Origin: Clostridia bacterium | GTDB lineage: Bacteria; Bacillota; Clostridia; UMGS1840 | Assembly (NCBI GenBank): GCA_045540295.1 | Contig: JAZQGY010000029.1 | Location: 114,983-178,982 of the forward strand | Length of the DNA: 64,000 nucleotides | Reading direction: 5' to 3' | Part shown: positions 1 to 64,000 of the stretch, piece by piece | How the letters are laid out: every line of letters begins with the position of its first letter | Numbering within the stretch: position 1 is the first letter of the stretch | Notes under the pieces: generated by a model | The model's input: only the letters and a program-made list of their open reading frames with translations | What the model was told of the DNA's origin: nothing | Database searches by the model: none | Translations under genes and position numbers: made by a program

Positions 1-1
1 T

Positions 2-433
2 CGCTTTTTACCGGAGGATGGATTAACCAGAGCACAGGCTGCAACCATTCTGTGCAGATACCTGAAGATGGATGGAGTAGCTGCAACCAATCAGTTTCCC
101 GATGTTTTAAACCACTGGGCAGAAAAAGAGATTTCTTCAGCCGTAACTCACGGCTTGATGAAAGGATATCCGGACGGCACCTTTCGACCAAACCAAGCAG
201 TTACCCGTGAAGAAATTGCCGTTATTTTACAACGGATTCTGCAATATGAATATATCGGAGGGGAGAGAACCTTTTCCTTTTCTGATTTAAACCAAGATCG
301 TTGGTCTTATCAGGAAATTAAAGCTTTGATTGATGCCGGTCTTCTCAAAGGGTATCCCGACGGAACCTTCCGGCCGGAACAGTTTTTATCCCGTGGAGAA
401 ATGGCACATCTGCTTCGAAAAACTTTGCCATGA
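2..433 (+). CDS. SLH (S-layer homology) domain protein, C-terminal part; the 5' end lies outside the window
   Basis: The frame of ORF 68..433 stays open to the window edge (..LTRAQAATILCRYL..). Repeated SLH-type motifs are present: GYPDGTFRPNQAVTREEIAVIL and GYPDGTFRPEQFLSRGEMAHLL. Confidence 0.7.
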   Translation, partial: RFLPEDGLTRAQAATILCRYLKMDGVAATNQFPDVLNHWAEKEISSAVTHGLMKGYPDGTFRPNQAVTREEIAVILQRILQYEYIGGERTFSFSDLNQDRWSYQEIKALIDAGLLKGYPDGTFRPEQFLSRGEMAHLLRKTLP

Positions 434-530
434 TATAAAAACTTTTTCCTTTTATCTATCATAAAATGAATTGTGGGTTTTGTTGTTTGCAATTTTTTTG
501 CAAAAAAATGAATTTTTTGACGAAAAAATC

Positions 531-1998
<1,468 letters not shown>

Positions 1999-2017
1999 TT
2001 TTACAAATAAAAGAAAA

Positions 2018-2047
2018 CTGTCGGAGACGTTCTCCGGCAGTTTTTCT
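2018..2047 (+). terminator. Rho-independent terminator after gdhA
   Basis: CTGTCGGAGA-cgt-TCTCCGGCAG stem followed by TTTTTCTTTT. Confidence 0.6.
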
Positions 2048-2083
2048 TTTGCTTTTTCATGGTTTTACATTTTTTGATACCAC

Positions 2084-2141
2084 TCGACAGAGAAACATGT
2101 CGTATACTATCAAATCTTTTGGAATGTCGGAATTTGTCGTG
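2084..2141. promoter_or_regulatory. Cluster of four Spo0A-box-like TGTCG motifs upstream of spo0A
   Basis: TCGACA (2084-2089, reverse orientation), TGTCGTA (2098-2104), TGTCGGA (2125-2131) and TGTCGTG (2135-2141). The 0A-box consensus is TGTCGAA. Confidence 0.35.
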
Positions 2142-2171
2142 TAAAAATTGGAAAATATTTCCAAAAATATC

Positions 2172-2200
2172 TTGATTTTTCCAAAATAATGTGTTATATT
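2172..2200 (+). promoter_or_regulatory. Sigma-A-type promoter candidate for spo0A (TTGATT-17-TATATT, extended TGT)
   Basis: TTGATT at 2172-2177, TATATT at 2195-2200, TGT at 2192-2194. Confidence 0.4.
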
Positions 2201-2324
2201 ATATCCAGAAAATGAAAAAAGAACATGATATATGCATATTCAAATGATTCTTGTCAAAGTATGGTTTAAAAAGGAGCGCGACCTTTTTTTGACCAAACAG
2301 AAAAAGTGATAGGGAGATAAAACT

Positions 2325-3116
2325 ATGAAAAGTATCATTGTGATAGACGATAACATTTCCTTGGTGAATGAACTTGCAGCTCATTTGAAGCAAGACACAT
2401 ATTTTGGAGAGATTTACACAGCCCACGAAGGGAAGGAAGCCTTAAGAACCATTCGTGAGACAAAGCCACAGATTATTTTGACCGACATTGCAATGCCAAA
2501 CGGAGACGGTATTTGGCTATTGGAACACTTGAAAGAAGAAAAACTGTTGTCAGAAGATACTACCGTTATTTATATGATGGATATCAAACTTCCTGCAATT
2601 GAAAAACTGATTATGGATTTAGGCGCTGATTATTTTATGATGAAGCCCTTTGACATTCCGGTTGCAGTTACACAGATTAAAACAGTTTCTAACGGAGAGA
2701 AACATACCAGAGGAGCTCTTGACCCTGCAGTGCAACTTTCCAATATTGCAACTTCCAAGGAAAACCCTATTTTAGAGCAAATGGTAACGAATATCTTTCA
2801 CGAATTGGGGATGCCTGCTCATATCAAAGGATACGAGTATTTAAGATATGCCATTTTAAGAGTATTGGAAAACAGAAAACTTTTGCACAGCGTGACAAAA
2901 GAACTTTATCCGATGACCGCAAAGCAATTTGATTCCAAACCAAGTCGTGTGGAAAGAGCAATCCGTCACGCCATTGAAGTGGCCTGGAGCAGGGGAGATG
3001 CGGAAAACATCGCCAAACTGTTCGGTTGCACCGTGTTATCATCTCGCGGTAAACCAACCAACTCAGAATTTCTTGCAATGATTGCGGATAACATTTTGTT
3101 AAGATTGTCCGCTTAA
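2325..3116 (+). CDS. spo0A: Sporulation master response regulator Spo0A
   Basis: N-terminal receiver domain (IVIDDN.., ..LTDIAMPNGDG). C-terminal Spo0A-specific DNA-binding signature SRVERAIRHAIEVAWSRG and GKPTNSEFLAMIADNILL. Confidence 0.93.
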   Translation: MKSIIVIDDNISLVNELAAHLKQDTYFGEIYTAHEGKEALRTIRETKPQIILTDIAMPNGDGIWLLEHLKEEKLLSEDTTVIYMMDIKLPAIEKLIMDLGADYFMMKPFDIPVAVTQIKTVSNGEKHTRGALDPAVQLSNIATSKENPILEQMVTNIFHELGMPAHIKGYEYLRYAILRVLENRKLLHSVTKELYPMTAKQFDSKPSRVERAIRHAIEVAWSRGDAENIAKLFGCTVLSSRGKPTNSEFLAMIADNILLRLSA

Positions 3117-3161
3117 TATTTATTGTCCGTTCCATTCTATATAATTCTTTTCCCGGGTAAG

Positions 3162-3205
3162 GAGACTGTGTTGCATTTTTGCAGGCAGTCTCTTTGCCTT
3201 TTTAG
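3162..3205 (+). terminator. Probable terminator after spo0A
   Basis: GAGACTG..TGCA-ttttt-TGCA..CAGTCTC hairpin followed by TTTGCCTTTTT. Confidence 0.45.
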
Positions 3206-3298
3206 TTTGACAATTCTATTACAACTATTGCACTTTCCGACAAAATACTATATAATAAAAATGTTGAATTTTAGGATGTATCCGGGAGTGTATACACG

Positions 3299-4513
3299 AT
3301 GAAAGTATTAGTTGAATTTTTTGATTCTTGCCAGCTACATAATGTGATTGCAGCAATCAGCTTGCATCCTGAGAGAGTCATTTTTATTGGAGATTCTGCC
3401 ACAATGGAGACATCCCGTCGGGAGGCATTGCAGAGGTTTTTTCGGTTGCGTAAACAGAAAATCGTGATAGAATACATCACTGTTCAGTCTTGTTCATATC
3501 GAGATATTCATGAAAAGATCAGCAGTGTTTTAAAAAAACATACGGATGTTTGCTTTGATGTTACCGGTGGACGGGATTTATTTCTTCTTGCCTTGGGAGA
3601 ACTGTCGTGTTGTCAAAAAACTCCTATGATTCGCTTTGACGTGCCTTCCGGAAAAATGATACGGATTAAGAATGCTGAGCAAATTCCTGAGCCAACTGTT
3701 GCAAGCCTAACTGTTCGTCAGAGCATCGTGTTAAATGGCGGAGAAGTAATTGACCCGCAAAACTATCTGTCTTCAGAACAACTAACACCGACATTTAGTA
3801 AAGAAGTACGCAGCCTGTTCCAGATCAGTAAGCAGCGGCCGAAACTGTGGAATCAGTTTGTGATTGCGTTGGAGGGACTTATCAATCAGACTGCTGTCGG
3901 CTCAGATCTTAAAGTTTCTGTGAAGGTTTCGTCTGTCCCGGAAATTCAGTATCGAAAATTGACGGAATATGCTTTTTTGGAAAAACTCGCAGATGCGGGA
4001 CTTATACTGGATTACTGTTATGACGGTGAAAGAATTTCTTTCCGATACAAAAATGAACAGGTGCATCGTTGTATGGCAAAATCCGGAAATATTCTGGAAC
4101 TGTATTCCTATCTGCTGATTCATGAAATCAGTAAGGAGAGCACTTCCGTTTTTGGTGACAAAAGAGTCGGAGTTCCTGTGGATTGGGACGGAGTTATTGA
4201 GCCTCGGTATCGGAGTGGAACCAAAAATGAGATTGATTTGATTCTCACTAAAAAAACCGTTCCGGTATTTATATCCTGTAAACATGGGGAAGTTCTGAAG
4301 GAAGCTTTGTATGAATTGCATACGGTTGCAGAGCATTACGGCGGCATGTATGCAAAAAAAGTGTTAATTACAGCAGAACTTAGCAATATTCCAAGCAAAA
4401 GAATCAGTTTTTTAGAGCGTGCCCGTGATATGGGGATTGAGGTTATTTACAATGCAAACCGCATGACAGAAGAAGAATTTAAGCAGAGACTCCGAAAAAT
4501 CGGCACTCCTTAA
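3299..4513 (+). CDS. DUF1887 / Card1-Can2-like protein: N-terminal CARF-like Rossmann domain plus C-terminal PD-(D/E)xK nuclease domain
   Basis: The N-terminus MKVLVEFFDSCQLHNVIAAISLHPERVIFIGDSATME resembles the DUF1887 CARF start (LVS.Q..PN......P..v.li.T..M). The C-terminus carries GNILELYSY..., VDWDG and NEIDLILTKKTVPVFISCKHGE, which fits a restriction-endonuclease-fold (D...ExD...sCK) motif. RBS GGGAG lies upstream of ATG 3299. Confidence 0.55.
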   Translation: MKVLVEFFDSCQLHNVIAAISLHPERVIFIGDSATMETSRREALQRFFRLRKQKIVIEYITVQSCSYRDIHEKISSVLKKHTDVCFDVTGGRDLFLLALGELSCCQKTPMIRFDVPSGKMIRIKNAEQIPEPTVASLTVRQSIVLNGGEVIDPQNYLSSEQLTPTFSKEVRSLFQISKQRPKLWNQFVIALEGLINQTAVGSDLKVSVKVSSVPEIQYRKLTEYAFLEKLADAGLILDYCYDGERISFRYKNEQVHRCMAKSGNILELYSYLLIHEISKESTSVFGDKRVGVPVDWDGVIEPRYRSGTKNEIDLILTKKTVPVFISCKHGEVLKEALYELHTVAEHYGGMYAKKVLITAELSNIPSKRISFLERARDMGIEVIYNANRMTEEEFKQRLRKIGTP

Positions 4514-4643
4514 AAAATCACGAAAAAAACACAGAATATTTTGGTCTTTTCTATTGCGAAAACAGAAAAAATATGGTATACTGAATTGATTATATTTTTT
4601 TAATAACAAATTCCCGGAAAAATAAATGAAAGTAGAGAGTAAT

Positions 4644-7370
4644 ATGTTCAAATCCTTAATTGAAAAAATGATTGGATCCTACTCGGATCGTGAAATTAAG
4701 CGGATTAAGCCGCTTGTGGATAAGGTATTATCCTACGATGAAGCATACGGCAAGTTAACCGATGATGAACTCAAGGCAAAGACCCCTGAGTTTATTTCCC
4801 GTTTGGCAAATGGAGAAACATTGGATGATATTTTGCCGGAAGCATTTGCTACCGTTCGTGAAGCGTCTTGGCGTGTACTGGGATTAAAGCATTATCCTGT
4901 GCAGATTATTGGCGGTATTGTACTTCATCAAGGCCGTATTTCTGAAATGAAAACCGGGGAAGGTAAAACGCTGGTTGCAACCTTACCTGCTTATTTAAAT
5001 GCATTAACCAAGCGTGGTGTGCATATTGTTACCGTTAACGATTATCTTGCAAAGCGTGACAGTGAATGGATGGGCAAGGTATATCAGTTTTTGGGACTGA
5101 CGGTTGGTTTGGTGATTCATGATGTAGAACCGCAGAACCGTCACCAGTCTTATGCTTGCGACATTACCTACGGTACCAATAATGAATTTGGTTTTGACTA
5201 TTTAAGAGATAATATGGTCATTTATAAAGAACAGATGGTGCAAAGAGGACATTATTTTGCCATCGTGGACGAGGTGGATAGCATCCTAATTGACGAGGCA
5301 AGAACACCTCTGATTATCTCCGGTCAGGGAGATAAATCTACCGAGATTTATCAGTTGGCAGATCGTTTTGTAAAAGGGTTGAAACGAAAAGTTGTTGTGG
5401 AAGAAGACACCAAAGTATTGTCTGATGAAGGTGATGCAGACTATATTGTGGATGAAAAATCCAAAACGGCAAACCTAACTGCACAGGGGATTCAGAAGGC
5501 AGAAGAACACTTCCGTATTGAGAATTTATCTGACCCTGAAAATTTGACCTTATCCCATCACATCAACCAGGCATTAAGAGCGAATGGGATTATGAAATTA
5601 GACCGCGATTATGTGGTAAAAGACGGCGAAATTATCATTGTTGATGAATTTACCGGTCGTTTGATGTTTGGCAGACGTTATTCCGAAGGCTTGCATCAGG
5701 CAATTGAAGCCAAAGAAGGCGTGAAGGTGGAAAGAGAATCCAAAACCTTGGCAACCATCACCTTCCAGAACTATTTCCGTTTGTATGAAAAGCTTTCCGG
5801 TATGACCGGTACAGCAAAAACCGAGGAAGAAGAATTCCAGGAAATTTACGGGTTAGACTGTATTGAGATTCCTACCAACAAGCCGTTACTTCGTGAGGAT
5901 GCTCCGGATGCGGTTTATAAAACTGAATTGGGAAAATATAATGCTGTCATTAATGAAATCATTACCCGTCATCAGACCGGTCAGCCGATTCTGGTGGGTA
6001 CTGTTTCTATTGATAAATCTGAGATTTTGTCAGCCTTATTAAAACGTCGTGGCGTAAAGCACGAAGTGTTAAATGCCAAAAACCACGATAAAGAAGCTCA
6101 AATTATTGCGCAGGCAGGTAAGAAAAATGCTGTTACCATTGCAACCAATATGGCTGGTCGTGGTACTGACATTATGTTGGGCGGTAATGCTGAATATTTG
6201 GCAAAAGCAGACTTGGTAAAAGCAGGATATGAAGATCGCGTGATAGCGGAAGCCACCGGTTTTGCTCACACAGAGGATGAAGAAATTTTAAAAGCAAGAC
6301 AGGAATATACCCAGGCTTTAAAGAATTATAGCGAACAGTTAAAACAGGAAAAAGAAGAAGTATTAAAAGCCGGCGGTCTTTGCATCATTGGTACGGAGCG
6401 CCACGAATCCCGCCGTATTGACAATCAGCTCCGTGGCCGTGCAGGTCGTCAAGGTGACCCCGGTTTCACCAAATTCTTCCTGTCTTTGGAAGATGAGCTG
6501 ATGCGTTTGTTCGGTTCTGAACGGGTACGCGGTGTGGTGGAAGCTTTAGGCTTACCGGAAGATGAACCGATTGAACACAATATGCTTACCAAAGCCATCG
6601 AAAGTGCACAAAAACGTGTGGAAGGCAAAAACTTCAGCATCCGTAAACACGTTTTGCAGTTTGATGATGTGATGAATCAGCAGAGAGAAATTATATACGG
6701 AGAACGTCAAAAAGTACTAAACGGTGAGAGTCTCCGAGATAATATTATCAAAATGATTGGAGACAGTGTTTCTGCTACTGTAGATCAGTTCTGCGGCATC
6801 AGTGAATATGCAGATGATTGGAATCTGACCGGTTTGGCAGATCAGGTAAATAAAATCTATACCACCGAAGACAATCCTTTCCGTGTGGATGAAATTGATT
6901 TGGAAGAGGTTACTAAGGAAAGCTTAAAAGCACAAATCAAAGAGCTGGCTATGGCGAAATACGAAGCCAAAGAAACAGAATTTGGTGAACAGATGCGTGA
7001 AATTGAACGGGTTGTATTGCTTCGTGCAGTAGATAGCCATTGGATGGACCACATCGACGATATGGATCAGCTCAAAAACGGTATTAATCTTCGTGCGTAC
7101 GGTCAAAGAGACCCTGTTGTGGAATATAAATACGAAGGATTTGATATGTTTGAAGCAATGATTCAGGGCATTTCTGATCAAACTGCAAAAACGGTGTTGA
7201 ATGTGGCACTCCGTCAGCCTATTGAACGTAAGCAGGTGGCGATTCCCAATGAAACGCCCAGTGACGGCAGTTTGAAAAAAGCTCCTGCACGTGCTCAGAA
7301 TAAAGTGGGCCCAAATGATCCCTGTCCCTGCGGAAGCGGCAAGAAATACAAAAAGTGCTGTAGACCGTAG
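4644..7370 (+). CDS. secA: Preprotein translocase ATPase SecA
   Basis: Full-length SecA hallmarks: [14 protein letters not shown] Walker [30 protein letters not shown], and the C-terminal zinc finger [13 protein letters not shown]. Start taken at ATG 4644 ([12 protein letters not shown]..); ATG 4626 is an alternative. Confidence 0.95.
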
Positions 7371-7412
7371 GAATTGAGCCGGAAACTTTTAACGATAAAG
7401 GATGTGATAAGT

Positions 7413-8532
7413 TTGTTGGAATTTGAAGAATTAAAGCTCCGCTTAACAAACTCCCAAGAACAAATGAACGAATTGAGGGATTCACTTTAATGTTTCTAAA
7501 TTAGAAACAGAAATTACGGAACTTGACCGTCAGTCGGCAGAACCCGGCTTTTGGGAGGATTTAGAAAACTCTCAAAAAGTATTGCAACGGCTGAAGGGCT
7601 TAAAAGATAAGCTCCAAAGCTTTTCCAATCTGGAGACCCTTTATGAGGATATTTTCGTTCTCATTGAATTGGCAGGCGAAGAAGAAGACGCTTCTGATCT
7701 TTTGCAGGAAGCTCTTTCCATGGAAAAAGATTTTGCAAAGAAGCTTGAAACCATGCTTTTGGAAACCTTGTTATCTGAAGAATATGACGGTAATAATGCA
7801 ATCATTTCGCTTCATTCCGGTGCAGGTGGTACTGAAGCTCAGGACTGGGTACAGATGCTTTACAGAATGTATCTTCGTTGGGCGGAAAAAAGAGGTTTTA
7901 AAACTGAAACCTTGGATTATCTGGACGGAGATGAAGCAGGGATTAAAAGCGTTACGGTATTAGTCAGCGGTCTGAATGCTTACGGTTATCTGAAAGCAGA
8001 AAAAGGAGTACATCGACTGGTTCGTATTTCTCCTTTCGATTCCTCCGGCAGACGCCATACTTCTTTTGCATCCTTGGATGTTATGCCGGAATTACCGGAT
8101 GATATTCAGATTGACATCAACCCTGAAGATTTAAAAGTGGACACCTACCGTGCTTCCGGTGCAGGCGGTCAGCATATCAATAAGACGGAATCTGCAATCC
8201 GTATTACTCACATTCCCACGGGCATTGTGGTATCCTGCCAGAACGAACGAAGTCAGCACAAAAACCGTGACACGGCGATGAAAATGCTTTATGCAAAGCT
8301 TCTGGAATTAAAGGAGCAGGCACATAAAGATAAGATTGAGGATTTAAAAGGGGAACAGTTGGATATTGGCTGGGGAAGTCAGATCCGTTCTTATGTGTTC
8401 CATCCCTACAGTATGGTAAAGGATCACAGAACCTTAGAAGAAACCGGGAATGTTACTGCCGTGATGGATGGGGAACTGGATGCGTTCATCAATGCTTATT
8501 TAAAAGAACAGGCGAAAGGAAAAAAAGAATAA
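7413..8532 (+). CDS. prfB: Peptide chain release factor 2, made by a programmed +1 frameshift (7413..7487 joined to 7489..8532)
   Basis: The zero frame reads (M)[24 protein letters not shown] then TAA. The +1 frame continues [32 protein letters not shown].. into ORF 7582..8532. RF2 SPF motif ([15 protein letters not shown]) and GGQ motif are present. TTG start at 7413 lies after AAAGGA. Confidence 0.9.
7475..7491 (+). promoter_or_regulatory. prfB +1 frameshift cassette: SD-like GAGGGA, slippery CTT, in-frame TAA
   Basis: GAGGGA (7475-7480), TTCA, CTT (7485-7487), TAA (7488-7490), T. Same layout as the canonical AGGGGG-nnn-CUU-UGA-C cassette, but the stop is TAA. Confidence 0.8.
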
Positions 8533-8533
8533 G

Positions 8534-9604
8534 ATGTTTGAAAAATTAGGTTTTTTGGAAGAAAAATATATTGAATTAAACAAAAAAGCAGCAGATCCGA
8601 ATGTAATTAGTGATCAGGATCAATTTCGTTCTGTGATGAAAGAAATTTCCGAATTGGAACCTATCGTTGAAAAATATCGGGAATATAAACAGGCCCAGCA
8701 GGAGATGAACGATGCCAAGGAAATGATGGACACCGAATCTGACCATGACCTTCGTGAAATGGCAGAAGCTGAATATTATGACAAGCGTGACCAAAGCGAA
8801 AACATTATTGAGGAAATTAAAATTCTTCTGTTACCCAAGGATGAAAACGACGATAAAAACGTTATTGTTGAAATTCGTGCCGGTGCAGGCGGCGATGAAG
8901 CAGCATTATTTGCCGGAGATTTATACCGTATGTATTCTATGTACGCCATGAATCAGCGGTTTAAAACTGAGGTGATTTCCGAAACTGAAATCGGTATTGG
9001 CGGTTACAAGGAAATTTCCTTCTCGATTGAAGGGAAGGGGGTTTACTCCAAATTAAAATTTGAAAGCGGAGTTCACCGTGTGCAGCGTATTCCGGAAACC
9101 GAATCCGGCGGCAGAATTCATACCTCAACGGTAACCGTTGCTGTGCTACCTGAAGTGGAAGATGTTGAAGTGGAAATCAACCCCGACGATTTAGAGGTGG
9201 ATACCTACCGTTCTTCCGGTGCAGGCGGTCAGCATGTTAATAAAACCGAATCTGCAATTCGTATTACCCATAAGCCTACCGGTATCGTAGTGGCTTGCCA
9301 GAACGAACGAAGCCAACACAAAAACCGTGATATGGCAATGAAAATGCTGCGTTCTAAATTGTATGATATGAAATTGGTTGAGCAGAACAGCAAAATTGCA
9401 GCAGAAAGAAAATCCCAGGTTGGAACAGGGGACAGAAGTGAGCGAATCCGTACTTATAACTATCCCCAGGGACGTGTTACTGACCATAGAATCGGCTTAA
9501 CCATCCAGCAGCTTCCCAATATTATGAACGGCAATATTGATGCTTTTGTGGAAGCATTAATTACGGCAGACAGAAGTGCAAAACTGTTAATGAGTGAAAA
9601 CTAA
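8534..9604 (+). CDS. prfA: Peptide chain release factor 1
   Basis: RF1-type N-terminus [27 protein letters not shown]. PxT-type decoding motif ([14 protein letters not shown]) and GGQ motif. ATG lies 1 nt after the prfB stop. Confidence 0.9.
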
Positions 9605-9609
9605 GCAAT

Positions 9610-9644
9610 AAAAAAGCTGAATGAGAAATCATTCAGCTTTTTTG
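9610..9644. terminator. Bidirectional rho-independent terminator between the convergent genes prfA and mltG
   Basis: AAAAA-AGCTGAATGA-gaaa-TCATTCAGCT-TTTTT. Confidence 0.75.
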
Positions 9645-9647
9645 TTG

Positions 9648-10637
9648 TTATAAACCGTATTGTTGGATTTGTTGATTATGTTCTTCGTAGGTTTTTGAAT
9701 AATGATTGTCCCCGTTTTTGTCGGTGAAGAAATATAAATAATTTGTATCTTTGGGATATAGCACTGCCTCAATGGCTAAAATTCCCGGTGAAGAAATGGG
9801 AGCCGGTGGAAGTCCGTCATTCTGATAGGTATTGTACGGGGAATCAATTTTAGTATCGGCAACCGACAGTACCGGTTTTCTTTCTTTTAAAATATACTGC
9901 ACCGTTGCACAGGATTCCAAACGTTTGCCTGCTTTTAAACGGTTATGGAACACTGAAGCAACCAGCGGAAAATCTTCCGTTTTTCTGGCTTCTCGTTCCA
10001 CGATGGATGACAATGTGATTACTTCATGGACATTCATTCCCAATTCTCTGGCACGTTCTTCGTATTGGTCTGTCCATTTCGATTGAAAATTTGCAGTCAT
10101 CAGTTTAATAATTTCTTCTGAGGAAGCATTATTTTTGATCTGATAGGTATCAGGAAACAGATACCCTTCCATAAGAGTGTCACCGATGATTAAGGCTCCC
10201 TGCTTAGTTTGAAATTTGAAGCTGGACAGAGCTTTTTGAAATTCCTCTTCGCTTGGAATGAGTTCTTGTTCTAAGAGTCTTGCTGTGATTTCTCTCACTT
10301 CAAAGCCTTCCGGAATCGTCAGAGCCACCATGTTGGTTGCAGGATTGCTGATTGCTTTTACAATGTCACCGTAGGCACTGTTTTGTCTGACGGAAATGGT
10401 ACCGGGATAAATGGTGGCATCAGGTGTGGTAAGCTGATAATAAATTTTAAACACATAGCGGCTCAGTACCACACCGTTTTCTTCTAATTTTTGTGATATT
10501 GTGGTCAGATTATCCTGTTCTGAAACAGTAATGGTAACGGTATCTGCAGAGCCAATAATACCAATCATATCACAACCAAATACCAGGATGATAGCAATCA
10601 AAATGCCACAAAGTATTTTCAATATTTTTTTCATCAA
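9648..10637 (-). CDS. mltG: Endolytic murein transglycosylase MltG (YceG family)
   Basis: N-terminal membrane anchor. YceG motifs LSSIVEREA, FHNRLKAG..L.S.ATVQY and SPYNTYQNDGLPPAPISSPG. Confidence 0.88.
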   Translation of the reverse strand: MMKKILKILCGILIAIILVFGCDMIGIIGSADTVTITVSEQDNLTTISQKLEENGVVLSRYVFKIYYQLTTPDATIYPGTISVRQNSAYGDIVKAISNPATNMVALTIPEGFEVREITARLLEQELIPSEEEFQKALSSFKFQTKQGALIIGDTLMEGYLFPDTYQIKNNASSEEIIKLMTANFQSKWTDQYEERARELGMNVHEVITLSSIVEREARKTEDFPLVASVFHNRLKAGKRLESCATVQYILKERKPVLSVADTKIDSPYNTYQNDGLPPAPISSPGILAIEAVLYPKDTNYLYFFTDKNGDNHYSKTYEEHNQQIQQYGL

Positions 10638-11491
10638 AGGCTACGCACCCCCAAAAATGCAAATAAGATAATGTATCCGTAAAATAGCGGATTTTTCAGT
10701 AGATTTACCGCATAATTTCCGAAGCGTTTTAAAGCAGCATCGGTAAGAGTTTCTTTGGTTTGTTTTTTTGGAAACAAAGCAACCAACAATGCGAGAAACA
10801 AGAACACAAACAATAATAAATATCGCATCAAGAAATCGCTGATAGCAGGATGTTGCAACGCAATATTCAATACCGTTGCGCAGAAATTCACCGAAAAATG
10901 CGTGACGATACAAAGAATTAACGGAGTCCCGCGATACCTCATGATGCCAAGACATAGTCCAATGCAAAATGTTGCTGGAAAATTAAAGAAGTCAAAATGT
11001 GCCATTGCGAAAAACAAAGCAGAAAATAAAATTGCTGCCAGAGCAGATTTTTTGCGAATGGAGTTAAAAATCATTCTGCGGAATAACACTTCTTCAAATA
11101 TAGCCGGGGTCAGACAGATTGCAACCGTTTGTACTGCAAACTGAAAAAGGCTCTTTGCAGCGGGAAGAGAAGAAGGCGGTGTAAAGCCCATTTTCTGCAA
11201 CATTACACTAAACGGGAGATTAACAAATATTCCCAAAAACTGTAAAGCAATTCCGCACATCACACAGGAAAAAATATTGGAAATTTTTTGGGGATTACAT
11301 TCTTCTTTATTCAGATAACTTTCTTTTTTGAATAAAAAATAGGTAGGTACAAAAACAGCAAAAAACTGTTGCAGAAAGTAAATGGTATATTTTACGGTAA
11401 ACGAATGCGGGGCAGGAAGAAATTCCTGCCCAAGCGCCGACACGGTTAATTGAATAAAAGGAATGAAAATCAGGATAATAAAATAGCGCAA
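10634..11491 (-). CDS. CPBP-family (CAAX-type) intramembrane metalloprotease
   Basis: Polytopic membrane protein with EEVLFRR, FAMAHF and HFSVNF motifs. Overlaps mltG by 4 nt. Confidence 0.75.
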   Translation of the reverse strand: MRYFIILIFIPFIQLTVSALGQEFLPAPHSFTVKYTIYFLQQFFAVFVPTYFLFKKESYLNKEECNPQKISNIFSCVMCGIALQFLGIFVNLPFSVMLQKMGFTPPSSLPAAKSLFQFAVQTVAICLTPAIFEEVLFRRMIFNSIRKKSALAAILFSALFFAMAHFDFFNFPATFCIGLCLGIMRYRGTPLILCIVTHFSVNFCATVLNIALQHPAISDFLMRYLLLFVFLFLALLVALFPKKQTKETLTDAALKRFGNYAVNLLKNPLFYGYIILFAFLGVRSL

Positions 11492-11514
11492 TGATATTCT
11501 CCTTCAAGTGAGAT

Positions 11515-11967
11515 TTATGCTTCTAACACAGCTCCGTCTTCTATTTGTGCAATCATATTGACACGTCTTTCGTGACGTTCCCCCTGAAACTCAGCATCTA
11601 ACCAGTGTTTCAGAATCATTTTTGCAAGCTCTGGTCCTACTACCCGAGCTCCCATTGCCAAAATGTTTGCATTATTATGCTCTTTGGCAAGCTTGGCGGA
11701 ATAAGGCTCTGTGCAAACAACTGCACGAATTCCTTTGACTTTATTGGCAGCAATAGAAATGCCAACACCGGTTCCACATAACAAAATACCGCGGTCACAT
11801 TCACCGTTAGCAATGGCAAGTGCCACTTTTTGTGCATAAACAGGGTAGTCTGCACGCTCCGATGAGTATGCACCGAAGTCTTTATATTCCAGGTTATATT
11901 CTTTTAAAACTTCAATTACAGCTTCTTTTAATTCAAAACCAACGTGATCGTTGCCGATTGCTATCAT
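11515..11967 (-). CDS. rpiB: Ribose-5-phosphate isomerase B
   Basis: MIAIGNDHVGFELK.., CGTGVGISIAANKVKGIRA. About 150 aa, typical of the RpiB/LacAB family. Confidence 0.9.
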   Translation of the reverse strand: MIAIGNDHVGFELKEAVIEVLKEYNLEYKDFGAYSSERADYPVYAQKVALAIANGECDRGILLCGTGVGISIAANKVKGIRAVVCTEPYSAKLAKEHNNANILAMGARVVGPELAKMILKHWLDAEFQGERHERRVNMIAQIEDGAVLEA

Positions 11968-11982
11968 TTTTTGTTCTCCTTT

Positions 11983-13086
11983 TTATTTCACCATTGTTAA
12001 GATATGTTCGCATAATTTTTCCGTGGAATCCGGTTTTTTAATAAGCTGAATGTTGCTAAGCATTGCGTTAATCTTTTTTTCATCCATAAATAATTGCGCA
12101 ATGACTTCATCTACCGGACTGGTTTTTGAAATTTTCATACAGGCGCCGAAATTTAAAAGAAATTCCAGGTTTCGTTCTTCCTGTCCCGGGATAGGTTTAA
12201 AAATTGCCATGGGAAGTTCTTTTGCCAACGATTCGGAGACTGTAAGACCGCCGGGTTTTGTGATGATACAGTCAGATGCATCCATCAGCTTGTCCACATT
12301 GTTAACAAAGCCAAAGTTATGGACTTTGTGTTTGTAGTTTGCTTTATCAATTTTTTTCTTTAGTTTTTTATTATTTCCGCAAACGGTAATCATCTGAAAC
12401 GTTTGGTCGACGGAATCGATGTGCTTTATCATTTTCGCAATGTTTCCGTAGCCCATACTGCCACTCATTACTAAAATTGTGGGGATGTCTTCCAGCTCCA
12501 GCTCCTGTTTTACAGTTTTTTTGTCAGCTTTAGTGCGGAATTTTTCAAAAATGGGAATCCCGAAAGGAAGTAGCTGTTCTTTGCGGAATCCTTTTTTAAT
12601 CATCGAGGGAATCAGATACTCATTTGGTAATACATAATAGTCCAGTTGGGTAACTTCCCAATGAGGATGTACTTTGAAATCCGTAACAACGCCTACCGTG
12701 GGGTAGGTAATCCCGTGATCTTTTAAATAGGTCATTAAAAGAGCGGCATACACATGAGTACAAACCACAACATCGGGCTTATATTCTTCCAAAAATCTTT
12801 CCATTTTTTTGTGGAACAACGAATTTGTAATTTGTAACAGCGCGGTATTGGAGGATTTATTCTCCATTTTTTCTGCAAGACGGTAAAATTTACCGTATAG
12901 TTTAGGGGAGTATTTGGTGGAAAGCAAATACCCCTGTGAAAGTGTTTCTTTAATGGCAGGGCTGAAATATTCGTAGCAGTCCAGCTGCTTTACCTCATGA
13001 CCGTTTTGTTCCATATATGTGGTGATGGCTTTTCCGGTCTGATGATGACCTTGCCCTGTGGTAATCGATAAAATTAAAAGTTTCAT
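11983..13086 (-). CDS. Glycosyltransferase of the MGDG-synthase / UgtP-like family (diacylglycerol glycosyltransferase)
   Basis: N-terminus MKLLILSITTGQGHHQTGKAI is typical of the MGDG_synth domain. C-terminal GT-B region ITKPGGLTVSESLAKELPM. Confidence 0.72.
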   Translation of the reverse strand: MKLLILSITTGQGHHQTGKAITTYMEQNGHEVKQLDCYEYFSPAIKETLSQGYLLSTKYSPKLYGKFYRLAEKMENKSSNTALLQITNSLFHKKMERFLEEYKPDVVVCTHVYAALLMTYLKDHGITYPTVGVVTDFKVHPHWEVTQLDYYVLPNEYLIPSMIKKGFRKEQLLPFGIPIFEKFRTKADKKTVKQELELEDIPTILVMSGSMGYGNIAKMIKHIDSVDQTFQMITVCGNNKKLKKKIDKANYKHKVHNFGFVNNVDKLMDASDCIITKPGGLTVSESLAKELPMAIFKPIPGQEERNLEFLLNFGACMKISKTSPVDEVIAQLFMDEKKINAMLSNIQLIKKPDSTEKLCEHILTMVK

Positions 13087-13107
13087 AAAATCTACCTCGT
13101 TAAAGTA

Positions 13108-13686
13108 TTATTTCAAAACTTCCAGGCACATTCTGTTTGCAAGTGCACCAATTCTTCCTAATGCATATTGATCTTCCATCGCCGGGCGTTGTGCGCTGAG
13201 TCCGAAATGTCCGCATCCGGATTCATCAGCATCTGTTACAATGGAAAATCCAAGCACCATGCAGCAATCCTGGATGGCACGGAGAGTTGATTGCTGACCA
13301 CCATATTTGGTTGCACCAACACTAACGGCACAGGCAGGCTTTCCGAGAAATGCTTTTTTTGCGCGGGCATCTCTTGTTTTATCGAAGAAGCATTTCAACT
13401 GTGCACTCATGGAGCCAAAATATACGGGACTTGCAAAAATCATTCCGTCTGCATCCATACAGCGGTTCATAACATCTTCGAAAGATGTGCCGATATAACA
13501 GGAACGGTTACAGGGAGAGGAACAGCATACGCAGTAGGGTAGCTTTAATTTGCTGAGTTCTTCTCCAATATGTATGATTTCAAATGCCACACCTTTTTTT
13601 TCAATTTCCTGGCCCAACAGAGACAGTAGATAAAAGGTATTTCCATTGGCATTTGGGCTGGCATTGATAGCAATAATTTTTTTCAA
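13108..13686 (-). CDS. Flavodoxin-fold NAD(P)H-dependent FMN reductase / iron-sulfur flavoprotein-like protein
   Basis: MKKIIAINASPNANGNT flavodoxin-like start. Compact Cys cluster CVCCSSPCNRSC. FASPVYFGS motif. Confidence 0.65.
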   Translation of the reverse strand: MKKIIAINASPNANGNTFYLLSLLGQEIEKKGVAFEIIHIGEELSKLKLPYCVCCSSPCNRSCYIGTSFEDVMNRCMDADGMIFASPVYFGSMSAQLKCFFDKTRDARAKKAFLGKPACAVSVGATKYGGQQSTLRAIQDCCMVLGFSIVTDADESGCGHFGLSAQRPAMEDQYALGRIGALANRMCLEVLK

Positions 13687-13828
13687 AGTAAAAAACGTCC
13701 TTTCCGGTTTTCAAAACAAAATGACTCGTTCTTTGGTAATAGTTATGCAGGATGAGTTTGTCCGGATAACCTTATGTTTCAATTATATAACAATTTGATT
13801 AAAAAGTAAAGTTTTTTTCTGATTTTTA

Positions 13829-13857
13829 TTTACATTTTGTAAAGATGGTGCTATAAT
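13829..13857 (+). promoter_or_regulatory. Sigma-A-type promoter candidate for galE (TTTACA-17-TATAAT)
   Basis: TTTACA at 13829-13834, TATAAT at 13852-13857. Confidence 0.4.
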
Positions 13858-13896
13858 AAATCTGTAAAAAAGTATGCATGCAAATTGGAGGTACTT

Positions 13897-14910
13897 ATGA
13901 AAATTTTAGTAACCGGAGGCGCCGGATATATTGGCAGCCACACAGTTTTACTTCTTTTGGAAAATGGCTATGAAGTTGTGGTAGTGGATAACTTCTCCAA
14001 CAGCTGTTTCGAATCCTTGAAAAGGGTTATGGAAATCACCGGAAAAACCGTGGATTTTTATGAATGTGATATTAATGATTACAATAAATTGGATGAAATT
14101 TTTACCCAGCATGATATTTCTTCGGTAATTCATTTTGCAGGGTTAAAAGCAGTAGGGGAGTCGGTTTCTATTCCGCTTCGCTATTATGAAAATAATCTGA
14201 CCGGGACCTTTACTCTGTTGGAGGTTATGACAAAACATAATGTAAAGAAACTTGTGTTCTCTTCTTCTGCCACTGTTTACGGCGATCCTCATAAAGTGCC
14301 GATTACCGAAGACATGCCTAACTCTGCTACCAATCCTTACGGCAGAACCAAACTGTTCTTAGAACAGATATTATCCGATGTTTATGTATCCGATCACGAC
14401 TTTTCTATTTCATTACTCCGTTATTTCAATCCCATCGGCGCTCATCATAGCGGAAAAATCGGAGAAGACCCCAAAGGTATTCCCAATAATCTGATGCCCT
14501 ACATTACCCAGGTGGCTTCCGGCAAACTGAAGGAACTGAGTGTGTTCGGGGGGGATTATAATACCCATGACGGTACCGGAGTAAGAGATTTTATTCATGT
14601 AATGGACTTATCCATGGGGCATTTAAAAGCAATTGAATATATTCAGGATAAAAAAGGCGTATTTGTGCATAACTTAGGTACCGGTACCGGCTATAGCGTT
14701 CTGGATATTATTAAGGCATTTGAAGAAGCAAACGGCATTAAAATTGCCTATAAAATTACAGACCGCCGTCCCGGAGATATTGCAGAATGTTATGCCGATC
14801 CTACCAAAGCAAGAGAAGAACTTGGATGGCAGGCAACCAGAAACATTGTGGATATGTGCCGTGATGCATGGAATTGGCAAAAACAAAACCCCAACGGCTA
14901 CGAAGCCTAA
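13897..14910 (+). CDS. galE: UDP-glucose 4-epimerase
   Basis: [20 protein letters not shown] (YxxxK), typical GalE length. GGAGG (13887-13891) lies upstream of ATG 13897. Confidence 0.93.
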
Positions 14911-14968
14911 TTTCTTTTCTTTCACTTGTTTAAAAAATCAATTATAAATTTTTTGGAGGATTATCACT

Positions 14969-16762
14969 ATGATAAAAAGAATTTTATCGTTTGTTCTCTG
15001 CATTATGATTCTGGCAAGCACTATGGCGTTTGCTGCATCCTTTAAGGATGTGACAAAAGAAAGTCACAGCTGGGCGTATGACGCAATTTATGATATGGCA
15101 GACAGGGGAATTATCAACGGTATCTCCGAAACTGAATTTGCTCCTGATGTGAATGTAACAAAAGTGCAGGCAATGCTTTTGATTGCACGAATCCTTGGAT
15201 ATAACACTACTGCTGTCAGCGACAATATCAACAGCATTTACTCTGTGTATGCAGATGATTTGGCTGAACTGAATACCATTTATAAAAAAGAATTAGCTTA
15301 CCTGATTTTCCGTGATGTTTTCAGCGTGGATGAAATTCTGGAAGCGAAGCTGGAAGCACCGTTGAGCCGCGAAGAAGCTGCTTTATACATTACCAAAGCT
15401 GCAGACGGTGTGGAAGAAATGAATGCCATTACTGTTGTTTTAAATACTTTTGCAGATGATGCAGAGATTTCTGAAGATTTCAGAAAAGCAGTTTACTATG
15501 TAAGAGATCAGGAACTGATGAACGGTACCGGTGATAATAATTTCTCTCCGAAAACAAATGTTACCCGTGCGCAGATGGCAACCTTGTTGTACCGTATGAT
15601 GGATAATATCGACATTACTATTACAAAAGGTACTGTTGATAGCATTAACATTAGTGAAAACACTGCAAAAATCTTTGTAGTAACCAATACTTATGATATT
15701 GGTGAAGATGTTTTAATCAGAAACCGCGGTGTGGAAATTGAACCGAAGGATTTATTTGCAGGTTCACACGCTGTTGTAAAAATGATTGACAATAAAATCG
15801 TTGCAGTAGACACTTTCTTTGATTTACCTGAAGTTACCGATACTGTTGATGGTGAAGTAAAAAGCGTAAATACTTCACAGAGCTCTCTGCAACTGAAAAA
15901 TCCTGATACCGGCGAAATTATCACTTATGAACTCTCCGGTAAATCAAAAATCGTGGTAAACGGTTCTGACGGCACTTTAGCTCATGTAAGAAGCGGAGAC
16001 TATGCTGTTTTAGATTTGAATCAGTATAATAAAATTGTAAATCTGACCATCACTGATGCGTCTGGAAAATTATCTGATGTTACCATTTCTGATATTGTCA
16101 TCGAAGATACCCACGTAGTTTTGAAATTAAAAAATGCCGCAGGTCATGTAGAAGCATATACCATTAGTTCCGATGCTGTGATTAAAAAGAACGGAAGCAA
16201 AGTTGAGTTTTCTGCCTTAGGCGTGGGAGACAAGCTTTCCGGTGTTACTTTAAAATTCAACCGAATTGTAGAAATTGAAGCTTTCTCTGAAATAAAATCC
16301 ACCTCCGGTACAATTTCTGAAATCCTGATTTCTGCAGATTCCAAGGTTACCTTAATGAACGGTAATGTGCCTAACTCCTTTAGTATTGGAAAAGATACCA
16401 AATTCTATGTGTTTGGTGAAGTGAAAACTATTTATGATTTAAGACTGGGTCAGTTTGCAAAAGTTACTTTAGACGGTGCAACCGTTTCCAAAGTTGAAGT
16501 TTCCACACAGTCTCAGAGTGCGAATGCAACCGGTATTGTGCAGTCTGTTAACACAACCGCTAATGTGATTTCCGTGATTGATACCGATGGAAACAACGTT
16601 AGTGTTTACGTAAGTCCCAGCAAGACTAAAATTATTGATAACAATTCTACCAGTGCACTTTCCAAATCGATTAAAGATATTAAAGCCGGAGATGCAGTTG
16701 TTTGTATTGGTGTATTAACCAACGGCGTATTTGAAGCTCAAACGATTGTAATAACCAAATAA
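14969..16762 (+). CDS. Secreted SLH-domain cell-wall protein
   Basis: Signal peptide MIKRILSFVLCIMILASTMAFA. SLH repeats (FKDV...WAYDAIYDMADRGIINGISETEFAPDVNVTKVQAMLLIARIL; ..NGTGDNNFSPKTNVTRAQMATLLYRM). Long beta-rich C-terminal region. Confidence 0.8.
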   Translation: MIKRILSFVLCIMILASTMAFAASFKDVTKESHSWAYDAIYDMADRGIINGISETEFAPDVNVTKVQAMLLIARILGYNTTAVSDNINSIYSVYADDLAELNTIYKKELAYLIFRDVFSVDEILEAKLEAPLSREEAALYITKAADGVEEMNAITVVLNTFADDAEISEDFRKAVYYVRDQELMNGTGDNNFSPKTNVTRAQMATLLYRMMDNIDITITKGTVDSINISENTAKIFVVTNTYDIGEDVLIRNRGVEIEPKDLFAGSHAVVKMIDNKIVAVDTFFDLPEVTDTVDGEVKSVNTSQSSLQLKNPDTGEIITYELSGKSKIVVNGSDGTLAHVRSGDYAVLDLNQYNKIVNLTITDASGKLSDVTISDIVIEDTHVVLKLKNAAGHVEAYTISSDAVIKKNGSKVEFSALGVGDKLSGVTLKFNRIVEIEAFSEIKSTSGTISEILISADSKVTLMNGNVPNSFSIGKDTKFYVFGEVKTIYDLRLGQFAKVTLDGATVSKVEVSTQSQSANATGIVQSVNTTANVISVIDTDGNNVSVYVSPSKTKIIDNNSTSALSKSIKDIKAGDAVVCIGVLTNGVFEAQTIVITK

Positions 16763-16780
16763 TTTTGCTCTATCAAAAAA

Positions 16781-16811
16781 CGGTGAATCTAAAAAGATTC
16801 ACCGTTTTTTT
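16781..16811 (+). terminator. Rho-independent terminator
   Basis: CGGTGAATC-taaaaa-GATTCACCG followed by TTTTTTT. Confidence 0.85.
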
Positions 16812-16885
16812 AATGAATTTGGGAACTTGATCGTGGCTTCCCGTTGTATCATTTGTGTCAGTTTCTTTTTTTGGAAACAGTCATG

Positions 16886-17563
16886 TTATTTCATCAGATC
16901 AAAAAAGGACTGTGCATAAAGATCAGCTGTTTTTTGAATGTTTTTTCCATCTTCTTTAGCACATTCGTCAAACAGAGCAACAACAGAAAACCCTCCGTTT
17001 TTTGCGGATATTACTGAGAAATAAGCATCTTCGAATACAACTGTGTTTTGTATGTTGCCACCTAAGCGTTGCATAGCCTCCAGATAAATGTCTGGAGTTT
17101 CCTTTGTTTTTCCAATATCGGTGCAGGTCATTACAAATTCAAAATAGGGAAGGACACCGGTTCTTTGCAGTGCGGATTCTGTTAAGTGGCGTTCGGATGC
17201 TGTGGCAACGCACATAGGAATCTTTCTGGAATGTAGCAGCTTGATAAAATCCATTACATAGGGTTTTAGAGGTGCTTCTTCCTCATAGCCTTTTCGCACG
17301 GTATTTGTAAAAATGTCAAGGAGTTCTTCTGCACTGATGTCAATGGGAAAGTGTTCTTTGATATAGCGGGAAGACTGATCCAATGTCATGGTTTTAAACC
17401 GTTTATCTAAATCTTCGTCGGGATAAATCCCCATAGGATTCAACACTGTTTTCCCCAAATTGATCCAGATAGGCATGGAATCCAGGAGGGTTCCGTCTAA
17501 GTCAAAAATTGCGTATTTCATATTCGCCAAAAGTTCTTGAGCTGTTTTTTTGTTTCGTTCCAT
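16886..17563 (-). CDS. HAD-superfamily hydrolase (beta-phosphoglucomutase-like subfamily IA)
   Basis: AIFDLDGTLLDS motif I, ATAS motif II, FEDA motif near the C-terminus. Confidence 0.8.
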   Translation of the reverse strand: MERNKKTAQELLANMKYAIFDLDGTLLDSMPIWINLGKTVLNPMGIYPDEDLDKRFKTMTLDQSSRYIKEHFPIDISAEELLDIFTNTVRKGYEEEAPLKPYVMDFIKLLHSRKIPMCVATASERHLTESALQRTGVLPYFEFVMTCTDIGKTKETPDIYLEAMQRLGGNIQNTVVFEDAYFSVISAKNGGFSVVALFDECAKEDGKNIQKTADLYAQSFFDLMK

Positions 17564-17602
17564 AGATGAATAGAGCCTTTCGTCATAAAACTATAGGATG
17601 AA

Positions 17603-17628
17603 AAAAGGATATACCAGGTATATCCTTT
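17603..17628 (-). terminator. Terminator-like hairpin downstream of the ABC transporter operon
   Basis: AAAAAGGATATACC-AGGTATATCCTTTTT; symmetric, with T-runs on both strands. Confidence 0.55.
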
Positions 17629-17638
17629 TTGTTTCTTA

Positions 17639-18385
17639 TTAAGTATGGTAACTTTGCAGAAACGCATGAAGACGTTCACTTTTCGGATGGTCAAAGACTT
17701 CTTCCGGAGTGCCTTGTTCCACGATAACACCGTTATCAATAAAAATAACCTGATCGGAAACATCTCTGGCAAATGACATCTCGTGTGTAACAATCACCAT
17801 TGTGGTTTTTTGGTCTGCAAGTCGTTTAATTACTTTTAAAACCTCTCCGGTTAATTCGGGATCCAACGCAGAGGTAGGCTCGTCAAAGCATAAAATATCA
17901 GGGTTTAATGCAAGCGCACGTGCAATCGCCACTCGTTGTTGTTGTCCGCCGGAAAGTTCGCAAGGATAACTGTTAATTTTGGAGGAAAGTCCAACTTTTT
18001 CAATTAAATCTAACGCTTTTTTTTCAATGTTTTCCGGAGTATCTACCTTTAAAAGGGTGGGTGCCAGGGTGATGTTTTTTAACACGGTGTATTGAGGAAA
18101 CAGGTTGAAGGACTGGAATACCAATCCGAAATGAAGACGCATACTACGAATGTATTGCTCATTCATTTTGTCCTTTTTTGCACCGTCATAAATCACTTTT
18201 CCGTTAACGGCAATGGTTCCGCTTTCTGCGAATTCCAAAAAGTTTAAACAGCGAAGAAGAGTTGTTTTTCCACCGCCTGAGGAACCGATAATGGAAAGCA
18301 CTTCACCTTTTTTGATGGAAAAGCTAACTCCTTTTAAAACATCGGTTTTACCGAAACTTTTCATAAGATTGGTTACTTCTAACAT
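17639..18385 (-). CDS. Polar amino-acid ABC transporter, ATP-binding protein
   Basis: GSSGGGKTT Walker [16 protein letters not shown] signature, [12 protein letters not shown] Walker B. GlnQ/ArtP-like length. Confidence 0.9.
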
Positions 18386-18399
18386 AGGGACCTACCTTT

Positions 18400-19047
18400 T
18401 TATACTTTATAGTAACTGAGCTTCTTTTCTATGTATCCGAAAATCAGTGTTAAAATGCCGCAGAAGGCAAGATAAAACGCGCCGGAATAGAACAGGGGCC
18501 ACAAGATGTGTTCGCTATTCATCATTCGTTTTGCGTTCCAGGTGATTTCGTAAATCATAATGGTATTGGCAAGAGAAGTATCCTTTACCAGCGTTAGAAA
18601 TTCATTGCTCATGGGAGCAATAATTCTTTTTACCACTTGCATTAAGATGATTTTAAAGAACACCTGCCGTTTGGTCAGACCAAGAACGGCACCTGCTTCG
18701 TATTGACCTTTTGGAATGCTTTCAATACTGCCACGGAATATTTCAGAGAAATAGCAAGAGTAGTTTAATACAAAAGCAAAAATTACCGCAGAGAATAAGT
18801 TGATTCCTTTTACACCCATTAACCCGGGGCCAAAACCAAATGCGATTAACTGCAGCATCAAAGGAGTTCCGCGAATAATCCAAATTAAAGTTTTGATTGG
18901 GTATTTGATGATTTTCAGTTTGCTCATGGAACCAAAGGAAATAATCAGCCCCAGGGGCAATGCCATCACAAGTGTTAAACCGAATATTTTAAGTGTTGTT
19001 ACAAAGCCTTCCAAAAGGCTGAATGTAACCTTGAGAAAAAGTTGCAT
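18400..19047 (-). CDS. Polar amino-acid ABC transporter, permease
   Basis: About 215-aa five-TM HisM/GlnP-type permease with an EAGAVLGLTKRQVFFKIILMQ (EAA-loop) motif. Confidence 0.85.
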   Translation of the reverse strand: MQLFLKVTFSLLEGFVTTLKIFGLTLVMALPLGLIISFGSMSKLKIIKYPIKTLIWIIRGTPLMLQLIAFGFGPGLMGVKGINLFSAVIFAFVLNYSCYFSEIFRGSIESIPKGQYEAGAVLGLTKRQVFFKIILMQVVKRIIAPMSNEFLTLVKDTSLANTIMIYEITWNAKRMMNSEHILWPLFYSGAFYLAFCGILTLIFGYIEKKLSYYKV

Positions 19048-19063
19048 AGTAACCTCTTAATTG

Positions 19064-19113
19064 AAGAAAAAAGGGTTGTTTCGAAAAGAATCGCTTCATT
19101 TTGATACAACCCT
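19064..19113 (-). terminator. Intra-operon hairpin/attenuator after the substrate-binding gene
   Basis: On the minus strand, AGGGTTGT...ACAACCCT stem followed by TTTTTTC. Confidence 0.4.
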
Positions 19114-19134
19114 ATTCTTTATTTTGATGTAAAA

Positions 19135-19914
19135 TTAGAACGCCAGGTTCAGTTCGTATTTTTCAGCCAGATCGGGTAAGGTACCGTCTGCGTATAATTC
19201 GTCGATTGCGTTGTTTACAGCTTCCTGCAGTTCGGCATCAGTCAGTCTGAATCCGATACCGTATTCTTCAGTAGTCAGTTCAACACCGTAGGTGTAATCT
19301 TCATAGCTGGTGCCGGGAGCGGTGGAAGCTTTTGCCATGGTGATGTCGATAACACAAGCATCAGCCTGACCTGCAGCTACAGCCATTAAAGCATCAGTCT
19401 GTGCAGCAACAGGTGCATAGTTTGCATCTAAACCGTTATCTTTGATTGCCTGTTCACCTGCAGAACCTGCTTCAGCAGCAAATTTTAAGCCTTTTAAGCT
19501 TTCAACGGTGGTGTAGTTTGCGATATCATCTTTCGCCATTACAACAACCTGTGCATTTTTAACGTATGCTTTGGATACCAGACAGTTTGTTTTTACTTCA
19601 TCAGAAATGGTCATACCATTCCAGATACAGTCAATCTGATCAGCGTCTAAGGTAACAAATTTAGTATCCCAGTTAATTTCAACAAATTCGGGAGTCATAT
19701 CCAGTTTTTCACAAACTGCTTTTGCAAATTCGGTATCAAAACCGGTTAATTCGCCAGCGTCATCTAAGTAGTTCATAGGTTCGTAAATGGTATAACCGAT
19801 AACCAGTTTTTCCGCTTTATCAGAATTAGCGGTTTCGGTGGGAGCGGGCTGACATCCGGCGAAGAGCAATAACATGCTCAAAACCAAAGCTAAAAGTTGC
19901 ATTGTTTTTTTCAT
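19135..19914 (-). CDS. Polar amino-acid ABC transporter, substrate-binding lipoprotein
   Basis: Lipobox LLFAGC after the signal peptide. Type-3 periplasmic-binding-protein-like sequence (IGYTIYEPMNYLD.., IDCIWNGMTI). Confidence 0.85.
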   Translation of the reverse strand: MKKTMQLLALVLSMLLLFAGCQPAPTETANSDKAEKLVIGYTIYEPMNYLDDAGELTGFDTEFAKAVCEKLDMTPEFVEINWDTKFVTLDADQIDCIWNGMTISDEVKTNCLVSKAYVKNAQVVVMAKDDIANYTTVESLKGLKFAAEAGSAGEQAIKDNGLDANYAPVAAQTDALMAVAAGQADACVIDITMAKASTAPGTSYEDYTYGVELTTEEYGIGFRLTDAELQEAVNNAIDELYADGTLPDLAEKYELNLAF

Positions 19915-20115
19915 GATTGTAAGTCTCCTTTTGCATTAAAAAAATTTTTCTAAATAATATGCTCACTTATTTTAACATATTCTGTTTGAAAAATCAACAA
20001 TAAATTTGTATTTTTATTAATTTTAGGAATATTTTTTTGTTTTTCTTTAAAGTTTGACAAAAAAGTCCGTATATGATATAATGAAAAAAACAAAAACTGA
20101 GCTTGGAGAACAACT

Positions 20116-20784
20116 ATGCAGATTCCCATTACCAACCGGTTGCGGACAGTTGCTGAGATGATTGGTGAGACAGAAATACTGTGCGATATCGGATGTGATC
20201 ACGGCTATTTACCCATCTACTTAATCAAACAGCAAAAGATAAAATATGCGTATGCCTGCGATTTACGTGACGGGCCGTTGCAGACTGCAGCCAAAAACAT
20301 TGCAGCTTTCCATATGAAAGATGTTGTTAAAACTGTGAAAAGCGACGGCTTAAAAGAACTTTCCGATAAAAAAATCAATGTGATTTCTATTTGCGGAATG
20401 GGTGGACGCCTGATTGCAAAAATTCTTGAAAACGACCTAAAAATTGCACATCAGGCCGACTATATGGTGCTGCAACCCCAAAGTGAAATTCCGGTGTTAA
20501 GAAGATTCCTTGCGGAAAACGGATTTTATATCCAGGAAGAAAGAGTTGCGTTAGAGGATCGGCGATTCTATATAATGATGCGTGTTTTTTCGGGGGACGA
20601 GTTATACTGCGATGAAATGAGTTATATATTGGGGCAACAGCTTTTAGTAAGAAAAGATGACCTAACCAGACAATACTTTTCCAAGGAACTCAGCCGTCAT
20701 CAAGCGATTTTGGATGTCCGGAAAGGCAATGAAGATGTATCAATGATTCAAAGAATTATTGATGAACTGAAAAAATATAGGTAG
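20116..20784 (+). CDS. trmK: tRNA (adenine22-N1)-methyltransferase TrmK
   Basis: RLRTVAEMI...DIGCDHGYLPIYL...ISICGMGGRLIAKIL closely parallels B. subtilis TrmK (YqfN). Confidence 0.75.
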   Translation: MQIPITNRLRTVAEMIGETEILCDIGCDHGYLPIYLIKQQKIKYAYACDLRDGPLQTAAKNIAAFHMKDVVKTVKSDGLKELSDKKINVISICGMGGRLIAKILENDLKIAHQADYMVLQPQSEIPVLRRFLAENGFYIQEERVALEDRRFYIMMRVFSGDELYCDEMSYILGQQLLVRKDDLTRQYFSKELSRHQAILDVRKGNEDVSMIQRIIDELKKYR

Positions 20785-20875
20785 AATGTATATATTTTTT
20801 GTAAATATATGCAAAAAAAACTTGAATTGTTCACAGTTTTATGTTATAATTATTAGAAGATTTTTGACAATGGAT

Positions 20876-20904
20876 TTTGATTTCTTACGTTTCAAGAAAT
20901 CAAA
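20876..20904 (+). promoter_or_regulatory. Perfect 11-bp inverted repeat in the leader of the PucR-family regulator gene
   Basis: TTTGATTTCTT-acgtttc-AAGAAATCAAA. No T-tract follows, so this is not a canonical terminator. Confidence 0.5.
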
Positions 20905-20928
20905 CAAAAAAAGATAGGATGGTTTTGT

Positions 20929-22014
20929 ATGATTCATAAACATTTTCAAAGTGCTGTGTATCAGTTTGTGGGAATTATTGAATACCCGTTTGGTATTTTG
21001 GATGAAAACAGCACTGCAATTGCATGTTCTAATAATATGAGTTTAGGAAAATATTTTCCAATTGATCTGGAACTTTTGAGTGATGGTTCCGTCATAGTAG
21101 AAGCTGGGGTAACCTATAAGCCCGTTTACGTGCGTTCGAAGCTGGAGTTCTGTATTTACGTGGAATCGGATACCGAAATGGCAAAAAAATACGCACAAAT
21201 GCTGGCAGCTACTTTTTCCAATATCAAACATTTTTATGAGGAAAAGTACGATGCAGGTAACTTTTTGAAAAACATTTTATTAGACAGTGTTCTTCCCGGT
21301 GAAGTATATGCCCGCTCCAAAGAATTGAAGCTTTCTTATGAAGTGCCCAGAGCAGTGTATCTTGTAAATCTTCCTGTTCAGGATGAAGGTAATGTGGCTG
21401 AGATTTTAGGAGGAATGTTCCCGGAAAAAGGGAAACAGTTTGTGATTCCCTTGGACGAAAAGAACATTGCTGTGATTTCAGAAATTTCTGAGGCGGATCG
21501 TTCCACCAAAAAACAGGAAGCTTTGGTATCCACTATTATCGACACCGTGCGGGCGGAAGCGATGATTAATATTTGCGTGGGAATCGGTTCGGTTGCACCA
21601 ACTTTAAGGGATGTTGCCGCTTCTTACCGTGAAGCGCAGGTTGCATTGGAAATTGGCAGAGTATTCGATGCTGATAAGGAGATTTTAAATTATGAATCTT
21701 TAGGAATCGGCCGATTAATTTATCAGTTGCCCGTAAAACTTTGTCAGATGTTCTTGGATGAAGTGTTTAAAAAAGATTCCATTGACAAACTGGATGCCGA
21801 AACACTGATGACCATTCAGAAATTTTTCAACAACAGTTTAAATATTTCCGAAACTTCCAGAAAGCTTTTTATTCACAGAAATACTTTAGTATACCGTTTG
21901 GATAAAATTCAGAAATTGACCGGATTGGATTTAAGAGAATTTGATGATGCTATTATCTTTAAGGTTGCTATGATGGTAAAGAAATATCTTTCCGCAAATG
22001 TGATGAAAATTTGA
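20929..22014 (+). CDS. PucR/CdaR-family transcriptional regulator
   Basis: C-terminal PucR-type HTH: SLNISETSRKLFIHRNTLVYRLDKIQKLTGLDLREFDD. Confidence 0.7.
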   Translation: MIHKHFQSAVYQFVGIIEYPFGILDENSTAIACSNNMSLGKYFPIDLELLSDGSVIVEAGVTYKPVYVRSKLEFCIYVESDTEMAKKYAQMLAATFSNIKHFYEEKYDAGNFLKNILLDSVLPGEVYARSKELKLSYEVPRAVYLVNLPVQDEGNVAEILGGMFPEKGKQFVIPLDEKNIAVISEISEADRSTKKQEALVSTIIDTVRAEAMINICVGIGSVAPTLRDVAASYREAQVALEIGRVFDADKEILNYESLGIGRLIYQLPVKLCQMFLDEVFKKDSIDKLDAETLMTIQKFFNNSLNISETSRKLFIHRNTLVYRLDKIQKLTGLDLREFDDAIIFKVAMMVKKYLSANVMKI

Positions 22015-22025
22015 GGTGCTAGGTA

Positions 22026-22721
22026 GTGTTACAATTTAAAAATGTTACAAAAACCTATGATAATACCAATGTAACGGCATTGGAAAATGTGAATCTGGAC
22101 ATTGAAAAAGGGGAGTTTGTATTCCTGGTTGGCCACAGCGGCGCCGGAAAATCCACTTTGATTAAACTAATTACAGCAGAGGAACAAGCAACTTCCGGTG
22201 AAATTATTATTAATGATATCAATGTGACACAGTTATCACGAAAAGAGATTCCTTATTACAGACGTACTTTAGGGATGGTGTTTCAGGATTTCCGATTGTT
22301 AGATAACAAAACGGTTATCGATAATGTAGCTTTTGCTATGAGGGTAGTCGGCGCCACAAATCGTCAGATCAGAAGACGAGCTCCTGATGTGTTGGGACGA
22401 GTTGGCTTATCTCAGAAGGCGCATTTTTATCCGGACCAACTGTCCGGCGGTGAACAGCAACGTGTTGCAATAGCAAGGGCACTTGCAAATAATCCGAATC
22501 TGATTATTGCCGATGAACCTACCGGGAATCTTGATCCTGATACTTCTAAGGAAATTATGGAGTATTTGGAAGAAATTAACCGTAGCGGCACAACTATTAT
22601 TGTTGCTACCCACGATAAAGATATCGTGAACAGAATGCATAAGCGTGTTATCGCTGTAGACGGCGGAAGTATTATCAGAGATGATGAAAGAGGAGGCTAC
22701 AGTGATTATGAAAAACTTTAG
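22026..22721 (+). CDS. ftsE: Cell-division ABC ATPase FtsE
   Basis: GHSGAGKST Walker [30 protein letters not shown] start. Followed by ftsX. Confidence 0.9.
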
Positions 22722-23589
22722 TTATTTTTTCAAGGAAGCACTTTCCAATTTAGGTTCCAATAAAACTGTCACTTTTATGACAGTGATTACAATTGTGATT
22801 TCACTGATTGTAACCGGATTTATCCAGATTGTTTCCTTTAATCTGGTGCACGTGTCTAATCAGCTGAATAATAACTTTGTTTTTAATGTGTACATAAAAG
22901 ATTCCATTCCTGATGAGGATTTGGAAGATGTTCGGCAAAAGATTTTAGAAGTTGCCATGGTAGATGATGCCGTGTTGGTTTTGAAATTAGATGCATTCCA
23001 TGAGTTCAAAGAATCGGTCGGAGATGATCCGCTTTTGCAGGGCTTGTCGGAAGAAGATAATCCTTTTCGGAATCGCTTCGAAGTCACTGTGACAAATCTG
23101 GATCAGGCAGACAGTATTGTCAACGAAATTCGCCTGATTCCTGAGGTGGATGCTATCTCCAATAACTTGGCAACTTCTCAAAAATTGGTTGCTGCCAAAG
23201 AAAATATCAATCTGTATAGCAGTATTATTTATTTGGCACTGGCCTTTCTTTGCCTGAGTATTATTTCCAACATTATCAATGTATCTGTTTTCTCTCGCAG
23301 AAAACATATCAACATTATGAAATATGTGGGAGCGACCAACGGCTTTGTGAAAGCACCGTTTATTATTGAAGGCATTTTGGTTGGTTTGTTTGGAGCTGTT
23401 CTTTCCAGCTTATTGCTGTTTTATGGCTATCACTTGCTGTATCCCAAGATTCACTTGGTGATGCAGGGGGTGTATCTGATTCAGCCGATGATGCTTTTTG
23501 GACAGTTATTATTAATTAACTGTGTGTACGGTGTGTTAATCAGCGCGTTGGGTTCAGCTTTTGCTGTGAACAAATATGTTAAAGTATGA
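22708..23589 (+). CDS. ftsX: Cell-division permease-like protein FtsX
   Basis: [15 protein letters not shown].. start 9 nt after AGGAGG. Four-TM FtsX topology with a large extracellular loop. The track ORF begins at the upstream ATG 22681. Confidence 0.85.
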   Translation: MKNFSYFFKEALSNLGSNKTVTFMTVITIVISLIVTGFIQIVSFNLVHVSNQLNNNFVFNVYIKDSIPDEDLEDVRQKILEVAMVDDAVLVLKLDAFHEFKESVGDDPLLQGLSEEDNPFRNRFEVTVTNLDQADSIVNEIRLIPEVDAISNNLATSQKLVAAKENINLYSSIIYLALAFLCLSIISNIINVSVFSRRKHINIMKYVGATNGFVKAPFIIEGILVGLFGAVLSSLLLFYGYHLLYPKIHLVMQGVYLIQPMMLFGQLLLINCVYGVLISALGSAFAVNKYVKV

Positions 23590-23626
23590 TAGAGTTTCGT
23601 TTAGCGATACCATTTGAGGGGAAATC

Positions 23627-23845
23627 ATGGAATGGAATAACGTAATAAATCAAGAACAACGGAGCAGACATCCTTCACGTTCACATCGTCACAGAAGGTA
23701 TAGATGCAGCAAAAAATATTATTCCAAAGAGCGTCAGACCCATAATCGTAGTGAAATTCAGTTTATGATTACTTGCGCAGCGGCTGTGGTTTTGTTCATG
23801 CTTATTTTAATTCCTTTATTGGCGAATATGATGGAATCCGTGTGA
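23627..23845 (+). CDS. Small hypothetical membrane protein (highly basic N-terminus plus one TM helix)
   Basis: GAGGGG RBS 6 nt upstream of the ATG. 72 aa: an R/H/S/K-rich N-terminus, then ITCAAAVVLFMLILIPLLANMM. Confidence 0.35.
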   Translation: MEWNNVINQEQRSRHPSRSHRHRRYRCSKKYYSKERQTHNRSEIQFMITCAAAVVLFMLILIPLLANMMESV

Positions 23846-23881
23846 TTGATCTTTGATTGAATTCTGGAAAGGAATCAAACT

Positions 23882-25051
23882 ATGGAAAAAAATAAAAGAA
23901 ATAGAATTTTATCTTTTGCGCTGAGTTTGGTGATGTTGCTGTCAGTGGTGTTGTCAGCTACAGTTGTTATGGCGGATCAGAAATCTGACTTACAACAAAA
24001 GCAGCAGAATGCGGAACAAAAGGCAAATGAAGCTCAGGACAAGGTCAACCAGGCAAAGAATCAAAAAGCCAGCTACGAAGAAACAAAACGGGATTTAGAT
24101 GCACAAATGGTAGCTGTTGCTGCTCGTGTGAAAGAACTCAATGACCAGGTTACGGCTTTAGAATCCGAGATTCAGGAAAAGGAAGATGAAATTAAGCGCC
24201 TAACGGAAGAAGAAGAGGAAAATAAGGAGCTTTTTAAATTAAGAATGAGATCCTTATACGAAGAGAATACTACCTCTTATCTGGATATTTTGTTATCCAG
24301 CGGTGATCTTGCCGACTTTTTCTACCGTTTGGATGTGATTGAACAGATTGCGGTTTACGATCAGCAGATTATTTCGGACATTATTAACCGAAAGGCGAAA
24401 GTGGAAGAAGCTACAGCGATTTTAAATGAGAAAAAAGAAGAATTGCTTGTTGTAAAAGCGGAAGCTGATAAAGAACAGCAAAGCTTGCAGTCGTTGATTG
24501 ACGAGAATACCAGAATTCTGACGCAGTTACAGAATGATATTGCAAAATATACGAAAGAATATGAAAAATTTGAGCAGGAGAGTGCAAGTATACAGGCACA
24601 AATCCGTTCTTTGTCCACACCTTCACAGTCGGGGAAAGCTGCACCGGCGAAATATTCGGGCGGTGTTATGCAGTGGCCTGCACCGGGATATCAGACCATT
24701 ACGTCATATTTTGGTAATCGACTGCATCCTGTACTGAAGGTATATAAGTTGCATACCGGTATTGATATTGCTGCACCCAGCGGAGCATCTGTCGTAGCAG
24801 CTTCGGACGGTACTGTTATTATTTCCGGATATTCCAACGCATACGGAAACTATATTGTTATCGACCATGGCGGTGGAATTACTACTTTATACGGTCACCA
24901 TTCTACCAATTTGGTATCTAAGGGAGCGGTAGTGAAACGTGGCCAGAAAATTGCAAAGGTGGGCAGCACAGGCTGGTCAACCGGCCCGCATCTTCATTTT
25001 GAGGTTATGGTAAACGGTGCTGTTCAGAATCCGCTCAATTATTTACAATAA
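23882..25051 (+). CDS. M23-family peptidoglycan metalloendopeptidase with an N-terminal coiled coil (EnvC-like FtsEX partner)
   Basis: Signal peptide, about 200 aa of heptad-rich coiled coil, C-terminal M23 motifs HTGIDIAAP and [15 protein letters not shown]. Confidence 0.85.
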
Positions 25052-25135
25052 TTTGATATTGAATTGCATAATTTATGAAGAGGGTATCACAGGTTGTGGT
25101 ACCCTCAAATTTCAAATGAAATGGGGCATCCATTG

Positions 25136-26323
25136 ATGAAGGAGTCTATTGTCAGACGTTTGTTGTATATCGTTTTAACAGTATCTGTCGGTCTTGCAGG
25201 CTATTTCGGCGGAGTGTTACACGAAAGAAGCGGGGGTGCTGCAGGCGGTTATACAACACAGGCATTGAAAATTAAAAAGCTAAGTGATTTGATTCACGAA
25301 AACTATTATTTCCAAGATTCTATTGATGATGAACAGGCGTTTGACTACGCTATGAACGGATACGTTAGTCATTTAAGAGATCCGTTTTCTTACTACATTT
25401 CTGATGAAGATTTAGATGGGTTTAACGAAGAAATTGAAGGAAACTATGTCGGTATCGGCGTGGAAATCACTGTGGACGAAAATAATTTCCTGATTGTGAT
25501 CAACTCCTTTGACGGTTCTGCCGCTCAGGCTGCCGGAATAAAAACAGGGGATCGTATCATTGAAGTAAACGGTACTCCCGTCAATGGAGATATGATGGAT
25601 GAAACGGTGGATATGATCCGTGGGCTGCCCGGCGAAAGTGTGTCTCTTGTGATTCTGACCCCGGAAGGAGAAATGCGAGAATTAGATTTGGTTCGTACAC
25701 AGGTGTCAATTGAAACCGTTCGTACAAAAATGATGGAAAACGGAATCGGTTATGTGAGGATTTCCAGTTTTGATATCGGGACCGATCTGGAGTTTATCAG
25801 AAAATTTGAAGAGCTTGATCGTAATCAGTTGAAAGGATTGATTATCGATTTAAGATCTAATTCCGGCGGCACACTGGATAGCGTGGTTCGGGTTGCTGAT
25901 TATCTGATGCCGGAGGGAACAGTTGTTTCTATTAAGTATTCAGACGGTTCTGAAATTTCGGAAACCTCAGATGCACAACATTCGGTTGATATTCCAATGT
26001 GCGTTTTAATCAACGAAGGAACTGCCAGCGCTGCAGAGCTTCTTGCAGGAGGCTTGCGAGACAATAACAATGCCAGATTAGTTGGTCAGAATTCCTACGG
26101 AAAAGGCGTGGTAGGTCAAAGCTTTTATATTGATTCCAAGAGTGCGGTTGTTTTGACCATTGGTGAATATTTTCTGCCCAGCGGAGAGAATATTCATAAA
26201 GTAGGGCTTGCTCCGGATATTGAGGTTGCCCTGGAAAACCAGACCACCAGTATTTTCCTGATGGCACAAAGCGAAGACACACAGTTACAAAGAGCAATCG
26301 AGGAGCTTCTATCCCATGAATGA
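25136..26323 (+). CDS. S41 carboxy-terminal processing protease (Ctp)
   Basis: TM anchor, PDZ region (AAQAAGIKTGDRIIEVNG), catalytic region DLRSNSGGTL...NEGTASAAE. The start is uncertain (25094 TTG, 25121 or 25136 ATG). Confidence 0.85.
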   Translation: MKESIVRRLLYIVLTVSVGLAGYFGGVLHERSGGAAGGYTTQALKIKKLSDLIHENYYFQDSIDDEQAFDYAMNGYVSHLRDPFSYYISDEDLDGFNEEIEGNYVGIGVEITVDENNFLIVINSFDGSAAQAAGIKTGDRIIEVNGTPVNGDMMDETVDMIRGLPGESVSLVILTPEGEMRELDLVRTQVSIETVRTKMMENGIGYVRISSFDIGTDLEFIRKFEELDRNQLKGLIIDLRSNSGGTLDSVVRVADYLMPEGTVVSIKYSDGSEISETSDAQHSVDIPMCVLINEGTASAAELLAGGLRDNNNARLVGQNSYGKGVVGQSFYIDSKSAVVLTIGEYFLPSGENIHKVGLAPDIEVALENQTTSIFLMAQSEDTQLQRAIEELLSHE

Positions 26324-27164
26324 ACTTATAAAAACTGCTCATGCGAAAATTAATCTTACACTGGATGTATTGGGTAAACGGGAAGACGGATATCATGATC
26401 TGAAAATGATTATGGCTGAAATTCCGTTGTCCGATACCGTTACACTGACGAAACAGGACAGAATTACGGTTCACACAAATTTATCTTTTTTGCCGAATAA
26501 CGAAAAGAATATTGCCTTTCGTGCTGCCATGTTGTTCTTCCAAGAAACGAACCTTTCCGGCGGTGTTCAGATTCGTATTGATAAACAGATTCCTGTCAGT
26601 GCAGGGTTGGCAGGCGGAAGCACAGATGCAGCGGCGGTGTTGCATGGGTTAAATGAACTTTATGATGCGAAGTTGTCGCTGGAAAAATTACAGCAGATGG
26701 GGAACTTGATAGGCAAGGATATTCCGTTTTGTTTGCAGGGTGGCGTCGCCCTGGCAGAAGGAACAGGGGAACGGTTAAGCAAGTTGCCAAATCTTCCGCA
26801 TGGATGGATTGTTTTAATGAAACCTCGTTTTATTAATGTGTCCACCAGAGAAGTGTTTACCACTCTTCAGGCATCCAAACTGGAATTGCATCCGGATACC
26901 ATGGGCGCCGTTCATGCTTTGGAACGGGGAGATCTTCACGGACTTTCCCGCAGAATGTATAATGTTTTAGAAGAGGTAACTGTGAGGAAGTATCCTTTGA
27001 TTGCAGAACTGAAGAATGTTATGTTGGAAAACGGTGCCTTGGGTAGCGTGATGAGCGGAAGCGGCCCCTCTGTATTTGGTTTTTTTGATTCCGAAGCTGC
27101 TGCGGAACGGGCGAAAATGCAGCTATTACATTATGACAAACAAGTTTTTCTGATGAAAGTATAA
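26316..27164 (+). CDS. ispE: 4-diphosphocytidyl-2-C-methyl-D-erythritol kinase
   Basis: AKINLTLDVLGKREDGYHDL and PVSAGLAGGSTDAAAVL (GHMP kinase motif). Overlaps the ctp stop by 8 nt. Confidence 0.9.
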   Translation: MNELIKTAHAKINLTLDVLGKREDGYHDLKMIMAEIPLSDTVTLTKQDRITVHTNLSFLPNNEKNIAFRAAMLFFQETNLSGGVQIRIDKQIPVSAGLAGGSTDAAAVLHGLNELYDAKLSLEKLQQMGNLIGKDIPFCLQGGVALAEGTGERLSKLPNLPHGWIVLMKPRFINVSTREVFTTLQASKLELHPDTMGAVHALERGDLHGLSRRMYNVLEEVTVRKYPLIAELKNVMLENGALGSVMSGSGPSVFGFFDSEAAAERAKMQLLHYDKQVFLMKV

Positions 27165-27180
27165 ATTTTTCAGAATGGGT

Positions 27181-27216
27181 AAGAATCGTACTGACATAGT
27201 ACGGTTCTTATTTTTT
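27181..27216 (+). terminator. Probable terminator after ispE
   Basis: AAGAATCGTACT-gacat-AGTACGGTTCTT followed by ATTTTTT. Confidence 0.55.
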
Positions 27217-27232
27217 ATGAAGGAGAATGAAT

Positions 27233-27895
27233 ATGAAACAAATGAAGCAAATGAATCAAATGAAGGAACTGCAATTTTTTAAGGATTTTATGAAAAAAAA
27301 CAAAGCAGTGATTATTGCTGTGGCAGCTGTATTTTTAGTTGGTACGTTATTGGGAATGGTTGCTGAAGCAAAAACAATTTCTCAAAAATTTGTAAGATTC
27401 CATATTGTTGCAAACAGCAATTCTGTGGCAGATCAAAATGTTAAAATGAAGGTGCGGGAAGCAATTTTTTCAGAATTGGACTTTTCACAAATCACCTCAA
27501 AGGAAGAAGCTTTAGAATTTTTTAAAGAACATCAGTATGAAATTTCAGACTTATCGAACCGAGTTCTTCGGGAAAACGGTTTTTCATATCAGGCAAAGGT
27601 AACTGTTTCCAAAAAAGAATTTCCGGTTCGGCAATATTCGGATTTTGTGTTGCCGGCAGGCAATTATGATGCTGTGAGCATTATTCTTGGCGAGGGGGCA
27701 GGGGAGAATTTTTTCTGCGTAATGTACCCATCTCTGTGCAAAATTGAGGGGGTAACGGAAAAAACAGATTCTAATGCGGAAATTTTGAATTGTGTTTTAA
27801 CAGAACAAGAGATTTCCGCTATTACCGGCAATGAAAAGCAAATTGTGTGCAAATTTAAAATAGTAGAATGGTTCGAAAAACTCTTCTGTTTTTAA
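27233..27895 (+). CDS. spoIIR: Stage II sporulation protein R
   Basis: VRFHIVANSNSVADQNVKMKVREAI and later motifs are typical of SpoIIR, with an N-terminal TM segment. AGGAG (27221-27225) favours ATG 27233 over 27227. Confidence 0.8.
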   Translation: MKQMKQMNQMKELQFFKDFMKKNKAVIIAVAAVFLVGTLLGMVAEAKTISQKFVRFHIVANSNSVADQNVKMKVREAIFSELDFSQITSKEEALEFFKEHQYEISDLSNRVLRENGFSYQAKVTVSKKEFPVRQYSDFVLPAGNYDAVSIILGEGAGENFFCVMYPSLCKIEGVTEKTDSNAEILNCVLTEQEISAITGNEKQIVCKFKIVEWFEKLFCF

Positions 27896-27902
27896 AACGA
27901 AT

Positions 27903-27942
27903 GGTCAGATTCACTGAATTTATCAGTTTGTCTGACCTTTTT
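27903..27942 (+). terminator. Rho-independent terminator after spoIIR
   Basis: GGTCAGA...TCTGACC followed by TTTTT. Confidence 0.6.
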
Positions 27943-28006
27943 CTTGTTCTTTTTATAAAAAAATGCAAAAAAAGGTAAAAATTCGGAAAAAGTTATGGAA
28001 AAACTC

Positions 28007-28034
28007 TTTACAAATTTTAGATTTGTGGTATAAT
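28007..28034 (+). promoter_or_regulatory. Sigma-A-type promoter candidate for ppdK (TTTACA-16-TATAAT with upstream TG)
   Basis: TTTACA at 28007-28012, TATAAT at 28029-28034. Confidence 0.4.
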
Positions 28035-28147
28035 ATAGCAGTATGACTTGTTGGGTTTACAATAGAGTGTGACATTTTTTTAACAAACTGCAATGAGTAC
28101 TTCAAAACTGTAAAAAATAACATTATACACTTAGGAGGTTTTTACTC

Positions 28148-30772
28148 ATGGGTAAAAAATTTGTATACCTTTTTTCCGAAGGTGACGCATCAATGCGTGA
28201 ACTGCTGGGTGGTAAAGGTGCGAACCTGGCTGAAATGACCAAAATCGGTCTGCCGGTTCCCCAGGGCTTCACTGTTTCTACTGAAGCTTGTACTCAGTAT
28301 TATGAAGATGGCAGAACCATCAACGCAGACATTCAGGCTGAAATTATGGAAAACATCACCAAAATGGAAGCAATCTGCGGTAAAAAATTCGGCGATAAAG
28401 AAAATCCGTTATTGGTTTCTGTTCGTTCCGGTGCAAGAGCTTCTATGCCCGGTATGATGGATACCATCTTGAACTTAGGTTTAAACGAAGAAGTTGTTGA
28501 AACTATCTCCGCAAAAACCGGCAACGCTAGATGGGCTTGGGACTGCTACAGAAGATTCATCCAGATGTATTCTGACGTAGTTATGGAAGTAGGTAAAAAA
28601 TACTTCGAAGAACTGATCGACGAAATGAAAGCTAAAAAAGGCGTTACTCAGGACGTTGAATTAACTGCTGAAGATTTAAAAGAATTAGCAGGTCAGTTCA
28701 AAGCTGAATACAAATCCAAAATCGGTAAAGACTTCCCGTCTGATCCCAAAGAACAGTTAATGGGTGCTGTTGAAGCAGTATTCCGCTCCTGGGACAACCC
28801 CCGTGCAAATGTTTACAGACGTGATAACGATATTCCTTATTCCTGGGGTACCGCTGTTAACGTGCAGATGATGGCATTCGGTAACATGGGTGATGACTGT
28901 GGTACCGGTGTTGCATTTACCCGTGATCCTGCTACCGGTGACAAAGGCTTAATGGGTGAATTCTTAGTAAACGCTCAGGGTGAAGACGTTGTTGCAGGCG
29001 TCCGTACTCCTATGCCGATTGCTCAGATGGCTGAAACTTTCCCCGAAGCTTTCGATGAATTCAACAAAGTTTGTGCAATCTTAGAAGATCACTACAGAGA
29101 TATGCAGGATATGGAATTCACCATTGAAAACAAAAAACTGTATATGCTCCAGACCAGAAACGGTAAGAGAACTGCAAGAGCTGCTTTAAAAATCGCTTGT
29201 GACTTAGTAGATGAAGGCATGATCGACAAAAAACAGGCAGTTGCAATGATCGACCCCAGAAACTTAGATACCTTATTACATCCCCAGTTTGATGCGAAAG
29301 CATTAAAAGCTGCTACTCCCGCTGGCAGAGGCTTAGGTGCTTCTCCCGGAGCTGCTTGCGGCCAGGTTGTATTTACTGCTGAAGATGCAGAAGCTTGGAA
29401 CGCACAGGGCAAAAAAGTTATCTTAGTTCGTTTAGAAACCTCTCCCGAAGATATTACCGGTATGAAAGCATCCCAGGGTATCTTAACCGTTCGTGGCGGT
29501 ATGACCTCTCACGCAGCAGTTGTTGCTCGTGGTATGGGTACTTGCTGTGTATCCGGTTGTGGCGACATCAACATGGACGAAGAAAACAAAAAATTCACCT
29601 TAGCTGGTAAAACCTATGTAGAAGGTGACGAAATCTCCATCGACGGTTCCACCGGTAACATCTATGACGGTATTATTCCTACCGTTGATGCTGAAATCGC
29701 TGGTGAATTTGGCAGAATCATGCAGTGGGCTGACGAATTCAGAACTCTGAAAGTTAGAACCAATGCTGATACTCCTGCTGATGCGAAAAAAGCTGTTGAA
29801 CTGGGTGCTGAAGGTATCGGTCTGTGCCGTACCGAGCATATGTTCTTCGAAGCAGACAGAATCGCTGCATTCAGAGAAATGATTTGTGCTGATACTGTAG
29901 AAGCAAGAGAAGCTGCATTAGAAAAAATCCTGCCCTATCAGCAGGGAGACTTCGAAAAATTATACGAAGCTCTGGAAGGTAACCCTGTTACCATCCGTTT
30001 CTTAGATCCTCCGTTGCATGAATTCGTTCCCACCGAAGAAGCTGACATTGCTGCATTAGCAAAAGCTCAGGGCAAAACCGTGGAAGATATCAAAGCTATC
30101 ATTGCTTCCTTACATGAATTTAACCCCATGATGGGTCACAGAGGATGCCGTCTGGCAGTTACCTACCCTGAAATTGCTAAAATGCAGACTAAAGCGGTTA
30201 TTCGTGCTGCAATCAATGTGAAAAAAGCTCATCCGGATTGGAACATTGTTCCCGAAATCATGATTCCCTTAGTTGGCGATATTAAAGAATTAAAATACGT
30301 TAAAAACGATGTTGTTGCAACTGCTGATGCTGAAATCGCAGCTGCAGGCGCTGACTTAAAATACGAAGTTGGTACTATGATTGAAATCCCCAGAGCTGCT
30401 TTAACTGCAGACGATATCGCAAAAGAAGCTGAATTCTTCTGCTTCGGTACCAATGACTTAACCCAGATGACCTACGGTTTCTCCCGTGACGATGCTGGTA
30501 AATTCTTAGATGCTTACTATGATGCAAAAATCTTTGAAAACGATCCCTTTGCAAAACTGGACCAGACCGGTGTTGGTAAGCTGATGGAATTAGCTGTTAC
30601 CTTAGGTAAAAAAGTTCGTCCCGAAATGCACTGCGGTATCTGCGGTGAACACGGTGGTGACCCCGTTTCTGTTGAATTCTGTCACAGAATCGGCTTAGAC
30701 TACGTTTCTTGTTCTCCCTTCCGTGTACCGATTGCAAGACTGGCTGCTGCTCAGGCTGCAATCAAAGGCTAA
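28148..30772 (+). CDS. ppdK: Pyruvate, phosphate dikinase
   Basis: 874 aa. GGKGANLAEM, phospho-His loop GGMTSHAAVVARGMG, C-terminal PEP-utilising motif GICGEHGGDP. Confidence 0.95.
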   Translation: MGKKFVYLFSEGDASMRELLGGKGANLAEMTKIGLPVPQGFTVSTEACTQYYEDGRTINADIQAEIMENITKMEAICGKKFGDKENPLLVSVRSGARASMPGMMDTILNLGLNEEVVETISAKTGNARWAWDCYRRFIQMYSDVVMEVGKKYFEELIDEMKAKKGVTQDVELTAEDLKELAGQFKAEYKSKIGKDFPSDPKEQLMGAVEAVFRSWDNPRANVYRRDNDIPYSWGTAVNVQMMAFGNMGDDCGTGVAFTRDPATGDKGLMGEFLVNAQGEDVVAGVRTPMPIAQMAETFPEAFDEFNKVCAILEDHYRDMQDMEFTIENKKLYMLQTRNGKRTARAALKIACDLVDEGMIDKKQAVAMIDPRNLDTLLHPQFDAKALKAATPAGRGLGASPGAACGQVVFTAEDAEAWNAQGKKVILVRLETSPEDITGMKASQGILTVRGGMTSHAAVVARGMGTCCVSGCGDINMDEENKKFTLAGKTYVEGDEISIDGSTGNIYDGIIPTVDAEIAGEFGRIMQWADEFRTLKVRTNADTPADAKKAVELGAEGIGLCRTEHMFFEADRIAAFREMICADTVEAREAALEKILPYQQGDFEKLYEALEGNPVTIRFLDPPLHEFVPTEEADIAALAKAQGKTVEDIKAIIASLHEFNPMMGHRGCRLAVTYPEIAKMQTKAVIRAAINVKKAHPDWNIVPEIMIPLVGDIKELKYVKNDVVATADAEIAAAGADLKYEVGTMIEIPRAALTADDIAKEAEFFCFGTNDLTQMTYGFSRDDAGKFLDAYYDAKIFENDPFAKLDQTGVGKLMELAVTLGKKVRPEMHCGICGEHGGDPVSVEFCHRIGLDYVSCSPFRVPIARLAAAQAAIKG

Positions 30773-30805
30773 AATACAATTCTAGTTGTAATATAGCATA
30801 ACAAA

Positions 30806-30842
30806 AAGAGTTGCGAATCCAAAGATTCGCAACTCTTTTTTA
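30806..30842 (+). terminator. Rho-independent terminator after ppdK
   Basis: GAGTTGCGAATC-caaa-GATTCGCAACTC followed by TTTTTTA. Confidence 0.85.
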
Positions 30843-30849
30843 TTTCAAA

Positions 30850-30878
30850 TTGACATTGCTTTTGAAATATGTTATACT
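30850..30878 (+). promoter_or_regulatory. Sigma-A-type promoter candidate (TTGACA-17-TATACT)
   Basis: TTGACA at 30850-30855, TATACT at 30873-30878. Confidence 0.4.
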
Positions 30879-30971
30879 GAAAAAGCATTTACAAGTCTAT
30901 TTTGGCTTTTCATTTTGACTTAATGTGAGTATAGTAAGATTGTCGAATTTTGGCGAAAGCGAGGAAAATGA

Positions 30972-32408
30972 ATGAAAAAAACATATATAACATCAATGCC
31001 AAACCATATTGGCGCATTTTTAAAGGCGAGCAAGTGTTTTTCGGCATTAGGAATTAACATTACTCGCGTAAGTTACAATAAGGCTGTAGATTCGCATACC
31101 TTGTTTATAGATGCAGAAGGAACAGAAGAACAGTTGAAAAAAGCAGATAGTGAACTTGAAAAGATTGGTTATCTTCAAAATAACAACTCAAAAACAAGCA
31201 TTGTATTATTGGAGTTTTGTCTGAAAGATGTTCCGGGAAGTGTTACGGATGTTTTGACTTTGATTGACAAATTCAATTTTAACATATCATATATAAGTTC
31301 ACAAGAGAATGGGACGAATTATCAGTATTTTAAGATGGGTTTGTATGTTGATGATTCGCAAAAAATATCTGAGTTTTTGAAGGAAGTCGAAAAAATATGC
31401 AAAGTCAGGATGATAGACTATAACAGATCAGAGAAGGTTTATGATAACAGTATTTTTTACAATACATATGTTTTGGGACTGGCTCAGGTTATGGGTTTAA
31501 CAACTGATATAAGCAAAGAACTTTTAGTACATGTAAATCTTGCTATGCAGACATTGGACGAACAGGGATTGTCTCCATATCGCACCTTTGACAGTATCAG
31601 CAAATTTGCAGAATTGCTTGGTGCCTCGAAAGGAAGAAATTTTTCTCCACGGATAACCAAACACAAAATTACTGAAAAAACCGAGATAACATTGATAGAA
31701 CCTCCTTGTGGAAGTAATACAATCATTATAAACAGCGACAGAAAATATTTGTTTATAGACAGCGGTTATGCTTGCTATAAAGAAGAAATGTTGAGCGTGT
31801 TTAAAGAGATTATACCTGAATTTGATGAAATTCAAAAAACAATACTTATAACGCATGCCGATGTTGACCATTGCGGACTATTGCCTGTATTTGACAAAGT
31901 TATTGCTAGTCATAAAACCGCAAAGTGCTTAAATAAAGAATATAACGGAAAAAATGGGTATAGGGAGGAAAATCCCCTGCACAAACCGTATATTAATATT
32001 TGCAAATTACTTACTTCATATCAAACAATAAATCCTGGTAAGGTTATAACATTGTGGGATGATGTGGAACATCCGGAAGAACCTCTTACTCAAATTGGTT
32101 TTTTCGATTTCGGAGAACTCCATTTTGAAGTGTATGAGGGAAAAGGCGGACATCTTCCCGGAGAAATAGTTCTTATTGATTATCGAAATCATATTGCAAT
32201 TACCGGGGATATCTATATTAACGTCCATGGATTAACACAGGAACAGGCGGAATACAACCAATATGCCCCAATACTTATGACATCCGTTGATACCAATTCT
32301 GAGCTTTGTGCAGAAGAACGAAAGGCAATCATGCAAAGATTGGGTGTAGGGAAATGGCAAATTTATGGGGCGCATGGGTTTAAAAAGGATTATTCCGTTA
32401 ATGTATAA
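30972..32408 (+). CDS. Hypothetical protein with two N-terminal ACT-like domains fused to a metallo-beta-lactamase-fold domain
   Basis: Two beta-alpha-beta-beta-alpha-beta ACT-like segments (MPNHIGAFLKASKCFSALGINITRVSYN..; LKDVPGSVTDVLTLIDKFNFNISYISS..). MBL-like metal motif ILITHADVDHCG, i.e. HxDxDH rather than HxHxDH. The gene is markedly AT-rich. Confidence 0.55.
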   Translation: MKKTYITSMPNHIGAFLKASKCFSALGINITRVSYNKAVDSHTLFIDAEGTEEQLKKADSELEKIGYLQNNNSKTSIVLLEFCLKDVPGSVTDVLTLIDKFNFNISYISSQENGTNYQYFKMGLYVDDSQKISEFLKEVEKICKVRMIDYNRSEKVYDNSIFYNTYVLGLAQVMGLTTDISKELLVHVNLAMQTLDEQGLSPYRTFDSISKFAELLGASKGRNFSPRITKHKITEKTEITLIEPPCGSNTIIINSDRKYLFIDSGYACYKEEMLSVFKEIIPEFDEIQKTILITHADVDHCGLLPVFDKVIASHKTAKCLNKEYNGKNGYREENPLHKPYINICKLLTSYQTINPGKVITLWDDVEHPEEPLTQIGFFDFGELHFEVYEGKGGHLPGEIVLIDYRNHIAITGDIYINVHGLTQEQAEYNQYAPILMTSVDTNSELCAEERKAIMQRLGVGKWQIYGAHGFKKDYSVNV

Positions 32409-32475
32409 TTTTCCTGATCAACATAGAATGAGCCTGATGCTACACACTTGTCATCTAGTTTATACAGTCTTTATA

Positions 32476-32494
32476 TGCGGTGCACAGCACCGCA
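32476..32494 (+). other. Perfect 8-bp stem hairpin downstream of the ACT-MBL gene
   Basis: TGCGGTGC-aca-GCACCGCA. No T-tract follows. Confidence 0.5.
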
Positions 32495-32645
32495 GCGATA
32501 TGAATTCTTGTGAATTCTCGATATGTGCTTTGCACTCGATATGCCTGACGGCTCGATATGTTGCTAACGCAACGAGAATTCATATTATATCGAGTTTTGA
32601 GTGAAACGAAAAACATATCGATTTTACAAAAGTAAAAATATCGAG
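32494..32645. repeat. Iteron-like array of a 9-bp motif CTCGATATG: 3-4 direct copies followed by 3 inverted copies
   Basis: Direct copies: AGCGATATG 32494-32502; CTCGATATG 32517-32525, 32535-32543 and 32552-32560. Central mini-palindrome GTTGC-taac-GCAAC at 32560-32573. Inverted copies: ATATCGAG 32587-32594, CATATCGA 32614-32621, ATATCGAG 32638-32645. Confidence 0.75.
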
Positions 32646-32737
32646 CAAACGGAGTTTGCATTTCGACAAAAATTTTGTCCCTAACTTGACAAAATCATAA
32701 TAAGGGTGTTAAAATTTGGCGAAAGGGTGTTGTTTAA

Positions 32738-33170
32738 TGAAAAAGAAAATCATAATATTGTTAGTTGTTGTGATAGTAGTTTTTTCAGCTTTATTTACTT
32801 ATCTTTATAAATACGCTGGTAGTATGGTTTCACAGGATGTGAAAAATGTTGATAGTAAGTAATAGCAACATATCCTTATGACATAAATAAAATTATTGTA
32901 GAAGATAAGAATGAAATTAGCAAAATATTCAACATATTGTTGCAGACAACCGATATTATTAATGACAGACATCCGTCACATTTGGAGTCTATGCAACATG
33001 ATCCCAAATTTATAATAGATATTAAATATAATAATGGGAAGACAGACAATCTTTTTGCATCACCACACACAAATTATATTGGCAGGTTTTTAAATAGTAA
33101 AGGGAGTTCGGGAGATCCTGGTTACAGAACCGGCAAAAATCAAATGATATGGGATTATGTTTTAAATTGA
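32738..33170 (+). pseudogene. Membrane-anchored small protein split by a frameshift (32738..32862 plus 32859..33170)
   Basis: ORF1 encodes MKKKIIILLVVVIVVFSALFTYLYKYAGSMVSQDVKNVDSK then stop. A second frame opens at 32859 and reads ..IATYPYDINKIIVEDKNEISKIFNILLQTTDIINDRH...WDYVLN with no ATG or RBS of its own. The frames abut within 4 nt. Confidence 0.4.
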
Positions 33171-33243
33171 TTTATAGTTCTAACTTAACACGAACTGTTA
33201 AACGATATTGTATCTGAAAATGAAAGATACAGGAGGAGATAAA

Positions 33244-34536
33244 ATGGTTATCAAACAAAAACTTTACGAGGCCATAGACAAAGATAAAGAACAGATTATT
33301 GCTATCGCAGAAGAAATTCTGAAAAATCCGGAGTTAGGTTATTTTGAAGAAAAAACTTCTGCTCTGGTTCGTAAAACCTTTGATGATTTGGAAATTACAT
33401 ATGAATATCCGCTTGCTTTAACCGGAGTGAAGGCGACTCTTGATACCAAAAAAGAAGGCCCGAATATTTGTATCATCGGTGAAATGGATTCTTTGATTTG
33501 CAAAGGACACCCTTATGAAGGGGCGAACGGCGAAGCACACGCCTGCGGACATCATGCACAGGTGGCAGCAATGCTTGGCGCTGCAATTGGGCTGAAGAAA
33601 AGCGGTATTTTAGAAGATTTGTGCGGAAAAATTACTTTTATGGCGGTACCTGCAGAAGAATTTATTGATTTATCCTCTCGCAAAGCATTAAAAGAGCAGG
33701 GGAAAATCAAATATTTCGGCGGAAAACAGCAGTTGGTATATGAAGGTGCATTCCGGGATGTGAATATTGTTATGATGATTCACGCCCAGACAGAAGCACC
33801 GGAAGCGAAATTCTATTCCAGAACCTCTAACTTAGGTTTTATGGCAAAAACTATTACATTCCGTGGAAAAGCAGCTCACGGAAGCCGTCCCGATGAAGGA
33901 GTAAATGCCTTAAATGCGGCAGCACTTGCAATTTTGGGAATTCATTCCAACCGAGATACCTTTACCGAAGAAGACCATATCCGGATTCATCCCATTATTA
34001 CCAAAGGTGGCGATGTGGTGAATTCTGTTCCCGATGAAGTTTGCATTGAGACTTATGTAAGAGGAGCCACCTTTGATGCCATTCGAAAGGGAAGCGAAGC
34101 GGTGAACCGTGCGGTGCAGGGGGCATCTCAAATGATTGGCACTACTGTAACGATTGATGATATGCTTGGCTTTTTACCTTTAAAAGAATGTGATGCCGTT
34201 AACGATGTGATGGATGAAGTTGTGAAGGATGTATTAGGAGACAACGTCTTGGTACACAATGTACCCGCTGTAGGTTCTTCCGATATAGGAGATATCAGCA
34301 GCATAATTCCCACGGTTCAGCCATCCGTTGGCGGATTTTCCGGTGCTATTCATTCCAAAGACTTTTTGGTATCCAATCCTGAGATTGCATACATCGGCGC
34401 AGCAAAAATTTTGGCGGCAACAACTTTTGATTTATTGAAGGATGATGCCCAAGTTGCAAAAAAAGTAATCAAAAATTTTAAACCTTTATTTACACAGGTT
34501 GAATACTTAGCATATTTGAAACGTGGCGTAATCTAA
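33244..34536 (+). CDS. M20-family amidohydrolase (M20D / AbgB-like)
   Basis: HACGHHAQVA metal motif, typical M20 dimerisation and catalytic regions. GGAGGAG RBS upstream of ATG 33244; the track ORF starts at 33208. Confidence 0.8.
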   Translation: MVIKQKLYEAIDKDKEQIIAIAEEILKNPELGYFEEKTSALVRKTFDDLEITYEYPLALTGVKATLDTKKEGPNICIIGEMDSLICKGHPYEGANGEAHACGHHAQVAAMLGAAIGLKKSGILEDLCGKITFMAVPAEEFIDLSSRKALKEQGKIKYFGGKQQLVYEGAFRDVNIVMMIHAQTEAPEAKFYSRTSNLGFMAKTITFRGKAAHGSRPDEGVNALNAAALAILGIHSNRDTFTEEDHIRIHPIITKGGDVVNSVPDEVCIETYVRGATFDAIRKGSEAVNRAVQGASQMIGTTVTIDDMLGFLPLKECDAVNDVMDEVVKDVLGDNVLVHNVPAVGSSDIGDISSIIPTVQPSVGGFSGAIHSKDFLVSNPEIAYIGAAKILAATTFDLLKDDAQVAKKVIKNFKPLFTQVEYLAYLKRGVI

Positions 34537-34545
34537 ATAAGAAGG

Positions 34546-34583
34546 GCGGATTGTTAAAAAATAATGTTACAATCCGCTTTTTA
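34546..34583 (+). terminator. Rho-independent terminator
   Basis: GCGGATTGT...ACAATCCGC followed by TTTTTATTTTT. Confidence 0.75.
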
Positions 34584-34604
34584 TTTTTAAAATTAGAAAA
34601 TCTA

Positions 34605-34633
34605 TTGACAAATTTTGTCGGTAGGTGTATGAT
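34605..34633 (+). promoter_or_regulatory. Sigma-A-type promoter candidate for the riboswitch-folT/folC transcript (TTGACA-17-TATGAT, TG-extended)
   Basis: TTGACA at 34605-34610, TG at 34626-34627, TATGAT at 34628-34633. Confidence 0.45.
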
Positions 34634-34662
34634 TATAGTCGTTGGAATCAGATTCCAAAATA

Positions 34663-34822
34663 AGCAGAGTAGGAAATAATGCGTTAAGTGAAAAGAGAAC
34701 GGGAAGTTGTCTCTTTTACGAAAGATTGAAAAGGTGCGGGGTATCAAAAGATACCAAAAGATACCAAAAGATGCCAAACGGTACTAAAACAATCTGCGAT
34801 ATTATTTCCGCATTCCGTTGCT
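34663..34822 (+). ncRNA. THF (tetrahydrofolate) riboswitch-like aptamer with an expanded internal helix
   Basis: AGCAGAGUAGGAAAUAAUGCGUUAAGUG...(hairpin AAAGAGA-acGGGAAguu-UCUCUUU)...ACGAAAG...GCGAUAUUAUUUCCGCAUUCCGUUGCU. This matches the remembered THF-I core (AGAGUAG..GCGUUAAGUG..GGGA loop..GCAUCCG). P2 pairing is GGAAAUAAU/AUUAUUUCC and the loop GGGAA is complementary to UUCC. It lies directly upstream of a folate-transporter gene. Confidence 0.7.
34740..34789 (+). repeat. Five degenerate 10-nt tandem units inside the riboswitch insertion
   Basis: GGTATCAAAA GATACCAAAA GATACCAAAA GATGCCAAAC GGTACTAAAA. Confidence 0.85.
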
Positions 34823-34910
34823 ACAAAAGAATACACAGACCGTTTCCTTTTTTTGTGTGATTCGGCGATTTGCGTCCTTTTTGTAGTGTGGTACAAGAAA
34901 GGATTTTTTT

Positions 34911-36680
34911 ATGTCTGAAAAAAGAAATTTAAAAAAACTGGTTTATCTGGCATTTTTGGTTGCCTTAAACATTGTGCTGGTGCGATTACTTTCGCTTCAG
35001 CTGACTCCGGTATTCCGACTGGATTTCGGCTTTGTTCCCATTTCTTTGGCAGGGGCGATGTTCGGCCCTGTATGGGGGGGAGTTGCAGGTGGACTTTCGG
35101 ATATTGCCGGGATGTTGTTTAACAGTAAAGGGATGGCATTTTTCTTCGGTTGGACCTTGAATGCAATTTTACACGGTGTGTTTTACGGATTGTTTCTTCA
35201 TAAAAAAGAGAAAACACTTTTGAGGGTTTCTCTTTGCGTTGTAATCAAAGGAATTGTGATTGACTTGGTTTTAGGAAGCATTTGGGGAGCTATGTTCCGA
35301 GGTGGAATGCACTTGATTGGCTTTGTAATCTGGGAACGTTTGCTTCAATGCCTGATTAAAATTCCTGTAGAAATTGCGATTGGATATTTTTTGCTTCGGG
35401 CGTTATCTAGTCATATTAAGGAGTTGCATCAACCCTCCAAGCAGGAATTTGTGCGATATGCCAATAGCTTTCAAACCGTGATTAACTTAGGGCTTGAACG
35501 GATTTTAAAGCTTTTGGAATGTGTGGGGAATCCGCAGAATCAGCTTTCGGTGATTCATGTTGCAGGAACCAACGGCAAAGGCTCCGTTTGTGCTTTTTTG
35601 CAAACGATGTTAACGAAATCCGGCAAGAAAACCGGTAAGTTTATTTCTCCAAATATGCTTCGTGTTAATGAAAGAATCTCTGTTGACGGTGTTGAAATTT
35701 CCGATGCGGATTTAGAACGGCTTCTTATGAAAATAGAAAGTCATCTTCCGGAGGTTAAGGAAGCAACGGGGGAAATCCCATCTCAGTTTGAGGTGTGGAC
35801 TGCGGTTGCGTTTTGCTATTTTTTAGAACAAAACTGTGACGTGGTAGTTTTGGAAACAGGTTTGGGTGGTCGGTTTGATGCTACCAACGTAGTGAAAAAA
35901 CCGCTTGCTACCGTAATTACGAAAATCGCTATTGACCATGTTGCTTATTTAGGTAATACGATTGATAAAATTGCCTACGAAAAAGCCGGGATTATTAAAG
36001 AGGGAGTTCCATTGATTACACTTGCTCAGGATGAAGCAGCGATGACTGTCTTAAGGAATGTGGCGCAAGAAAAAAATGCTCCTCTATATGTTACAAAAGT
36101 TCCGATTGTGGGTGAGCCAAAAGCACATCACGAAATATTTTCTTATGGGCAATTAACAGATCTTGTTTGTGGGATTTCCGGTTATCATCAAATTGAAAAT
36201 GCTTCTTTGGCGGTGGAAACGGCACTCTATTTAAATCTTAGTGAAAACAATATTCGAGAAGGTTTGAAAGAAGCCCGTCATATCGGTAGATTGGAGTTGG
36301 TGGAGGAGCGGATTCTGTTTGACGGTGCTCATAACTTAAACGGGATGCTGGCACTGAAAAAAAGCTTGGACCGATATTATCCGAATGTCGAAAAAATATT
36401 TGTATCTGCATTTATGAAAGATAAAGATATTTTGAAAAGTTTATCCGTATTTTCAGGCGAAATTTTTTATTTTACTTCGGTAAGCAACAATGAACGTAGT
36501 GAAACGCCTGAAAACCTATGCAAAATCGGAGCAGAAAGCGGTGTTTTCGGAACTGCCTTTTCAGACTTGAAGTCTGCAATTTCAGCTGCAAAAAATACCG
36601 AAAAATTGATTGTAGTATGCGGTTCCTTATACCTCTATCAGGATTTGCACAAAATTATTGAAAAAAACAGAAAAAATTAA
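34911..36680 (+). CDS. folC: Fusion protein: folate-family ECF transporter S component (FolT-like) plus folylpolyglutamate synthase/dihydrofolate synthase (FolC)
   Basis: Residues about 1-165 are polytopic and FolT-like (LVYLAFLVALNIVLVRLLSLQ...FGFVPISLAGAMFGPVWGGVAGGLSDIAG). The remainder is FolC (VIHVAGTNGKGSVCAF P-loop, ETGLGGRFDATN, FDGAHN). Confidence 0.8.
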   Translation: MSEKRNLKKLVYLAFLVALNIVLVRLLSLQLTPVFRLDFGFVPISLAGAMFGPVWGGVAGGLSDIAGMLFNSKGMAFFFGWTLNAILHGVFYGLFLHKKEKTLLRVSLCVVIKGIVIDLVLGSIWGAMFRGGMHLIGFVIWERLLQCLIKIPVEIAIGYFLLRALSSHIKELHQPSKQEFVRYANSFQTVINLGLERILKLLECVGNPQNQLSVIHVAGTNGKGSVCAFLQTMLTKSGKKTGKFISPNMLRVNERISVDGVEISDADLERLLMKIESHLPEVKEATGEIPSQFEVWTAVAFCYFLEQNCDVVVLETGLGGRFDATNVVKKPLATVITKIAIDHVAYLGNTIDKIAYEKAGIIKEGVPLITLAQDEAAMTVLRNVAQEKNAPLYVTKVPIVGEPKAHHEIFSYGQLTDLVCGISGYHQIENASLAVETALYLNLSENNIREGLKEARHIGRLELVEERILFDGAHNLNGMLALKKSLDRYYPNVEKIFVSAFMKDKDILKSLSVFSGEIFYFTSVSNNERSETPENLCKIGAESGVFGTAFSDLKSAISAAKNTEKLIVVCGSLYLYQDLHKIIEKNRKN

Positions 36681-36789
36681 CAGGAAATTCGTGGAAAACA
36701 CTTGCTTTTTCCACGAATTTTTGTTATAATAAAATGATTCAATTTATCTATGTTTTGCTAGATATTATCAGAAAAGGAAAAACCTTGGT

Positions 36790-39700
36790 ATGTACTTAAA
36801 AACCATTGAGCTAAATGGCTTCAAATCTTTTCCCGATAAAACTGTATTAGACTTTACAGAGGGCGTAACCACCATTGTTGGTCCCAATGGCAGCGGAAAG
36901 AGCAATATTTCCGATGCAATCCGTTGGGTGCTGGGGGAGTCCCGTGCAAAGTCTCTTCGTGGTGGCAATATGCAGGATGTTATTTTTTCCGGTACGGCCA
37001 GAAGAAAGCCTATGAACTATGCTGAGGTTTCTGTAACTATTGATAATTCCGATCACGCATTACAAATTGATTTTGATGAAGTAATGGTAACCCGTCGTGT
37101 TTACCGTTCCGGTGAAGGGGAATACTTTATAAACAAATCTCCCTGCCGAATGAAGGATATTAACGAACTGTTTATGGATACGGGTCTTGGACGTGACGGG
37201 TATTCCATTGTCGGGCAGGGAAAAATTGATGAAATCATTTCCGGTAAACCCCAGGATCGGAGAAACTTCTTTGAAGAAGCTGCAGGCATTTCCAAATACC
37301 GTCACAAAAAAGATGAAGCGGAACGGAAGCTGAGCCAAACGAATGACAATCTTCTCCGTCTGAATGATATTTTGGCTGAATTGGAGCAGCGTCTTCCCGG
37401 TTTGGAAAAGTCCTCCAGAAAGGCTGCAGCATACCTGGAGTTAAAAGATGAACTTCGAATTTTAGAAATTCGGTATTGGTGTCGCCATCTAAAGAAGTAT
37501 CGGGAATTGCTTTTTGAGCTTGACTCCAAAAAAGAAAAACTGACCGCTGATATGGATACGGCAAACAAACGGATTGAACAACTGGATCAGCAAGCCTTAC
37601 AACTCAGTCAAAAGCGTCGGGAAGCCGATCTGTTAACCGAAGAATTTCATAAAAAAGAAAAAGATTTTGAATATAATATTGCAGCATTTGAAAACCAGAT
37701 TAATTTATATCAGGTGGAAATTGAGCGAAACATTCGTGATATTGAACGTTTGAGTAATGAAACAGAAACCGATAAAATGCGTCTGAACCGTTACGAGGCG
37801 TTAATTTCCGATCGCGAAGAAAAAATTAATCAGTTAAAAGAAAATCGTCAGAATATTGAAACTGAAATGCAAGCATTTTCCCATCTTCAGAAAGAAATTG
37901 ACAGTCTTTATCAAGAGGTGGCAGAACTGCAGAGCCGTTTGGAAGAAAGCCGTTTACAACGTTCGGAATTAACTGTTGAGCGAAATACCAAACAGGGTAA
38001 GGTGATGTATCTTACCGAAATGGAAAAGAACTACGAAGGTTACCAAAAAAGCGTGAAAGAAATTTTTGCTGCTTCCAAAAACGGGCTGTTAAGGAATGTT
38101 ATGCTGTACGGTACGTTGGCAGACATTATTAAGGCGGATAAAAAAACAGCGTTGGCGTTCGATGCTGTTTTAGGAAATTCCTTGCAGAACATTGTTGTGG
38201 AAGATGAAAAAGATGCGAAAGAGGCAATTGATTACTTAAAAAAACACGAGCTCGGACGAGTTACCTTCCTGCCCGTTAAAACTGTGAAGGAACGGGAATA
38301 TGACTTTGGAGATGCTTTATATGAAAACGGTGTGGTGGGTAAGGCAACTGAGTTGGTGTCCTACCAATCCAAATTCAAGGGAATCGTGTCCGGCCTTTTG
38401 GGAAAAACCCTTGTGGTAGACAATTATCAGGCAGCAGCCTCCATTGCCAGAAAATACCGTCACAGTTTCCGTATTGTAACCTTAAGCGGAGAAGTTTTTA
38501 ATGCAGGCGGTTCCATTGTGGGCGGTCAGATATTAAAATCTGTAGGTTTTTTGTCCAAAAATGCGGATATCGAAGAATTGAAAACCGAAATCAAACAGAT
38601 TGATAAAACATTACTTGCTAAGATACAGGAAGAAACAGATTTAGCGTATTCCATTGATTCTAAAAAGCTTCAGGCAGAAACATTGTCGGAAGGACTTTCA
38701 GAATTAAATCAGAAAAAAGCATATCTTTCTTTTATCGAACAGGGAATTCATGATGAAATTGAACATCAGAAAACTGTTCTTTCAGAAAAGGAAGAATATG
38801 AGATTCATCTTCAAAATAAGACGAAGGAATCGCAAGGCTTGATTCAGCGTAATGAAGCCTTGGCGGAAGATATTGAATTTAAGCAGGAGCAAATCAAACA
38901 GGAGAAACAGTATCTGAAAGATACGTTAGCAGAGCTGGAAGCAGTTCGGATACAAAAGGAATCCATCGATGAAACCTTTGTTGCTCAGCAGGATGCACAA
39001 AAACAAGCCAGAGATGTACTGCTTGTGTTAGAGCAGGACTTGGCAAAATTAACCGTGAAAGTCGAAAAAATTCAAAATGATATCGAAGTGTATACCGAAA
39101 ACCTGTGGGAGCAGTACGAACTGACATATTCCCAAGGGCTGGAGCTGGTATCTACTGAAGAAGGCGAACCGGAAAATGACCGCAAGCGCATAGGAGAATT
39201 AAAATCCAAAATTAAATCCTTGGGTGATGTCAATTTATCTTCTGTGGAAGAATACCGTGAAGTGCACGAACGCTATACTTTTATGAAAAAACAGGAAGAT
39301 GACTTAAAAGGTGCTAAGGAAGAATTGGAAACCTTAATTTCTGATATGCTTTCCATTATGAAGACGGATTTCATTACTCAGTTTGATTTGATTCACGAGA
39401 ATTTTAAAGAAACCTTCCAGGCTCTCTTTAACGGAGGGAACGCTTCTTTAAAATTAACCGAACCGGACAATGTATTGGAAAGCGGCATTGAAATTATCGT
39501 GCAGCCTCCCGGCAAGAAATTGGAAAGCATTTCGTTGCTTTCGGGTGGTGAAAAAGCCTTTACTGCAATTGCTTTACTGTTTTCCGTGTTGAGTTTAAAG
39601 CCGTTGCCATTTTGTGTTTTCGATGAAATTGAGGCAGCGTTGGATGAGGTAAACGTGTACCGTTTTGCAGAGTATATCAAAAGCTACAAGCATAAAACAC

Positions 39701-39831
39701 AGTTTATACTGGTGTCTCACCGACGCGGCACTATGGAAAATGCTGATACTCTGTATGGTGTGACAATGCAGGAAAAAGGAGTTACCAAGCTGGTTGCTTT
39801 GAAAATGAAAGACGTTATTATGGATGATTAA
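36790..39831 (+). CDS. smc: Chromosome partition protein SMC (unusually short, 1013 aa)
   Basis: N-terminal head MYLKTIELNGFKSF..GPNGSGKSN. Hinge around residues 417-590 (..GRVTFLP..GGSIVGG). C-terminal head LSGGEKAFTAIALLF and FCVFDEIEAALD. Confidence 0.9.
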   Translation: MYLKTIELNGFKSFPDKTVLDFTEGVTTIVGPNGSGKSNISDAIRWVLGESRAKSLRGGNMQDVIFSGTARRKPMNYAEVSVTIDNSDHALQIDFDEVMVTRRVYRSGEGEYFINKSPCRMKDINELFMDTGLGRDGYSIVGQGKIDEIISGKPQDRRNFFEEAAGISKYRHKKDEAERKLSQTNDNLLRLNDILAELEQRLPGLEKSSRKAAAYLELKDELRILEIRYWCRHLKKYRELLFELDSKKEKLTADMDTANKRIEQLDQQALQLSQKRREADLLTEEFHKKEKDFEYNIAAFENQINLYQVEIERNIRDIERLSNETETDKMRLNRYEALISDREEKINQLKENRQNIETEMQAFSHLQKEIDSLYQEVAELQSRLEESRLQRSELTVERNTKQGKVMYLTEMEKNYEGYQKSVKEIFAASKNGLLRNVMLYGTLADIIKADKKTALAFDAVLGNSLQNIVVEDEKDAKEAIDYLKKHELGRVTFLPVKTVKEREYDFGDALYENGVVGKATELVSYQSKFKGIVSGLLGKTLVVDNYQAAASIARKYRHSFRIVTLSGEVFNAGGSIVGGQILKSVGFLSKNADIEELKTEIKQIDKTLLAKIQEETDLAYSIDSKKLQAETLSEGLSELNQKKAYLSFIEQGIHDEIEHQKTVLSEKEEYEIHLQNKTKESQGLIQRNEALAEDIEFKQEQIKQEKQYLKDTLAELEAVRIQKESIDETFVAQQDAQKQARDVLLVLEQDLAKLTVKVEKIQNDIEVYTENLWEQYELTYSQGLELVSTEEGEPENDRKRIGELKSKIKSLGDVNLSSVEEYREVHERYTFMKKQEDDLKGAKEELETLISDMLSIMKTDFITQFDLIHENFKETFQALFNGGNASLKLTEPDNVLESGIEIIVQPPGKKLESISLLSGGEKAFTAIALLFSVLSLKPLPFCVFDEIEAALDEVNVYRFAEYIKSYKHKTQFILVSHRRGTMENADTLYGVTMQEKGVTKLVALKMKDVIMDD

Positions 39832-39845
39832 AGGAGAAAAAAACA

Positions 39846-40751
39846 ATGTTTTTTATTGATAAATTTAAGCGTGGCATTGAAAAAACCAAAAAAGCAATGT
39901 CCGAAGGGATTAATAATGTTTTCAAAATATTCAAACATATTGATGAAGAATTGTACGAAGAGTTGGAAGAAACTTTAATTTTATCTGATATTAGTGCGGA
40001 AAGCTCTGCTTTTATTATTGACGAATTAAGAAAACGGGTTAAAGATAAACGTTTAACAGAAGCAGAGGAAGTGAAACAGGAAATTAAAGTTATTATTTCC
40101 GAAATTCTTTCTCCTGACCATGCCTTGAAAAAAGAGAATAAACCTTACATTATGATTTTAGTGGGTGTTAACGGAGCAGGAAAAACCACTACTGCCGGCA
40201 AGCTGGCGCATCAGTTTTCCAAAGAGGGAAAATCCGTTATTTTAGCTGCAGCAGATACATTCCGTGCCGCAGCCACTGAGCAGTTGCAAGTATGGGCAGA
40301 GCGTAGCGGAGCAGACTTTTTCTGCGGTGAAGCTGAACAGGATCCCGCTTCCGTGATTTATCAGGCTGCAGAACATTTGAAAAAAACCGGTAAAGATGTT
40401 TTAATTTGTGATACCGCAGGAAGACTTCAAACCAAGAAAGGTCTGATGGACGAGTTGTCTAAAATGCACCGTATTTTAAAGCAGCAAACCGGTGCAGATT
40501 TCATTGAATCTCTCTTGGTGGTTGAAGCAGCAACCGGACAAAATGCTCTTCTTCAGGCACAAAGCTTTTCTGAAGCTGCAGGTTTGACCGGTTTAATATT
40601 AACGAAGTTGGACGGAACTGCCAAAGGTGGTGTTATTATTCCGCTGGTGCAGAAAACGGGATTACCCGTTAAACTAATCGGGGTGGGAGAACAACTGGAA
40701 GATTTAATGGATTTTGATCCTGTTTCCTATGCAGAAGAATTGTTTGATTAG
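39846..40751 (+). CDS. ftsY: Signal recognition particle receptor FtsY
   Basis: NG domain: GVNGAGKTTTAGKLA, DTAGRL, TKLDGTAKGG. No acidic A domain. Confidence 0.9.
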   Translation: MFFIDKFKRGIEKTKKAMSEGINNVFKIFKHIDEELYEELEETLILSDISAESSAFIIDELRKRVKDKRLTEAEEVKQEIKVIISEILSPDHALKKENKPYIMILVGVNGAGKTTTAGKLAHQFSKEGKSVILAAADTFRAAATEQLQVWAERSGADFFCGEAEQDPASVIYQAAEHLKKTGKDVLICDTAGRLQTKKGLMDELSKMHRILKQQTGADFIESLLVVEAATGQNALLQAQSFSEAAGLTGLILTKLDGTAKGGVIIPLVQKTGLPVKLIGVGEQLEDLMDFDPVSYAEELFD

Positions 40752-40779
40752 TCGTTGTTTCATATCAAATGAGGAGTGA

Positions 40780-43581
40780 ATGATTTTGAATAACGGATTC
40801 AAAAAAACATTAATTTGGCTTACCATTGGCATTAGTGTTGTGGCGTTTGGCATCCTCTTGGTTGCCGGCTACCATTTCTATATGGAATATCTTCAGATTC
40901 AGGAAGTCGGAAGCAATTTTGTTTCTGTGTTTTCAAAAAATGCGATTGTGCATCAACTGATTCAGCTGGTCAGCTTTTTCATTGTGTTTCTGGCAATTTT
41001 CTTTAGCTTGTTGCGTGTTCGCAAGACGATGTTGTCGGTGGATGAATCTTTTCAGTTTTTAAAACCTATGTTTCCGATTTGGATTTTATCTTTTACTTTA
41101 GCGGTTTTTGCCGGTAATTTTATCAAAGATGCTGTAGGTTCCAAATTTTTGATGATGATGAATACCACAGAGTGGGGACTTACGGATCCTATTTTCGGAC
41201 AGGATGTTTCCTATTACGTATTTATCAGACCGTTTGTAATGACTTTGTTTGACAGTGCTATGGGCATTGCTATATTCGTTTCCATTCTGGTTTCTGTTTT
41301 ATATATTTTATTGTACGGTCGCCTTGGTGTTACGAATTTGAAAGAGTTTGTTCACAACAAAAAGATTATTACTCATATTGTTTTTCAATTATTGATTATT
41401 GTACTGATTCATCTTGGTTCTTATAAATTTAAAGCAGAAGATATGCTGTTTTCAGAATTTGCGGAACTTTCCGGTGCAGGATTTACCGATATTCATATTT
41501 GGTTAAAGTATTATAAAATTTTGCCATATGTTGGTGTGGTTGTTATTATCGGTGTGCTTCTCTTCTTACACAAAGCGAAGTTTAAATATGCCATTTTCAC
41601 AGCACTGATTATTCCTGTTGTGCTGATTGGATTTACTGCAAGTGCATTGATTACTCAATATTTTCATGTAAATCCCGCAGAAGTTCAGATGGAGGCCCCT
41701 TACATCGGGTATCATATAGAAGCAACCCGAATGGCGTATGGTATTCACGATATGGAAGAGCAGGAGTTTGCGGTGAATAATGAGTGGAGCTATGACGATG
41801 TTGTTGACAATCAGGCTGCAATCGATCAAATCAGCTTGCTGGATTTGAAAGCTACACACACTATTCTCGGACAACTTCAGGGAATCCGTGACTTTTATGA
41901 GTTTATTGATATTGATACCGTCAATTATGAAATTAATGGAACCAAAGAGGCTTTTATGGTTTCTCCTCGTGAACTCAGAAAGCTGGAAGAATCTCCAACC
42001 TCCCAAAGCTACAGTAACGATAAAATGAGATTTACCCATGGCTATGGAATGGTGATGCTTCCCGCTGATTCCGTAACTGCAGACGGACACCCGACGCTTT
42101 ATGTGAAAAACAGTCCCATTGTGTCATCGGTTTCGGAATTACAGGTAACAGAGCCCCGCATTTATTACGGCGAATATGATGATGATTATTCCATTGTGAA
42201 TACTCATGTAAAAGAATTTGATTATCTTTCCAACGGTCTGGCTGTGGAGAATGCATATCATGGCAAATCAGGCATACCGTTAAATGGTCTGAACCGATTG
42301 TTACTGTCGATTTGCTACGGAGATTATCAGTTGCTCACTTCTAATTTTATCACTGCAGACAGTAAACTGCTGATGAATACCAATGTTTTGGACCGTGTTA
42401 AAATTGCTGCACCATTTTTGACATTTGATGAAGATCCGTATTTACTGGTTGATTCTGAAGGTCGGTTAAAATGGATTGTAGACGCATACACAACAACGAA
42501 GCATTTTCCGTACGCTATGAAGTACGAAGATGATTTTAATTATATCCGAAATTCTGCAAAGGCTGTTGTAGATGCGTATGACGGTACGGTTGAGATTTAT
42601 ATTACTGATCCAACAGATAAAATTATCAATGTTTATCAAAAGATTTATCCGGAAGTATTTATGACGAAAGAGTTCCCCGCAAGTTTAAAGCAGAGCCTCA
42701 GATATCCGGAAACATATTTCAATATCCAAACAGAAGTATTAAAACGGTATCACATCAAAGATGCTGCCACCTTCTATAATCGTTCGGACGATTGGGAAAT
42801 TGCAAAAGAGATTTTTTCAGAGACTTCTTCCTGGACAGATAGCATTTCGGAAGATCAAGCGAAGGTTCAGATGAAGCCGTCCTACCAAATGCTGACAAGA
42901 GACGGAGAACAAGAGCTAACGTTGATGATTCCTTTCACGGAAAAAGGCAAGGACAGTATGGTAGCGTGGTTTATGGCAGGTTCTGACGGTGATTGCTACG
43001 GAACATTATCCTTGGTACAGTTTCCGCAAGATGCAACTGTATACGGACCTTTGCAAATTGAAAAACGAATTAATTCCGATCCGGAAATTGCTCAGATTAT
43101 GTCTGCTTGGGGGTCCGGTGAATCCACGATTATTCGCGGCAATTTAATTACTGTACCCGTTGGCGATTCCATTTTGTATGTGGAGCCGATTTATGTAACT
43201 GCAGGGAAAAATACTTTCCCGGAACTAAAAATGGTGGTTGCTGCGTATGACAGCAAAATTACCATTCGACCAACCTTACAACAGGCTGTAGAGGCGTTGT
43301 TTATTCCAACTGAGATTGAAGAGCCGCTTGTTGAACAACCCGTCGTTCCTCCTGAAATTGTTCCTGAAGATCCATTGTTGCCGGAGGATATCGGCGGTAC
43401 TGATCTGCAAAGGATTACAGAGGCTTTTAATCGTGTGCAGATTGCATCTCAAAGCGGCAATTGGGAAGAATTCGGAAAGGCAATGGCAGAGTTGAAATCC
43501 ATCATAGATGAACTAAACGGTTTACCGGTTGATATGGATGGCACAAGCAATTCCGATCATTCGGAAACAATTGTACCTTAA
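40780..43581 (+). CDS. UPF0182-family large membrane protein
   Basis: About 930 aa. Seven or more N-terminal TM helices, then a large soluble region with UPF0182-like blocks (RFTHGYG, YVEPIY..). The assignment is from memory of the family. Confidence 0.65.
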   Translation: MILNNGFKKTLIWLTIGISVVAFGILLVAGYHFYMEYLQIQEVGSNFVSVFSKNAIVHQLIQLVSFFIVFLAIFFSLLRVRKTMLSVDESFQFLKPMFPIWILSFTLAVFAGNFIKDAVGSKFLMMMNTTEWGLTDPIFGQDVSYYVFIRPFVMTLFDSAMGIAIFVSILVSVLYILLYGRLGVTNLKEFVHNKKIITHIVFQLLIIVLIHLGSYKFKAEDMLFSEFAELSGAGFTDIHIWLKYYKILPYVGVVVIIGVLLFLHKAKFKYAIFTALIIPVVLIGFTASALITQYFHVNPAEVQMEAPYIGYHIEATRMAYGIHDMEEQEFAVNNEWSYDDVVDNQAAIDQISLLDLKATHTILGQLQGIRDFYEFIDIDTVNYEINGTKEAFMVSPRELRKLEESPTSQSYSNDKMRFTHGYGMVMLPADSVTADGHPTLYVKNSPIVSSVSELQVTEPRIYYGEYDDDYSIVNTHVKEFDYLSNGLAVENAYHGKSGIPLNGLNRLLLSICYGDYQLLTSNFITADSKLLMNTNVLDRVKIAAPFLTFDEDPYLLVDSEGRLKWIVDAYTTTKHFPYAMKYEDDFNYIRNSAKAVVDAYDGTVEIYITDPTDKIINVYQKIYPEVFMTKEFPASLKQSLRYPETYFNIQTEVLKRYHIKDAATFYNRSDDWEIAKEIFSETSSWTDSISEDQAKVQMKPSYQMLTRDGEQELTLMIPFTEKGKDSMVAWFMAGSDGDCYGTLSLVQFPQDATVYGPLQIEKRINSDPEIAQIMSAWGSGESTIIRGNLITVPVGDSILYVEPIYVTAGKNTFPELKMVVAAYDSKITIRPTLQQAVEALFIPTEIEEPLVEQPVVPPEIVPEDPLLPEDIGGTDLQRITEAFNRVQIASQSGNWEEFGKAMAELKSIIDELNGLPVDMDGTSNSDHSETIVP

Positions 43582-43645
43582 TTAAAATTCCTATGTTGTA
43601 TGCAGTTATTTTTAGAGAATAATTGCGAAACGGAGACGAAATCGT

Positions 43646-44440
43646 ATGAGAGAATTAACATCAGATACCGTTGTGGTAAAAATTGGAACCAGTTCCTTAA
43701 CCTACAGCAACGGAAAAATGAATTACAGAAGAATCGAAAAACTGGTAATGGTATTGTCAGACCTTCAGAATCAGGGAAAAAAAGTTGTCTTGGTATCTTC
43801 GGGTGCAATTGGGGTAGGTGTTGCAAAATTAAATCTTCCAAAAAAGCCTACCGAAGTAAAAGAAAAACAAGCAACTGCAGCAGTTGGCCAGTGTCAGTTG
43901 ATGGCCATTTATGATAAATTTTTTGCCCAGTATGGTAAAGATGTGGCTCAGATTCTGATTACCAAATATATCATTGACAATGAACATTCCCGTCACAATG
44001 CAGTGAATACTTTTTCTGTTTTGCTGGATATGGGAGTGATTCCCATTGTCAATGAAAATGACGTTATTTCTACCGAAGAAATTGAATTTGGTGATAACGA
44101 TACCTTATCTGCTTATGTTGCAAGATTAGTCGGTGCAGATTTACTGATTATTTTAACGGATATTGATGGTTATTATAGTGATAATCCGAAAGAAAATCCG
44201 GATGCTAAGCTGATTTCAGATATCTATGAGATTACCGATGAAATCAAAGCAAAGGCAGGCGGTGCCGGCTCTAAATTAGGCACCGGCGGTATGTATACCA
44301 AGATTTTAGCTGCTGAGATTGCAAAAAAAGATAACATTACCACCGTAATTGCTCAAGGGGATGATCCTGAAATTATTTATCAGATTGTTGATGGAGAATC
44401 TGTGGGCACGGCATTTCACGGCAGAAAGGAGACCGTGTAG
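43646..44440 (+). CDS. proB: Glutamate 5-kinase (short form without a PUA domain)
   Basis: [40 protein letters not shown]. Confidence 0.9.
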
Positions 44441-44441
44441 T

Positions 44442-46987
<2,546 letters not shown>

Positions 46988-47100
46988 GGTTCGATAATTC
47001 TCTCAAAATCTTATGAAAGATATTGACATTATTCGAGAAATATTGTAAAATAGATACAATAATCATTTTGAATCCAATAAGAAAAAGAAGGAGAAAAAAA

Positions 47101-48606
47101 GTGGCTTATTTTTTTGAAAATGAATCTCATACTTTCAGTGAATATCTGCTGGTTCCGGGGTATTCTTCCTGCGAATGTATTCCGGATAAGGTTAGTTTAA
47201 AAACACCTTTAGTAAGATATAAAAAAGGGCAGGAAGAATGTCCGATTAGTTTAAATATCCCTATGGTTTCTGCAATTATGCAGTCTGTTTCCGGTGAAAA
47301 GCTGGCTGTTGCCTTAGCAATGGAAGGCGGCGTTTCCTTTATTTACGGTTCTCAGACCATTGAAGAGGAAGCTGATATGGTTCGTCGTGTTAAAGCACAT
47401 AAAGCCGGTTTTGTATACAGCGATTCTAATATCAAGCCTGACCAGACCTTAGCAGATATTTTAGAACTTTTAGAAAAAACAGGTCACTCCACTGTGGCTG
47501 TTACTGATGACGGCAAGCCCAACGGCAAACTCTTAGGTGTAATCACCTCCAGAGACTACCGTGTTTCCAGACTTTCTTTGGATGTAAAAGTTTCTGAACT
47601 GATGACACCGCTGGAAAAATTGATTACCGGTAATGCAAGAACCACCTTAAAAGAAGCAAATGACATTATCTGGGATCACAAATTAAATTCTCTTCCCATT
47701 GTGGATGATAACGGCAATTTGATGTATTTTGTATTCCGTAAGGACTATTCCTCTCATAAGGAAAATCCGCTGGAATTATTAGACTCCGATAAACGCTATA
47801 TTGTCGGCGCTGGAATTAATACCCGTGACTACGAAGAAAGAATTCCTGCATTGGTAGAAGCCGGTGCAGATGTATTATGTATCGATTCATCTGAAGGTTA
47901 CACCGAATGGCAGAAGAGAACATTGGAATTTGCAAGAGCAAAATACGGTAACAAAATTAAAATTGGTGCCGGCAATGTTGTGGATGCAGAAGGTTTCCGT
48001 TTCTTAGCAGAAGCAGGTGCAGACTTCATCAAAGTGGGCATCGGCGGCGGTTCTATCTGTATTACTCGTGAAACGAAAGGGATTGGACGAGGACAGGCTA
48101 CCAGCGTAATCGACGTTGCAAAAGCAAGAGACGAATATTTTAAAGAAACCGGTATTTATGTACCTATCTGCTCTGATGGCGGTATCGTACATGACTACCA
48201 TATCACTTTAGCATTAGCTATGGGGTCTGACTTTGTAATGTTGGGCAGATACTTCTCCCGTTTTGATGAAAGTCCTACCCAAAAAGTAAACATCAACGGT
48301 AACTATTTTAAAGAATATTGGGGCGAAGGTTCTAACCGTGCAAGAAACTGGCAAAGATATGACAGTGGGGGACAGGCGAAGCTTTCTTTTGAAGAAGGCG
48401 TGGACTCCTATGTTCCTTATGCAGGTTCCTTGCATGATAACGTTAGCGTTACTTTAAAGAAGGTGAAATCCACCATGTGTAACTGCGGTGCGTTAACGAT
48501 TGATGAACTGCAAGAAAAAGCAAAACTGACACGTGTTTCTTCCACCAGTATTGTGGAAGGCGGCGCTCACGATGTTATCTTAAAAGACAAAGCAATCGGT
48601 AAATAG
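47101..48606 (+). CDS. IMP dehydrogenase-family protein with CBS pair (GuaB-related)
   Basis: GTG 47101 after AAGGAG. TIM-barrel motifs, CBS region, catalytic-loop variant [14 protein letters not shown] (canonical GuaB has GIGPGSICTTR). Confidence 0.78.
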
Positions 48607-48668
48607 TTGGTGAAACTTGTCTAATTTTACTAAAATTTATATTTGCATAAAAAAATGATAAAAAAAGC

Positions 48669-48697
48669 TTGATATTTTTTTGTCAATGTAGTATAAT
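48669..48697 (+). promoter_or_regulatory. Sigma-A-type promoter candidate for gap (TTGATA-17-TATAAT)
   Basis: TTGATA at 48669-48674, TATAAT at 48692-48697. Confidence 0.4.
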
Positions 48698-48783
48698 GTA
48701 TAAGGTTTGCAAAGAAGGAAATTTTTTCCTGATAAACTTTCGTTAAAAAAATTTTATATATGGCAGAATTGCCAAGTACGTAA

Positions 48784-49830
<1,047 letters not shown>

Positions 49831-49849
49831 TTAAAACATTTGTTAAAAA

Positions 49850-49881
49850 AGGTGTTTCCAAAATGGGAAACACCTTTTTTA
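49850..49881 (+). terminator. Rho-independent terminator after gap
   Basis: AGGTGTTTCC-aaaatg-GGAAACACCT followed by TTTTTT. Confidence 0.85.
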
Positions 49882-49996
49882 TTTTTCAAAAGATACTTGT
49901 CAAATTGCTCATCCTATGGTATAATTAAAAAAGGTTGTTCATTTATAACATCATAAAGATTGAAATTCGATTCCGTTGCCAAGGGGATTTTGCCGA

Positions 49997-50233
49997 ATGA
50001 TTGATGATTTTGATGCAACACCGGAGAATTCCTTTTTGTTGCAGATAGGGGAACAGCATACTCCGGTTCGTGATACAGCTTTACAGTACATACAGTGCTA
50101 TAGTACAGATGAAACAGTAGTGACTGTTGACGACAACGGCGAAGTATCTGCAGTCGGAACCGGCACAGCTCACATTGTGTTCGAGCTGGAAAGCGATGGC
50201 CAGGTTCAGTTGTATCAGTATCATGTGGAGTAA
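49997..50233 (+). CDS. Small stand-alone bacterial Ig-like (Big_2-type) domain protein
   Basis: ..LLQIGEQHTPV...YSTDETVVTVDDNGEVSAVGTGTAHIVFEL.. fits the Big_2 pattern. Own promoter-like TTGTCA-17-TATAAT upstream. No signal peptide. The start is uncertain (49976 TTG or 49997 ATG). Confidence 0.4.
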   Translation: MIDDFDATPENSFLLQIGEQHTPVRDTALQYIQCYSTDETVVTVDDNGEVSAVGTGTAHIVFELESDGQVQLYQYHVE

Positions 50234-50247
50234 TTTTAAATTGAAAA

Positions 50248-51189
50248 ATGAAGACAGAAAATAAGTCCTTATTAACCAATCCGTTTGTTCTTGCAGTGAT
50301 TGCATGTTTTTGTTGTGCTTTGTGGGGAAGTGCTACACCGTTTATTAAAATTGGTTCGAAATTAATGTTGAATGACGGTTCCGTTGCTTCTACAATGTTG
50401 TTTGCAGGCATCCGTTTTTTTCTTGCCGGTGTTATCGTGATTATTTACGATAGCATTGCACATAGAAAAATTATTTATCCAAAAACCAATAATCTGATAA
50501 AAATTGCTTGGGTTGCATTGTTTCAAACAGTCATTCAATATGTCTTCTTCTATATTGGAGTAGCTAACACGACTGCCGTTAAAGCAACTCTTACCACAGG
50601 GTGCGGCAGTTTTTCCGCAATTTTGGTGGCAACATTGATTTTTCGTTCGGAAAAATTGACCTTAAAAAAAGTGATAGCGTGTCTAATTGGTTTTCTTGGC
50701 ATTATTTTGGTTCATTTTGACGGAATGGATTGGAATATGAACTTTTTCGGAGATGGTTTCGTCTTTCTTTCCACTGTGTCTTATGGGGTGTCTTCCTCTT
50801 TGATGAAACGGTATTCTGATGTGGAAGAACCTTCTGTAATCAGCGGTTACCAATTTTTGATTGGCGGATTACTGATGACGGTTATCGGTATGGTGACCGG
50901 TGGAAAGGTTGTGGTGGAAGGCGTTACGGCTTGGAGTATTCTATTGTATCTGGCGTTGCTGTCAGCCGTGGCGTATACCCTTTGGGGTATTCTTTTGAAA
51001 CATAATCCGCTTTCTAAAGTTGCTGTGTATGGCTTTGCGATTCCTGTTTTTGGAGTGCTGTTATCACAGTGGATTTTATCAGAGCAGAGCAATGTACCGC
51101 AACTTCGGTTGTATTGTGCGCTGCTTTTGATAAGTATCGGTGTTTACATTTTAAACCGTCCTTCCAAGAAAAACACATCTTTAAAATGA
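50248..51189 (+). CDS. EamA/DMT-superfamily transporter
   Basis: Ten predicted TM helices arranged as two EamA-like repeats. Confidence 0.85.
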   Translation: MKTENKSLLTNPFVLAVIACFCCALWGSATPFIKIGSKLMLNDGSVASTMLFAGIRFFLAGVIVIIYDSIAHRKIIYPKTNNLIKIAWVALFQTVIQYVFFYIGVANTTAVKATLTTGCGSFSAILVATLIFRSEKLTLKKVIACLIGFLGIILVHFDGMDWNMNFFGDGFVFLSTVSYGVSSSLMKRYSDVEEPSVISGYQFLIGGLLMTVIGMVTGGKVVVEGVTAWSILLYLALLSAVAYTLWGILLKHNPLSKVAVYGFAIPVFGVLLSQWILSEQSNVPQLRLYCALLLISIGVYILNRPSKKNTSLK

Positions 51190-51200
51190 TTTATCTGTGT

Positions 51201-51241
51201 AAAAAAATGCTGCCAACAATAGTGGTTGGCAGCATTTTTTT
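51201..51241. terminator. Bidirectional rho-independent terminator between convergent genes
   Basis: AAAAAAA-TGCTGCCAAC-aatagtg-GTTGGCAGCA-TTTTTTT. Confidence 0.85.
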
Positions 51242-51249
51242 CGCAATAT

Positions 51250-52116
51250 TTACTTGATATCTTCTACGATTGTTTGGGGAGCAACATCCAATTCTTCGGG
51301 ATGTTCCAAAAGTCGTTGGAAACGCTTAAACGCTCTGGAAAAATAATGCCCGTCACAAATTCGCTCATCCAAGGTTAACACAAAATCCATGTAGCGATGT
51401 TTTTCCATTTCCCCGTGACGGTTTAATTCGCATTTGCTGTATTTTTTTCCTATTGCAAGGAACAGAGGCATATTTCCAAATTCATACAGATGATGTCGGA
51501 CGGGCCCAATTCCTAAAGATCCCAGATTGGTAATAAAAATAGATCCGTGGAATGGGCTTAGCTTTGTGAGAAAGCGGGGGAGAAGCTTGAAATAGTCCAA
51601 CAGTTTTAGCAGCCAGACGATAAATTTCAAAATTACACTTGGCATTCCCACAAGAATTCTTGCTGCGAAATCCATGTCGTTCTGGTCGCCTTCCTGACGG
51701 TTTTCCTCCAGTAAAACTTTTAGCTTTTCATATACTGTGTTGGCAGTATCTTCAGGGGTTAAGAATAGTTTTACAACAGTTTCAGGAGCATTCAGGCTCA
51801 TTTCTTTTTTGATGGTTAGACAGATTTCAATGCCGTTTCTTGCATAAAGACGTTGACCGCGAACAAAACGGTTTAATCCGGGCAATTCAGAAATTACCCG
51901 AACATACGATGCCATAAATACATGCATCATACCAAATCCGGCAAGTCCTTCCTCTCTTTTTTTACGGATATACTGTTCACTTTTTGTGATTTCAACTGCG
52001 GAAGAATAACTGTTAGACGCTGCATTTCGGTCGGGCATAATATATAGCGCCACAGAATCCATCGGGGCTCTGCTTTTAATTTTTCTTCCTTCTTTTTTAC
52101 TGATTTTTTTGCCCAT
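51250..52116 (-). CDS. Stand-alone CAT/2-oxoacid-dehydrogenase-E2-like acyltransferase-fold protein
   Basis: The C-terminal block LTLDERICDGHYFSRAF aligns with the E2 DHRxxDG and CAT HHAVCDG motifs, but has E-R where the catalytic His is expected. Confidence 0.5.
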   Translation of the reverse strand: MGKKISKKEGRKIKSRAPMDSVALYIMPDRNAASNSYSSAVEITKSEQYIRKKREEGLAGFGMMHVFMASYVRVISELPGLNRFVRGQRLYARNGIEICLTIKKEMSLNAPETVVKLFLTPEDTANTVYEKLKVLLEENRQEGDQNDMDFAARILVGMPSVILKFIVWLLKLLDYFKLLPRFLTKLSPFHGSIFITNLGSLGIGPVRHHLYEFGNMPLFLAIGKKYSKCELNRHGEMEKHRYMDFVLTLDERICDGHYFSRAFKRFQRLLEHPEELDVAPQTIVEDIK

Positions 52117-52335
52117 GTATTGTTACCTCGTAAATGGTTTATGAAGAATCTGTGAACATTATAGCATAAACAATTACAAAATACAACAAAAAACAATAAA
52201 AAAATTAATTTTTATACATTTTCTGAGGTTTGTTATGCCGTCAAATCCCATGAAAAAAGGTTGACAAAAAACGACAGATGGTATATAATATGATAGTTAT
52301 ATTTTAGAAGAATGGTTGTCAGGAGGACTTGTCTT

Positions 52336-53754
52336 ATGGCAAATGAAAAGAGAAGCAGCTTTACCGGAAAACTCGGCTTTGTCATGGCTGCTGCAGGTTC
52401 TGCAGTAGGTCTTGGTAATATCTGGAGATTTCCGTATCTTGCTGCAAAATACGGCGGCGGTATTTTTCTGTTGGTATATTTAATTCTGGCAGTTACTTTT
52501 GGCTTTGCGTTGATGACTGCAGAAATCGCCATTGGCAGAAAAACCGGTTTAAGTGCGATTGGAGCATTTCGTAAATTAGATAAACGTTACACATTTGTCG
52601 GATATCTTGCAGCAATTGTTCCGATGATTATTTTGCCCTATTATTCTGTAATCGGTGGATGGGTAACAAAGTATTTATACACTTTTCTTACAGGCGGGAT
52701 GATGCAAGCGGCAAACCCCGGCAATTCAGGAATCATTTTTGACGGTTGGTTTTCTATTCAAACTACAGAAGCCGTACCCGGCTTTTTTACTCAGTTTATC
52801 GGAGGTTCTGCCGAATCTGTTGGTTGGTTCTTCCTGTTTATTGCGGCAACTGCCCTGATTGTAATGTGCGGTGTAGACAAGGGAGTTGAAAAAGTCAGCA
52901 AAGTAATGATGCCGATTTTAATTGTACTATCTGTTTTCATTGCAATTTATTCCTTGTGTATGCCCGGTGCGATGGGTGGCTTTTTGTATTATATTACACC
53001 GAACTTCGCTGATTTCTCTGTCACTACTGTTTTGGCGGCAATGGGACAATTGTTCTATTCTATGTCTCTTGCTATGGGGATTATGATTACTTACGGTTCC
53101 TATATGAAAAAAGATGTTAGCATTGAATCCTCTGTCTCCCAGATTGAATTTTTTGATACCGGCATCGCATTTATTGCAGGCATGATGATTGTTCCGGCTG
53201 TTTTTGCATTTTCCAATGGAAACTTGGCTGCAATGAATAAAGGAGCAGGTTTAATGTTTATCACCTTACCTCAGGTATTTCAGACTATACCGTTTGGAGA
53301 TATTATTGGTGCAGCATTCTTCCTGATGGTGTTATTTGCAGCGTTAACTTCTTCTATTTCTTTGATGGAAACTGTGGTTTCCATTGTTTGCGATAAAATG
53401 AAGTTAAAGAGAATTCCCGCATGTTTGGTGGTTTTCGGAGTATCTTTGTTGCTTGGTATTCCTTCTGCACTTGGAAGCAATTTGTGGAGTTCTGTAAAAA
53501 TTATCGGAATGGAATTCTTAGATTTCTTTGACTTTATCAGTAACAGTGTACTGATGCCGATTGTAGCATTGTTAACCTGTATTTTTATCGGTTATGTATT
53601 AAAGCCGAAAACAGTTATCGAAGAAGTAGAATCTTGCGGTAAATTTAAACGGAAAAAGCTGTTTTCTGTTATGATTAAATATATTGCTCCCATTTTTATT
53701 GTGTTGATTTTAGCTTTCTCTGTGTTGGAAGCTCTTAAAATTTTAAAAATTTAA
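52336..53754 (+). CDS. Sodium-dependent transporter of the SNF/NSS family
   Basis: GFVMAAAGSAVGLGNIWRFPYLAAKYGGG signature, about 12 TM helices. AGGAGG lies upstream of ATG 52336. Confidence 0.88.
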   Translation: MANEKRSSFTGKLGFVMAAAGSAVGLGNIWRFPYLAAKYGGGIFLLVYLILAVTFGFALMTAEIAIGRKTGLSAIGAFRKLDKRYTFVGYLAAIVPMIILPYYSVIGGWVTKYLYTFLTGGMMQAANPGNSGIIFDGWFSIQTTEAVPGFFTQFIGGSAESVGWFFLFIAATALIVMCGVDKGVEKVSKVMMPILIVLSVFIAIYSLCMPGAMGGFLYYITPNFADFSVTTVLAAMGQLFYSMSLAMGIMITYGSYMKKDVSIESSVSQIEFFDTGIAFIAGMMIVPAVFAFSNGNLAAMNKGAGLMFITLPQVFQTIPFGDIIGAAFFLMVLFAALTSSISLMETVVSIVCDKMKLKRIPACLVVFGVSLLLGIPSALGSNLWSSVKIIGMEFLDFFDFISNSVLMPIVALLTCIFIGYVLKPKTVIEEVESCGKFKRKKLFSVMIKYIAPIFIVLILAFSVLEALKILKI

Positions 53755-53766
53755 TGTTCTGTCTCA

Positions 53767-53805
53767 ATGCACCTCCTTGTCTTCGGACAGGGAAGTGCAT
53801 TTTTT
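53767..53805 (+). terminator. Rho-independent terminator
   Basis: ATGCACCTCCTTGTC-ttcg-GACAGGGAAGTGCAT followed by TTTTTT. Confidence 0.8.
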
Positions 53806-53920
53806 GTCCCGATTATTTTTTAAAATTATTCAAATTACCATATTACAATTCAACTGTAATTTAGAAAATTGTGCAAATTATGGAAAATCAAAAAAAAATC
53901 GAAAAAATACGAAAAATAAC

Positions 53921-53949
53921 TTGTGCAATAAATATGTTTATGTTATAAT
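53921..53949 (+). promoter_or_regulatory. Sigma-A-type promoter candidate for the hdr-like operon (TTGTGC-17-TATAAT)
   Basis: TTGTGC at 53921-53926, TATAAT at 53944-53949. This leaves a leader of about 130-140 nt before ATG 54089. Confidence 0.45.
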
Positions 53950-54088
53950 AATCTAGATATTATATGATACAAGGGTCTGGTTTAAATTATTTTGTTATTT
54001 TTTTAACGAAGTTAGCGTAAATCTAAAGTAGGATCATTTCGTATTATCGTAAGGAACCAGCATTACAAAAGGAAAGGAAACCATTAGT

Positions 54089-54883
54089 ATGAAATACAGT
54101 TACTATCCCGGATGCACCTTGAAAAATAAAGCGAAAGCTTTGGACGAATATGCCAGAAAATGTGCTGAAATTCTTGGCTTCACGTTGGAAGAGATTAAGG
54201 ATTGGCAATGTTGTGGTGGTGTTTATCCGTTAGGAAATGATGAAATTGCAACAAAGTTATCTTCTGTTCGTGCTTTAAATGATGCCAAAGAAAAAGGGCA
54301 AGAATTGGTAACTGTGTGTTCTGCCTGTCATCACGTGTTAAAGCGTGTGAATGATGATATGGCAAATGTACAAGATATCAGAACTCGTGCCAATAATTAT
54401 ATGAATCTTTCTGAGCCTTATGGTGGTGAAACGACCGTTCTTCATTATTTAGAAGTGCTTCGTGACAGAATCGGTTTTGATAAATTAAAAGAAAAAGTGA
54501 CAAATCCTTTAACCGGCAGAAAAATAGGTGCCTACTATGGATGCTTGTTGCTTCGTCCGGGAAAAATTATGGCATTTGATAATCCTGAAAATCCCAGTAT
54601 TATGGAAGACTTTATTCGTGCACTTGGTGCTGAAGCTGTGATTTATCCATACCGCAATGAATGTTGCGGCGGATATATTTCCCTAAAAGAAAAAGATATG
54701 GCAAAATCCATGTGCGATAAAATTTCCGAAAATGCAAAAGGCTTTGGAGCAGACTGTTTAATTACTGCCTGTCCGCTTTGTATGTATAACTTGAATCAAT
54801 CAACGAAAGAATTACCCGTTTACTATTTCACCGAGCTTTTAGCGGAAGCTCTGGGAATCAAAGAGGAGGCAAACGAGGAATGA
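54089..54883 (+). CDS. hdrB: Heterodisulfide reductase subunit B-like protein (two CCG domains)
   Basis: MKYSYYPGCTL.. start. CCG motifs WQCCGG and NECCGG, plus flanking Cys (CSACHH, CPLC). Confidence 0.85.
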   Translation: MKYSYYPGCTLKNKAKALDEYARKCAEILGFTLEEIKDWQCCGGVYPLGNDEIATKLSSVRALNDAKEKGQELVTVCSACHHVLKRVNDDMANVQDIRTRANNYMNLSEPYGGETTVLHYLEVLRDRIGFDKLKEKVTNPLTGRKIGAYYGCLLLRPGKIMAFDNPENPSIMEDFIRALGAEAVIYPYRNECCGGYISLKEKDMAKSMCDKISENAKGFGADCLITACPLCMYNLNQSTKELPVYYFTELLAEALGIKEEANEE

Positions 54884-55266
54884 GTCACAGAAACTATGCT
54901 GAAAAAATTAAAGAAATCAGCGGAGTGAATCCGTATAAGTGTATGAAATGCGGCAAATGCTCAGCTACTTGCCCGTCCTATGATGAAATGGACATTAAAC
55001 CCCATCAGTTTGTAACCTATGTGCAAAACGGAGAAATTGATGCACTGGCAAATTCCAAATCCTTATGGAAATGTTTATCCTGCTTTGCCTGTGTGGAACG
55101 CTGTCCCAGAGATGTAAAACCCGGCAAACTGATTGATGCAGCCCGTCAGATTGTGGTTCGGGAACGTGGCGGTGATTACTTATCCGCAGATGAAATTCCC
55201 GCGTTGTTAGATGAAGAACTTCCCCAGCAGCTTTTGGTGAGTGCCTTCAGAAGATATAAGAGGTAG
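54880..55266 (+). CDS. hdrC: Heterodisulfide reductase subunit C-like 2x[4Fe-4S] protein
   Basis: CMKCGKCSATCP and CLSCFACVERCP. ATGA overlap with hdrB. Confidence 0.8.
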   Translation: MSHRNYAEKIKEISGVNPYKCMKCGKCSATCPSYDEMDIKPHQFVTYVQNGEIDALANSKSLWKCLSCFACVERCPRDVKPGKLIDAARQIVVRERGGDYLSADEIPALLDEELPQQLLVSAFRRYKR

Positions 55267-55275
55267 GTGAGTAGT

Positions 55276-57264
55276 ATGCAGAGAATCGGTGTTTTTGTTT
55301 GTCATTGCGGATCCAATATTGCCGCAACGGTAAATGTTGAAAAAGTTGTTGAAATTATCAAAAAGGAACCCGGCGTGTGTCATGCTGAGGATTATCCTTA
55401 TATGTGTTCCGAAGCAGGTCAGATGAAAATTTTAGAAGCTGTTCGGGAAAAGAATTTAACCGGGATTGTAGTTTGTTCCTGCTCTCCCCGTATGCACGAA
55501 GCTACTTTCCGTAAGGCGGCAGAACGTGCAGGGTTAAACCCCTATATGGTGGAAATTGCCAACATCCGCGAGCATTGCTCCTGGATTCATAAAGATATGG
55601 AAGAAGCAACCGAAAAAGCTGTGATTTTGGCAAGAGCTGCGGTTGCTAAGGTGAATTTAAATACTCCTTTGCAGGCAGGAGAAAGCCGTGTGACCAAACG
55701 TGCGTTGGTAATCGGTGGCGGTATTGCCGGAATTCAGACTGCTTTGGATATTGCGGATGCAGGTTATGAAGTAGACATCGTGGAAAAAACTCCTTCCATC
55801 GGTGGAAGAATGTCTCAGCTTGATAAAACCTTCCCCACATTGGACTGCTCTGCTTGTATTTTAACCCCAAAAATGGTGGAAGCGGCAGCACACGATAAAA
55901 TTAATATCTACACCTATTCCGAAGTGGACAAAGTAACAGGGTTTGTGGGTGACTTTACAGTTGACATCCGTAAGAAAGCAAGAAGTGTTGACAGTAACAA
56001 ATGTACCGGCTGCGGTGTTTGTCAGGAAAAATGTCCTTCCAAGAAATCCTTAAATGAATTTAATCGTGGCTTAAATACCAGAAGTGCCATCTACACTCCT
56101 TTTGCCCAGGCGATTCCCAACGTACCGGTTATCGACCGTGATGCTTGTATCAAGTTTAAAACCGGAAAATGCGGCGTTTGTGAAAAGGTTTGTCAGGCAG
56201 GTGCTATTGATTACAATCAAAAAGACGAAATTATCACAGAAAAATACGGTGCAATCGTGGTTGCTACCGGTTTTGATACCATTAAATTAGATAACTATGA
56301 TGAATATGCTTATAATCAGAGCAAGGACGTTATCACATCTTTAGAGCTGGAACGTATTATGAACGCTGCTGGCCCTACCAAAGGTCACTTAGAGCGTTTA
56401 TCCGACGGAAAAGCTCCCAAGGAAATGGTGTTCATTCAGTGTGTGGGTAGCCGTTGCTCCGATCACAGAGGCAAAAGCTACTGTTCCAAGATCTGCTGTA
56501 TGTATACAGCAAAACACGCAATGCTTATCCGTGATAAATATCCTGATGTGAATGTAACCGTGTTTTATATTGATGTTCGTACTCCCGGTAAAAACTTTGA
56601 CGAGTTTTACAGACGTGCCGTGGAAGAATACGGCGTGAATTACGTAAAAGGTCAGGTAGGTAAAGTTGCACCCCTTCCAAACGGAAAACTGTTGGTGCAG
56701 GGATCTGACTTATTAGATAACAAACAGATTTTAAAAGAAGCAGATATGGTGGTGTTAGCAACCGCTATTGAACCGGAAGCATCTGTTCGTCAGATTGCAA
56801 CGATGCTTACGGCAAGTATTGATACCAATAACTTCTTAACGGAAGCTCATCCTAAGCTCCGTCCTGTGGAATCTCCCACAGCAGGGGTGTTCTTATCCGG
56901 TGTTTGTCAGGGACCTAAAGATATTCCTGAAACGGTTGCTCAGGCTGGTGCCGCAGCAGTAAAAGCTATCGGTCTGTTAGCAAAAGACAAACTAACTACC
57001 AATCCTTGTACTGCAAAAGCAGATGAACTTCTTTGTAACGGTTGCTCTCAGTGTGCAAATGTTTGTCCCTACGGTGCAATCACTTATTTGGATAAAGAAG
57101 TAAATGATCACGGAATCCGTGAAGTAAGAAGAGTGGCTCAGGTGAATAATGCACTCTGTCAGGGCTGCGGTGCTTGTACCGTAACCTGTCCGTCCGGTGC
57201 GATGGACTTGCAGGGCTTCTCCAACAGACAAATTATTGCGGAGGTGGATGCAATATGCCGTTAA
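55276..57264 (+). CDS. hdrA: Heterodisulfide reductase subunit A-like FAD/Fe-S protein
   Basis: RIGVFVCHCGSNI start, FAD fold ALVIGGGIAGIQTALDIADAGYEV, several CxxCxxCxxxCP clusters, about 660 aa. GTG 55267 is an alternative start. Confidence 0.85.
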   Translation: MQRIGVFVCHCGSNIAATVNVEKVVEIIKKEPGVCHAEDYPYMCSEAGQMKILEAVREKNLTGIVVCSCSPRMHEATFRKAAERAGLNPYMVEIANIREHCSWIHKDMEEATEKAVILARAAVAKVNLNTPLQAGESRVTKRALVIGGGIAGIQTALDIADAGYEVDIVEKTPSIGGRMSQLDKTFPTLDCSACILTPKMVEAAAHDKINIYTYSEVDKVTGFVGDFTVDIRKKARSVDSNKCTGCGVCQEKCPSKKSLNEFNRGLNTRSAIYTPFAQAIPNVPVIDRDACIKFKTGKCGVCEKVCQAGAIDYNQKDEIITEKYGAIVVATGFDTIKLDNYDEYAYNQSKDVITSLELERIMNAAGPTKGHLERLSDGKAPKEMVFIQCVGSRCSDHRGKSYCSKICCMYTAKHAMLIRDKYPDVNVTVFYIDVRTPGKNFDEFYRRAVEEYGVNYVKGQVGKVAPLPNGKLLVQGSDLLDNKQILKEADMVVLATAIEPEASVRQIATMLTASIDTNNFLTEAHPKLRPVESPTAGVFLSGVCQGPKDIPETVAQAGAAAVKAIGLLAKDKLTTNPCTAKADELLCNGCSQCANVCPYGAITYLDKEVNDHGIREVRRVAQVNNALCQGCGACTVTCPSGAMDLQGFSNRQIIAEVDAICR

Positions 57265-57695
57265 ATGAAAATGAATTCAGACCCAAAATTGTTGCATTTT
57301 GCTGTAACTGGTGTAGCTATGCCGGTGCAGACTTGGCAGGTAGCAGCCGTCTCTCGTATCCTGCGGATGTCAAAATCATTAAAGTACCTTGTTCCTGCCG
57401 TGTAAATCCTATGTTTATTCTGCGTGCATTTGAAAAAGGTGCCGACGGGGTTATCATTTGCGGATGCCATCCCGGAGACTGTCATTATTCTACCGGGAAT
57501 TACTATGCACGTCGCCGTATGACCTTGCTGTTTTCCATGCTGGAATATTTAGGCATTGAAAAGGGCAGAACCCGTGTGGAATGGGTTTCTGCGGCAGAAG
57601 GTGTGAAATTCTCTCAGACGATGAATGAATTTGTGGAAACCATTCGTTCTCTGGGTAAAAATGTGAGATTGGGGGATTTACGATGCAAGAATTAG
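57255..57695 (+). CDS. mvhD: MvhD/FlxD-like [2Fe-2S] electron-transfer subunit
   Basis: KIVAFCCNWCSYAGADLAG...KVPCSCRV...ICGCHPGDCHY. Overlaps hdrA by 10 nt. Confidence 0.85.
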   Translation: MPLNENEFRPKIVAFCCNWCSYAGADLAGSSRLSYPADVKIIKVPCSCRVNPMFILRAFEKGADGVIICGCHPGDCHYSTGNYYARRRMTLLFSMLEYLGIEKGRTRVEWVSAAEGVKFSQTMNEFVETIRSLGKNVRLGDLRCKN

Positions 57696-58651
57696 TAAAA
57701 CGTGCAGCCGAGCTTTTAAAAGACGGCACCGTTGCCCGTGTGCTTGGTTGGAAAATCGGCGATCTTCCCTATAATCCGGAACCGGCATTTTTTGAAAGTG
57801 TAGAATCTTTATCCGATTTTGTATATAATGCTTTTTGCGGTGCAAACTTAAGCAAATATATGATTGAAGCCTCCAAAAAAGACGGCAAAACCTTAGTATT
57901 TTTAAAGCCTTGTGATTCCTATAGCTTTAACCAACTGTTAAAAGAACACCGTGTTGACCGTGATAAGGCATATATCATCGGTGTTGGGTGCAAAGGAAAA
58001 TTGGATATTGAAAACATCAGAAAGCAGGGCATCAAGGGAATTGAAGCTATTCAAGGCATCGAGATGAGTGATGTTTGCGATACTTTAAAAATCTCCACCG
58101 TATATGGTGACAAAACCTGTTCCTATGATGATGCAATGCTTTCTCGTTGTCACTCCTGCAAAGGCAAAGAACACGTGATTTTTGACGAACAGATTGGTGA
58201 ATCCCGTGATACTGCAACTCTGGACAGATTCTCCGAAGTGGAAGCCATCGAAAAAATGTCTCCCATAGAAAAATTTGAATTTTTCCGCAAGGAACTGTCT
58301 AAATGTATCCGTTGCAATGCTTGCAGAAATGTTTGTCCTGCCTGCAGTTGCAGAAAATGTGTGTTTGACAGTGACAAATTTGACAGTGCTCAGAAAGCCA
58401 ACGTGGACACCTTCCAGGAAAATATGTTCCATATTATCCGTGCGTTCCATGTAGCCGGCAGATGTACTGACTGTGGAGAATGTAGTCGTGTTTGCCCTCA
58501 GGGTATTCCGCTTCATTTGTTTAACCGTAAATTCATCAAAGATATCAACGATTTTTACGGTGATTATACCGCAGGGGAAGATATCAACAATGAGGCTCCT
58601 TTAACTCACTTTGAGTTTTCCGATAGAGAGCCTAACGAAGAAAGGGGATAA
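57683..58651 (+). CDS. Iron-sulfur subunit (FlxC / FrhB-like; two ferredoxin-type Cys clusters)
   Basis: CIRCNACRNVCPACSC and CTDCGECSRVCPQGIP. The N-terminal part (LKPCDSYS...IGVGC) resembles F420-hydrogenase beta-type folds. Overlaps mvhD by 13 nt. Confidence 0.6.
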   Translation: MQELVKRAAELLKDGTVARVLGWKIGDLPYNPEPAFFESVESLSDFVYNAFCGANLSKYMIEASKKDGKTLVFLKPCDSYSFNQLLKEHRVDRDKAYIIGVGCKGKLDIENIRKQGIKGIEAIQGIEMSDVCDTLKISTVYGDKTCSYDDAMLSRCHSCKGKEHVIFDEQIGESRDTATLDRFSEVEAIEKMSPIEKFEFFRKELSKCIRCNACRNVCPACSCRKCVFDSDKFDSAQKANVDTFQENMFHIIRAFHVAGRCTDCGECSRVCPQGIPLHLFNRKFIKDINDFYGDYTAGEDINNEAPLTHFEFSDREPNEERG

Positions 58652-58654
58652 TGT

Positions 58655-59686
58655 ATGTTAAAGATATTAAAAAATAATTTACCCGCATTATTCCAAAAAA
58701 TCAAAGAACAAAGAGAATTGTACCTTCCCATTCGTGTGGCCGACCAGGTGAACTTTGGCGTTTACAGCGAGGATGCGGAGGTTTCGCTGGATACTTTAAA
58801 AACCGTAAAATCTCCCAAAGATGCTTTCTTCCCGCAGAGTGAAACCTTATATATCTGCAATAAAGAAGAAAACAAATGGTCCATTACTCCCGAAGAACTG
58901 CAAAGTCAGGAATTTGTGGTGTTTGGTATTAAAGCCTGTGATGTAAAGGGCATTGAGGTGCTGGATCAGGTGTTCTTAGCAGAACCTGTCGATACCTTTT
59001 ACAAGGCTCGCCGTGACCACGGTATTTTAGTGGCATTAGCTTGCAGCGAACCGGAAGAAAGCTGCTTCTGCAAAGCCTTCGGTATTGACTGCACCGACCC
59101 CAAAGCAGATGTTGCTACCTGGTTGGTTGGCGATGAACTTTACTGGAATCCCTTAACCGAAAAAGGTCAGATTCTGACAGATGCGGTAAAAGATTTACTG
59201 GAAGAAACTGAGGATTCCAAAGTGAAAGCGCAGCAGGACACAACTAAAAAAATCGTGGAAAAACTCCCGTATATGAACCTTTCCTTGGAAGGTTGGAACG
59301 GTGATGTGTTAACCGAAAAATTTGAGTCTCCCTTGTGGGAAGAACTGTATCAACCATGTCTGGCTTGTGGAACCTGCACGTTTGTGTGTCCCACCTGCCA
59401 GTGTTACGATATTAAGGATTATACTACCGGAAATGGCGTTCAGCGTTACCGCTGCTGGGATTCTTGTATGTATTCCGATTTTACCATGATGGCTCACGGT
59501 AACAACCGTACCTCTCAGATGCAGCGGTTCCGTCAGAGATTTATGCACAAATTGGTGTATTTCCCGGCAAATAATGACGGGATGTATTCTTGTGTAGGTT
59601 GTGGCAGATGTGTGGAAAAATGTCCGTCTGCATTAAATATAGTAAAAGTCATCAAAGCATTTTCTAAGGAAGGGGGAGCCAAATAA
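58655..59686 (+). CDS. Iron-sulfur subunit (AsrA / sulfhydrogenase-beta / FlxB-like)
   Basis: CLACGTCTFVCPTCQCYD and CVGCGRCVEKCP. About 340 aa, as in AsrA and HydB. Confidence 0.65.
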   Translation: MLKILKNNLPALFQKIKEQRELYLPIRVADQVNFGVYSEDAEVSLDTLKTVKSPKDAFFPQSETLYICNKEENKWSITPEELQSQEFVVFGIKACDVKGIEVLDQVFLAEPVDTFYKARRDHGILVALACSEPEESCFCKAFGIDCTDPKADVATWLVGDELYWNPLTEKGQILTDAVKDLLEETEDSKVKAQQDTTKKIVEKLPYMNLSLEGWNGDVLTEKFESPLWEELYQPCLACGTCTFVCPTCQCYDIKDYTTGNGVQRYRCWDSCMYSDFTMMAHGNNRTSQMQRFRQRFMHKLVYFPANNDGMYSCVGCGRCVEKCPSALNIVKVIKAFSKEGGAK

Positions 59687-60540
59687 TGTGCGATTGTAAC
59701 TGTCACGAAAATTATAATTTAGACACTTTAATTCCGAAAATCGGCGTGATTACTGAAATCACTCAGCAGACTCCCGACGTAAAAACCTTCCGCGTCAATG
59801 CTCCCGAAGGCGGAAAATTGTTTGAACATCTGCCCGGGCAGTGTGCTATGATTTCTGTTCCCGGAGTTGGGGAAGCAATGTTTTCCATTACTTCTTCTCC
59901 CACCAACAAAGACTATCAGGAATTCAGCATCAAAAAATGCGGTGTATTAACTGATTATCTTCATACTATGGAAGTTGGCGAAGAACTAACCGTCAGAGGA
60001 CCCTACGGCAACAATTTCCCTGTGGAAACTGAACTCAAAGGTAAAAATCTTCTGTTTATTGCCGGCGGTATCGGATTGGCACCTCTTCGTTCTGTGATTA
60101 ACTATGTCATTGATAACCGCCAAAATTATGGCACCGTAGATATTCTGTACGGTTCCAGAAGCATGGATGATTTAGTTGGTTTAAAAGAAATTCAACAGGT
60201 TTGGGCAAAAGAAGAGGGCATTAACGTGCACCTCACTATTGACCGTGAGCAGGAAGGCTGGAGCGGTCACGTAGGATTTGTGCCGTCCTTCTTAAAAGAG
60301 ATTGGTTTTGAAAATAACAAAACGGCTTTAGTTTGCGGACCACCGATTATGATTAAATTCGTGTTGCAGGCACTAGAAGAAATGGGCTTCTCCAAAGAGC
60401 AGGTTTATACCACGCTGGAGCTTCGTATGAAATGTGGCGTTGGTAAATGCGGCAGATGTAATATTGGCTCTAAATACGTTTGCAAAGACGGACCGGTATT
60501 CCGTTGTGACGAAATTGATGAATTGCCTGACGAATATTAA
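59686..60540 (+). CDS. FAD/NAD(P)-binding oxidoreductase subunit with C-terminal [2Fe-2S] (AsrB / PyrK / sulfhydrogenase-gamma / FlxA-like)
   Basis: Ferredoxin-reductase-type fold (RPYS-like FSITSSP, LFIAGGIGLAPL). C-terminal CGVGKCGRCNIG....C. One-nucleotide overlap (TAATG) with the preceding gene. Confidence 0.75.
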   Translation: MCDCNCHENYNLDTLIPKIGVITEITQQTPDVKTFRVNAPEGGKLFEHLPGQCAMISVPGVGEAMFSITSSPTNKDYQEFSIKKCGVLTDYLHTMEVGEELTVRGPYGNNFPVETELKGKNLLFIAGGIGLAPLRSVINYVIDNRQNYGTVDILYGSRSMDDLVGLKEIQQVWAKEEGINVHLTIDREQEGWSGHVGFVPSFLKEIGFENNKTALVCGPPIMIKFVLQALEEMGFSKEQVYTTLELRMKCGVGKCGRCNIGSKYVCKDGPVFRCDEIDELPDEY

Positions 60541-60558
60541 GAAAGGATGGATGCTACG

Positions 60559-61233
60559 ATGGAAAATAAAGTAAATGTGTATTTCTTCGGGAAACAGTAT
60601 CAGGTTCCTGCAGATTTAACAATTATGACCGCTATGGAATATGCGGGCTATACCTTAAAAAGAGGATGTGGCTGCCGTCACGGTTTTTGTGGTGCTTGTG
60701 CTACCATTTACCGTATTAAAGGGCAGAACGAATTAAAAACCTGTCTGGCTTGTCAGACTCAGGTACAGGAAGGAATGTATGTGGCAAGCATCCCGTTCTT
60801 TCCTACCGATAAAAGAACATATAGCATTAACGATATCAAACCCAATCAGCAGGTTATGATGGAATTATATCCCGAAATTTACAGCTGTATCGGTTGTAAT
60901 GCCTGCACCAAGGCTTGTACCCAGGATTTGGATGTTATGCAGTATATTGCTCACGCTCAGAGAGGCGAATTTGAAAAATGTGCGGAATTATCCTTTGACT
61001 GTGTCGGTTGCGGATGCTGTTCCGTAAGATGCCCTGCAGGTATCTCCCATCCCATGGTCGGGGTGTTGGCTCGCCGTTTAACCGGTAAATACATTGCACC
61101 CGAGACTGAGCATTTGAAAAATCGTGTAGAAGAAATCAATCACGGCGAATTCGACAATCTGATTGAGCAGATTATGCAAAAACCTATCGCTGAGATGAAA
61201 GAACTCTATAACACCCGAGAAATTGAGAAGTAA
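60559..61233 (+). CDS. SdhB/FrdB-like iron-sulfur protein
   Basis: N-terminal [2Fe-2S] pattern CRHGFCGACATIY....LAC. Then CIGCNACTKAC and CVGCGCCSVRCP. ATG 60559 lies 11 nt after GAAAGGA; ATG 60547 is an alternative. Confidence 0.65.
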   Translation: MENKVNVYFFGKQYQVPADLTIMTAMEYAGYTLKRGCGCRHGFCGACATIYRIKGQNELKTCLACQTQVQEGMYVASIPFFPTDKRTYSINDIKPNQQVMMELYPEIYSCIGCNACTKACTQDLDVMQYIAHAQRGEFEKCAELSFDCVGCGCCSVRCPAGISHPMVGVLARRLTGKYIAPETEHLKNRVEEINHGEFDNLIEQIMQKPIAEMKELYNTREIEK

Positions 61234-61245
61234 GGAGGAGAGAAT

Positions 61246-62844
61246 ATGTTTACTGAATCTATGCTGGAATCTATTAAAAAAGTAGAAGCAACCAGAGCAG
61301 AACGTATGAAAACAGAACCCAGAAGAATGACTGCGGATGAAAAACAGGCTCTCCTTGAACAGTATCATCCTGACTATCGTAAAGAAGGGTTTAAAGAAAT
61401 TAAAATCGGTCCCAACAAAGGAGAAAAAGCTCCTTCCGAACTGACTGATTTAATCCATTCCAACAGCCGCTTATTACATGAGGACATCGATTTATCCAAA
61501 GTGGACTATGATGTTGATGTCTTGGTAATCGGCGGTGGCGGTGCCGGTTCTTCTGCGGCTATTGAAGCACATGAAGCTGGTGCCAACGTAATGATTGTTA
61601 CCAAATTAAGAATCGGTGATGCCAACACCATGATGGCAGAAGGCGGTATCCAGGCAGCGGACAAAGAAAATGACTCTCCTGTTCAGCATTATCTGGATGC
61701 ATTCGGCGGCGGTCATTTTGCAGCCCGTCCGGAACTGTTAAAACGTTTGGTTATGGAAGCACCTGATGCAATCCGTTGGTTAAACGATTTAGGTGTAATG
61801 TTTGATAAAGATCCTGACGGCAGAATGGTTACCACTCACGGTGGCGGTACTTCTCGCAAAAGGATGCACGCATGTAAAGACTATTCCGGCGCAGAAATTA
61901 TGAGAACCCTGCGAGACGAAGTCATTAACCGTAAAATTCCGGTAGTAGAATTTACTTCTGCAGTGGAACTGATTAAAGATGACAAAGGTCAGGTTGCAGG
62001 TGCGGTTCTTTTGAATATGGAAACCGATGATTACCTAATTGCAAAAGCAAAAACCGTCATTATTGCAACCGGCGGTGCAGGAAGACTGCATTATCAGAAT
62101 TTCCCCACCTCCAATCACTACGGTGCAACTGCAGACGGTCTGATTTTAGGCTATCGTGCCGGTGCTCCGCTTTTGTATCAGGATACCATTCAGTATCATC
62201 CTACCGGTGTTGCATATCCTTCTCAGATTTTTGGTGCATTGGTAACTGAAAAAGTGCGTTCTTTAGGTGCAATGCTTGTTAATAAAGACGGGGAAGCCTA
62301 TGCGCATCCCTTAGAAACCCGTGACGTTTCCGCATCCGCAATTATCCGTGAATGTGCAAACGGAAAAGGGGTAGACACTCCTTTAGGAAGCGGTGTTTGG
62401 CTGGATACTCCTATGATTGAAATCTTAGGAGGAGAAGGCACCATTGAAAAACGAATCCCCGCAATGCTCAGAATGTATTTAAATTATGGCATTGATATGA
62501 GAAAACAGCCGATTTTAGTATATCCCACACTTCACTATCAGAACGGCGGCTTGGAAATCGGTGGTGAAGGTTACACCAAAGCAATCCCTAATCTGTTGGT
62601 TGCCGGGGAAGCAGTTGGCGGTATTCACGGAAGAAACCGTCTGATGGGGAACTCCCTGTTGGATATTATTGTATTCGGACGTAACGCCGGAAAAGCAGCA
62701 GCAAGAAAAGCAAAAGAAGTGGAACTTGGTGCAATGAACTTAGATCACATTCAGGCGTATGCAAAAGAACTGGAACAGGCAGGAATCGCAAATGATGGTG
62801 TATCTCCCATGCTGTTACCCCAGTATGCCCGTCACGAAAGATAA
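61246..62844 (+). CDS. SdhA/FrdA/NadB-family FAD flavoprotein with an N-terminal extension of about 95 aa
   Basis: DVLVIGGGGAGSSAAIEA dinucleotide fold begins near residue 95. Also IQYHPTG and AGEAVGGIHGRNRLMGNSLLDIIVFGR. No His at the covalent-FAD position (DANTMMAEGGIQAA). AAGGAGG RBS. Confidence 0.75.
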   Translation: MFTESMLESIKKVEATRAERMKTEPRRMTADEKQALLEQYHPDYRKEGFKEIKIGPNKGEKAPSELTDLIHSNSRLLHEDIDLSKVDYDVDVLVIGGGGAGSSAAIEAHEAGANVMIVTKLRIGDANTMMAEGGIQAADKENDSPVQHYLDAFGGGHFAARPELLKRLVMEAPDAIRWLNDLGVMFDKDPDGRMVTTHGGGTSRKRMHACKDYSGAEIMRTLRDEVINRKIPVVEFTSAVELIKDDKGQVAGAVLLNMETDDYLIAKAKTVIIATGGAGRLHYQNFPTSNHYGATADGLILGYRAGAPLLYQDTIQYHPTGVAYPSQIFGALVTEKVRSLGAMLVNKDGEAYAHPLETRDVSASAIIRECANGKGVDTPLGSGVWLDTPMIEILGGEGTIEKRIPAMLRMYLNYGIDMRKQPILVYPTLHYQNGGLEIGGEGYTKAIPNLLVAGEAVGGIHGRNRLMGNSLLDIIVFGRNAGKAAARKAKEVELGAMNLDHIQAYAKELEQAGIANDGVSPMLLPQYARHER

Positions 62845-62863
62845 ATTGAAATAAGAAATTGAA

Positions 62864-62900
62864 ATTCCCCGAAGATTCTAAAAAAGAAGCTTCGGGGAAT
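62864..62900 (+). other. Strong 11-bp stem hairpin after the flavoprotein gene (no T-tract)
   Basis: ATTCCCCGAAG-15 nt loop-CTTCGGGGAAT, followed by CAAACGG. Confidence 0.5.
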
Positions 62901-62922
62901 CAAACGGAAAGGAAGTAAAATT

Positions 62923-64000
62923 ATGGAACTCTTTGGCGGTGTCATTCCCATTACCGGAATTTCATTTTTGATGTTTTGTGTGTTTGCAATTTTGTTTGGC
63001 GGATATGCTCTCGGCAGAATTACCATTAAAGGCGTTTCTTTGGGAGATGCCGGCGTATTTATTATTGCATTAGTGTTCGGTGCTTTGTTTTATGGGCCGT
63101 TAGAAGCTCAGTTAAAATTGGGAGAAGCCAATTATGCAGAACAGGCACTTACCATTATTGAAAATCTTGGCTTGATTTTATTTGTTACCTCGGTTGGTTT
63201 TATTGCAGGGCCTAAATTCTTCGGAAATATGAAGAAAAACTTTAAATCTTACGTGTTATTAGGGCTTGTGATTATTTTAGCAGGTGGTTTGGCAGCAGCA
63301 GGTTGTATTTACATGGGTGAAGTTTTTGGCTATGGAAGTACAATTGCTGAACAAGATGGCTTTGTTGCTATGATTGTTGGTCTTCTGTCCGGTTCCTTAA
63401 CCTCCACACCTGCTTTTTCTGCAGCAAAAGCAACTGTGGCACAGGAATATACTGGTTTGGTGTCCGTTGGCCACGGGATTGCCTACATTTTTGGAGTTAT
63501 CGGTGTGGTACTGTTTGTACAGTTAATTCCCAAACTGACTAAAGCCAACATGGATGAAGAACGTGCAAAATTAGTACAGTCAACCGGTGAAGACAACAAT
63601 AAAAAATCTCAGAAAAAATTATTTTATTTGGACGGACACGGCTTTGCGGTGTTTGCATTAGCTGCTGTAGTCGGAACATTCTTAGGAAAAATTAAAATTC
63701 CCTTGACTGCTGCAGGTCTTGACGGTACCTGCTTCTCTCTGACCACTACCGGTGGCTGCTTGTTAGCTTCCTTGGTATTCGGTCACTTTGGCAGAATTGG
63801 CAGAGTAAGCATTATGCCCGACCAGCATACTTTAAAACTGTTCCGTGAACTTGGTTTGGTACTGTTCTTGGTTGGAGCAGGTATTCCCGGCGGTGCAGAG
63901 TTTGTTGCAACTTTTGATATTATGTACTTTGTATACGGTATCATTATGACGATTGTTCCCATGATTATCGGTTTCCTGTTTGCAAAATACGTATTAAAAC
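62923..64000 (+). CDS. AspT/YidE/YbjL-family transporter (3' end outside the window)
   Basis: ATG 62923 after GGAAAGGAAG. The frame is open to the window end. Two homologous membrane halves with GLILFVTSVGFIAGPKFF and GLVLFLVGAGIPGG motifs, joined by a short linker with no RCK_C domains. This ORF is not in the supplied track because it is truncated. Confidence 0.72.
   Translation, partial: MELFGGVIPITGISFLMFCVFAILFGGYALGRITIKGVSLGDAGVFIIALVFGALFYGPLEAQLKLGEANYAEQALTIIENLGLILFVTSVGFIAGPKFFGNMKKNFKSYVLLGLVIILAGGLAAAGCIYMGEVFGYGSTIAEQDGFVAMIVGLLSGSLTSTPAFSAAKATVAQEYTGLVSVGHGIAYIFGVIGVVLFVQLIPKLTKANMDEERAKLVQSTGEDNNKKSQKKLFYLDGHGFAVFALAAVVGTFLGKIKIPLTAAGLDGTCFSLTTTGGCLLASLVFGHFGRIGRVSIMPDQHTLKLFRELGLVLFLVGAGIPGGAEFVATFDIMYFVYGIIMTIVPMIIGFLFAKYVLK

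Follow-up and report, generated by a model that had tools for sequence, protein, structure and literature searches.

A UAA-type prfB frameshift cassette followed by prfA in a lineage of Clostridia, and a possible joint feedback on RF1 and RF2

Frameshifting in prfB is the textbook example of translational autoregulation, and the near-universal use of UGA as its internal stop codon has been taken as proof that the cassette specifically senses RF2. Only RF2 decodes UGA, whereas RF1 and RF2 both decode UAA; the premise of a first-pass annotation of the locus described here, that both factors read UAA, accords with this established knowledge. The canonical cassette, as found in E. coli and B. subtilis, is CUU UGA C, and the C at position +4 is "almost universally conserved" in prfB cassettes. 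Of the bacterial stop signals UAA-U is considered the strongest, and a +4 C is considered the weakest context. Termination at the RF2 frameshift window reportedly ranges from ~80% for UAAU down to ~7% for UGAC.

Cassettes with UAA have been described before. In the survey by Prince, Lin & Feaga (2025), TAA was present in 1.4% and TGA in 98.6% of 8,160 motif-bearing genomes; the TAA cassettes were scattered at random, were not fixed in clades but persisted solely between strains of one species, and were called "poorly tolerated". The authors interpreted them as still being under RF2 regulation, citing RF2 as the main UAA terminator in most bacteria; synteny, operons and linkage to prfA were not treated. 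A natural CUU-UAA cassette has also been attributed to Chlorobium tepidum (Baranov 2002, as related in papers citing it). In the E. coli "Ochre" strain, the internal TGA of prfB was changed to TAA (RF2.B1, D26N) in a design meant to retain autoregulation, and the strain is viable and has no growth defect. Since Ochre was built with RF1 deleted, only RF2 is able to act on its UAA. For RF1 itself no autoregulation has been reported in the literature, including for the usual prfA-prmC arrangement.

The locus studied here lies in a 64,000-nucleotide stretch of DNA from a Clostridia bacterium, the whole of which we call the window. It shares with the canonical cassette a 25-codon ORF0, the CUU-U sequence, an SD-like element, a stop at codon 26 (the position of the internal stop in E. 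coli prfB as well) and an RF2 encoded in the +1 frame. ORF0 (7413-7490, + strand) starts with TTG at 7413, where relatives have GTG or ATG in the same alignment column, and runs through 25 sense codons ending in LRDSL to the in-frame TAA at 7488-7490. Its Shine-Dalgarno region, AAAGGATGTGAT (7397-7408, + strand), was read directly from the sequence and is conserved in the alignment of relatives. The frameshift cassette GAGGGA-TTCA-CTT-TAA-T (7475-7491, + strand) is composed of the SD-like element GAGGGA (7475-7480), purine-rich and a few nucleotides 5' of the CUU, the slippery CTT (7485-7487), which is invariant in the alignment, the T at 7488 and the +4 T at 7491. The differences from the canonical cassette are that the internal stop is UAA and not the RF2-specific UGA, that the +4 base is U and not the C of the weak stop context, and that residue 26 is Asn instead of Asp. 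Relatives outside the sub-lineage of the window do have the +4 C. Compared with the published CUU-UAA variants, the sensor codon carries the same G-to-A change and the other elements of the motif are likewise retained, and CUU-UAA together with D26N is exactly what Ochre RF2.B1 contains, which is however synthetic and has no linked prfA.

The +1 frame (7489-8532, + strand), encoding RF2 residues 26-372, starts with NVSKLE, contains the motifs SPF (8029-8037) and GGQ (8164-8172) and ends with the TAA at 8530-8532. The joined RF2 reaches 528 bits on the prfB model TIGR00020 (cutoff 370) and has Ala at the equivalent of E. coli residue 246 (YRASGAGGQ), which is the active type. Both the CTT TAA T ending of ORF0 and the complete RF2 in the +1 frame had been described in the first-pass annotation, and both hold. 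Across five genus-level relatives the cassette stands out as a local peak of conservation (0.92-0.94; mean 0.81), and over 90 prfB loci from metagenomes have the same 15-nt context, TGAGGGATTCACTTT, directly before a TGA. The +1 frame is intact and conserved and can be entered by ribosomes only through the shift, which suggests that frameshifting occurs here and may be repressed by release-factor activity. For the full reading, a functional +1 programmed-frameshift autoregulatory cassette with a UAA-U sensor in a secA-prfB-prfA operon, taken jointly with the RF1 and RF2 mechanism proposed below, we see just under an even chance.

As a rule prfA is located away from prfB, together with prmC; here it is the next gene in the same operon. 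The gene prfA (8534-9604, + strand) starts with ATG, and its product contains PET (9092-9100) and GGQ (9224-9232) and scores as RF1 with 535 bits on the equivalog model NF001859 (cutoff 400) and 534 bits on TIGR00019 (cutoff 423); on the prfB model it reaches 316 bits, which is under the cutoff. Among the genes of the 64-kb window prfA alone is of the RF1 type, and a second RF gene is absent from the window. A bona fide RF1 gene is also present in the prfA-prmC operon usual in Firmicutes (B. subtilis), but here prfA sits behind prfB and prmC is not adjacent: an ORF resembling prmC (NPPY motif) was found neither next to prfA nor elsewhere in the 64-kb window. The gene upstream of prfB is secA (4626-7370, + strand; all SecA Pfam domains), as it is in B. 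subtilis and in nearly all related loci, and it would be the first gene of a likely secA-prfB-prfA transcription unit. No terminator-like site was detected in the 42-nt gap between secA and prfB.

The junction between the two release factor genes, TAA-g-ATG (8530-8536, + strand), has a spacer of 1 nt, the G at 8533, a geometry that fits termination-reinitiation. The two genes thus lie on the same strand with neither a terminator, as judged by the inverted-repeat and terminator scan, nor an above-chance promoter between them; promoter-like matches were as frequent as in shuffled sequences (15 versus 12.6 +/- 3.2). A terminator is found only 3' of prfA, where a hairpin (9606-9647, assigned to neither strand) with 19-nt arms, 95% complementarity and flanking A/T runs is a likely bidirectional terminator at the end of the operon; the mltG/yceG-like gene (YceG; 9648-10637, - strand) that follows is convergent with prfA. 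Judged by sequence, prfA is part of the prfB transcription unit, as the first-pass annotation had it, and the 1-nt distance given there (TAA 8530-8532, ATG from 8534) is correct, while the internal prfA promoter that it had named as a possible objection did not emerge above the shuffled background. The nearest SD-like sequence for prfA, GAAAGGA (8514-8520, + strand), lies within the 3' coding sequence of prfB, 13 nt 5' of the ATG. With a 1-nt spacer and only this distant element, prfA would be expected to rely largely on ribosomes that have completed prfB, and it may be translationally coupled to it. Independent initiation at prfA is nevertheless possible, because an SD-like GAAAGGA is present and the start is not occluded by RNA structure (z = -1.4, not significant). 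The junction does not stand out as a conservation island.

The cassette is not confined to one genome. Both CTTTAAT and TAAgATG recur unchanged in the locus L001, which belongs to another species (84.1% nucleotide identity over 7.5 kb), so that neither chance nor error can account for the cassette. CTTTAAT is also present in three further genus-level relatives (L201-L203), with prfB-prfA spacers of 2-3 nt, and about 19 additional species-level loci have CTTTAAC. An error in sequencing or assembly at 7488-7491, or a prfB gene in decay, is so improbable that it can practically be set aside: the cassette is common to independent assemblies of different species, which rules out a sequencing error at the TAA, the +1 frame is intact and far above the prfB cutoff, and 98% amino acid identity to L001 against 84% nucleotide identity shows purifying selection on that frame. 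The possibility, named as a refutation in the first-pass annotation, that positions 7488-7490 are in truth TGA is dispelled by the TAA in L001 and in other species.

The alignment of prfB 5' regions and the synteny of related Clostridia, which that annotation had suggested as a check, revealed that a deep clade combines TAA with the prfB-prfA tandem, which adds to the support for the reading given there. Among tandem loci with a readable cassette, 25 of 27 have TAA and two have TGA, whereas at non-tandem loci TAA was found in 6 of 117 and TGA in 111; these are raw counts of phylogenetically non-independent loci. The loci with both TAA and tandem are those of 15 main-clade species, L143, the window, L001 and L201-L207, and in tandem loci TAA is retained across an RF2 divergence of ~30-35%. 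The group is a deep, multi-genus group of Clostridia that includes the cultured Ructibacterium gallinarum, and all of its members have the order secA-prfB-prfA. Sua5/YwlC-type neighbours downstream of prfA are kept in the main clade and in the tandem locus L010.

Exceptions exist in both directions. At least three further lineages, one of which spans 66-79% RF2 identity, have TAA but no tandem (L037; L121/L145; L082/L147/L168), and the tandem with TGA occurs in L010 and in L208, the latter inside the window's own lineage. Thus, neither trait needs the other, and a strict dependency of TAA on the tandem is ruled out. In addition, stop and +4 base switch within tandem lineages (TAAC, TAAT, TGAT, TGAC), and L048 has kept the tandem and lost the cassette outright. 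Since the association goes back mostly to one ancestral G-to-A change, it is pseudo-replicated and does not amount to statistical proof.

On the tree of RF2 and RF1 the tandem with TGAC (L010) comes first; it is followed by TAAC, by TAAT and finally by the spacer of 1-3 nt. This suggests that prfA first came to lie behind prfB, and that the change from TGA to TAA, the change of +4 from C to T and the collapse of the spacer to 1-3 nt followed in that sequence. The shrinkage is limited to the window's genus: the spacer is 1 nt in the window and L001, 2-3 nt in L201-L203 and 13-134 nt in remoter relatives. Where the spacer is short, 11-13 nt separate the SD-like element of prfA from the ATG; where it is longer, the distance is 7-9 nt. 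The first-pass annotation had left room for the UAA variant and the tandem being already described; the UAA variant is indeed published, but its retention across a deep multi-genus clade, linked to a downstream prfA, looks new. The published variants are scattered, whereas the one described here is kept across several genera of a clade and has prfA downstream.

How might such an arrangement work? A class-I release factor binding at the UAA would release the 25-residue peptide; where no factor is bound, tRNA-Leu would slip by +1 and full-length RF2 with Asn at position 26 would be made. Since UAA is decoded by both factors, the frameshift rate should drop with the combined activity of RF1 and RF2 and not with that of RF2 alone. 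If translation of prfA depends largely on ribosomes that have finished prfB and reinitiate, a single recoding site would gate the production of both factors. Such a joint feedback is plausible, and the cassette context, identical to that of ordinary TGA-type clostridial cassettes, counts in favour of the full reading. The feedback presupposes that RF1 contributes materially at the internal UAA, which may be the case, and that TAA together with the tandem is adaptive and not merely tolerated, as we suspect. In its strongest form the proposal would describe the first natural feedback loop on RF1, in which one site reads total class-I release factor activity and gates RF2 by frameshifting and RF1 by coupling or polarity, assembled stepwise by placement of prfA behind prfB, TGA to TAA, +4 C to U and a spacer of 1-3 nt; we put this forward tentatively and consider it rather doubtful as a whole. 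The RF1 input may be small, because in the published view RF2 is the main reader of UAA. Furthermore, UAA-U as the strongest stop should lower frameshifting and is not obviously suited to a sensor.

It is quite possible, though we would stop short of calling it probable, that the locus represents ordinary RF2 autoregulation with a near-neutral stop variant that is tolerated, in which nearly all termination at the internal UAA falls to RF2, RF1 contributes next to nothing, and prfA does no more than share the transcript following a rearrangement of the operon. This agrees with the interpretation of TAA cassettes in the large published survey, with the tolerance of an internal TAA in E. coli and with the lineages that have TAA without the tandem; also, most relatives have spacers of 13-134 nt and a well-placed SD of prfA's own. 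A variant of this explanation is relaxed constraint: if RF1 and RF2 are made from one mRNA at a roughly fixed ratio, UAA and UGA become equivalent and stop and +4 base are free to drift, as the toggling within tandem lineages would predict and as the loss of the cassette from L048 despite its tandem would suit. Mere tolerance fits less well with the frequency of TAA, which in the survey is rare and not fixed in clades, yet prevails at the tandem loci here, or with the trend towards tighter coupling in the window's genus, where a spacer of 1-3 nt and a displaced SD look directional and not random.

An alternative independent of prfA is that the set point was reset: UAA(-U) terminates better than UGA-C, so that frameshifting and RF2 output would be lower where less RF2 is needed. 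The ranking of UAAU as the strongest signal and of +4C as the weakest context is in line with this. However, TGA stop usage is not lower, with 7 of 48-51 genes in the window and 24% in the TAA/tandem clade compared with 13% in Clostridia with TGA cassettes; there is thus no sign of a smaller need for RF2, and low TGA usage as the cause of TAA is unsupported by the stop codon counts. A reset would also leave the co-occurrence with prfA unexplained, and we regard it as improbable.

A clade that keeps UAA and has prfA wired behind prfB would be a natural experiment on how two partly redundant termination factors are balanced. It would bear on the question why UGA is otherwise so strongly favoured and on the re-purposing of a recoding signal, and its retention of TAA qualifies the published claim that TAA is not fixed within clades. 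Because Ructibacterium gallinarum DSM 107454, which has TAAC and a spacer of 25 nt, is cultured, the idea is directly testable. Even if RF1 input proves negligible, the clade is a well-documented case of tolerance of a non-canonical cassette at clade level.

RNA structure around the cassette was also considered. A fold was predicted in the window (z = -3.6) but was not reproduced in L001 and other relatives; the alignment fold at the cassette had only five invariant pairs and no covariation, and the hairpin after TAAT was missing in L201/L202. A conserved structure was therefore dropped as a candidate. A search of positions 7200-9800 for known RNA families returned only sub-threshold miRNA/sRNA noise, located at the terminator hairpin. 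A recent gene conversion between the GGQ domains of prfB and prfA was rejected since the paralogues still cluster by type. The excess at synonymous sites in the GGQ domain was marginal (per-genome p ~0.02-0.08, uncorrected), and the likeness to RF2 is left at the amino acid level only.

The prfB and prfA genes of the window lie in tandem behind secA, all on the forward strand. secA (4626-7370) ends 42 nt upstream of the prfB zero frame (7413-7490), which begins with a TTG that aligns with the GTG and ATG starts of relatives, comprises 25 sense codons and closes with CTT TAA at 7485-7490. An SD-like GAGGGA is located at 7475-7480, and the +4 base after the TAA is a T (7491). The +1 frame runs from 7489 to a TAA at 8530-8532 and encodes the remainder of RF2 including the SPF and GGQ motifs; a single G separates this stop from the ATG of prfA (8534-9604), which encodes PET and GGQ motifs. 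The TAA cassette, the full RF2 in the +1 frame and the 1-nt junction are all present as described in the first-pass annotation, and its assignment of the two genes is borne out by profile searches, in which the joined prfB protein scored 528 bits on TIGR00020 (cutoff 370) and the prfA product reached 535 bits with NF001859, the RF1 equivalog model (cutoff 400). A scan of the window sequence found no terminator-like sites between secA, prfB and prfA, and promoter-like matches were not above shuffled sequence (15 versus 12.6 ± 3.2), which speaks against the internal prfA promoter that had been considered as an alternative. A hairpin with 19-bp arms (9606-9647) lies 3´ of prfA, with a convergent YceG/MltG gene opposite. 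A second release-factor gene is absent from the 64-kb window, as is any ORF with the NPPY-type motif that would mark a prmC candidate. Upstream of secA, a 404-aa protein (3299-4513) shows a sub-threshold match to a Card1-like endonuclease domain (22.9 bits, cutoff 26.4).

A sequencing error at the TAA, also considered in the first-pass annotation, is ruled out by L001, an uncultured Clostridia MAG of another species, which has 84.1% DNA identity to the window over 7.5 kb and carries the same CTTTAAT and TAAgATG. Scanning one genome per GTDB species with the RF2 sequence yielded 80 loci. The proposed comparison of prfB 5´ regions and prfB-prfA synteny across Clostridia revealed TAA together with the tandem in 15 GTDB species (L002-L009, L013, L016, L020, L026, L034, L043 and L046), including the cultured Ructibacterium gallinarum (L008); all have CTTTAAC with prfA directly next, at spacers of 13-97 nt and with its own SD in each. 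None of the 39 non-tandem TGA loci has an RF1 gene downstream. Exceptions are L010 (TGAC with tandem), L037 (TAAC without tandem) and L048, which retained the tandem, with prfA 7 nt downstream of prfB, and lost the cassette; L024 has TAAC, and the locus ends too early to show the downstream gene. The cassette-less prfB genes of L048 (about 3881-4987) and L011 (3926-5038) read in frame, with ESLNI and DSINI, respectively, at the old site. After the +1 shift, a TAA-type cassette gives Asn (AAC) and a TGA-type one Asp (GAC); since Asn is kept, both are likely losses from TAA ancestors.

Among the tandem-bearing relatives, Sua5(-LMWPc), rimI-like and tsaD-like genes are found downstream of prfA in L010 and in the main clade, the CTTTAAC species including R. 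gallinarum. In the main clade (L008, 6235-7686), Sua5 is fused to an LMW phosphatase (483 aa; PF01300, PF03481, PF01451), and L010 has Sua5 alone (332 aa, 6162-7160) followed by a separate 140-aa ORF (7187-7609) that looks like an LMW phosphatase. Another non-canonical +4 variant among Clostridia relatives is CTTTGAA or CTTTGAG instead of +4 C, with Glu at position 26, in L012, L023, L036 and L066 (CTT at 3994 in each).

A metagenome scan with the common cassette context TGAGGGATTCACTTTRA returned at least 120 loci. TGA without tandem was found in at least 72, plus at least 22 ended by contig ends, and TAA without tandem in at least five (L082, L121, L145, L147 and L168); one locus among the matches listed, L143 of the main clade, has TAA with tandem. 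The contig of L141 (TGA) ends with an RF1-like gene, 593 nt downstream. The non-tandem TAA loci represent at least two further lineages among the matches listed. L121 and L145 are 98% identical; L082, L147 and L168 are from GC-richer genomes (51-57%) and have CTTTAAC near 5601, 5216 and 1361, respectively. RF2 identity among these three is only 66-79%, so TAA may be stably kept in this second, non-tandem clade. Pooled raw counts among the matches listed were 25 TAA and 2 TGA for tandem loci and 6 TAA and 111 TGA for non-tandem loci, a contrast that is striking but phylogenetically pseudo-replicated, since one ancestral change accounts for most of it. There is no strict need of TAA for the tandem, or of the tandem for TAA.

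Sampling from the RF1 side revealed many members of the window's lineage; eight contexts (L201-L208) all have the order secA-prfB-prfA. L201, L202 and L203 (96, 94 and 92% RF1 identity to the window) have CTTTAAT and spacers of 2, 3 and 3 nt, and L204 (87%) has CTTTAAT and 57 nt; L205, L206 and L207 (86, 85 and 83%) have CTTTAAC and about 134, 16 and 22 nt, and L208 (86%) has CTTTGAT (about 1290-1310) and 88 nt. Spacers of 1-3 nt occur only in the genus-level group of the window, L001 and L201-L203. In the RF2+RF1 NJ tree, which has short deep branches and serves as a guide only, L010 (TGAC) is basal, the main TAAC clade is sister to the window's lineage, and TAAT originates inside the latter. 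The simplest order of events would be that prfA joined behind prfB, TGA changed to TAA, the +4 C to T, and the spacer shrank to 1-3 nt, with one reversion to TGA in L208. L208 and its near relative L205 have common downstream synteny (about 80-84% nucleotide identity) and differ in their cassettes (CTTTGAT versus CTTTAAC), indicating that stop codon and +4 base flipped recently.

The UAA variant alone has been described before. In a survey of over 12,000 genomes, Prince, Lin & Feaga found the motif in 8,160, with TGA in 98.6%, TAA in 1.4% and TAG in none; they argued that TAA cassettes would stay RF2-responsive. A passage in Grome et al., citing Baranov 2002, gives CUU-UAA for Chlorobium tepidum, and the same authors engineered the internal TGA of E. 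coli prfB to TAA (D26N), without a significant growth defect. CUU-UAA is common to these variants and the window. At +4 the window has U; the survey describes C at this position as almost universally conserved. Wei & Xia, in their summary, rank UAA-U as the strongest of the bacterial stop signals and +4C as the weakest context. Synteny, operons and prfA linkage are not discussed by Prince, Lin & Feaga. According to Lalanne et al., B. subtilis transcribes prfB together with secA, and prfA together with prmC, and RF1 autoregulation has not been reported. No paper describing prfB and prfA as adjacent genes turned up in full-text literature searches. Clade-level TAA retention, prfA linkage, +4 U and spacer collapse are apparently undescribed before.

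The window cassette very probably functions in +1 frameshifting, since its upstream element and slippery site are the same as in ordinary Clostridial TGA cassettes and it forms a local conservation peak. UAA is decoded by both RF1 and RF2, UAG only by RF1 and UGA only by RF2, so that termination at this cassette is open to either factor. Joint feedback by RF1 and RF2 is the best-supported mechanism, which we favour only tentatively, and it has a close rival, also quite conceivable, in which the TAA is a tolerated stop-codon variant and prfA is simply co-transcribed. In the window's genus, 1-3 nt separate prfA from the stop codon of prfB, and the SD-like GAAAGGA is displaced to 11-13 nt from the ATG, versus 7-9 nt in relatives. 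This arrangement would favour termination-reinitiation at prfA, as joint feedback would use it, without anything enforcing it, since structure prediction found no RNA structure occluding the prfA start; in relatives with longer spacers, prfA could be affected only via polarity or mRNA stability. A competing reading is relaxed constraint: once a single mRNA supplies both factors, it would matter less which stop codon serves as the sensor, and this would account for the toggling between TAAC, TAAT, TGAT and TGAC and for the outright cassette loss in L048. Stop-codon usage is not distinctive (TGA in 7 of 48-51 window genes, 24% in the main clade, 13% in TGA-type Clostridia), and the prfB-prfA junction forms no special conservation island. 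Joint feedback and the tolerated variant are both testable in the cultured relative.

No conserved RNA structure was found at the cassette, and no Rfam family matched. A perfect 7-bp hairpin, GTTTCTA-AAT-TAGAAAC (7492-7508), lies 1 nt past the TAAT; L001 keeps it via a U-G wobble, and it is probably coincidental, since it is missing from L201, L202 and all other relatives.

The GGQ (domain 3) DNA of prfB (8097-8288) and prfA (9157-9348) is 82% identical over 192 nt. At the protein level, the RF1 GGQ domain of the window matches E. coli RF2 (108 bits) better than E. coli RF1 (90 bits); the RF1 of L010, used as a control, shows no preference, with about 90-91 bits for both. This similarity may stem from an old gene conversion of prfA by its tandem paralogue prfB. 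The paralogues cluster by type in a nucleotide tree and the synonymous-site excess between the GGQ domains is marginal, so that any such conversion would date far back or have involved short tracts only.

Follow-up and report, generated by a model that had tools for sequence, protein, structure and literature searches.

A conserved nine-gene clostridial operon encodes a soluble fumarate reductase wired to a Flx/Hdr module and probably couples fumarate reduction to electron bifurcation

The idea of an Hdr/Flx-linked fumarate reductase was published in 2019 for related clusters, and for the "succinate operon" of Pseudoclostridium thermosuccinogenes electron bifurcation has already been put forward as a suggestion (PMC7282089). 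That cluster is highly expressed, with a roughly 4-fold rise under CO2 limitation, and headspace H2 abolishes succinate formation by this organism (PMC7282089), an effect that we would expect if ferredoxin must be re-oxidised. A similar Flx-Hdr/TfrAB link has been proposed for tubeworm symbionts, with a DsrC-like intermediate considered as well. Every literature source that we found treats bifurcation as a suggestion, and we found in the literature neither biochemical proof nor a purified enzyme of this kind. A soluble five-subunit NADH-dependent fumarate reductase described from Hydrogenobacter thermophilus is non-bifurcating and irreversible, and NADH-dependent fumarate reduction is tabulated at about −58 kJ/mol (both PMC13147460).

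Positions 54089-62844 of the window analysed here (the whole stretch of 64,000 nt) carry nine genes on the same (+) strand that encode, in order, HdrB, HdrC, HdrA, MvhD/FlxD, FlxC, FlxB, FlxA, an SdhB/TfrB-like Fe-S protein (FrdB) and an SdhA/TfrA-like flavoprotein (FrdA) (Table 1). From hdrB to frdA the junctions are −4 (ATGA), 0, −10, −13, +3, −1 (TAATG), +6 and +12 nt, in agreement with the nine overlapping or nearly touching same-strand ORFs described in a first-pass annotation of this DNA, and a purine-rich Shine-Dalgarno stretch lies ahead of each of the nine starts. The Frd-like pair had been described there as having no membrane anchor; indeed, none of the nine proteins has a membrane-spanning segment (no 19-residue window reaches a Kyte-Doolittle mean of 1.6). 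The nine genes form a real operon. Its predicted product is a membrane-free, soluble fumarate reductase linked to an NADH dehydrogenase/heterodisulfide reductase module.

Table 1. Positions in the window of the nine operon genes (from the ORF listing) and of the flanking elements.
Feature	Position	Strand	Description
Promoter-like element	53921..53949	+	TTGTGC, 17-nt spacer, TATAAT, TG two bases upstream of the −10 (extended −10); ~140 nt before hdrB; read by eye
hdrB-like, 264 aa	54089..54883	+	Pfam CCG, two stretches; cysteine sets for both non-cubane [4Fe-4S] clusters kept
hdrC-like, 128 aa	54880..55266	+	Two [4Fe-4S] motifs; Fer4_8/Fer4_17 (Fer4 dicluster); ATGA overlap with hdrB
hdrA, 665 aa	55267..57264	+	GTG start, alternative ATG 55276 three codons in; FAD and all ferredoxin domains
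mvhD/flxD, 146 aa from ATG	57255..57695	+	Pfam FlpD E 7.8e-56; 10-nt overlap with hdrA
flxC-like Fe-S protein, 322 aa	57683..58651	+	Fer4_8 at residues 204-275; 13-nt overlap with mvhD
flxB-like Fe-S protein, 343 aa	58655..59686	+	AsrA/sulfhydrogenase beta type; Fer4_22 E 4.5e-31
flxA-like NAD(P)H-binding flavoprotein, 284 aa	59686..60540	+	FAD_binding_6, NAD_binding_1 and DHODB_Fe-S_bind; C-terminal [2Fe-2S] site
frdB-like Fe-S subunit, 228 aa	60547..61233	+	Fer2_4 and Fer4_7; N-terminal [2Fe-2S] domain; two CxxCxxCxxxC motifs
frdA-like flavoprotein, 532 aa	61246..62844	+	FAD_binding_2 at residues 91-471, E 2e-69
Stable RNA hairpin without U tract	62859..62903	+	Between frdA and the permease gene; −21.9 kcal/mol
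AspT/YidE/YbjL-family permease gene	62923..64000	+	Runs off the window end; Pfam Asp-Al_Ex E 2e-40; NCBIfam AspT-family models

All of the earlier subunit assignments hold in Pfam and NCBIfam profile searches and in alignments to SdhA and to solved HdrB and HdrA. In NCBIfam, HdrB comes closest to SdhE of methylmenaquinol:fumarate reductase (148 bits), followed by the HdrB model (140 bits); neither score reaches its cut-off. Against solved HdrB chains it scores 117-126 bits with the cysteines aligned. HdrC gives 65.6 bits with the HdrC model and 59.9 bits with QmoC. HdrA reaches 795 bits with NCBIfam HdrA2 and 687 bits with the solved structure of the bifurcating M. wolfeii HdrA (chain 5odc_A) over residues 5-663, every cysteine motif being conserved, so that by sequence it is a full-length HdrA of the bifurcating type; the mvhD product matches the MvhD portion at the C-terminus of HdrA2 (NCBIfam). 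The longest ORF for mvhD opens at TTG 57174; the gene is given here from its ATG. In FlxC the N-terminal half resembles FrhB_FdhB_C only weakly (E 4e-4; 20.7 bits, below the 23.3 cut-off), FlxB scores 208 bits with ShyB and 159 bits with AsrA (both below cut-off), and FlxA, presumably the NADH entry point, matches AsrB/PyrK/HydG-type NCBIfam models.

FrdB matches the N-terminal half of TfrB (E 2.3e-8) and also dhsB in NCBIfam, and SdhB chains at E about 4e-5. Four cysteines can be read in its second motif, which predicts a [4Fe-4S] cluster at the position of complex II's [3Fe-4S] cluster. A natural FrdB-FrdA fusion (P0123) exists as well. FrdA scores 340.8 bits with the TfrA model of NCBIfam against a cut-off of 718, and its AlphaFold2 model (pTM 0.81) finds only Frd/Sdh/NadB flavoproteins in a fold search, E. 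coli FrdA and M. smegmatis SdhA being the best matches. Three atypical features previously pointed out in FrdA are real in the alignment to SdhA: a 95-aa N-terminal extension, with the GGGGAG motif starting at residue 96; Asn127 at the position of the covalent-FAD histidine (E. coli SdhA His45); and the VRSLGA motif (TEKVRSLGA vs TEGCRGEGG in SdhA). The absence of the Succ_DH_flav_C domain from the FrdA C-terminus had been overlooked. Throughout the family alignments, each FrdA has Asn in place of the covalent-FAD His, and the FAD is accordingly predicted to be bound non-covalently. This replacement favours fumarate reduction over succinate oxidation.

FrdA residues His318, Thr334, Glu335, Arg338, Arg359, His430 and Arg465 correspond to His242, Thr254, Glu255, Arg258, Arg286, His354 and Arg399 of E. 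coli SdhA; all are invariant in both family alignments except Thr334, which is invariant in the second only. The nine genes are colinear in all 57 related loci that are long enough to contain them, which span Oscillospiraceae, Lachnospiraceae, Christensenellaceae and further Clostridia, so chance arrangement is not an issue, and the cluster proteins are about 90% identical at about 73% DNA identity, a sign of strong purifying selection. Among the 40 relatives with enough flanking sequence, a fumarase adjoins the cluster in 39, an LDH-like malate dehydrogenase in 33 and an AspT/SucE-type permease in 31. These fumarases belong to class I, with alpha and beta subunits, or to class II (FumC), and in every case score above the NCBIfam cut-off; the LDH-type dehydrogenase carries the MDH-type Arg. 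Neither a malate dehydrogenase nor a fumarase adjoins the cluster in our window, which ends before any fumarase; in this it differs from the closest relative, which has mdh by the cluster. Farther afield, fumarase and malic enzyme adjoin the cluster in a Bathyarchaeota genome, and in a tubeworm symbiont genome the FrdBA family lies near malate dehydrogenases, citrate synthase and 2-oxoglutarate:ferredoxin oxidoreductase. Given the conserved fumarate-binding and protonating residues together with the fumarase, malate dehydrogenase and permease genes of relatives, the predicted substrate of FrdA is almost certainly fumarate, although the first-pass annotation had held that it need not be.

The permease encoded downstream has eight TM-like segments. 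It is a candidate for succinate export or C4-dicarboxylate exchange, and export of succinate is its probable role. The hairpin that precedes it (z = −4.78, 0 of 200 shuffles as stable) is not reported by the terminator scan; it may serve to stabilise the transcript or as a partial terminator. The element upstream of hdrB could be a promoter; the consensus promoter scan does not list it because its −35 agrees with the consensus at just 3 of the 6 bases, and the region as a whole has 28 promoter-like sites against 19.2 ± 4.3 expected in shuffles, about 2 shuffle SD above chance.

We favour, with moderate confidence, flavin-based electron bifurcation by a single soluble multi-subunit fumarate reductase acting as the last step of the reductive succinate branch (oxaloacetate to malate to fumarate to succinate) in a spore-forming gut Clostridium. 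NADH would be oxidised at FlxA, and electrons would flow along FlxB, FlxC and MvhD, all Fe-S proteins, to the HdrA FAD, where each pair would be bifurcated. The low-potential electron would leave through the HdrA ferredoxin domains to reduce ferredoxin, and the high-potential electron would travel through HdrC, HdrB and the three FrdB clusters to the non-covalent FAD of FrdA, where fumarate would be reduced to succinate. The net reaction would be 2 NADH + fumarate + 2 oxidised ferredoxin (one-electron) → 2 NAD+ + succinate + 2 reduced ferredoxin, and the reduced ferredoxin could then feed Rnf or a hydrogenase. The energy available from NADH-dependent fumarate reduction would suffice to pull the reduction of ferredoxin by NADH (PMC13147460), and part of it would be recovered with no need for quinones or for an Frd in the membrane. 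The operon probably serves energy conservation during succinate formation in quinone-less gut Clostridia.

An unlikely alternative is a plain NADH:fumarate oxidoreductase in which Flx, MvhD and Hdr are a mere electron wire to FrdBA and ferredoxin is not reduced. The FrdBA core needs no bifurcating partner, as the H. thermophilus enzyme (PMC13147460) and the gammaproteobacterial members of the FrdBA family, which are paired with a NuoF-like, NADH-binding subunit only, both attest. Such an enzyme would, however, waste the ~58 kJ/mol, and it leaves unexplained why MvhD and a complete HdrA of the bifurcating type, both ferredoxin-domain pairs included, are kept in 57 of 57 loci. The archaeal relatives also count against it. 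The linkage of the Frd-like pair to Hdr genes seen in the first pass recurs there as hdrC-hdrB-frdB-frdA, in an order different from that of the present operon, and in an Asgard MAG this set stands behind mvhD-mvhG-mvhA in place of flx, resembling bifurcating MvhADG-HdrABC. Exchange of the input module is a known pattern of bifurcating Hdr complexes.

Somewhat less likely still, Flx-HdrABC might reduce a disulfide carrier with NADH in a bifurcating step, along the lines suggested for Flx-Hdr and DsrC in Desulfovibrio, and HdrB with FrdBA might re-oxidise the thiol as a thiol:fumarate reductase like methanogen TfrAB. HdrB does retain both non-cubane-cluster cysteine sets of the disulfide-reducing site, TfrA is the nearest curated family of FrdA, HdrB, HdrC and FrdB between them cover the domains of fused TfrB, and a DsrC-like intermediate is also considered in the tubeworm-symbiont literature. 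Yet with a single HdrBC pair one site would both make and consume the thiol, and the cluster contains no thiol-carrier gene, DsrC-like or of another kind, either here or in the 80 loci. CCG proteins, moreover, also partner Sdh/Frd catalytic subunits purely for electron transfer, and the best NCBIfam match of HdrB is to one of these, SdhE. That FrdA acts on L-aspartate, another enoate or a disulfide is very improbable, since its extension, missing C-terminal domain, RSLGA in place of RGEGG, scores below every curated cut-off and downstream permease of the aspartate:alanine antiporter family are outweighed by the conserved dicarboxylate-binding and proton-donor residues and the neighbouring genes of fumarate metabolism, and no nadA/nadC context was seen.

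The first-pass annotation had presented the operon as encoding a candidate uncharacterised electron-bifurcating reductase, and the novelty that this implies is overstated. Because no orthologous cluster has been biochemically assigned the enzyme is still uncharacterised, but its architecture and the bifurcation idea were already published: the P. thermosuccinogenes operon has the same architecture, a likeness that consists in gene order and gene sizes only (PMC7282089). New here are two further settings of the FrdBA family: in an Asgard archaeal genome it adjoins Mvh hydrogenase-Hdr, and in Gammaproteobacteria it lies next to a NuoF-like subunit. The archaeal Mvh-Hdr-FrdBA layout copies the known bifurcating MvhADG-HdrABC layout, and where methanogen Hdr acts on the CoM-S-S-CoB heterodisulfide, the bifurcating complex proposed here would have fumarate in that place.

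All nine genes of the cluster, from hdrB to the gene for the FrdA-like flavoprotein, lie on the same strand, and the junctions are as tight as first described (-4 (ATGA), 0, -10, -13, +3, -1 (TAATG), +6 and +12 nt); the cluster is real and was correctly read in the first-pass annotation. Every one of the nine starts is preceded by a Shine-Dalgarno-like stretch. An AT-rich spacer separates hdrB from an upstream gene of the sodium:neurotransmitter-symporter family, which has a terminator-like hairpin at its end, and reading this spacer by eye reveals a promoter-like element with an upstream TG. A consensus promoter scan did not single out the element, and found promoter-like strings throughout the region (28 against 19.2 +/- 4.3 expected). 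A single promoter ahead of the nine genes, as originally suggested, is nevertheless plausible. The DNA upstream of the cluster has no DNA similarity to the 80 best loci from related genomes, and a Rex-type operator was dropped as a candidate since only three-mismatch Rex-like strings are present there. Downstream, a stable hairpin lacking a U tract on the + strand lies between frdA and a permease gene of the AspT/YidE/YbjL family, which begins 78 nt after frdA and continues past the end of the window. The remainder is an ordinary spore-former chromosome (Spo0A, SpoIIR, SecA, release factors, SMC, FtsY, Obg, pyruvate phosphate dikinase, GAPDH, IMPDH). There we also noted a THF riboswitch and, downstream of it, an ORF in which an ECF-transporter S component is fused to Mur-ligase (folylpolyglutamate synthase-like) domains; two neighbouring release-factor genes, the first beginning at PCRF profile position 29, as expected if it is prfB with a programmed frameshift; and, between spo0A and secA, an ORF with no Pfam match at E <= 1e-5.

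Positions of features in the window and, where a locus handle (L) is given, in related genomes
Feature	Location	Strand	Remarks
Nine-gene cluster, hdrB to frdA	54089-62844	+	
Spacer between symporter-family gene and hdrB	53755-54088		334 nt
Promoter-like element	53921-53949		TTGTGC-17 nt-TATAAT
Hairpin between frdA and permease gene	62859-62903		-21.9 kcal/mol, z = -4.8
ORF between spo0A and secA	3299-4513		404 aa
Release-factor gene, possible prfB	7582-8532		
Release-factor gene	8534-9604		
THF riboswitch	34663-34822		82 bits
ORF downstream of riboswitch	34911-36680		
Stretch compared with the spacer, with LDH-like malate dehydrogenase gene between symporter gene and hdrB	L001:1-2850		closest among the best 80 loci
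Small membrane protein downstream of cluster	L073:9429-9743		one example of 13 loci
Small membrane protein after FrdB-FrdA fusion gene	L085:7449-7682		
Asgardarchaeia kor-hdr-mvh-frd locus	L090:1-11656		JBNGVH010000002.1
Asgardarchaeia hdrA	L090:2617-4539		uncalled as gene
Best reading frame over Asgardarchaeia hdrA	L090:2625-4600		two stop codons
Gammaproteobacterial frdB-frdA and NuoF-like gene	L081, L083, L084: 9350-12890		

Pfam and NCBIfam searches upheld all of the subunit assignments made earlier. In Pfam the HdrB-like protein has two CCG domains, the HdrC-like protein has one Fer4 dicluster domain and MvhD/FlxD falls in the FlpD family (E 8e-56). FlxB is of the AsrA/sulfhydrogenase-beta type with Fer4_22, FlxA combines FAD_binding_6, NAD_binding_1 and DHODB [2Fe-2S] domains, and FlxC is a Fer4 protein whose N-terminal half matches FrhB_FdhB_C below threshold only. 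The FrdB-like protein carries a [2Fe-2S] domain and two four-cysteine motifs, and the FrdA-like protein is an FAD_binding_2 flavoprotein. All nine proteins score below the curated cut-offs of the NCBIfam equivalog models, and assignment to a characterised family by score is therefore not possible. HdrB retains both CCG cysteine sets and scores 117-126 bits against solved HdrB chains; its best curated match is SdhE, the CCG partner of methylmenaquinol:fumarate reductase. The claim that the system has no anchor was borne out: TM-like segments are absent from all nine proteins, and no membrane anchor gene lies near the cluster among the neighbouring genes of the window or of related loci.

By sequence, the flavoprotein is closest in the PDB to SdhA of M. 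smegmatis Sdh1 and to E. coli SdhA and FrdA. A structure search, as suggested in the first-pass annotation, was run with an AlphaFold2 model (pTM 0.81) and matched Sdh/Frd proteins and nothing unrelated. The three peculiarities originally ascribed to the protein are all present, namely an N-terminal extension (95 residues ahead of the GGGGAG motif), the lack of the His for covalent FAD (Asn127, invariant within the FrdA family alignments, aligns with SdhA His45) and an altered motif (TEKVRSLGA in place of SdhA TEGCRGEGG). We found a fourth, in that the C-terminal helical domain of SdhA/FrdA is absent (no match to PF02910, Succ_DH_flav_C) and the alignment with SdhA stops near residue 487-512 of 532. 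The extension is modelled confidently (block pLDDT 80-92, AlphaFold2) and contains HPDY and GxNxG motifs conserved in the family alignments. A Pfam search of the 95-aa extension and of the 54-aa C-terminal tail gave no match, which lends no support to reading the extension as a relocated C-terminal domain. Residues His318, Thr334, Glu335, Arg338, Arg359, His430 and Arg465 align with SdhA His242, Thr254, Glu255, Arg258, Arg286, His354 and Arg399, respectively. Six of these seven catalytic and dicarboxylate residues are invariant in a family alignment reaching down to ~41% identity; at the seventh, Thr334, some distant members have Ser, and only in the second family alignment is it invariant. 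Without its covalent link the flavin has a lower potential, at which fumarate reduction still proceeds but succinate oxidation does not; the enzyme is therefore expected to run as a reductase. Identity with L-aspartate oxidase, NadB, was rejected because the score to TIGR00551 is 260 bits against a cut-off of 452.75, and because the flavoprotein, rather than standing alone in an NAD-synthesis context, is always paired with an Fe-S subunit and has fumarase and mdh as neighbours. Family scores, fold matches and gene context likewise ruled out APS-reductase-like and other flavoprotein readings.

A scan for relatives, using one genome per species, found at least 596, of which the best 80 (71-92% identity) were examined. 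These 80 come from Oscillospiraceae, Acutalibacteraceae, Lachnospiraceae, Christensenellaceae and other Clostridia, and include the cultured isolates Lachnospiraceae bacterium 3-2, Sporofaciens musculi, Fusicatenibacter faecihominis, Christensenella tenuis and Ohessyouella blattaphilus. The linkage of frdBA to the hdr and flx genes, on which the first reading depended, is strict: all nine genes occur in the same order and orientation in 57/57 loci with room for them. Loci of the Oscillospiraceae/Lachnospiraceae type have an LDH-family dehydrogenase gene ahead of hdrB and genes for the alpha and beta subunits of a class I fumarase behind frdA, with the AspT-type permease gene on one side or the other of the fumarase; those of the Christensenellaceae type have both the dehydrogenase gene and class II fumC ahead of hdrB and the permease gene behind frdA. 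Among 40 loci with enough flank, fumarase is a neighbour in 39, the dehydrogenase in 33 and the permease in 31. The flanking fumarases exceed NCBIfam cut-offs. The dehydrogenase scores as L-LDH, but carries Arg in its GLARKPGQTR loop (the Gln102Arg switch), which we take to be a mark of oxaloacetate specificity. The window itself has no fumarase gene upstream of the cluster and stops inside the downstream permease gene; in the nearest relatives among the 80 best loci, fumarase alpha/beta genes come directly after the permease gene. No mdh homologue was found anywhere in the 64-kb window, and the place ahead of hdrB that an LDH-like malate dehydrogenase gene takes in the closest relative (L001) is occupied in the window by the spacer only.

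Compared with the nearest genomes (L001, L006, L008, L018 and L050), the cluster's proteins are ~90% identical and its DNA ~73-74%, with synonymous sites near saturation, which argues for strong purifying selection on the cluster genes. A close representative of the window's species is absent from the genome collection scanned, and a look-up of the exact flavoprotein sequence gave no match on record. Recent horizontal transfer, raised by ~90% protein identity across families, is unsupported given a DNA identity of ~73%.

A wider family search revealed that FrdB-FrdA behaves as one unit that meets different partner genes, and in one homologue (P0123) the two are naturally fused. The closest outgroup of the clostridial proteins is archaeal (56-60% identity). 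A contig with a member of this Bathyarchaeota-type clade has the order kor(4 subunits)-hdrA-mvhD-hdrC-hdrB-frdB-frdA, kor denoting 2-oxoglutarate:ferredoxin oxidoreductase genes, and in a complete Bathyarchaeota genome the genes for malic enzyme and fumarase alpha and beta stand immediately before frdB-frdA. An Asgardarchaeia MAG reads kor(4 subunits)-hdrA-mvhD-mvhG-mvhA-protease-hdrC-hdrB-frdB-frdA, its HdrA being 51% identical to the window's; one of the stop codons in that hdrA region is maybe an in-frame selenocysteine codon or a frameshift. This gene order joins the HdrBC-FrdBA end to a [NiFe] hydrogenase instead of Flx, and the locus looks like an H2-driven version of a fumarate-reducing Hdr complex. 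In three Gammaproteobacteria (the Ridgeia tubeworm symbiont, Thiorhodococcus minor and a marine MAG) a gene for a NuoF-like protein (Complex1_51K and NADH_4Fe-4S domains) comes after frdB-frdA and overlaps it, and no hdr gene is present; in the Ridgeia symbiont the pair adjoins two malate dehydrogenase genes, citrate synthase and korAB. More distant FrdBA family members stand alone. Together these contexts support fumarate as the substrate, as well as a functional link of HdrBC to FrdBA in which the input module can be exchanged. Exchange of the input (H2, formate, F420H2 or NADH) is a known pattern of Hdr-based bifurcating complexes.

Taken together, the best-supported reading is that the cluster encodes a soluble bifurcating Flx-Hdr-FrdBA complex predicted to reduce fumarate and ferredoxin with NADH. 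Electrons from NADH would enter at FlxA and be carried on by FlxB, FlxC and MvhD to the flavin of HdrA, which would bifurcate them, one branch leading to ferredoxin and the second reaching fumarate at FrdA by way of HdrC, HdrB and FrdB. NADH-dependent fumarate reduction releases ~58 kJ/mol (table, PMC13147460), more than enough for the uphill reduction of ferredoxin by NADH. With Rnf or a hydrogenase re-oxidising the ferredoxin, the cell would conserve energy or get rid of electrons, and the downstream AspT-type permease, of a family that we take to include a known succinate exporter, would export succinate. Complex formation, bifurcation, the electron path and succinate export by the permease are what we infer from the genes.

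A plain NADH:fumarate reductase, for which the gammaproteobacterial three-gene unit is itself a candidate in simple soluble form, is an unlikely account of the nine-gene cluster. HdrA here is full length, conserves every cysteine motif and aligns over its whole length (687 bits) with M. wolfeii HdrA (5ODC), the bifurcating subunit whose structure has been characterised. Distinctly unlikely, too, is a thiol-mediated two-step system, in which NADH electrons would pass through a disulfide carrier on their way to fumarate. The disulfide of DsrC was reportedly proposed by Ramos et al. in 2015 as the high-potential acceptor of Desulfovibrio FlxABCD-HdrABC, and the nearest curated family of our flavoprotein is TfrA (E 1e-101, NCBIfam). 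No gene for a DsrC-like or other carrier lies in the cluster or among its conserved neighbours. That the flavoprotein acts on another substrate, a doubt that the first-pass annotation drew from its atypical features, is highly improbable and was not borne out, the binding and protonating residues being present and the neighbour genes fitting fumarate, and the predicted substrate can be settled as fumarate.

We see an even chance that, beyond the bifurcating Flx-Hdr-FrdBA complex itself, the extended non-covalent-FAD FrdA together with FrdB constitutes a portable fumarate output module for Hdr-type bifurcating complexes with interchangeable inputs. HdrBC-FrdBA would then put fumarate reduction in place of heterodisulfide reduction, with FlxABC (NADH) as input in hundreds of gut and rumen Clostridia species, MvhAG hydrogenase (H2) as input in Asgard archaea, and a non-bifurcating NuoF-only version in sulfur-oxidising Gammaproteobacteria. 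If true, fumarate would here serve for the first time as the high-potential acceptor of a flavin-based bifurcating enzyme, which would be a quinone-free equivalent of fumarate respiration and shape the output of succinate and H2 in animal guts.

In guts and rumens, succinate is a major metabolite for cross-feeding and host signalling. To our knowledge, many succinate-forming Clostridia have neither quinones nor a membrane-bound fumarate reductase. A soluble fumarate/ferredoxin-coupled enzyme, if confirmed, would explain how they gain energy from the reductive branch, would explain the response of succinate output to H2 and CO2 (PMC7282089) and would add a new acceptor class to flavin-based electron bifurcation. 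As to novelty, the first-pass annotation had proposed an uncharacterised reductase. This holds insofar as the literature searched contained no purification or assay of such an enzyme, an absence that is not proof; the architecture and the hypothesis, however, were already published (PMC7282089), and the cluster thus belongs to a described, biochemically uncharacterised kind. A 2024 preprint, a comparative study of HdrA, also lists HdrA-Sdh/Frd associations in Firmicutes and Ruminococcus champanellensis, uninterpreted. The present work contributes how widely and how strictly the cluster is conserved in gut Clostridia, its conserved neighbourhood of mdh, fumarase and permease genes, and two variants with the same Frd family, archaeal Mvh-Hdr-FrdBA and gammaproteobacterial NuoF-FrdBA. 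Since the cluster is easily recognised, occurs in at least 596 species-level genomes and is present in cultured isolates, the hypothesis is directly testable.

Among known systems, complex II (E. coli FrdABCD, 1KF6; M. smegmatis Sdh1, 7D6V) provides the best structural and sequence matches of the flavoprotein, with identical catalytic residues, but the window's system is without the membrane anchor, the covalent-FAD His and the C-terminal domain, and its FrdB has CxxCxxCxxxCP, with four cysteines, where complex II has its [3Fe-4S] motif. Methanothermobacter TfrAB (Heim et al. 1998) is soluble without a membrane anchor, as is the window's pair. The flavoprotein falls short of the equivalog score of the TfrA model NF004900 (340.8 bits against a cut-off of 718) and is set apart from TfrA by its N-terminal extension. 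FrdB, HdrC and HdrB each match parts of TfrB, FrdB (228 aa) matching residues 18-173 only, so that the Fe-S and CCG parts joined in one TfrB polypeptide are separate proteins in the window; the bacteria that carry the cluster are not known to produce CoM/CoB. With methanogen MvhADG-HdrABC the cluster shares clear homologues of HdrA, HdrB and MvhD, conserved cluster ligands and a common logic of input module, bifurcating HdrA and HdrBC output; the input is the NADH-oxidising Flx module rather than a [NiFe] hydrogenase, and the proposed terminal acceptor is fumarate via FrdBA rather than CoM-S-S-CoB. The Asgard MAG joins Mvh-Hdr to the window's FrdBA family. The Flx-Hdr complex of Desulfovibrio vulgaris, FlxABCD-HdrABC, has the same seven-subunit set, including FlxD = MvhD, and the Flx domain set, full-length HdrA, two-CCG HdrB and HdrC are all present in the window; the gene order, hdrB-C-A-flxD-C-B-A, differs, and a fumarate reductase pair, the predicted acceptor, stands where Desulfovibrio Flx-Hdr would have a DsrC-type acceptor.

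According to a 2026 review (PMC13147460), Hydrogenobacter thermophilus has a soluble five-subunit NADH-dependent irreversible fumarate reductase with an SdhA-like catalytic subunit (Miura et al. 2008). Compared by description only, this enzyme resembles ours in being soluble, multi-subunit and NADH-linked. As described there, its genes are scattered in the genome whereas the window's are clustered, neither HdrA nor MvhD is part of it, and it is not known to bifurcate. In tubeworm symbionts (Ca. Endoriftia) and Thioflavicoccus mobilis an rTCA cluster contains flxABCD-hdrABC interspersed with tfrAB and korABCD, and Flx-Hdr/TfrAB coupling was proposed for the symbionts (Rubin-Blum et al. 2019, PMC6315080; Mitchell et al. 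2024, PMC11636981), which the 2026 review treats as still a suggestion (PMC13147460). There too a two-subunit fumarate reductase without an anchor is linked genetically to Flx-Hdr, and NADH electrons are proposed to be split between fumarate and ferredoxin; the symbiont cluster, with its interspersed kor genes, serves autotrophic CO2 fixation, whereas the window's would serve fermentation. The symbiont tfrA is likened to the window's FrdA by published description. A tubeworm-symbiont homologue in our set (P0356) was rejected as the published tfrA, since its context is a different cluster (NuoF-like gene, korAB).

The "succinate operon" of Pseudoclostridium (Hungateiclostridium) thermosuccinogenes comprises fumC, seven Flx-Hdr genes, two fumarate reductase genes and a small hypothetical gene, and was interpreted as encoding a unique fumarate reductase that links the formation of succinate to the reduction of ferredoxin (Koendjbiharie et al., BMC Microbiol 2020, PMC7282089), a proposal attributed there to Koendjbiharie & van Kranenburg, Preprints 2019. 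Its genes are highly expressed and ~4-fold induced by CO2 limitation, and the published case is based on genome context and transcript levels, not enzyme assays (PMC7282089). Likened by gene order and sizes from the supplement of PMC7282089, the genes CDQ83_RS03320-RS03360 and those of the window both consist of seven Flx/Hdr genes followed by frdB and frdA on one strand, with closely matching lengths (frdA 1603 against 1599 nt in the window, frdB 676 against 687, the five middle genes 5348 against 5274, hdrB 784 against 795). The window lacks the fumC found upstream in P. thermosuccinogenes, and also mdh. After frdA it has the AspT-type permease gene where P. thermosuccinogenes encodes an 83-aa hypothetical protein, proposed as a succinate transporter. 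A conserved ~104-aa membrane protein without Pfam match, encoded downstream of the cluster in 13 loci and of a type also found directly after a FrdB-FrdA fusion gene, may be the counterpart of that protein. An adjacent fumarase gene is common to the P. thermosuccinogenes operon and the Christensenellaceae-type relatives, and the function proposed for that operon and for the window's cluster is the same, fumarate reduction coupled to ferredoxin reduction.
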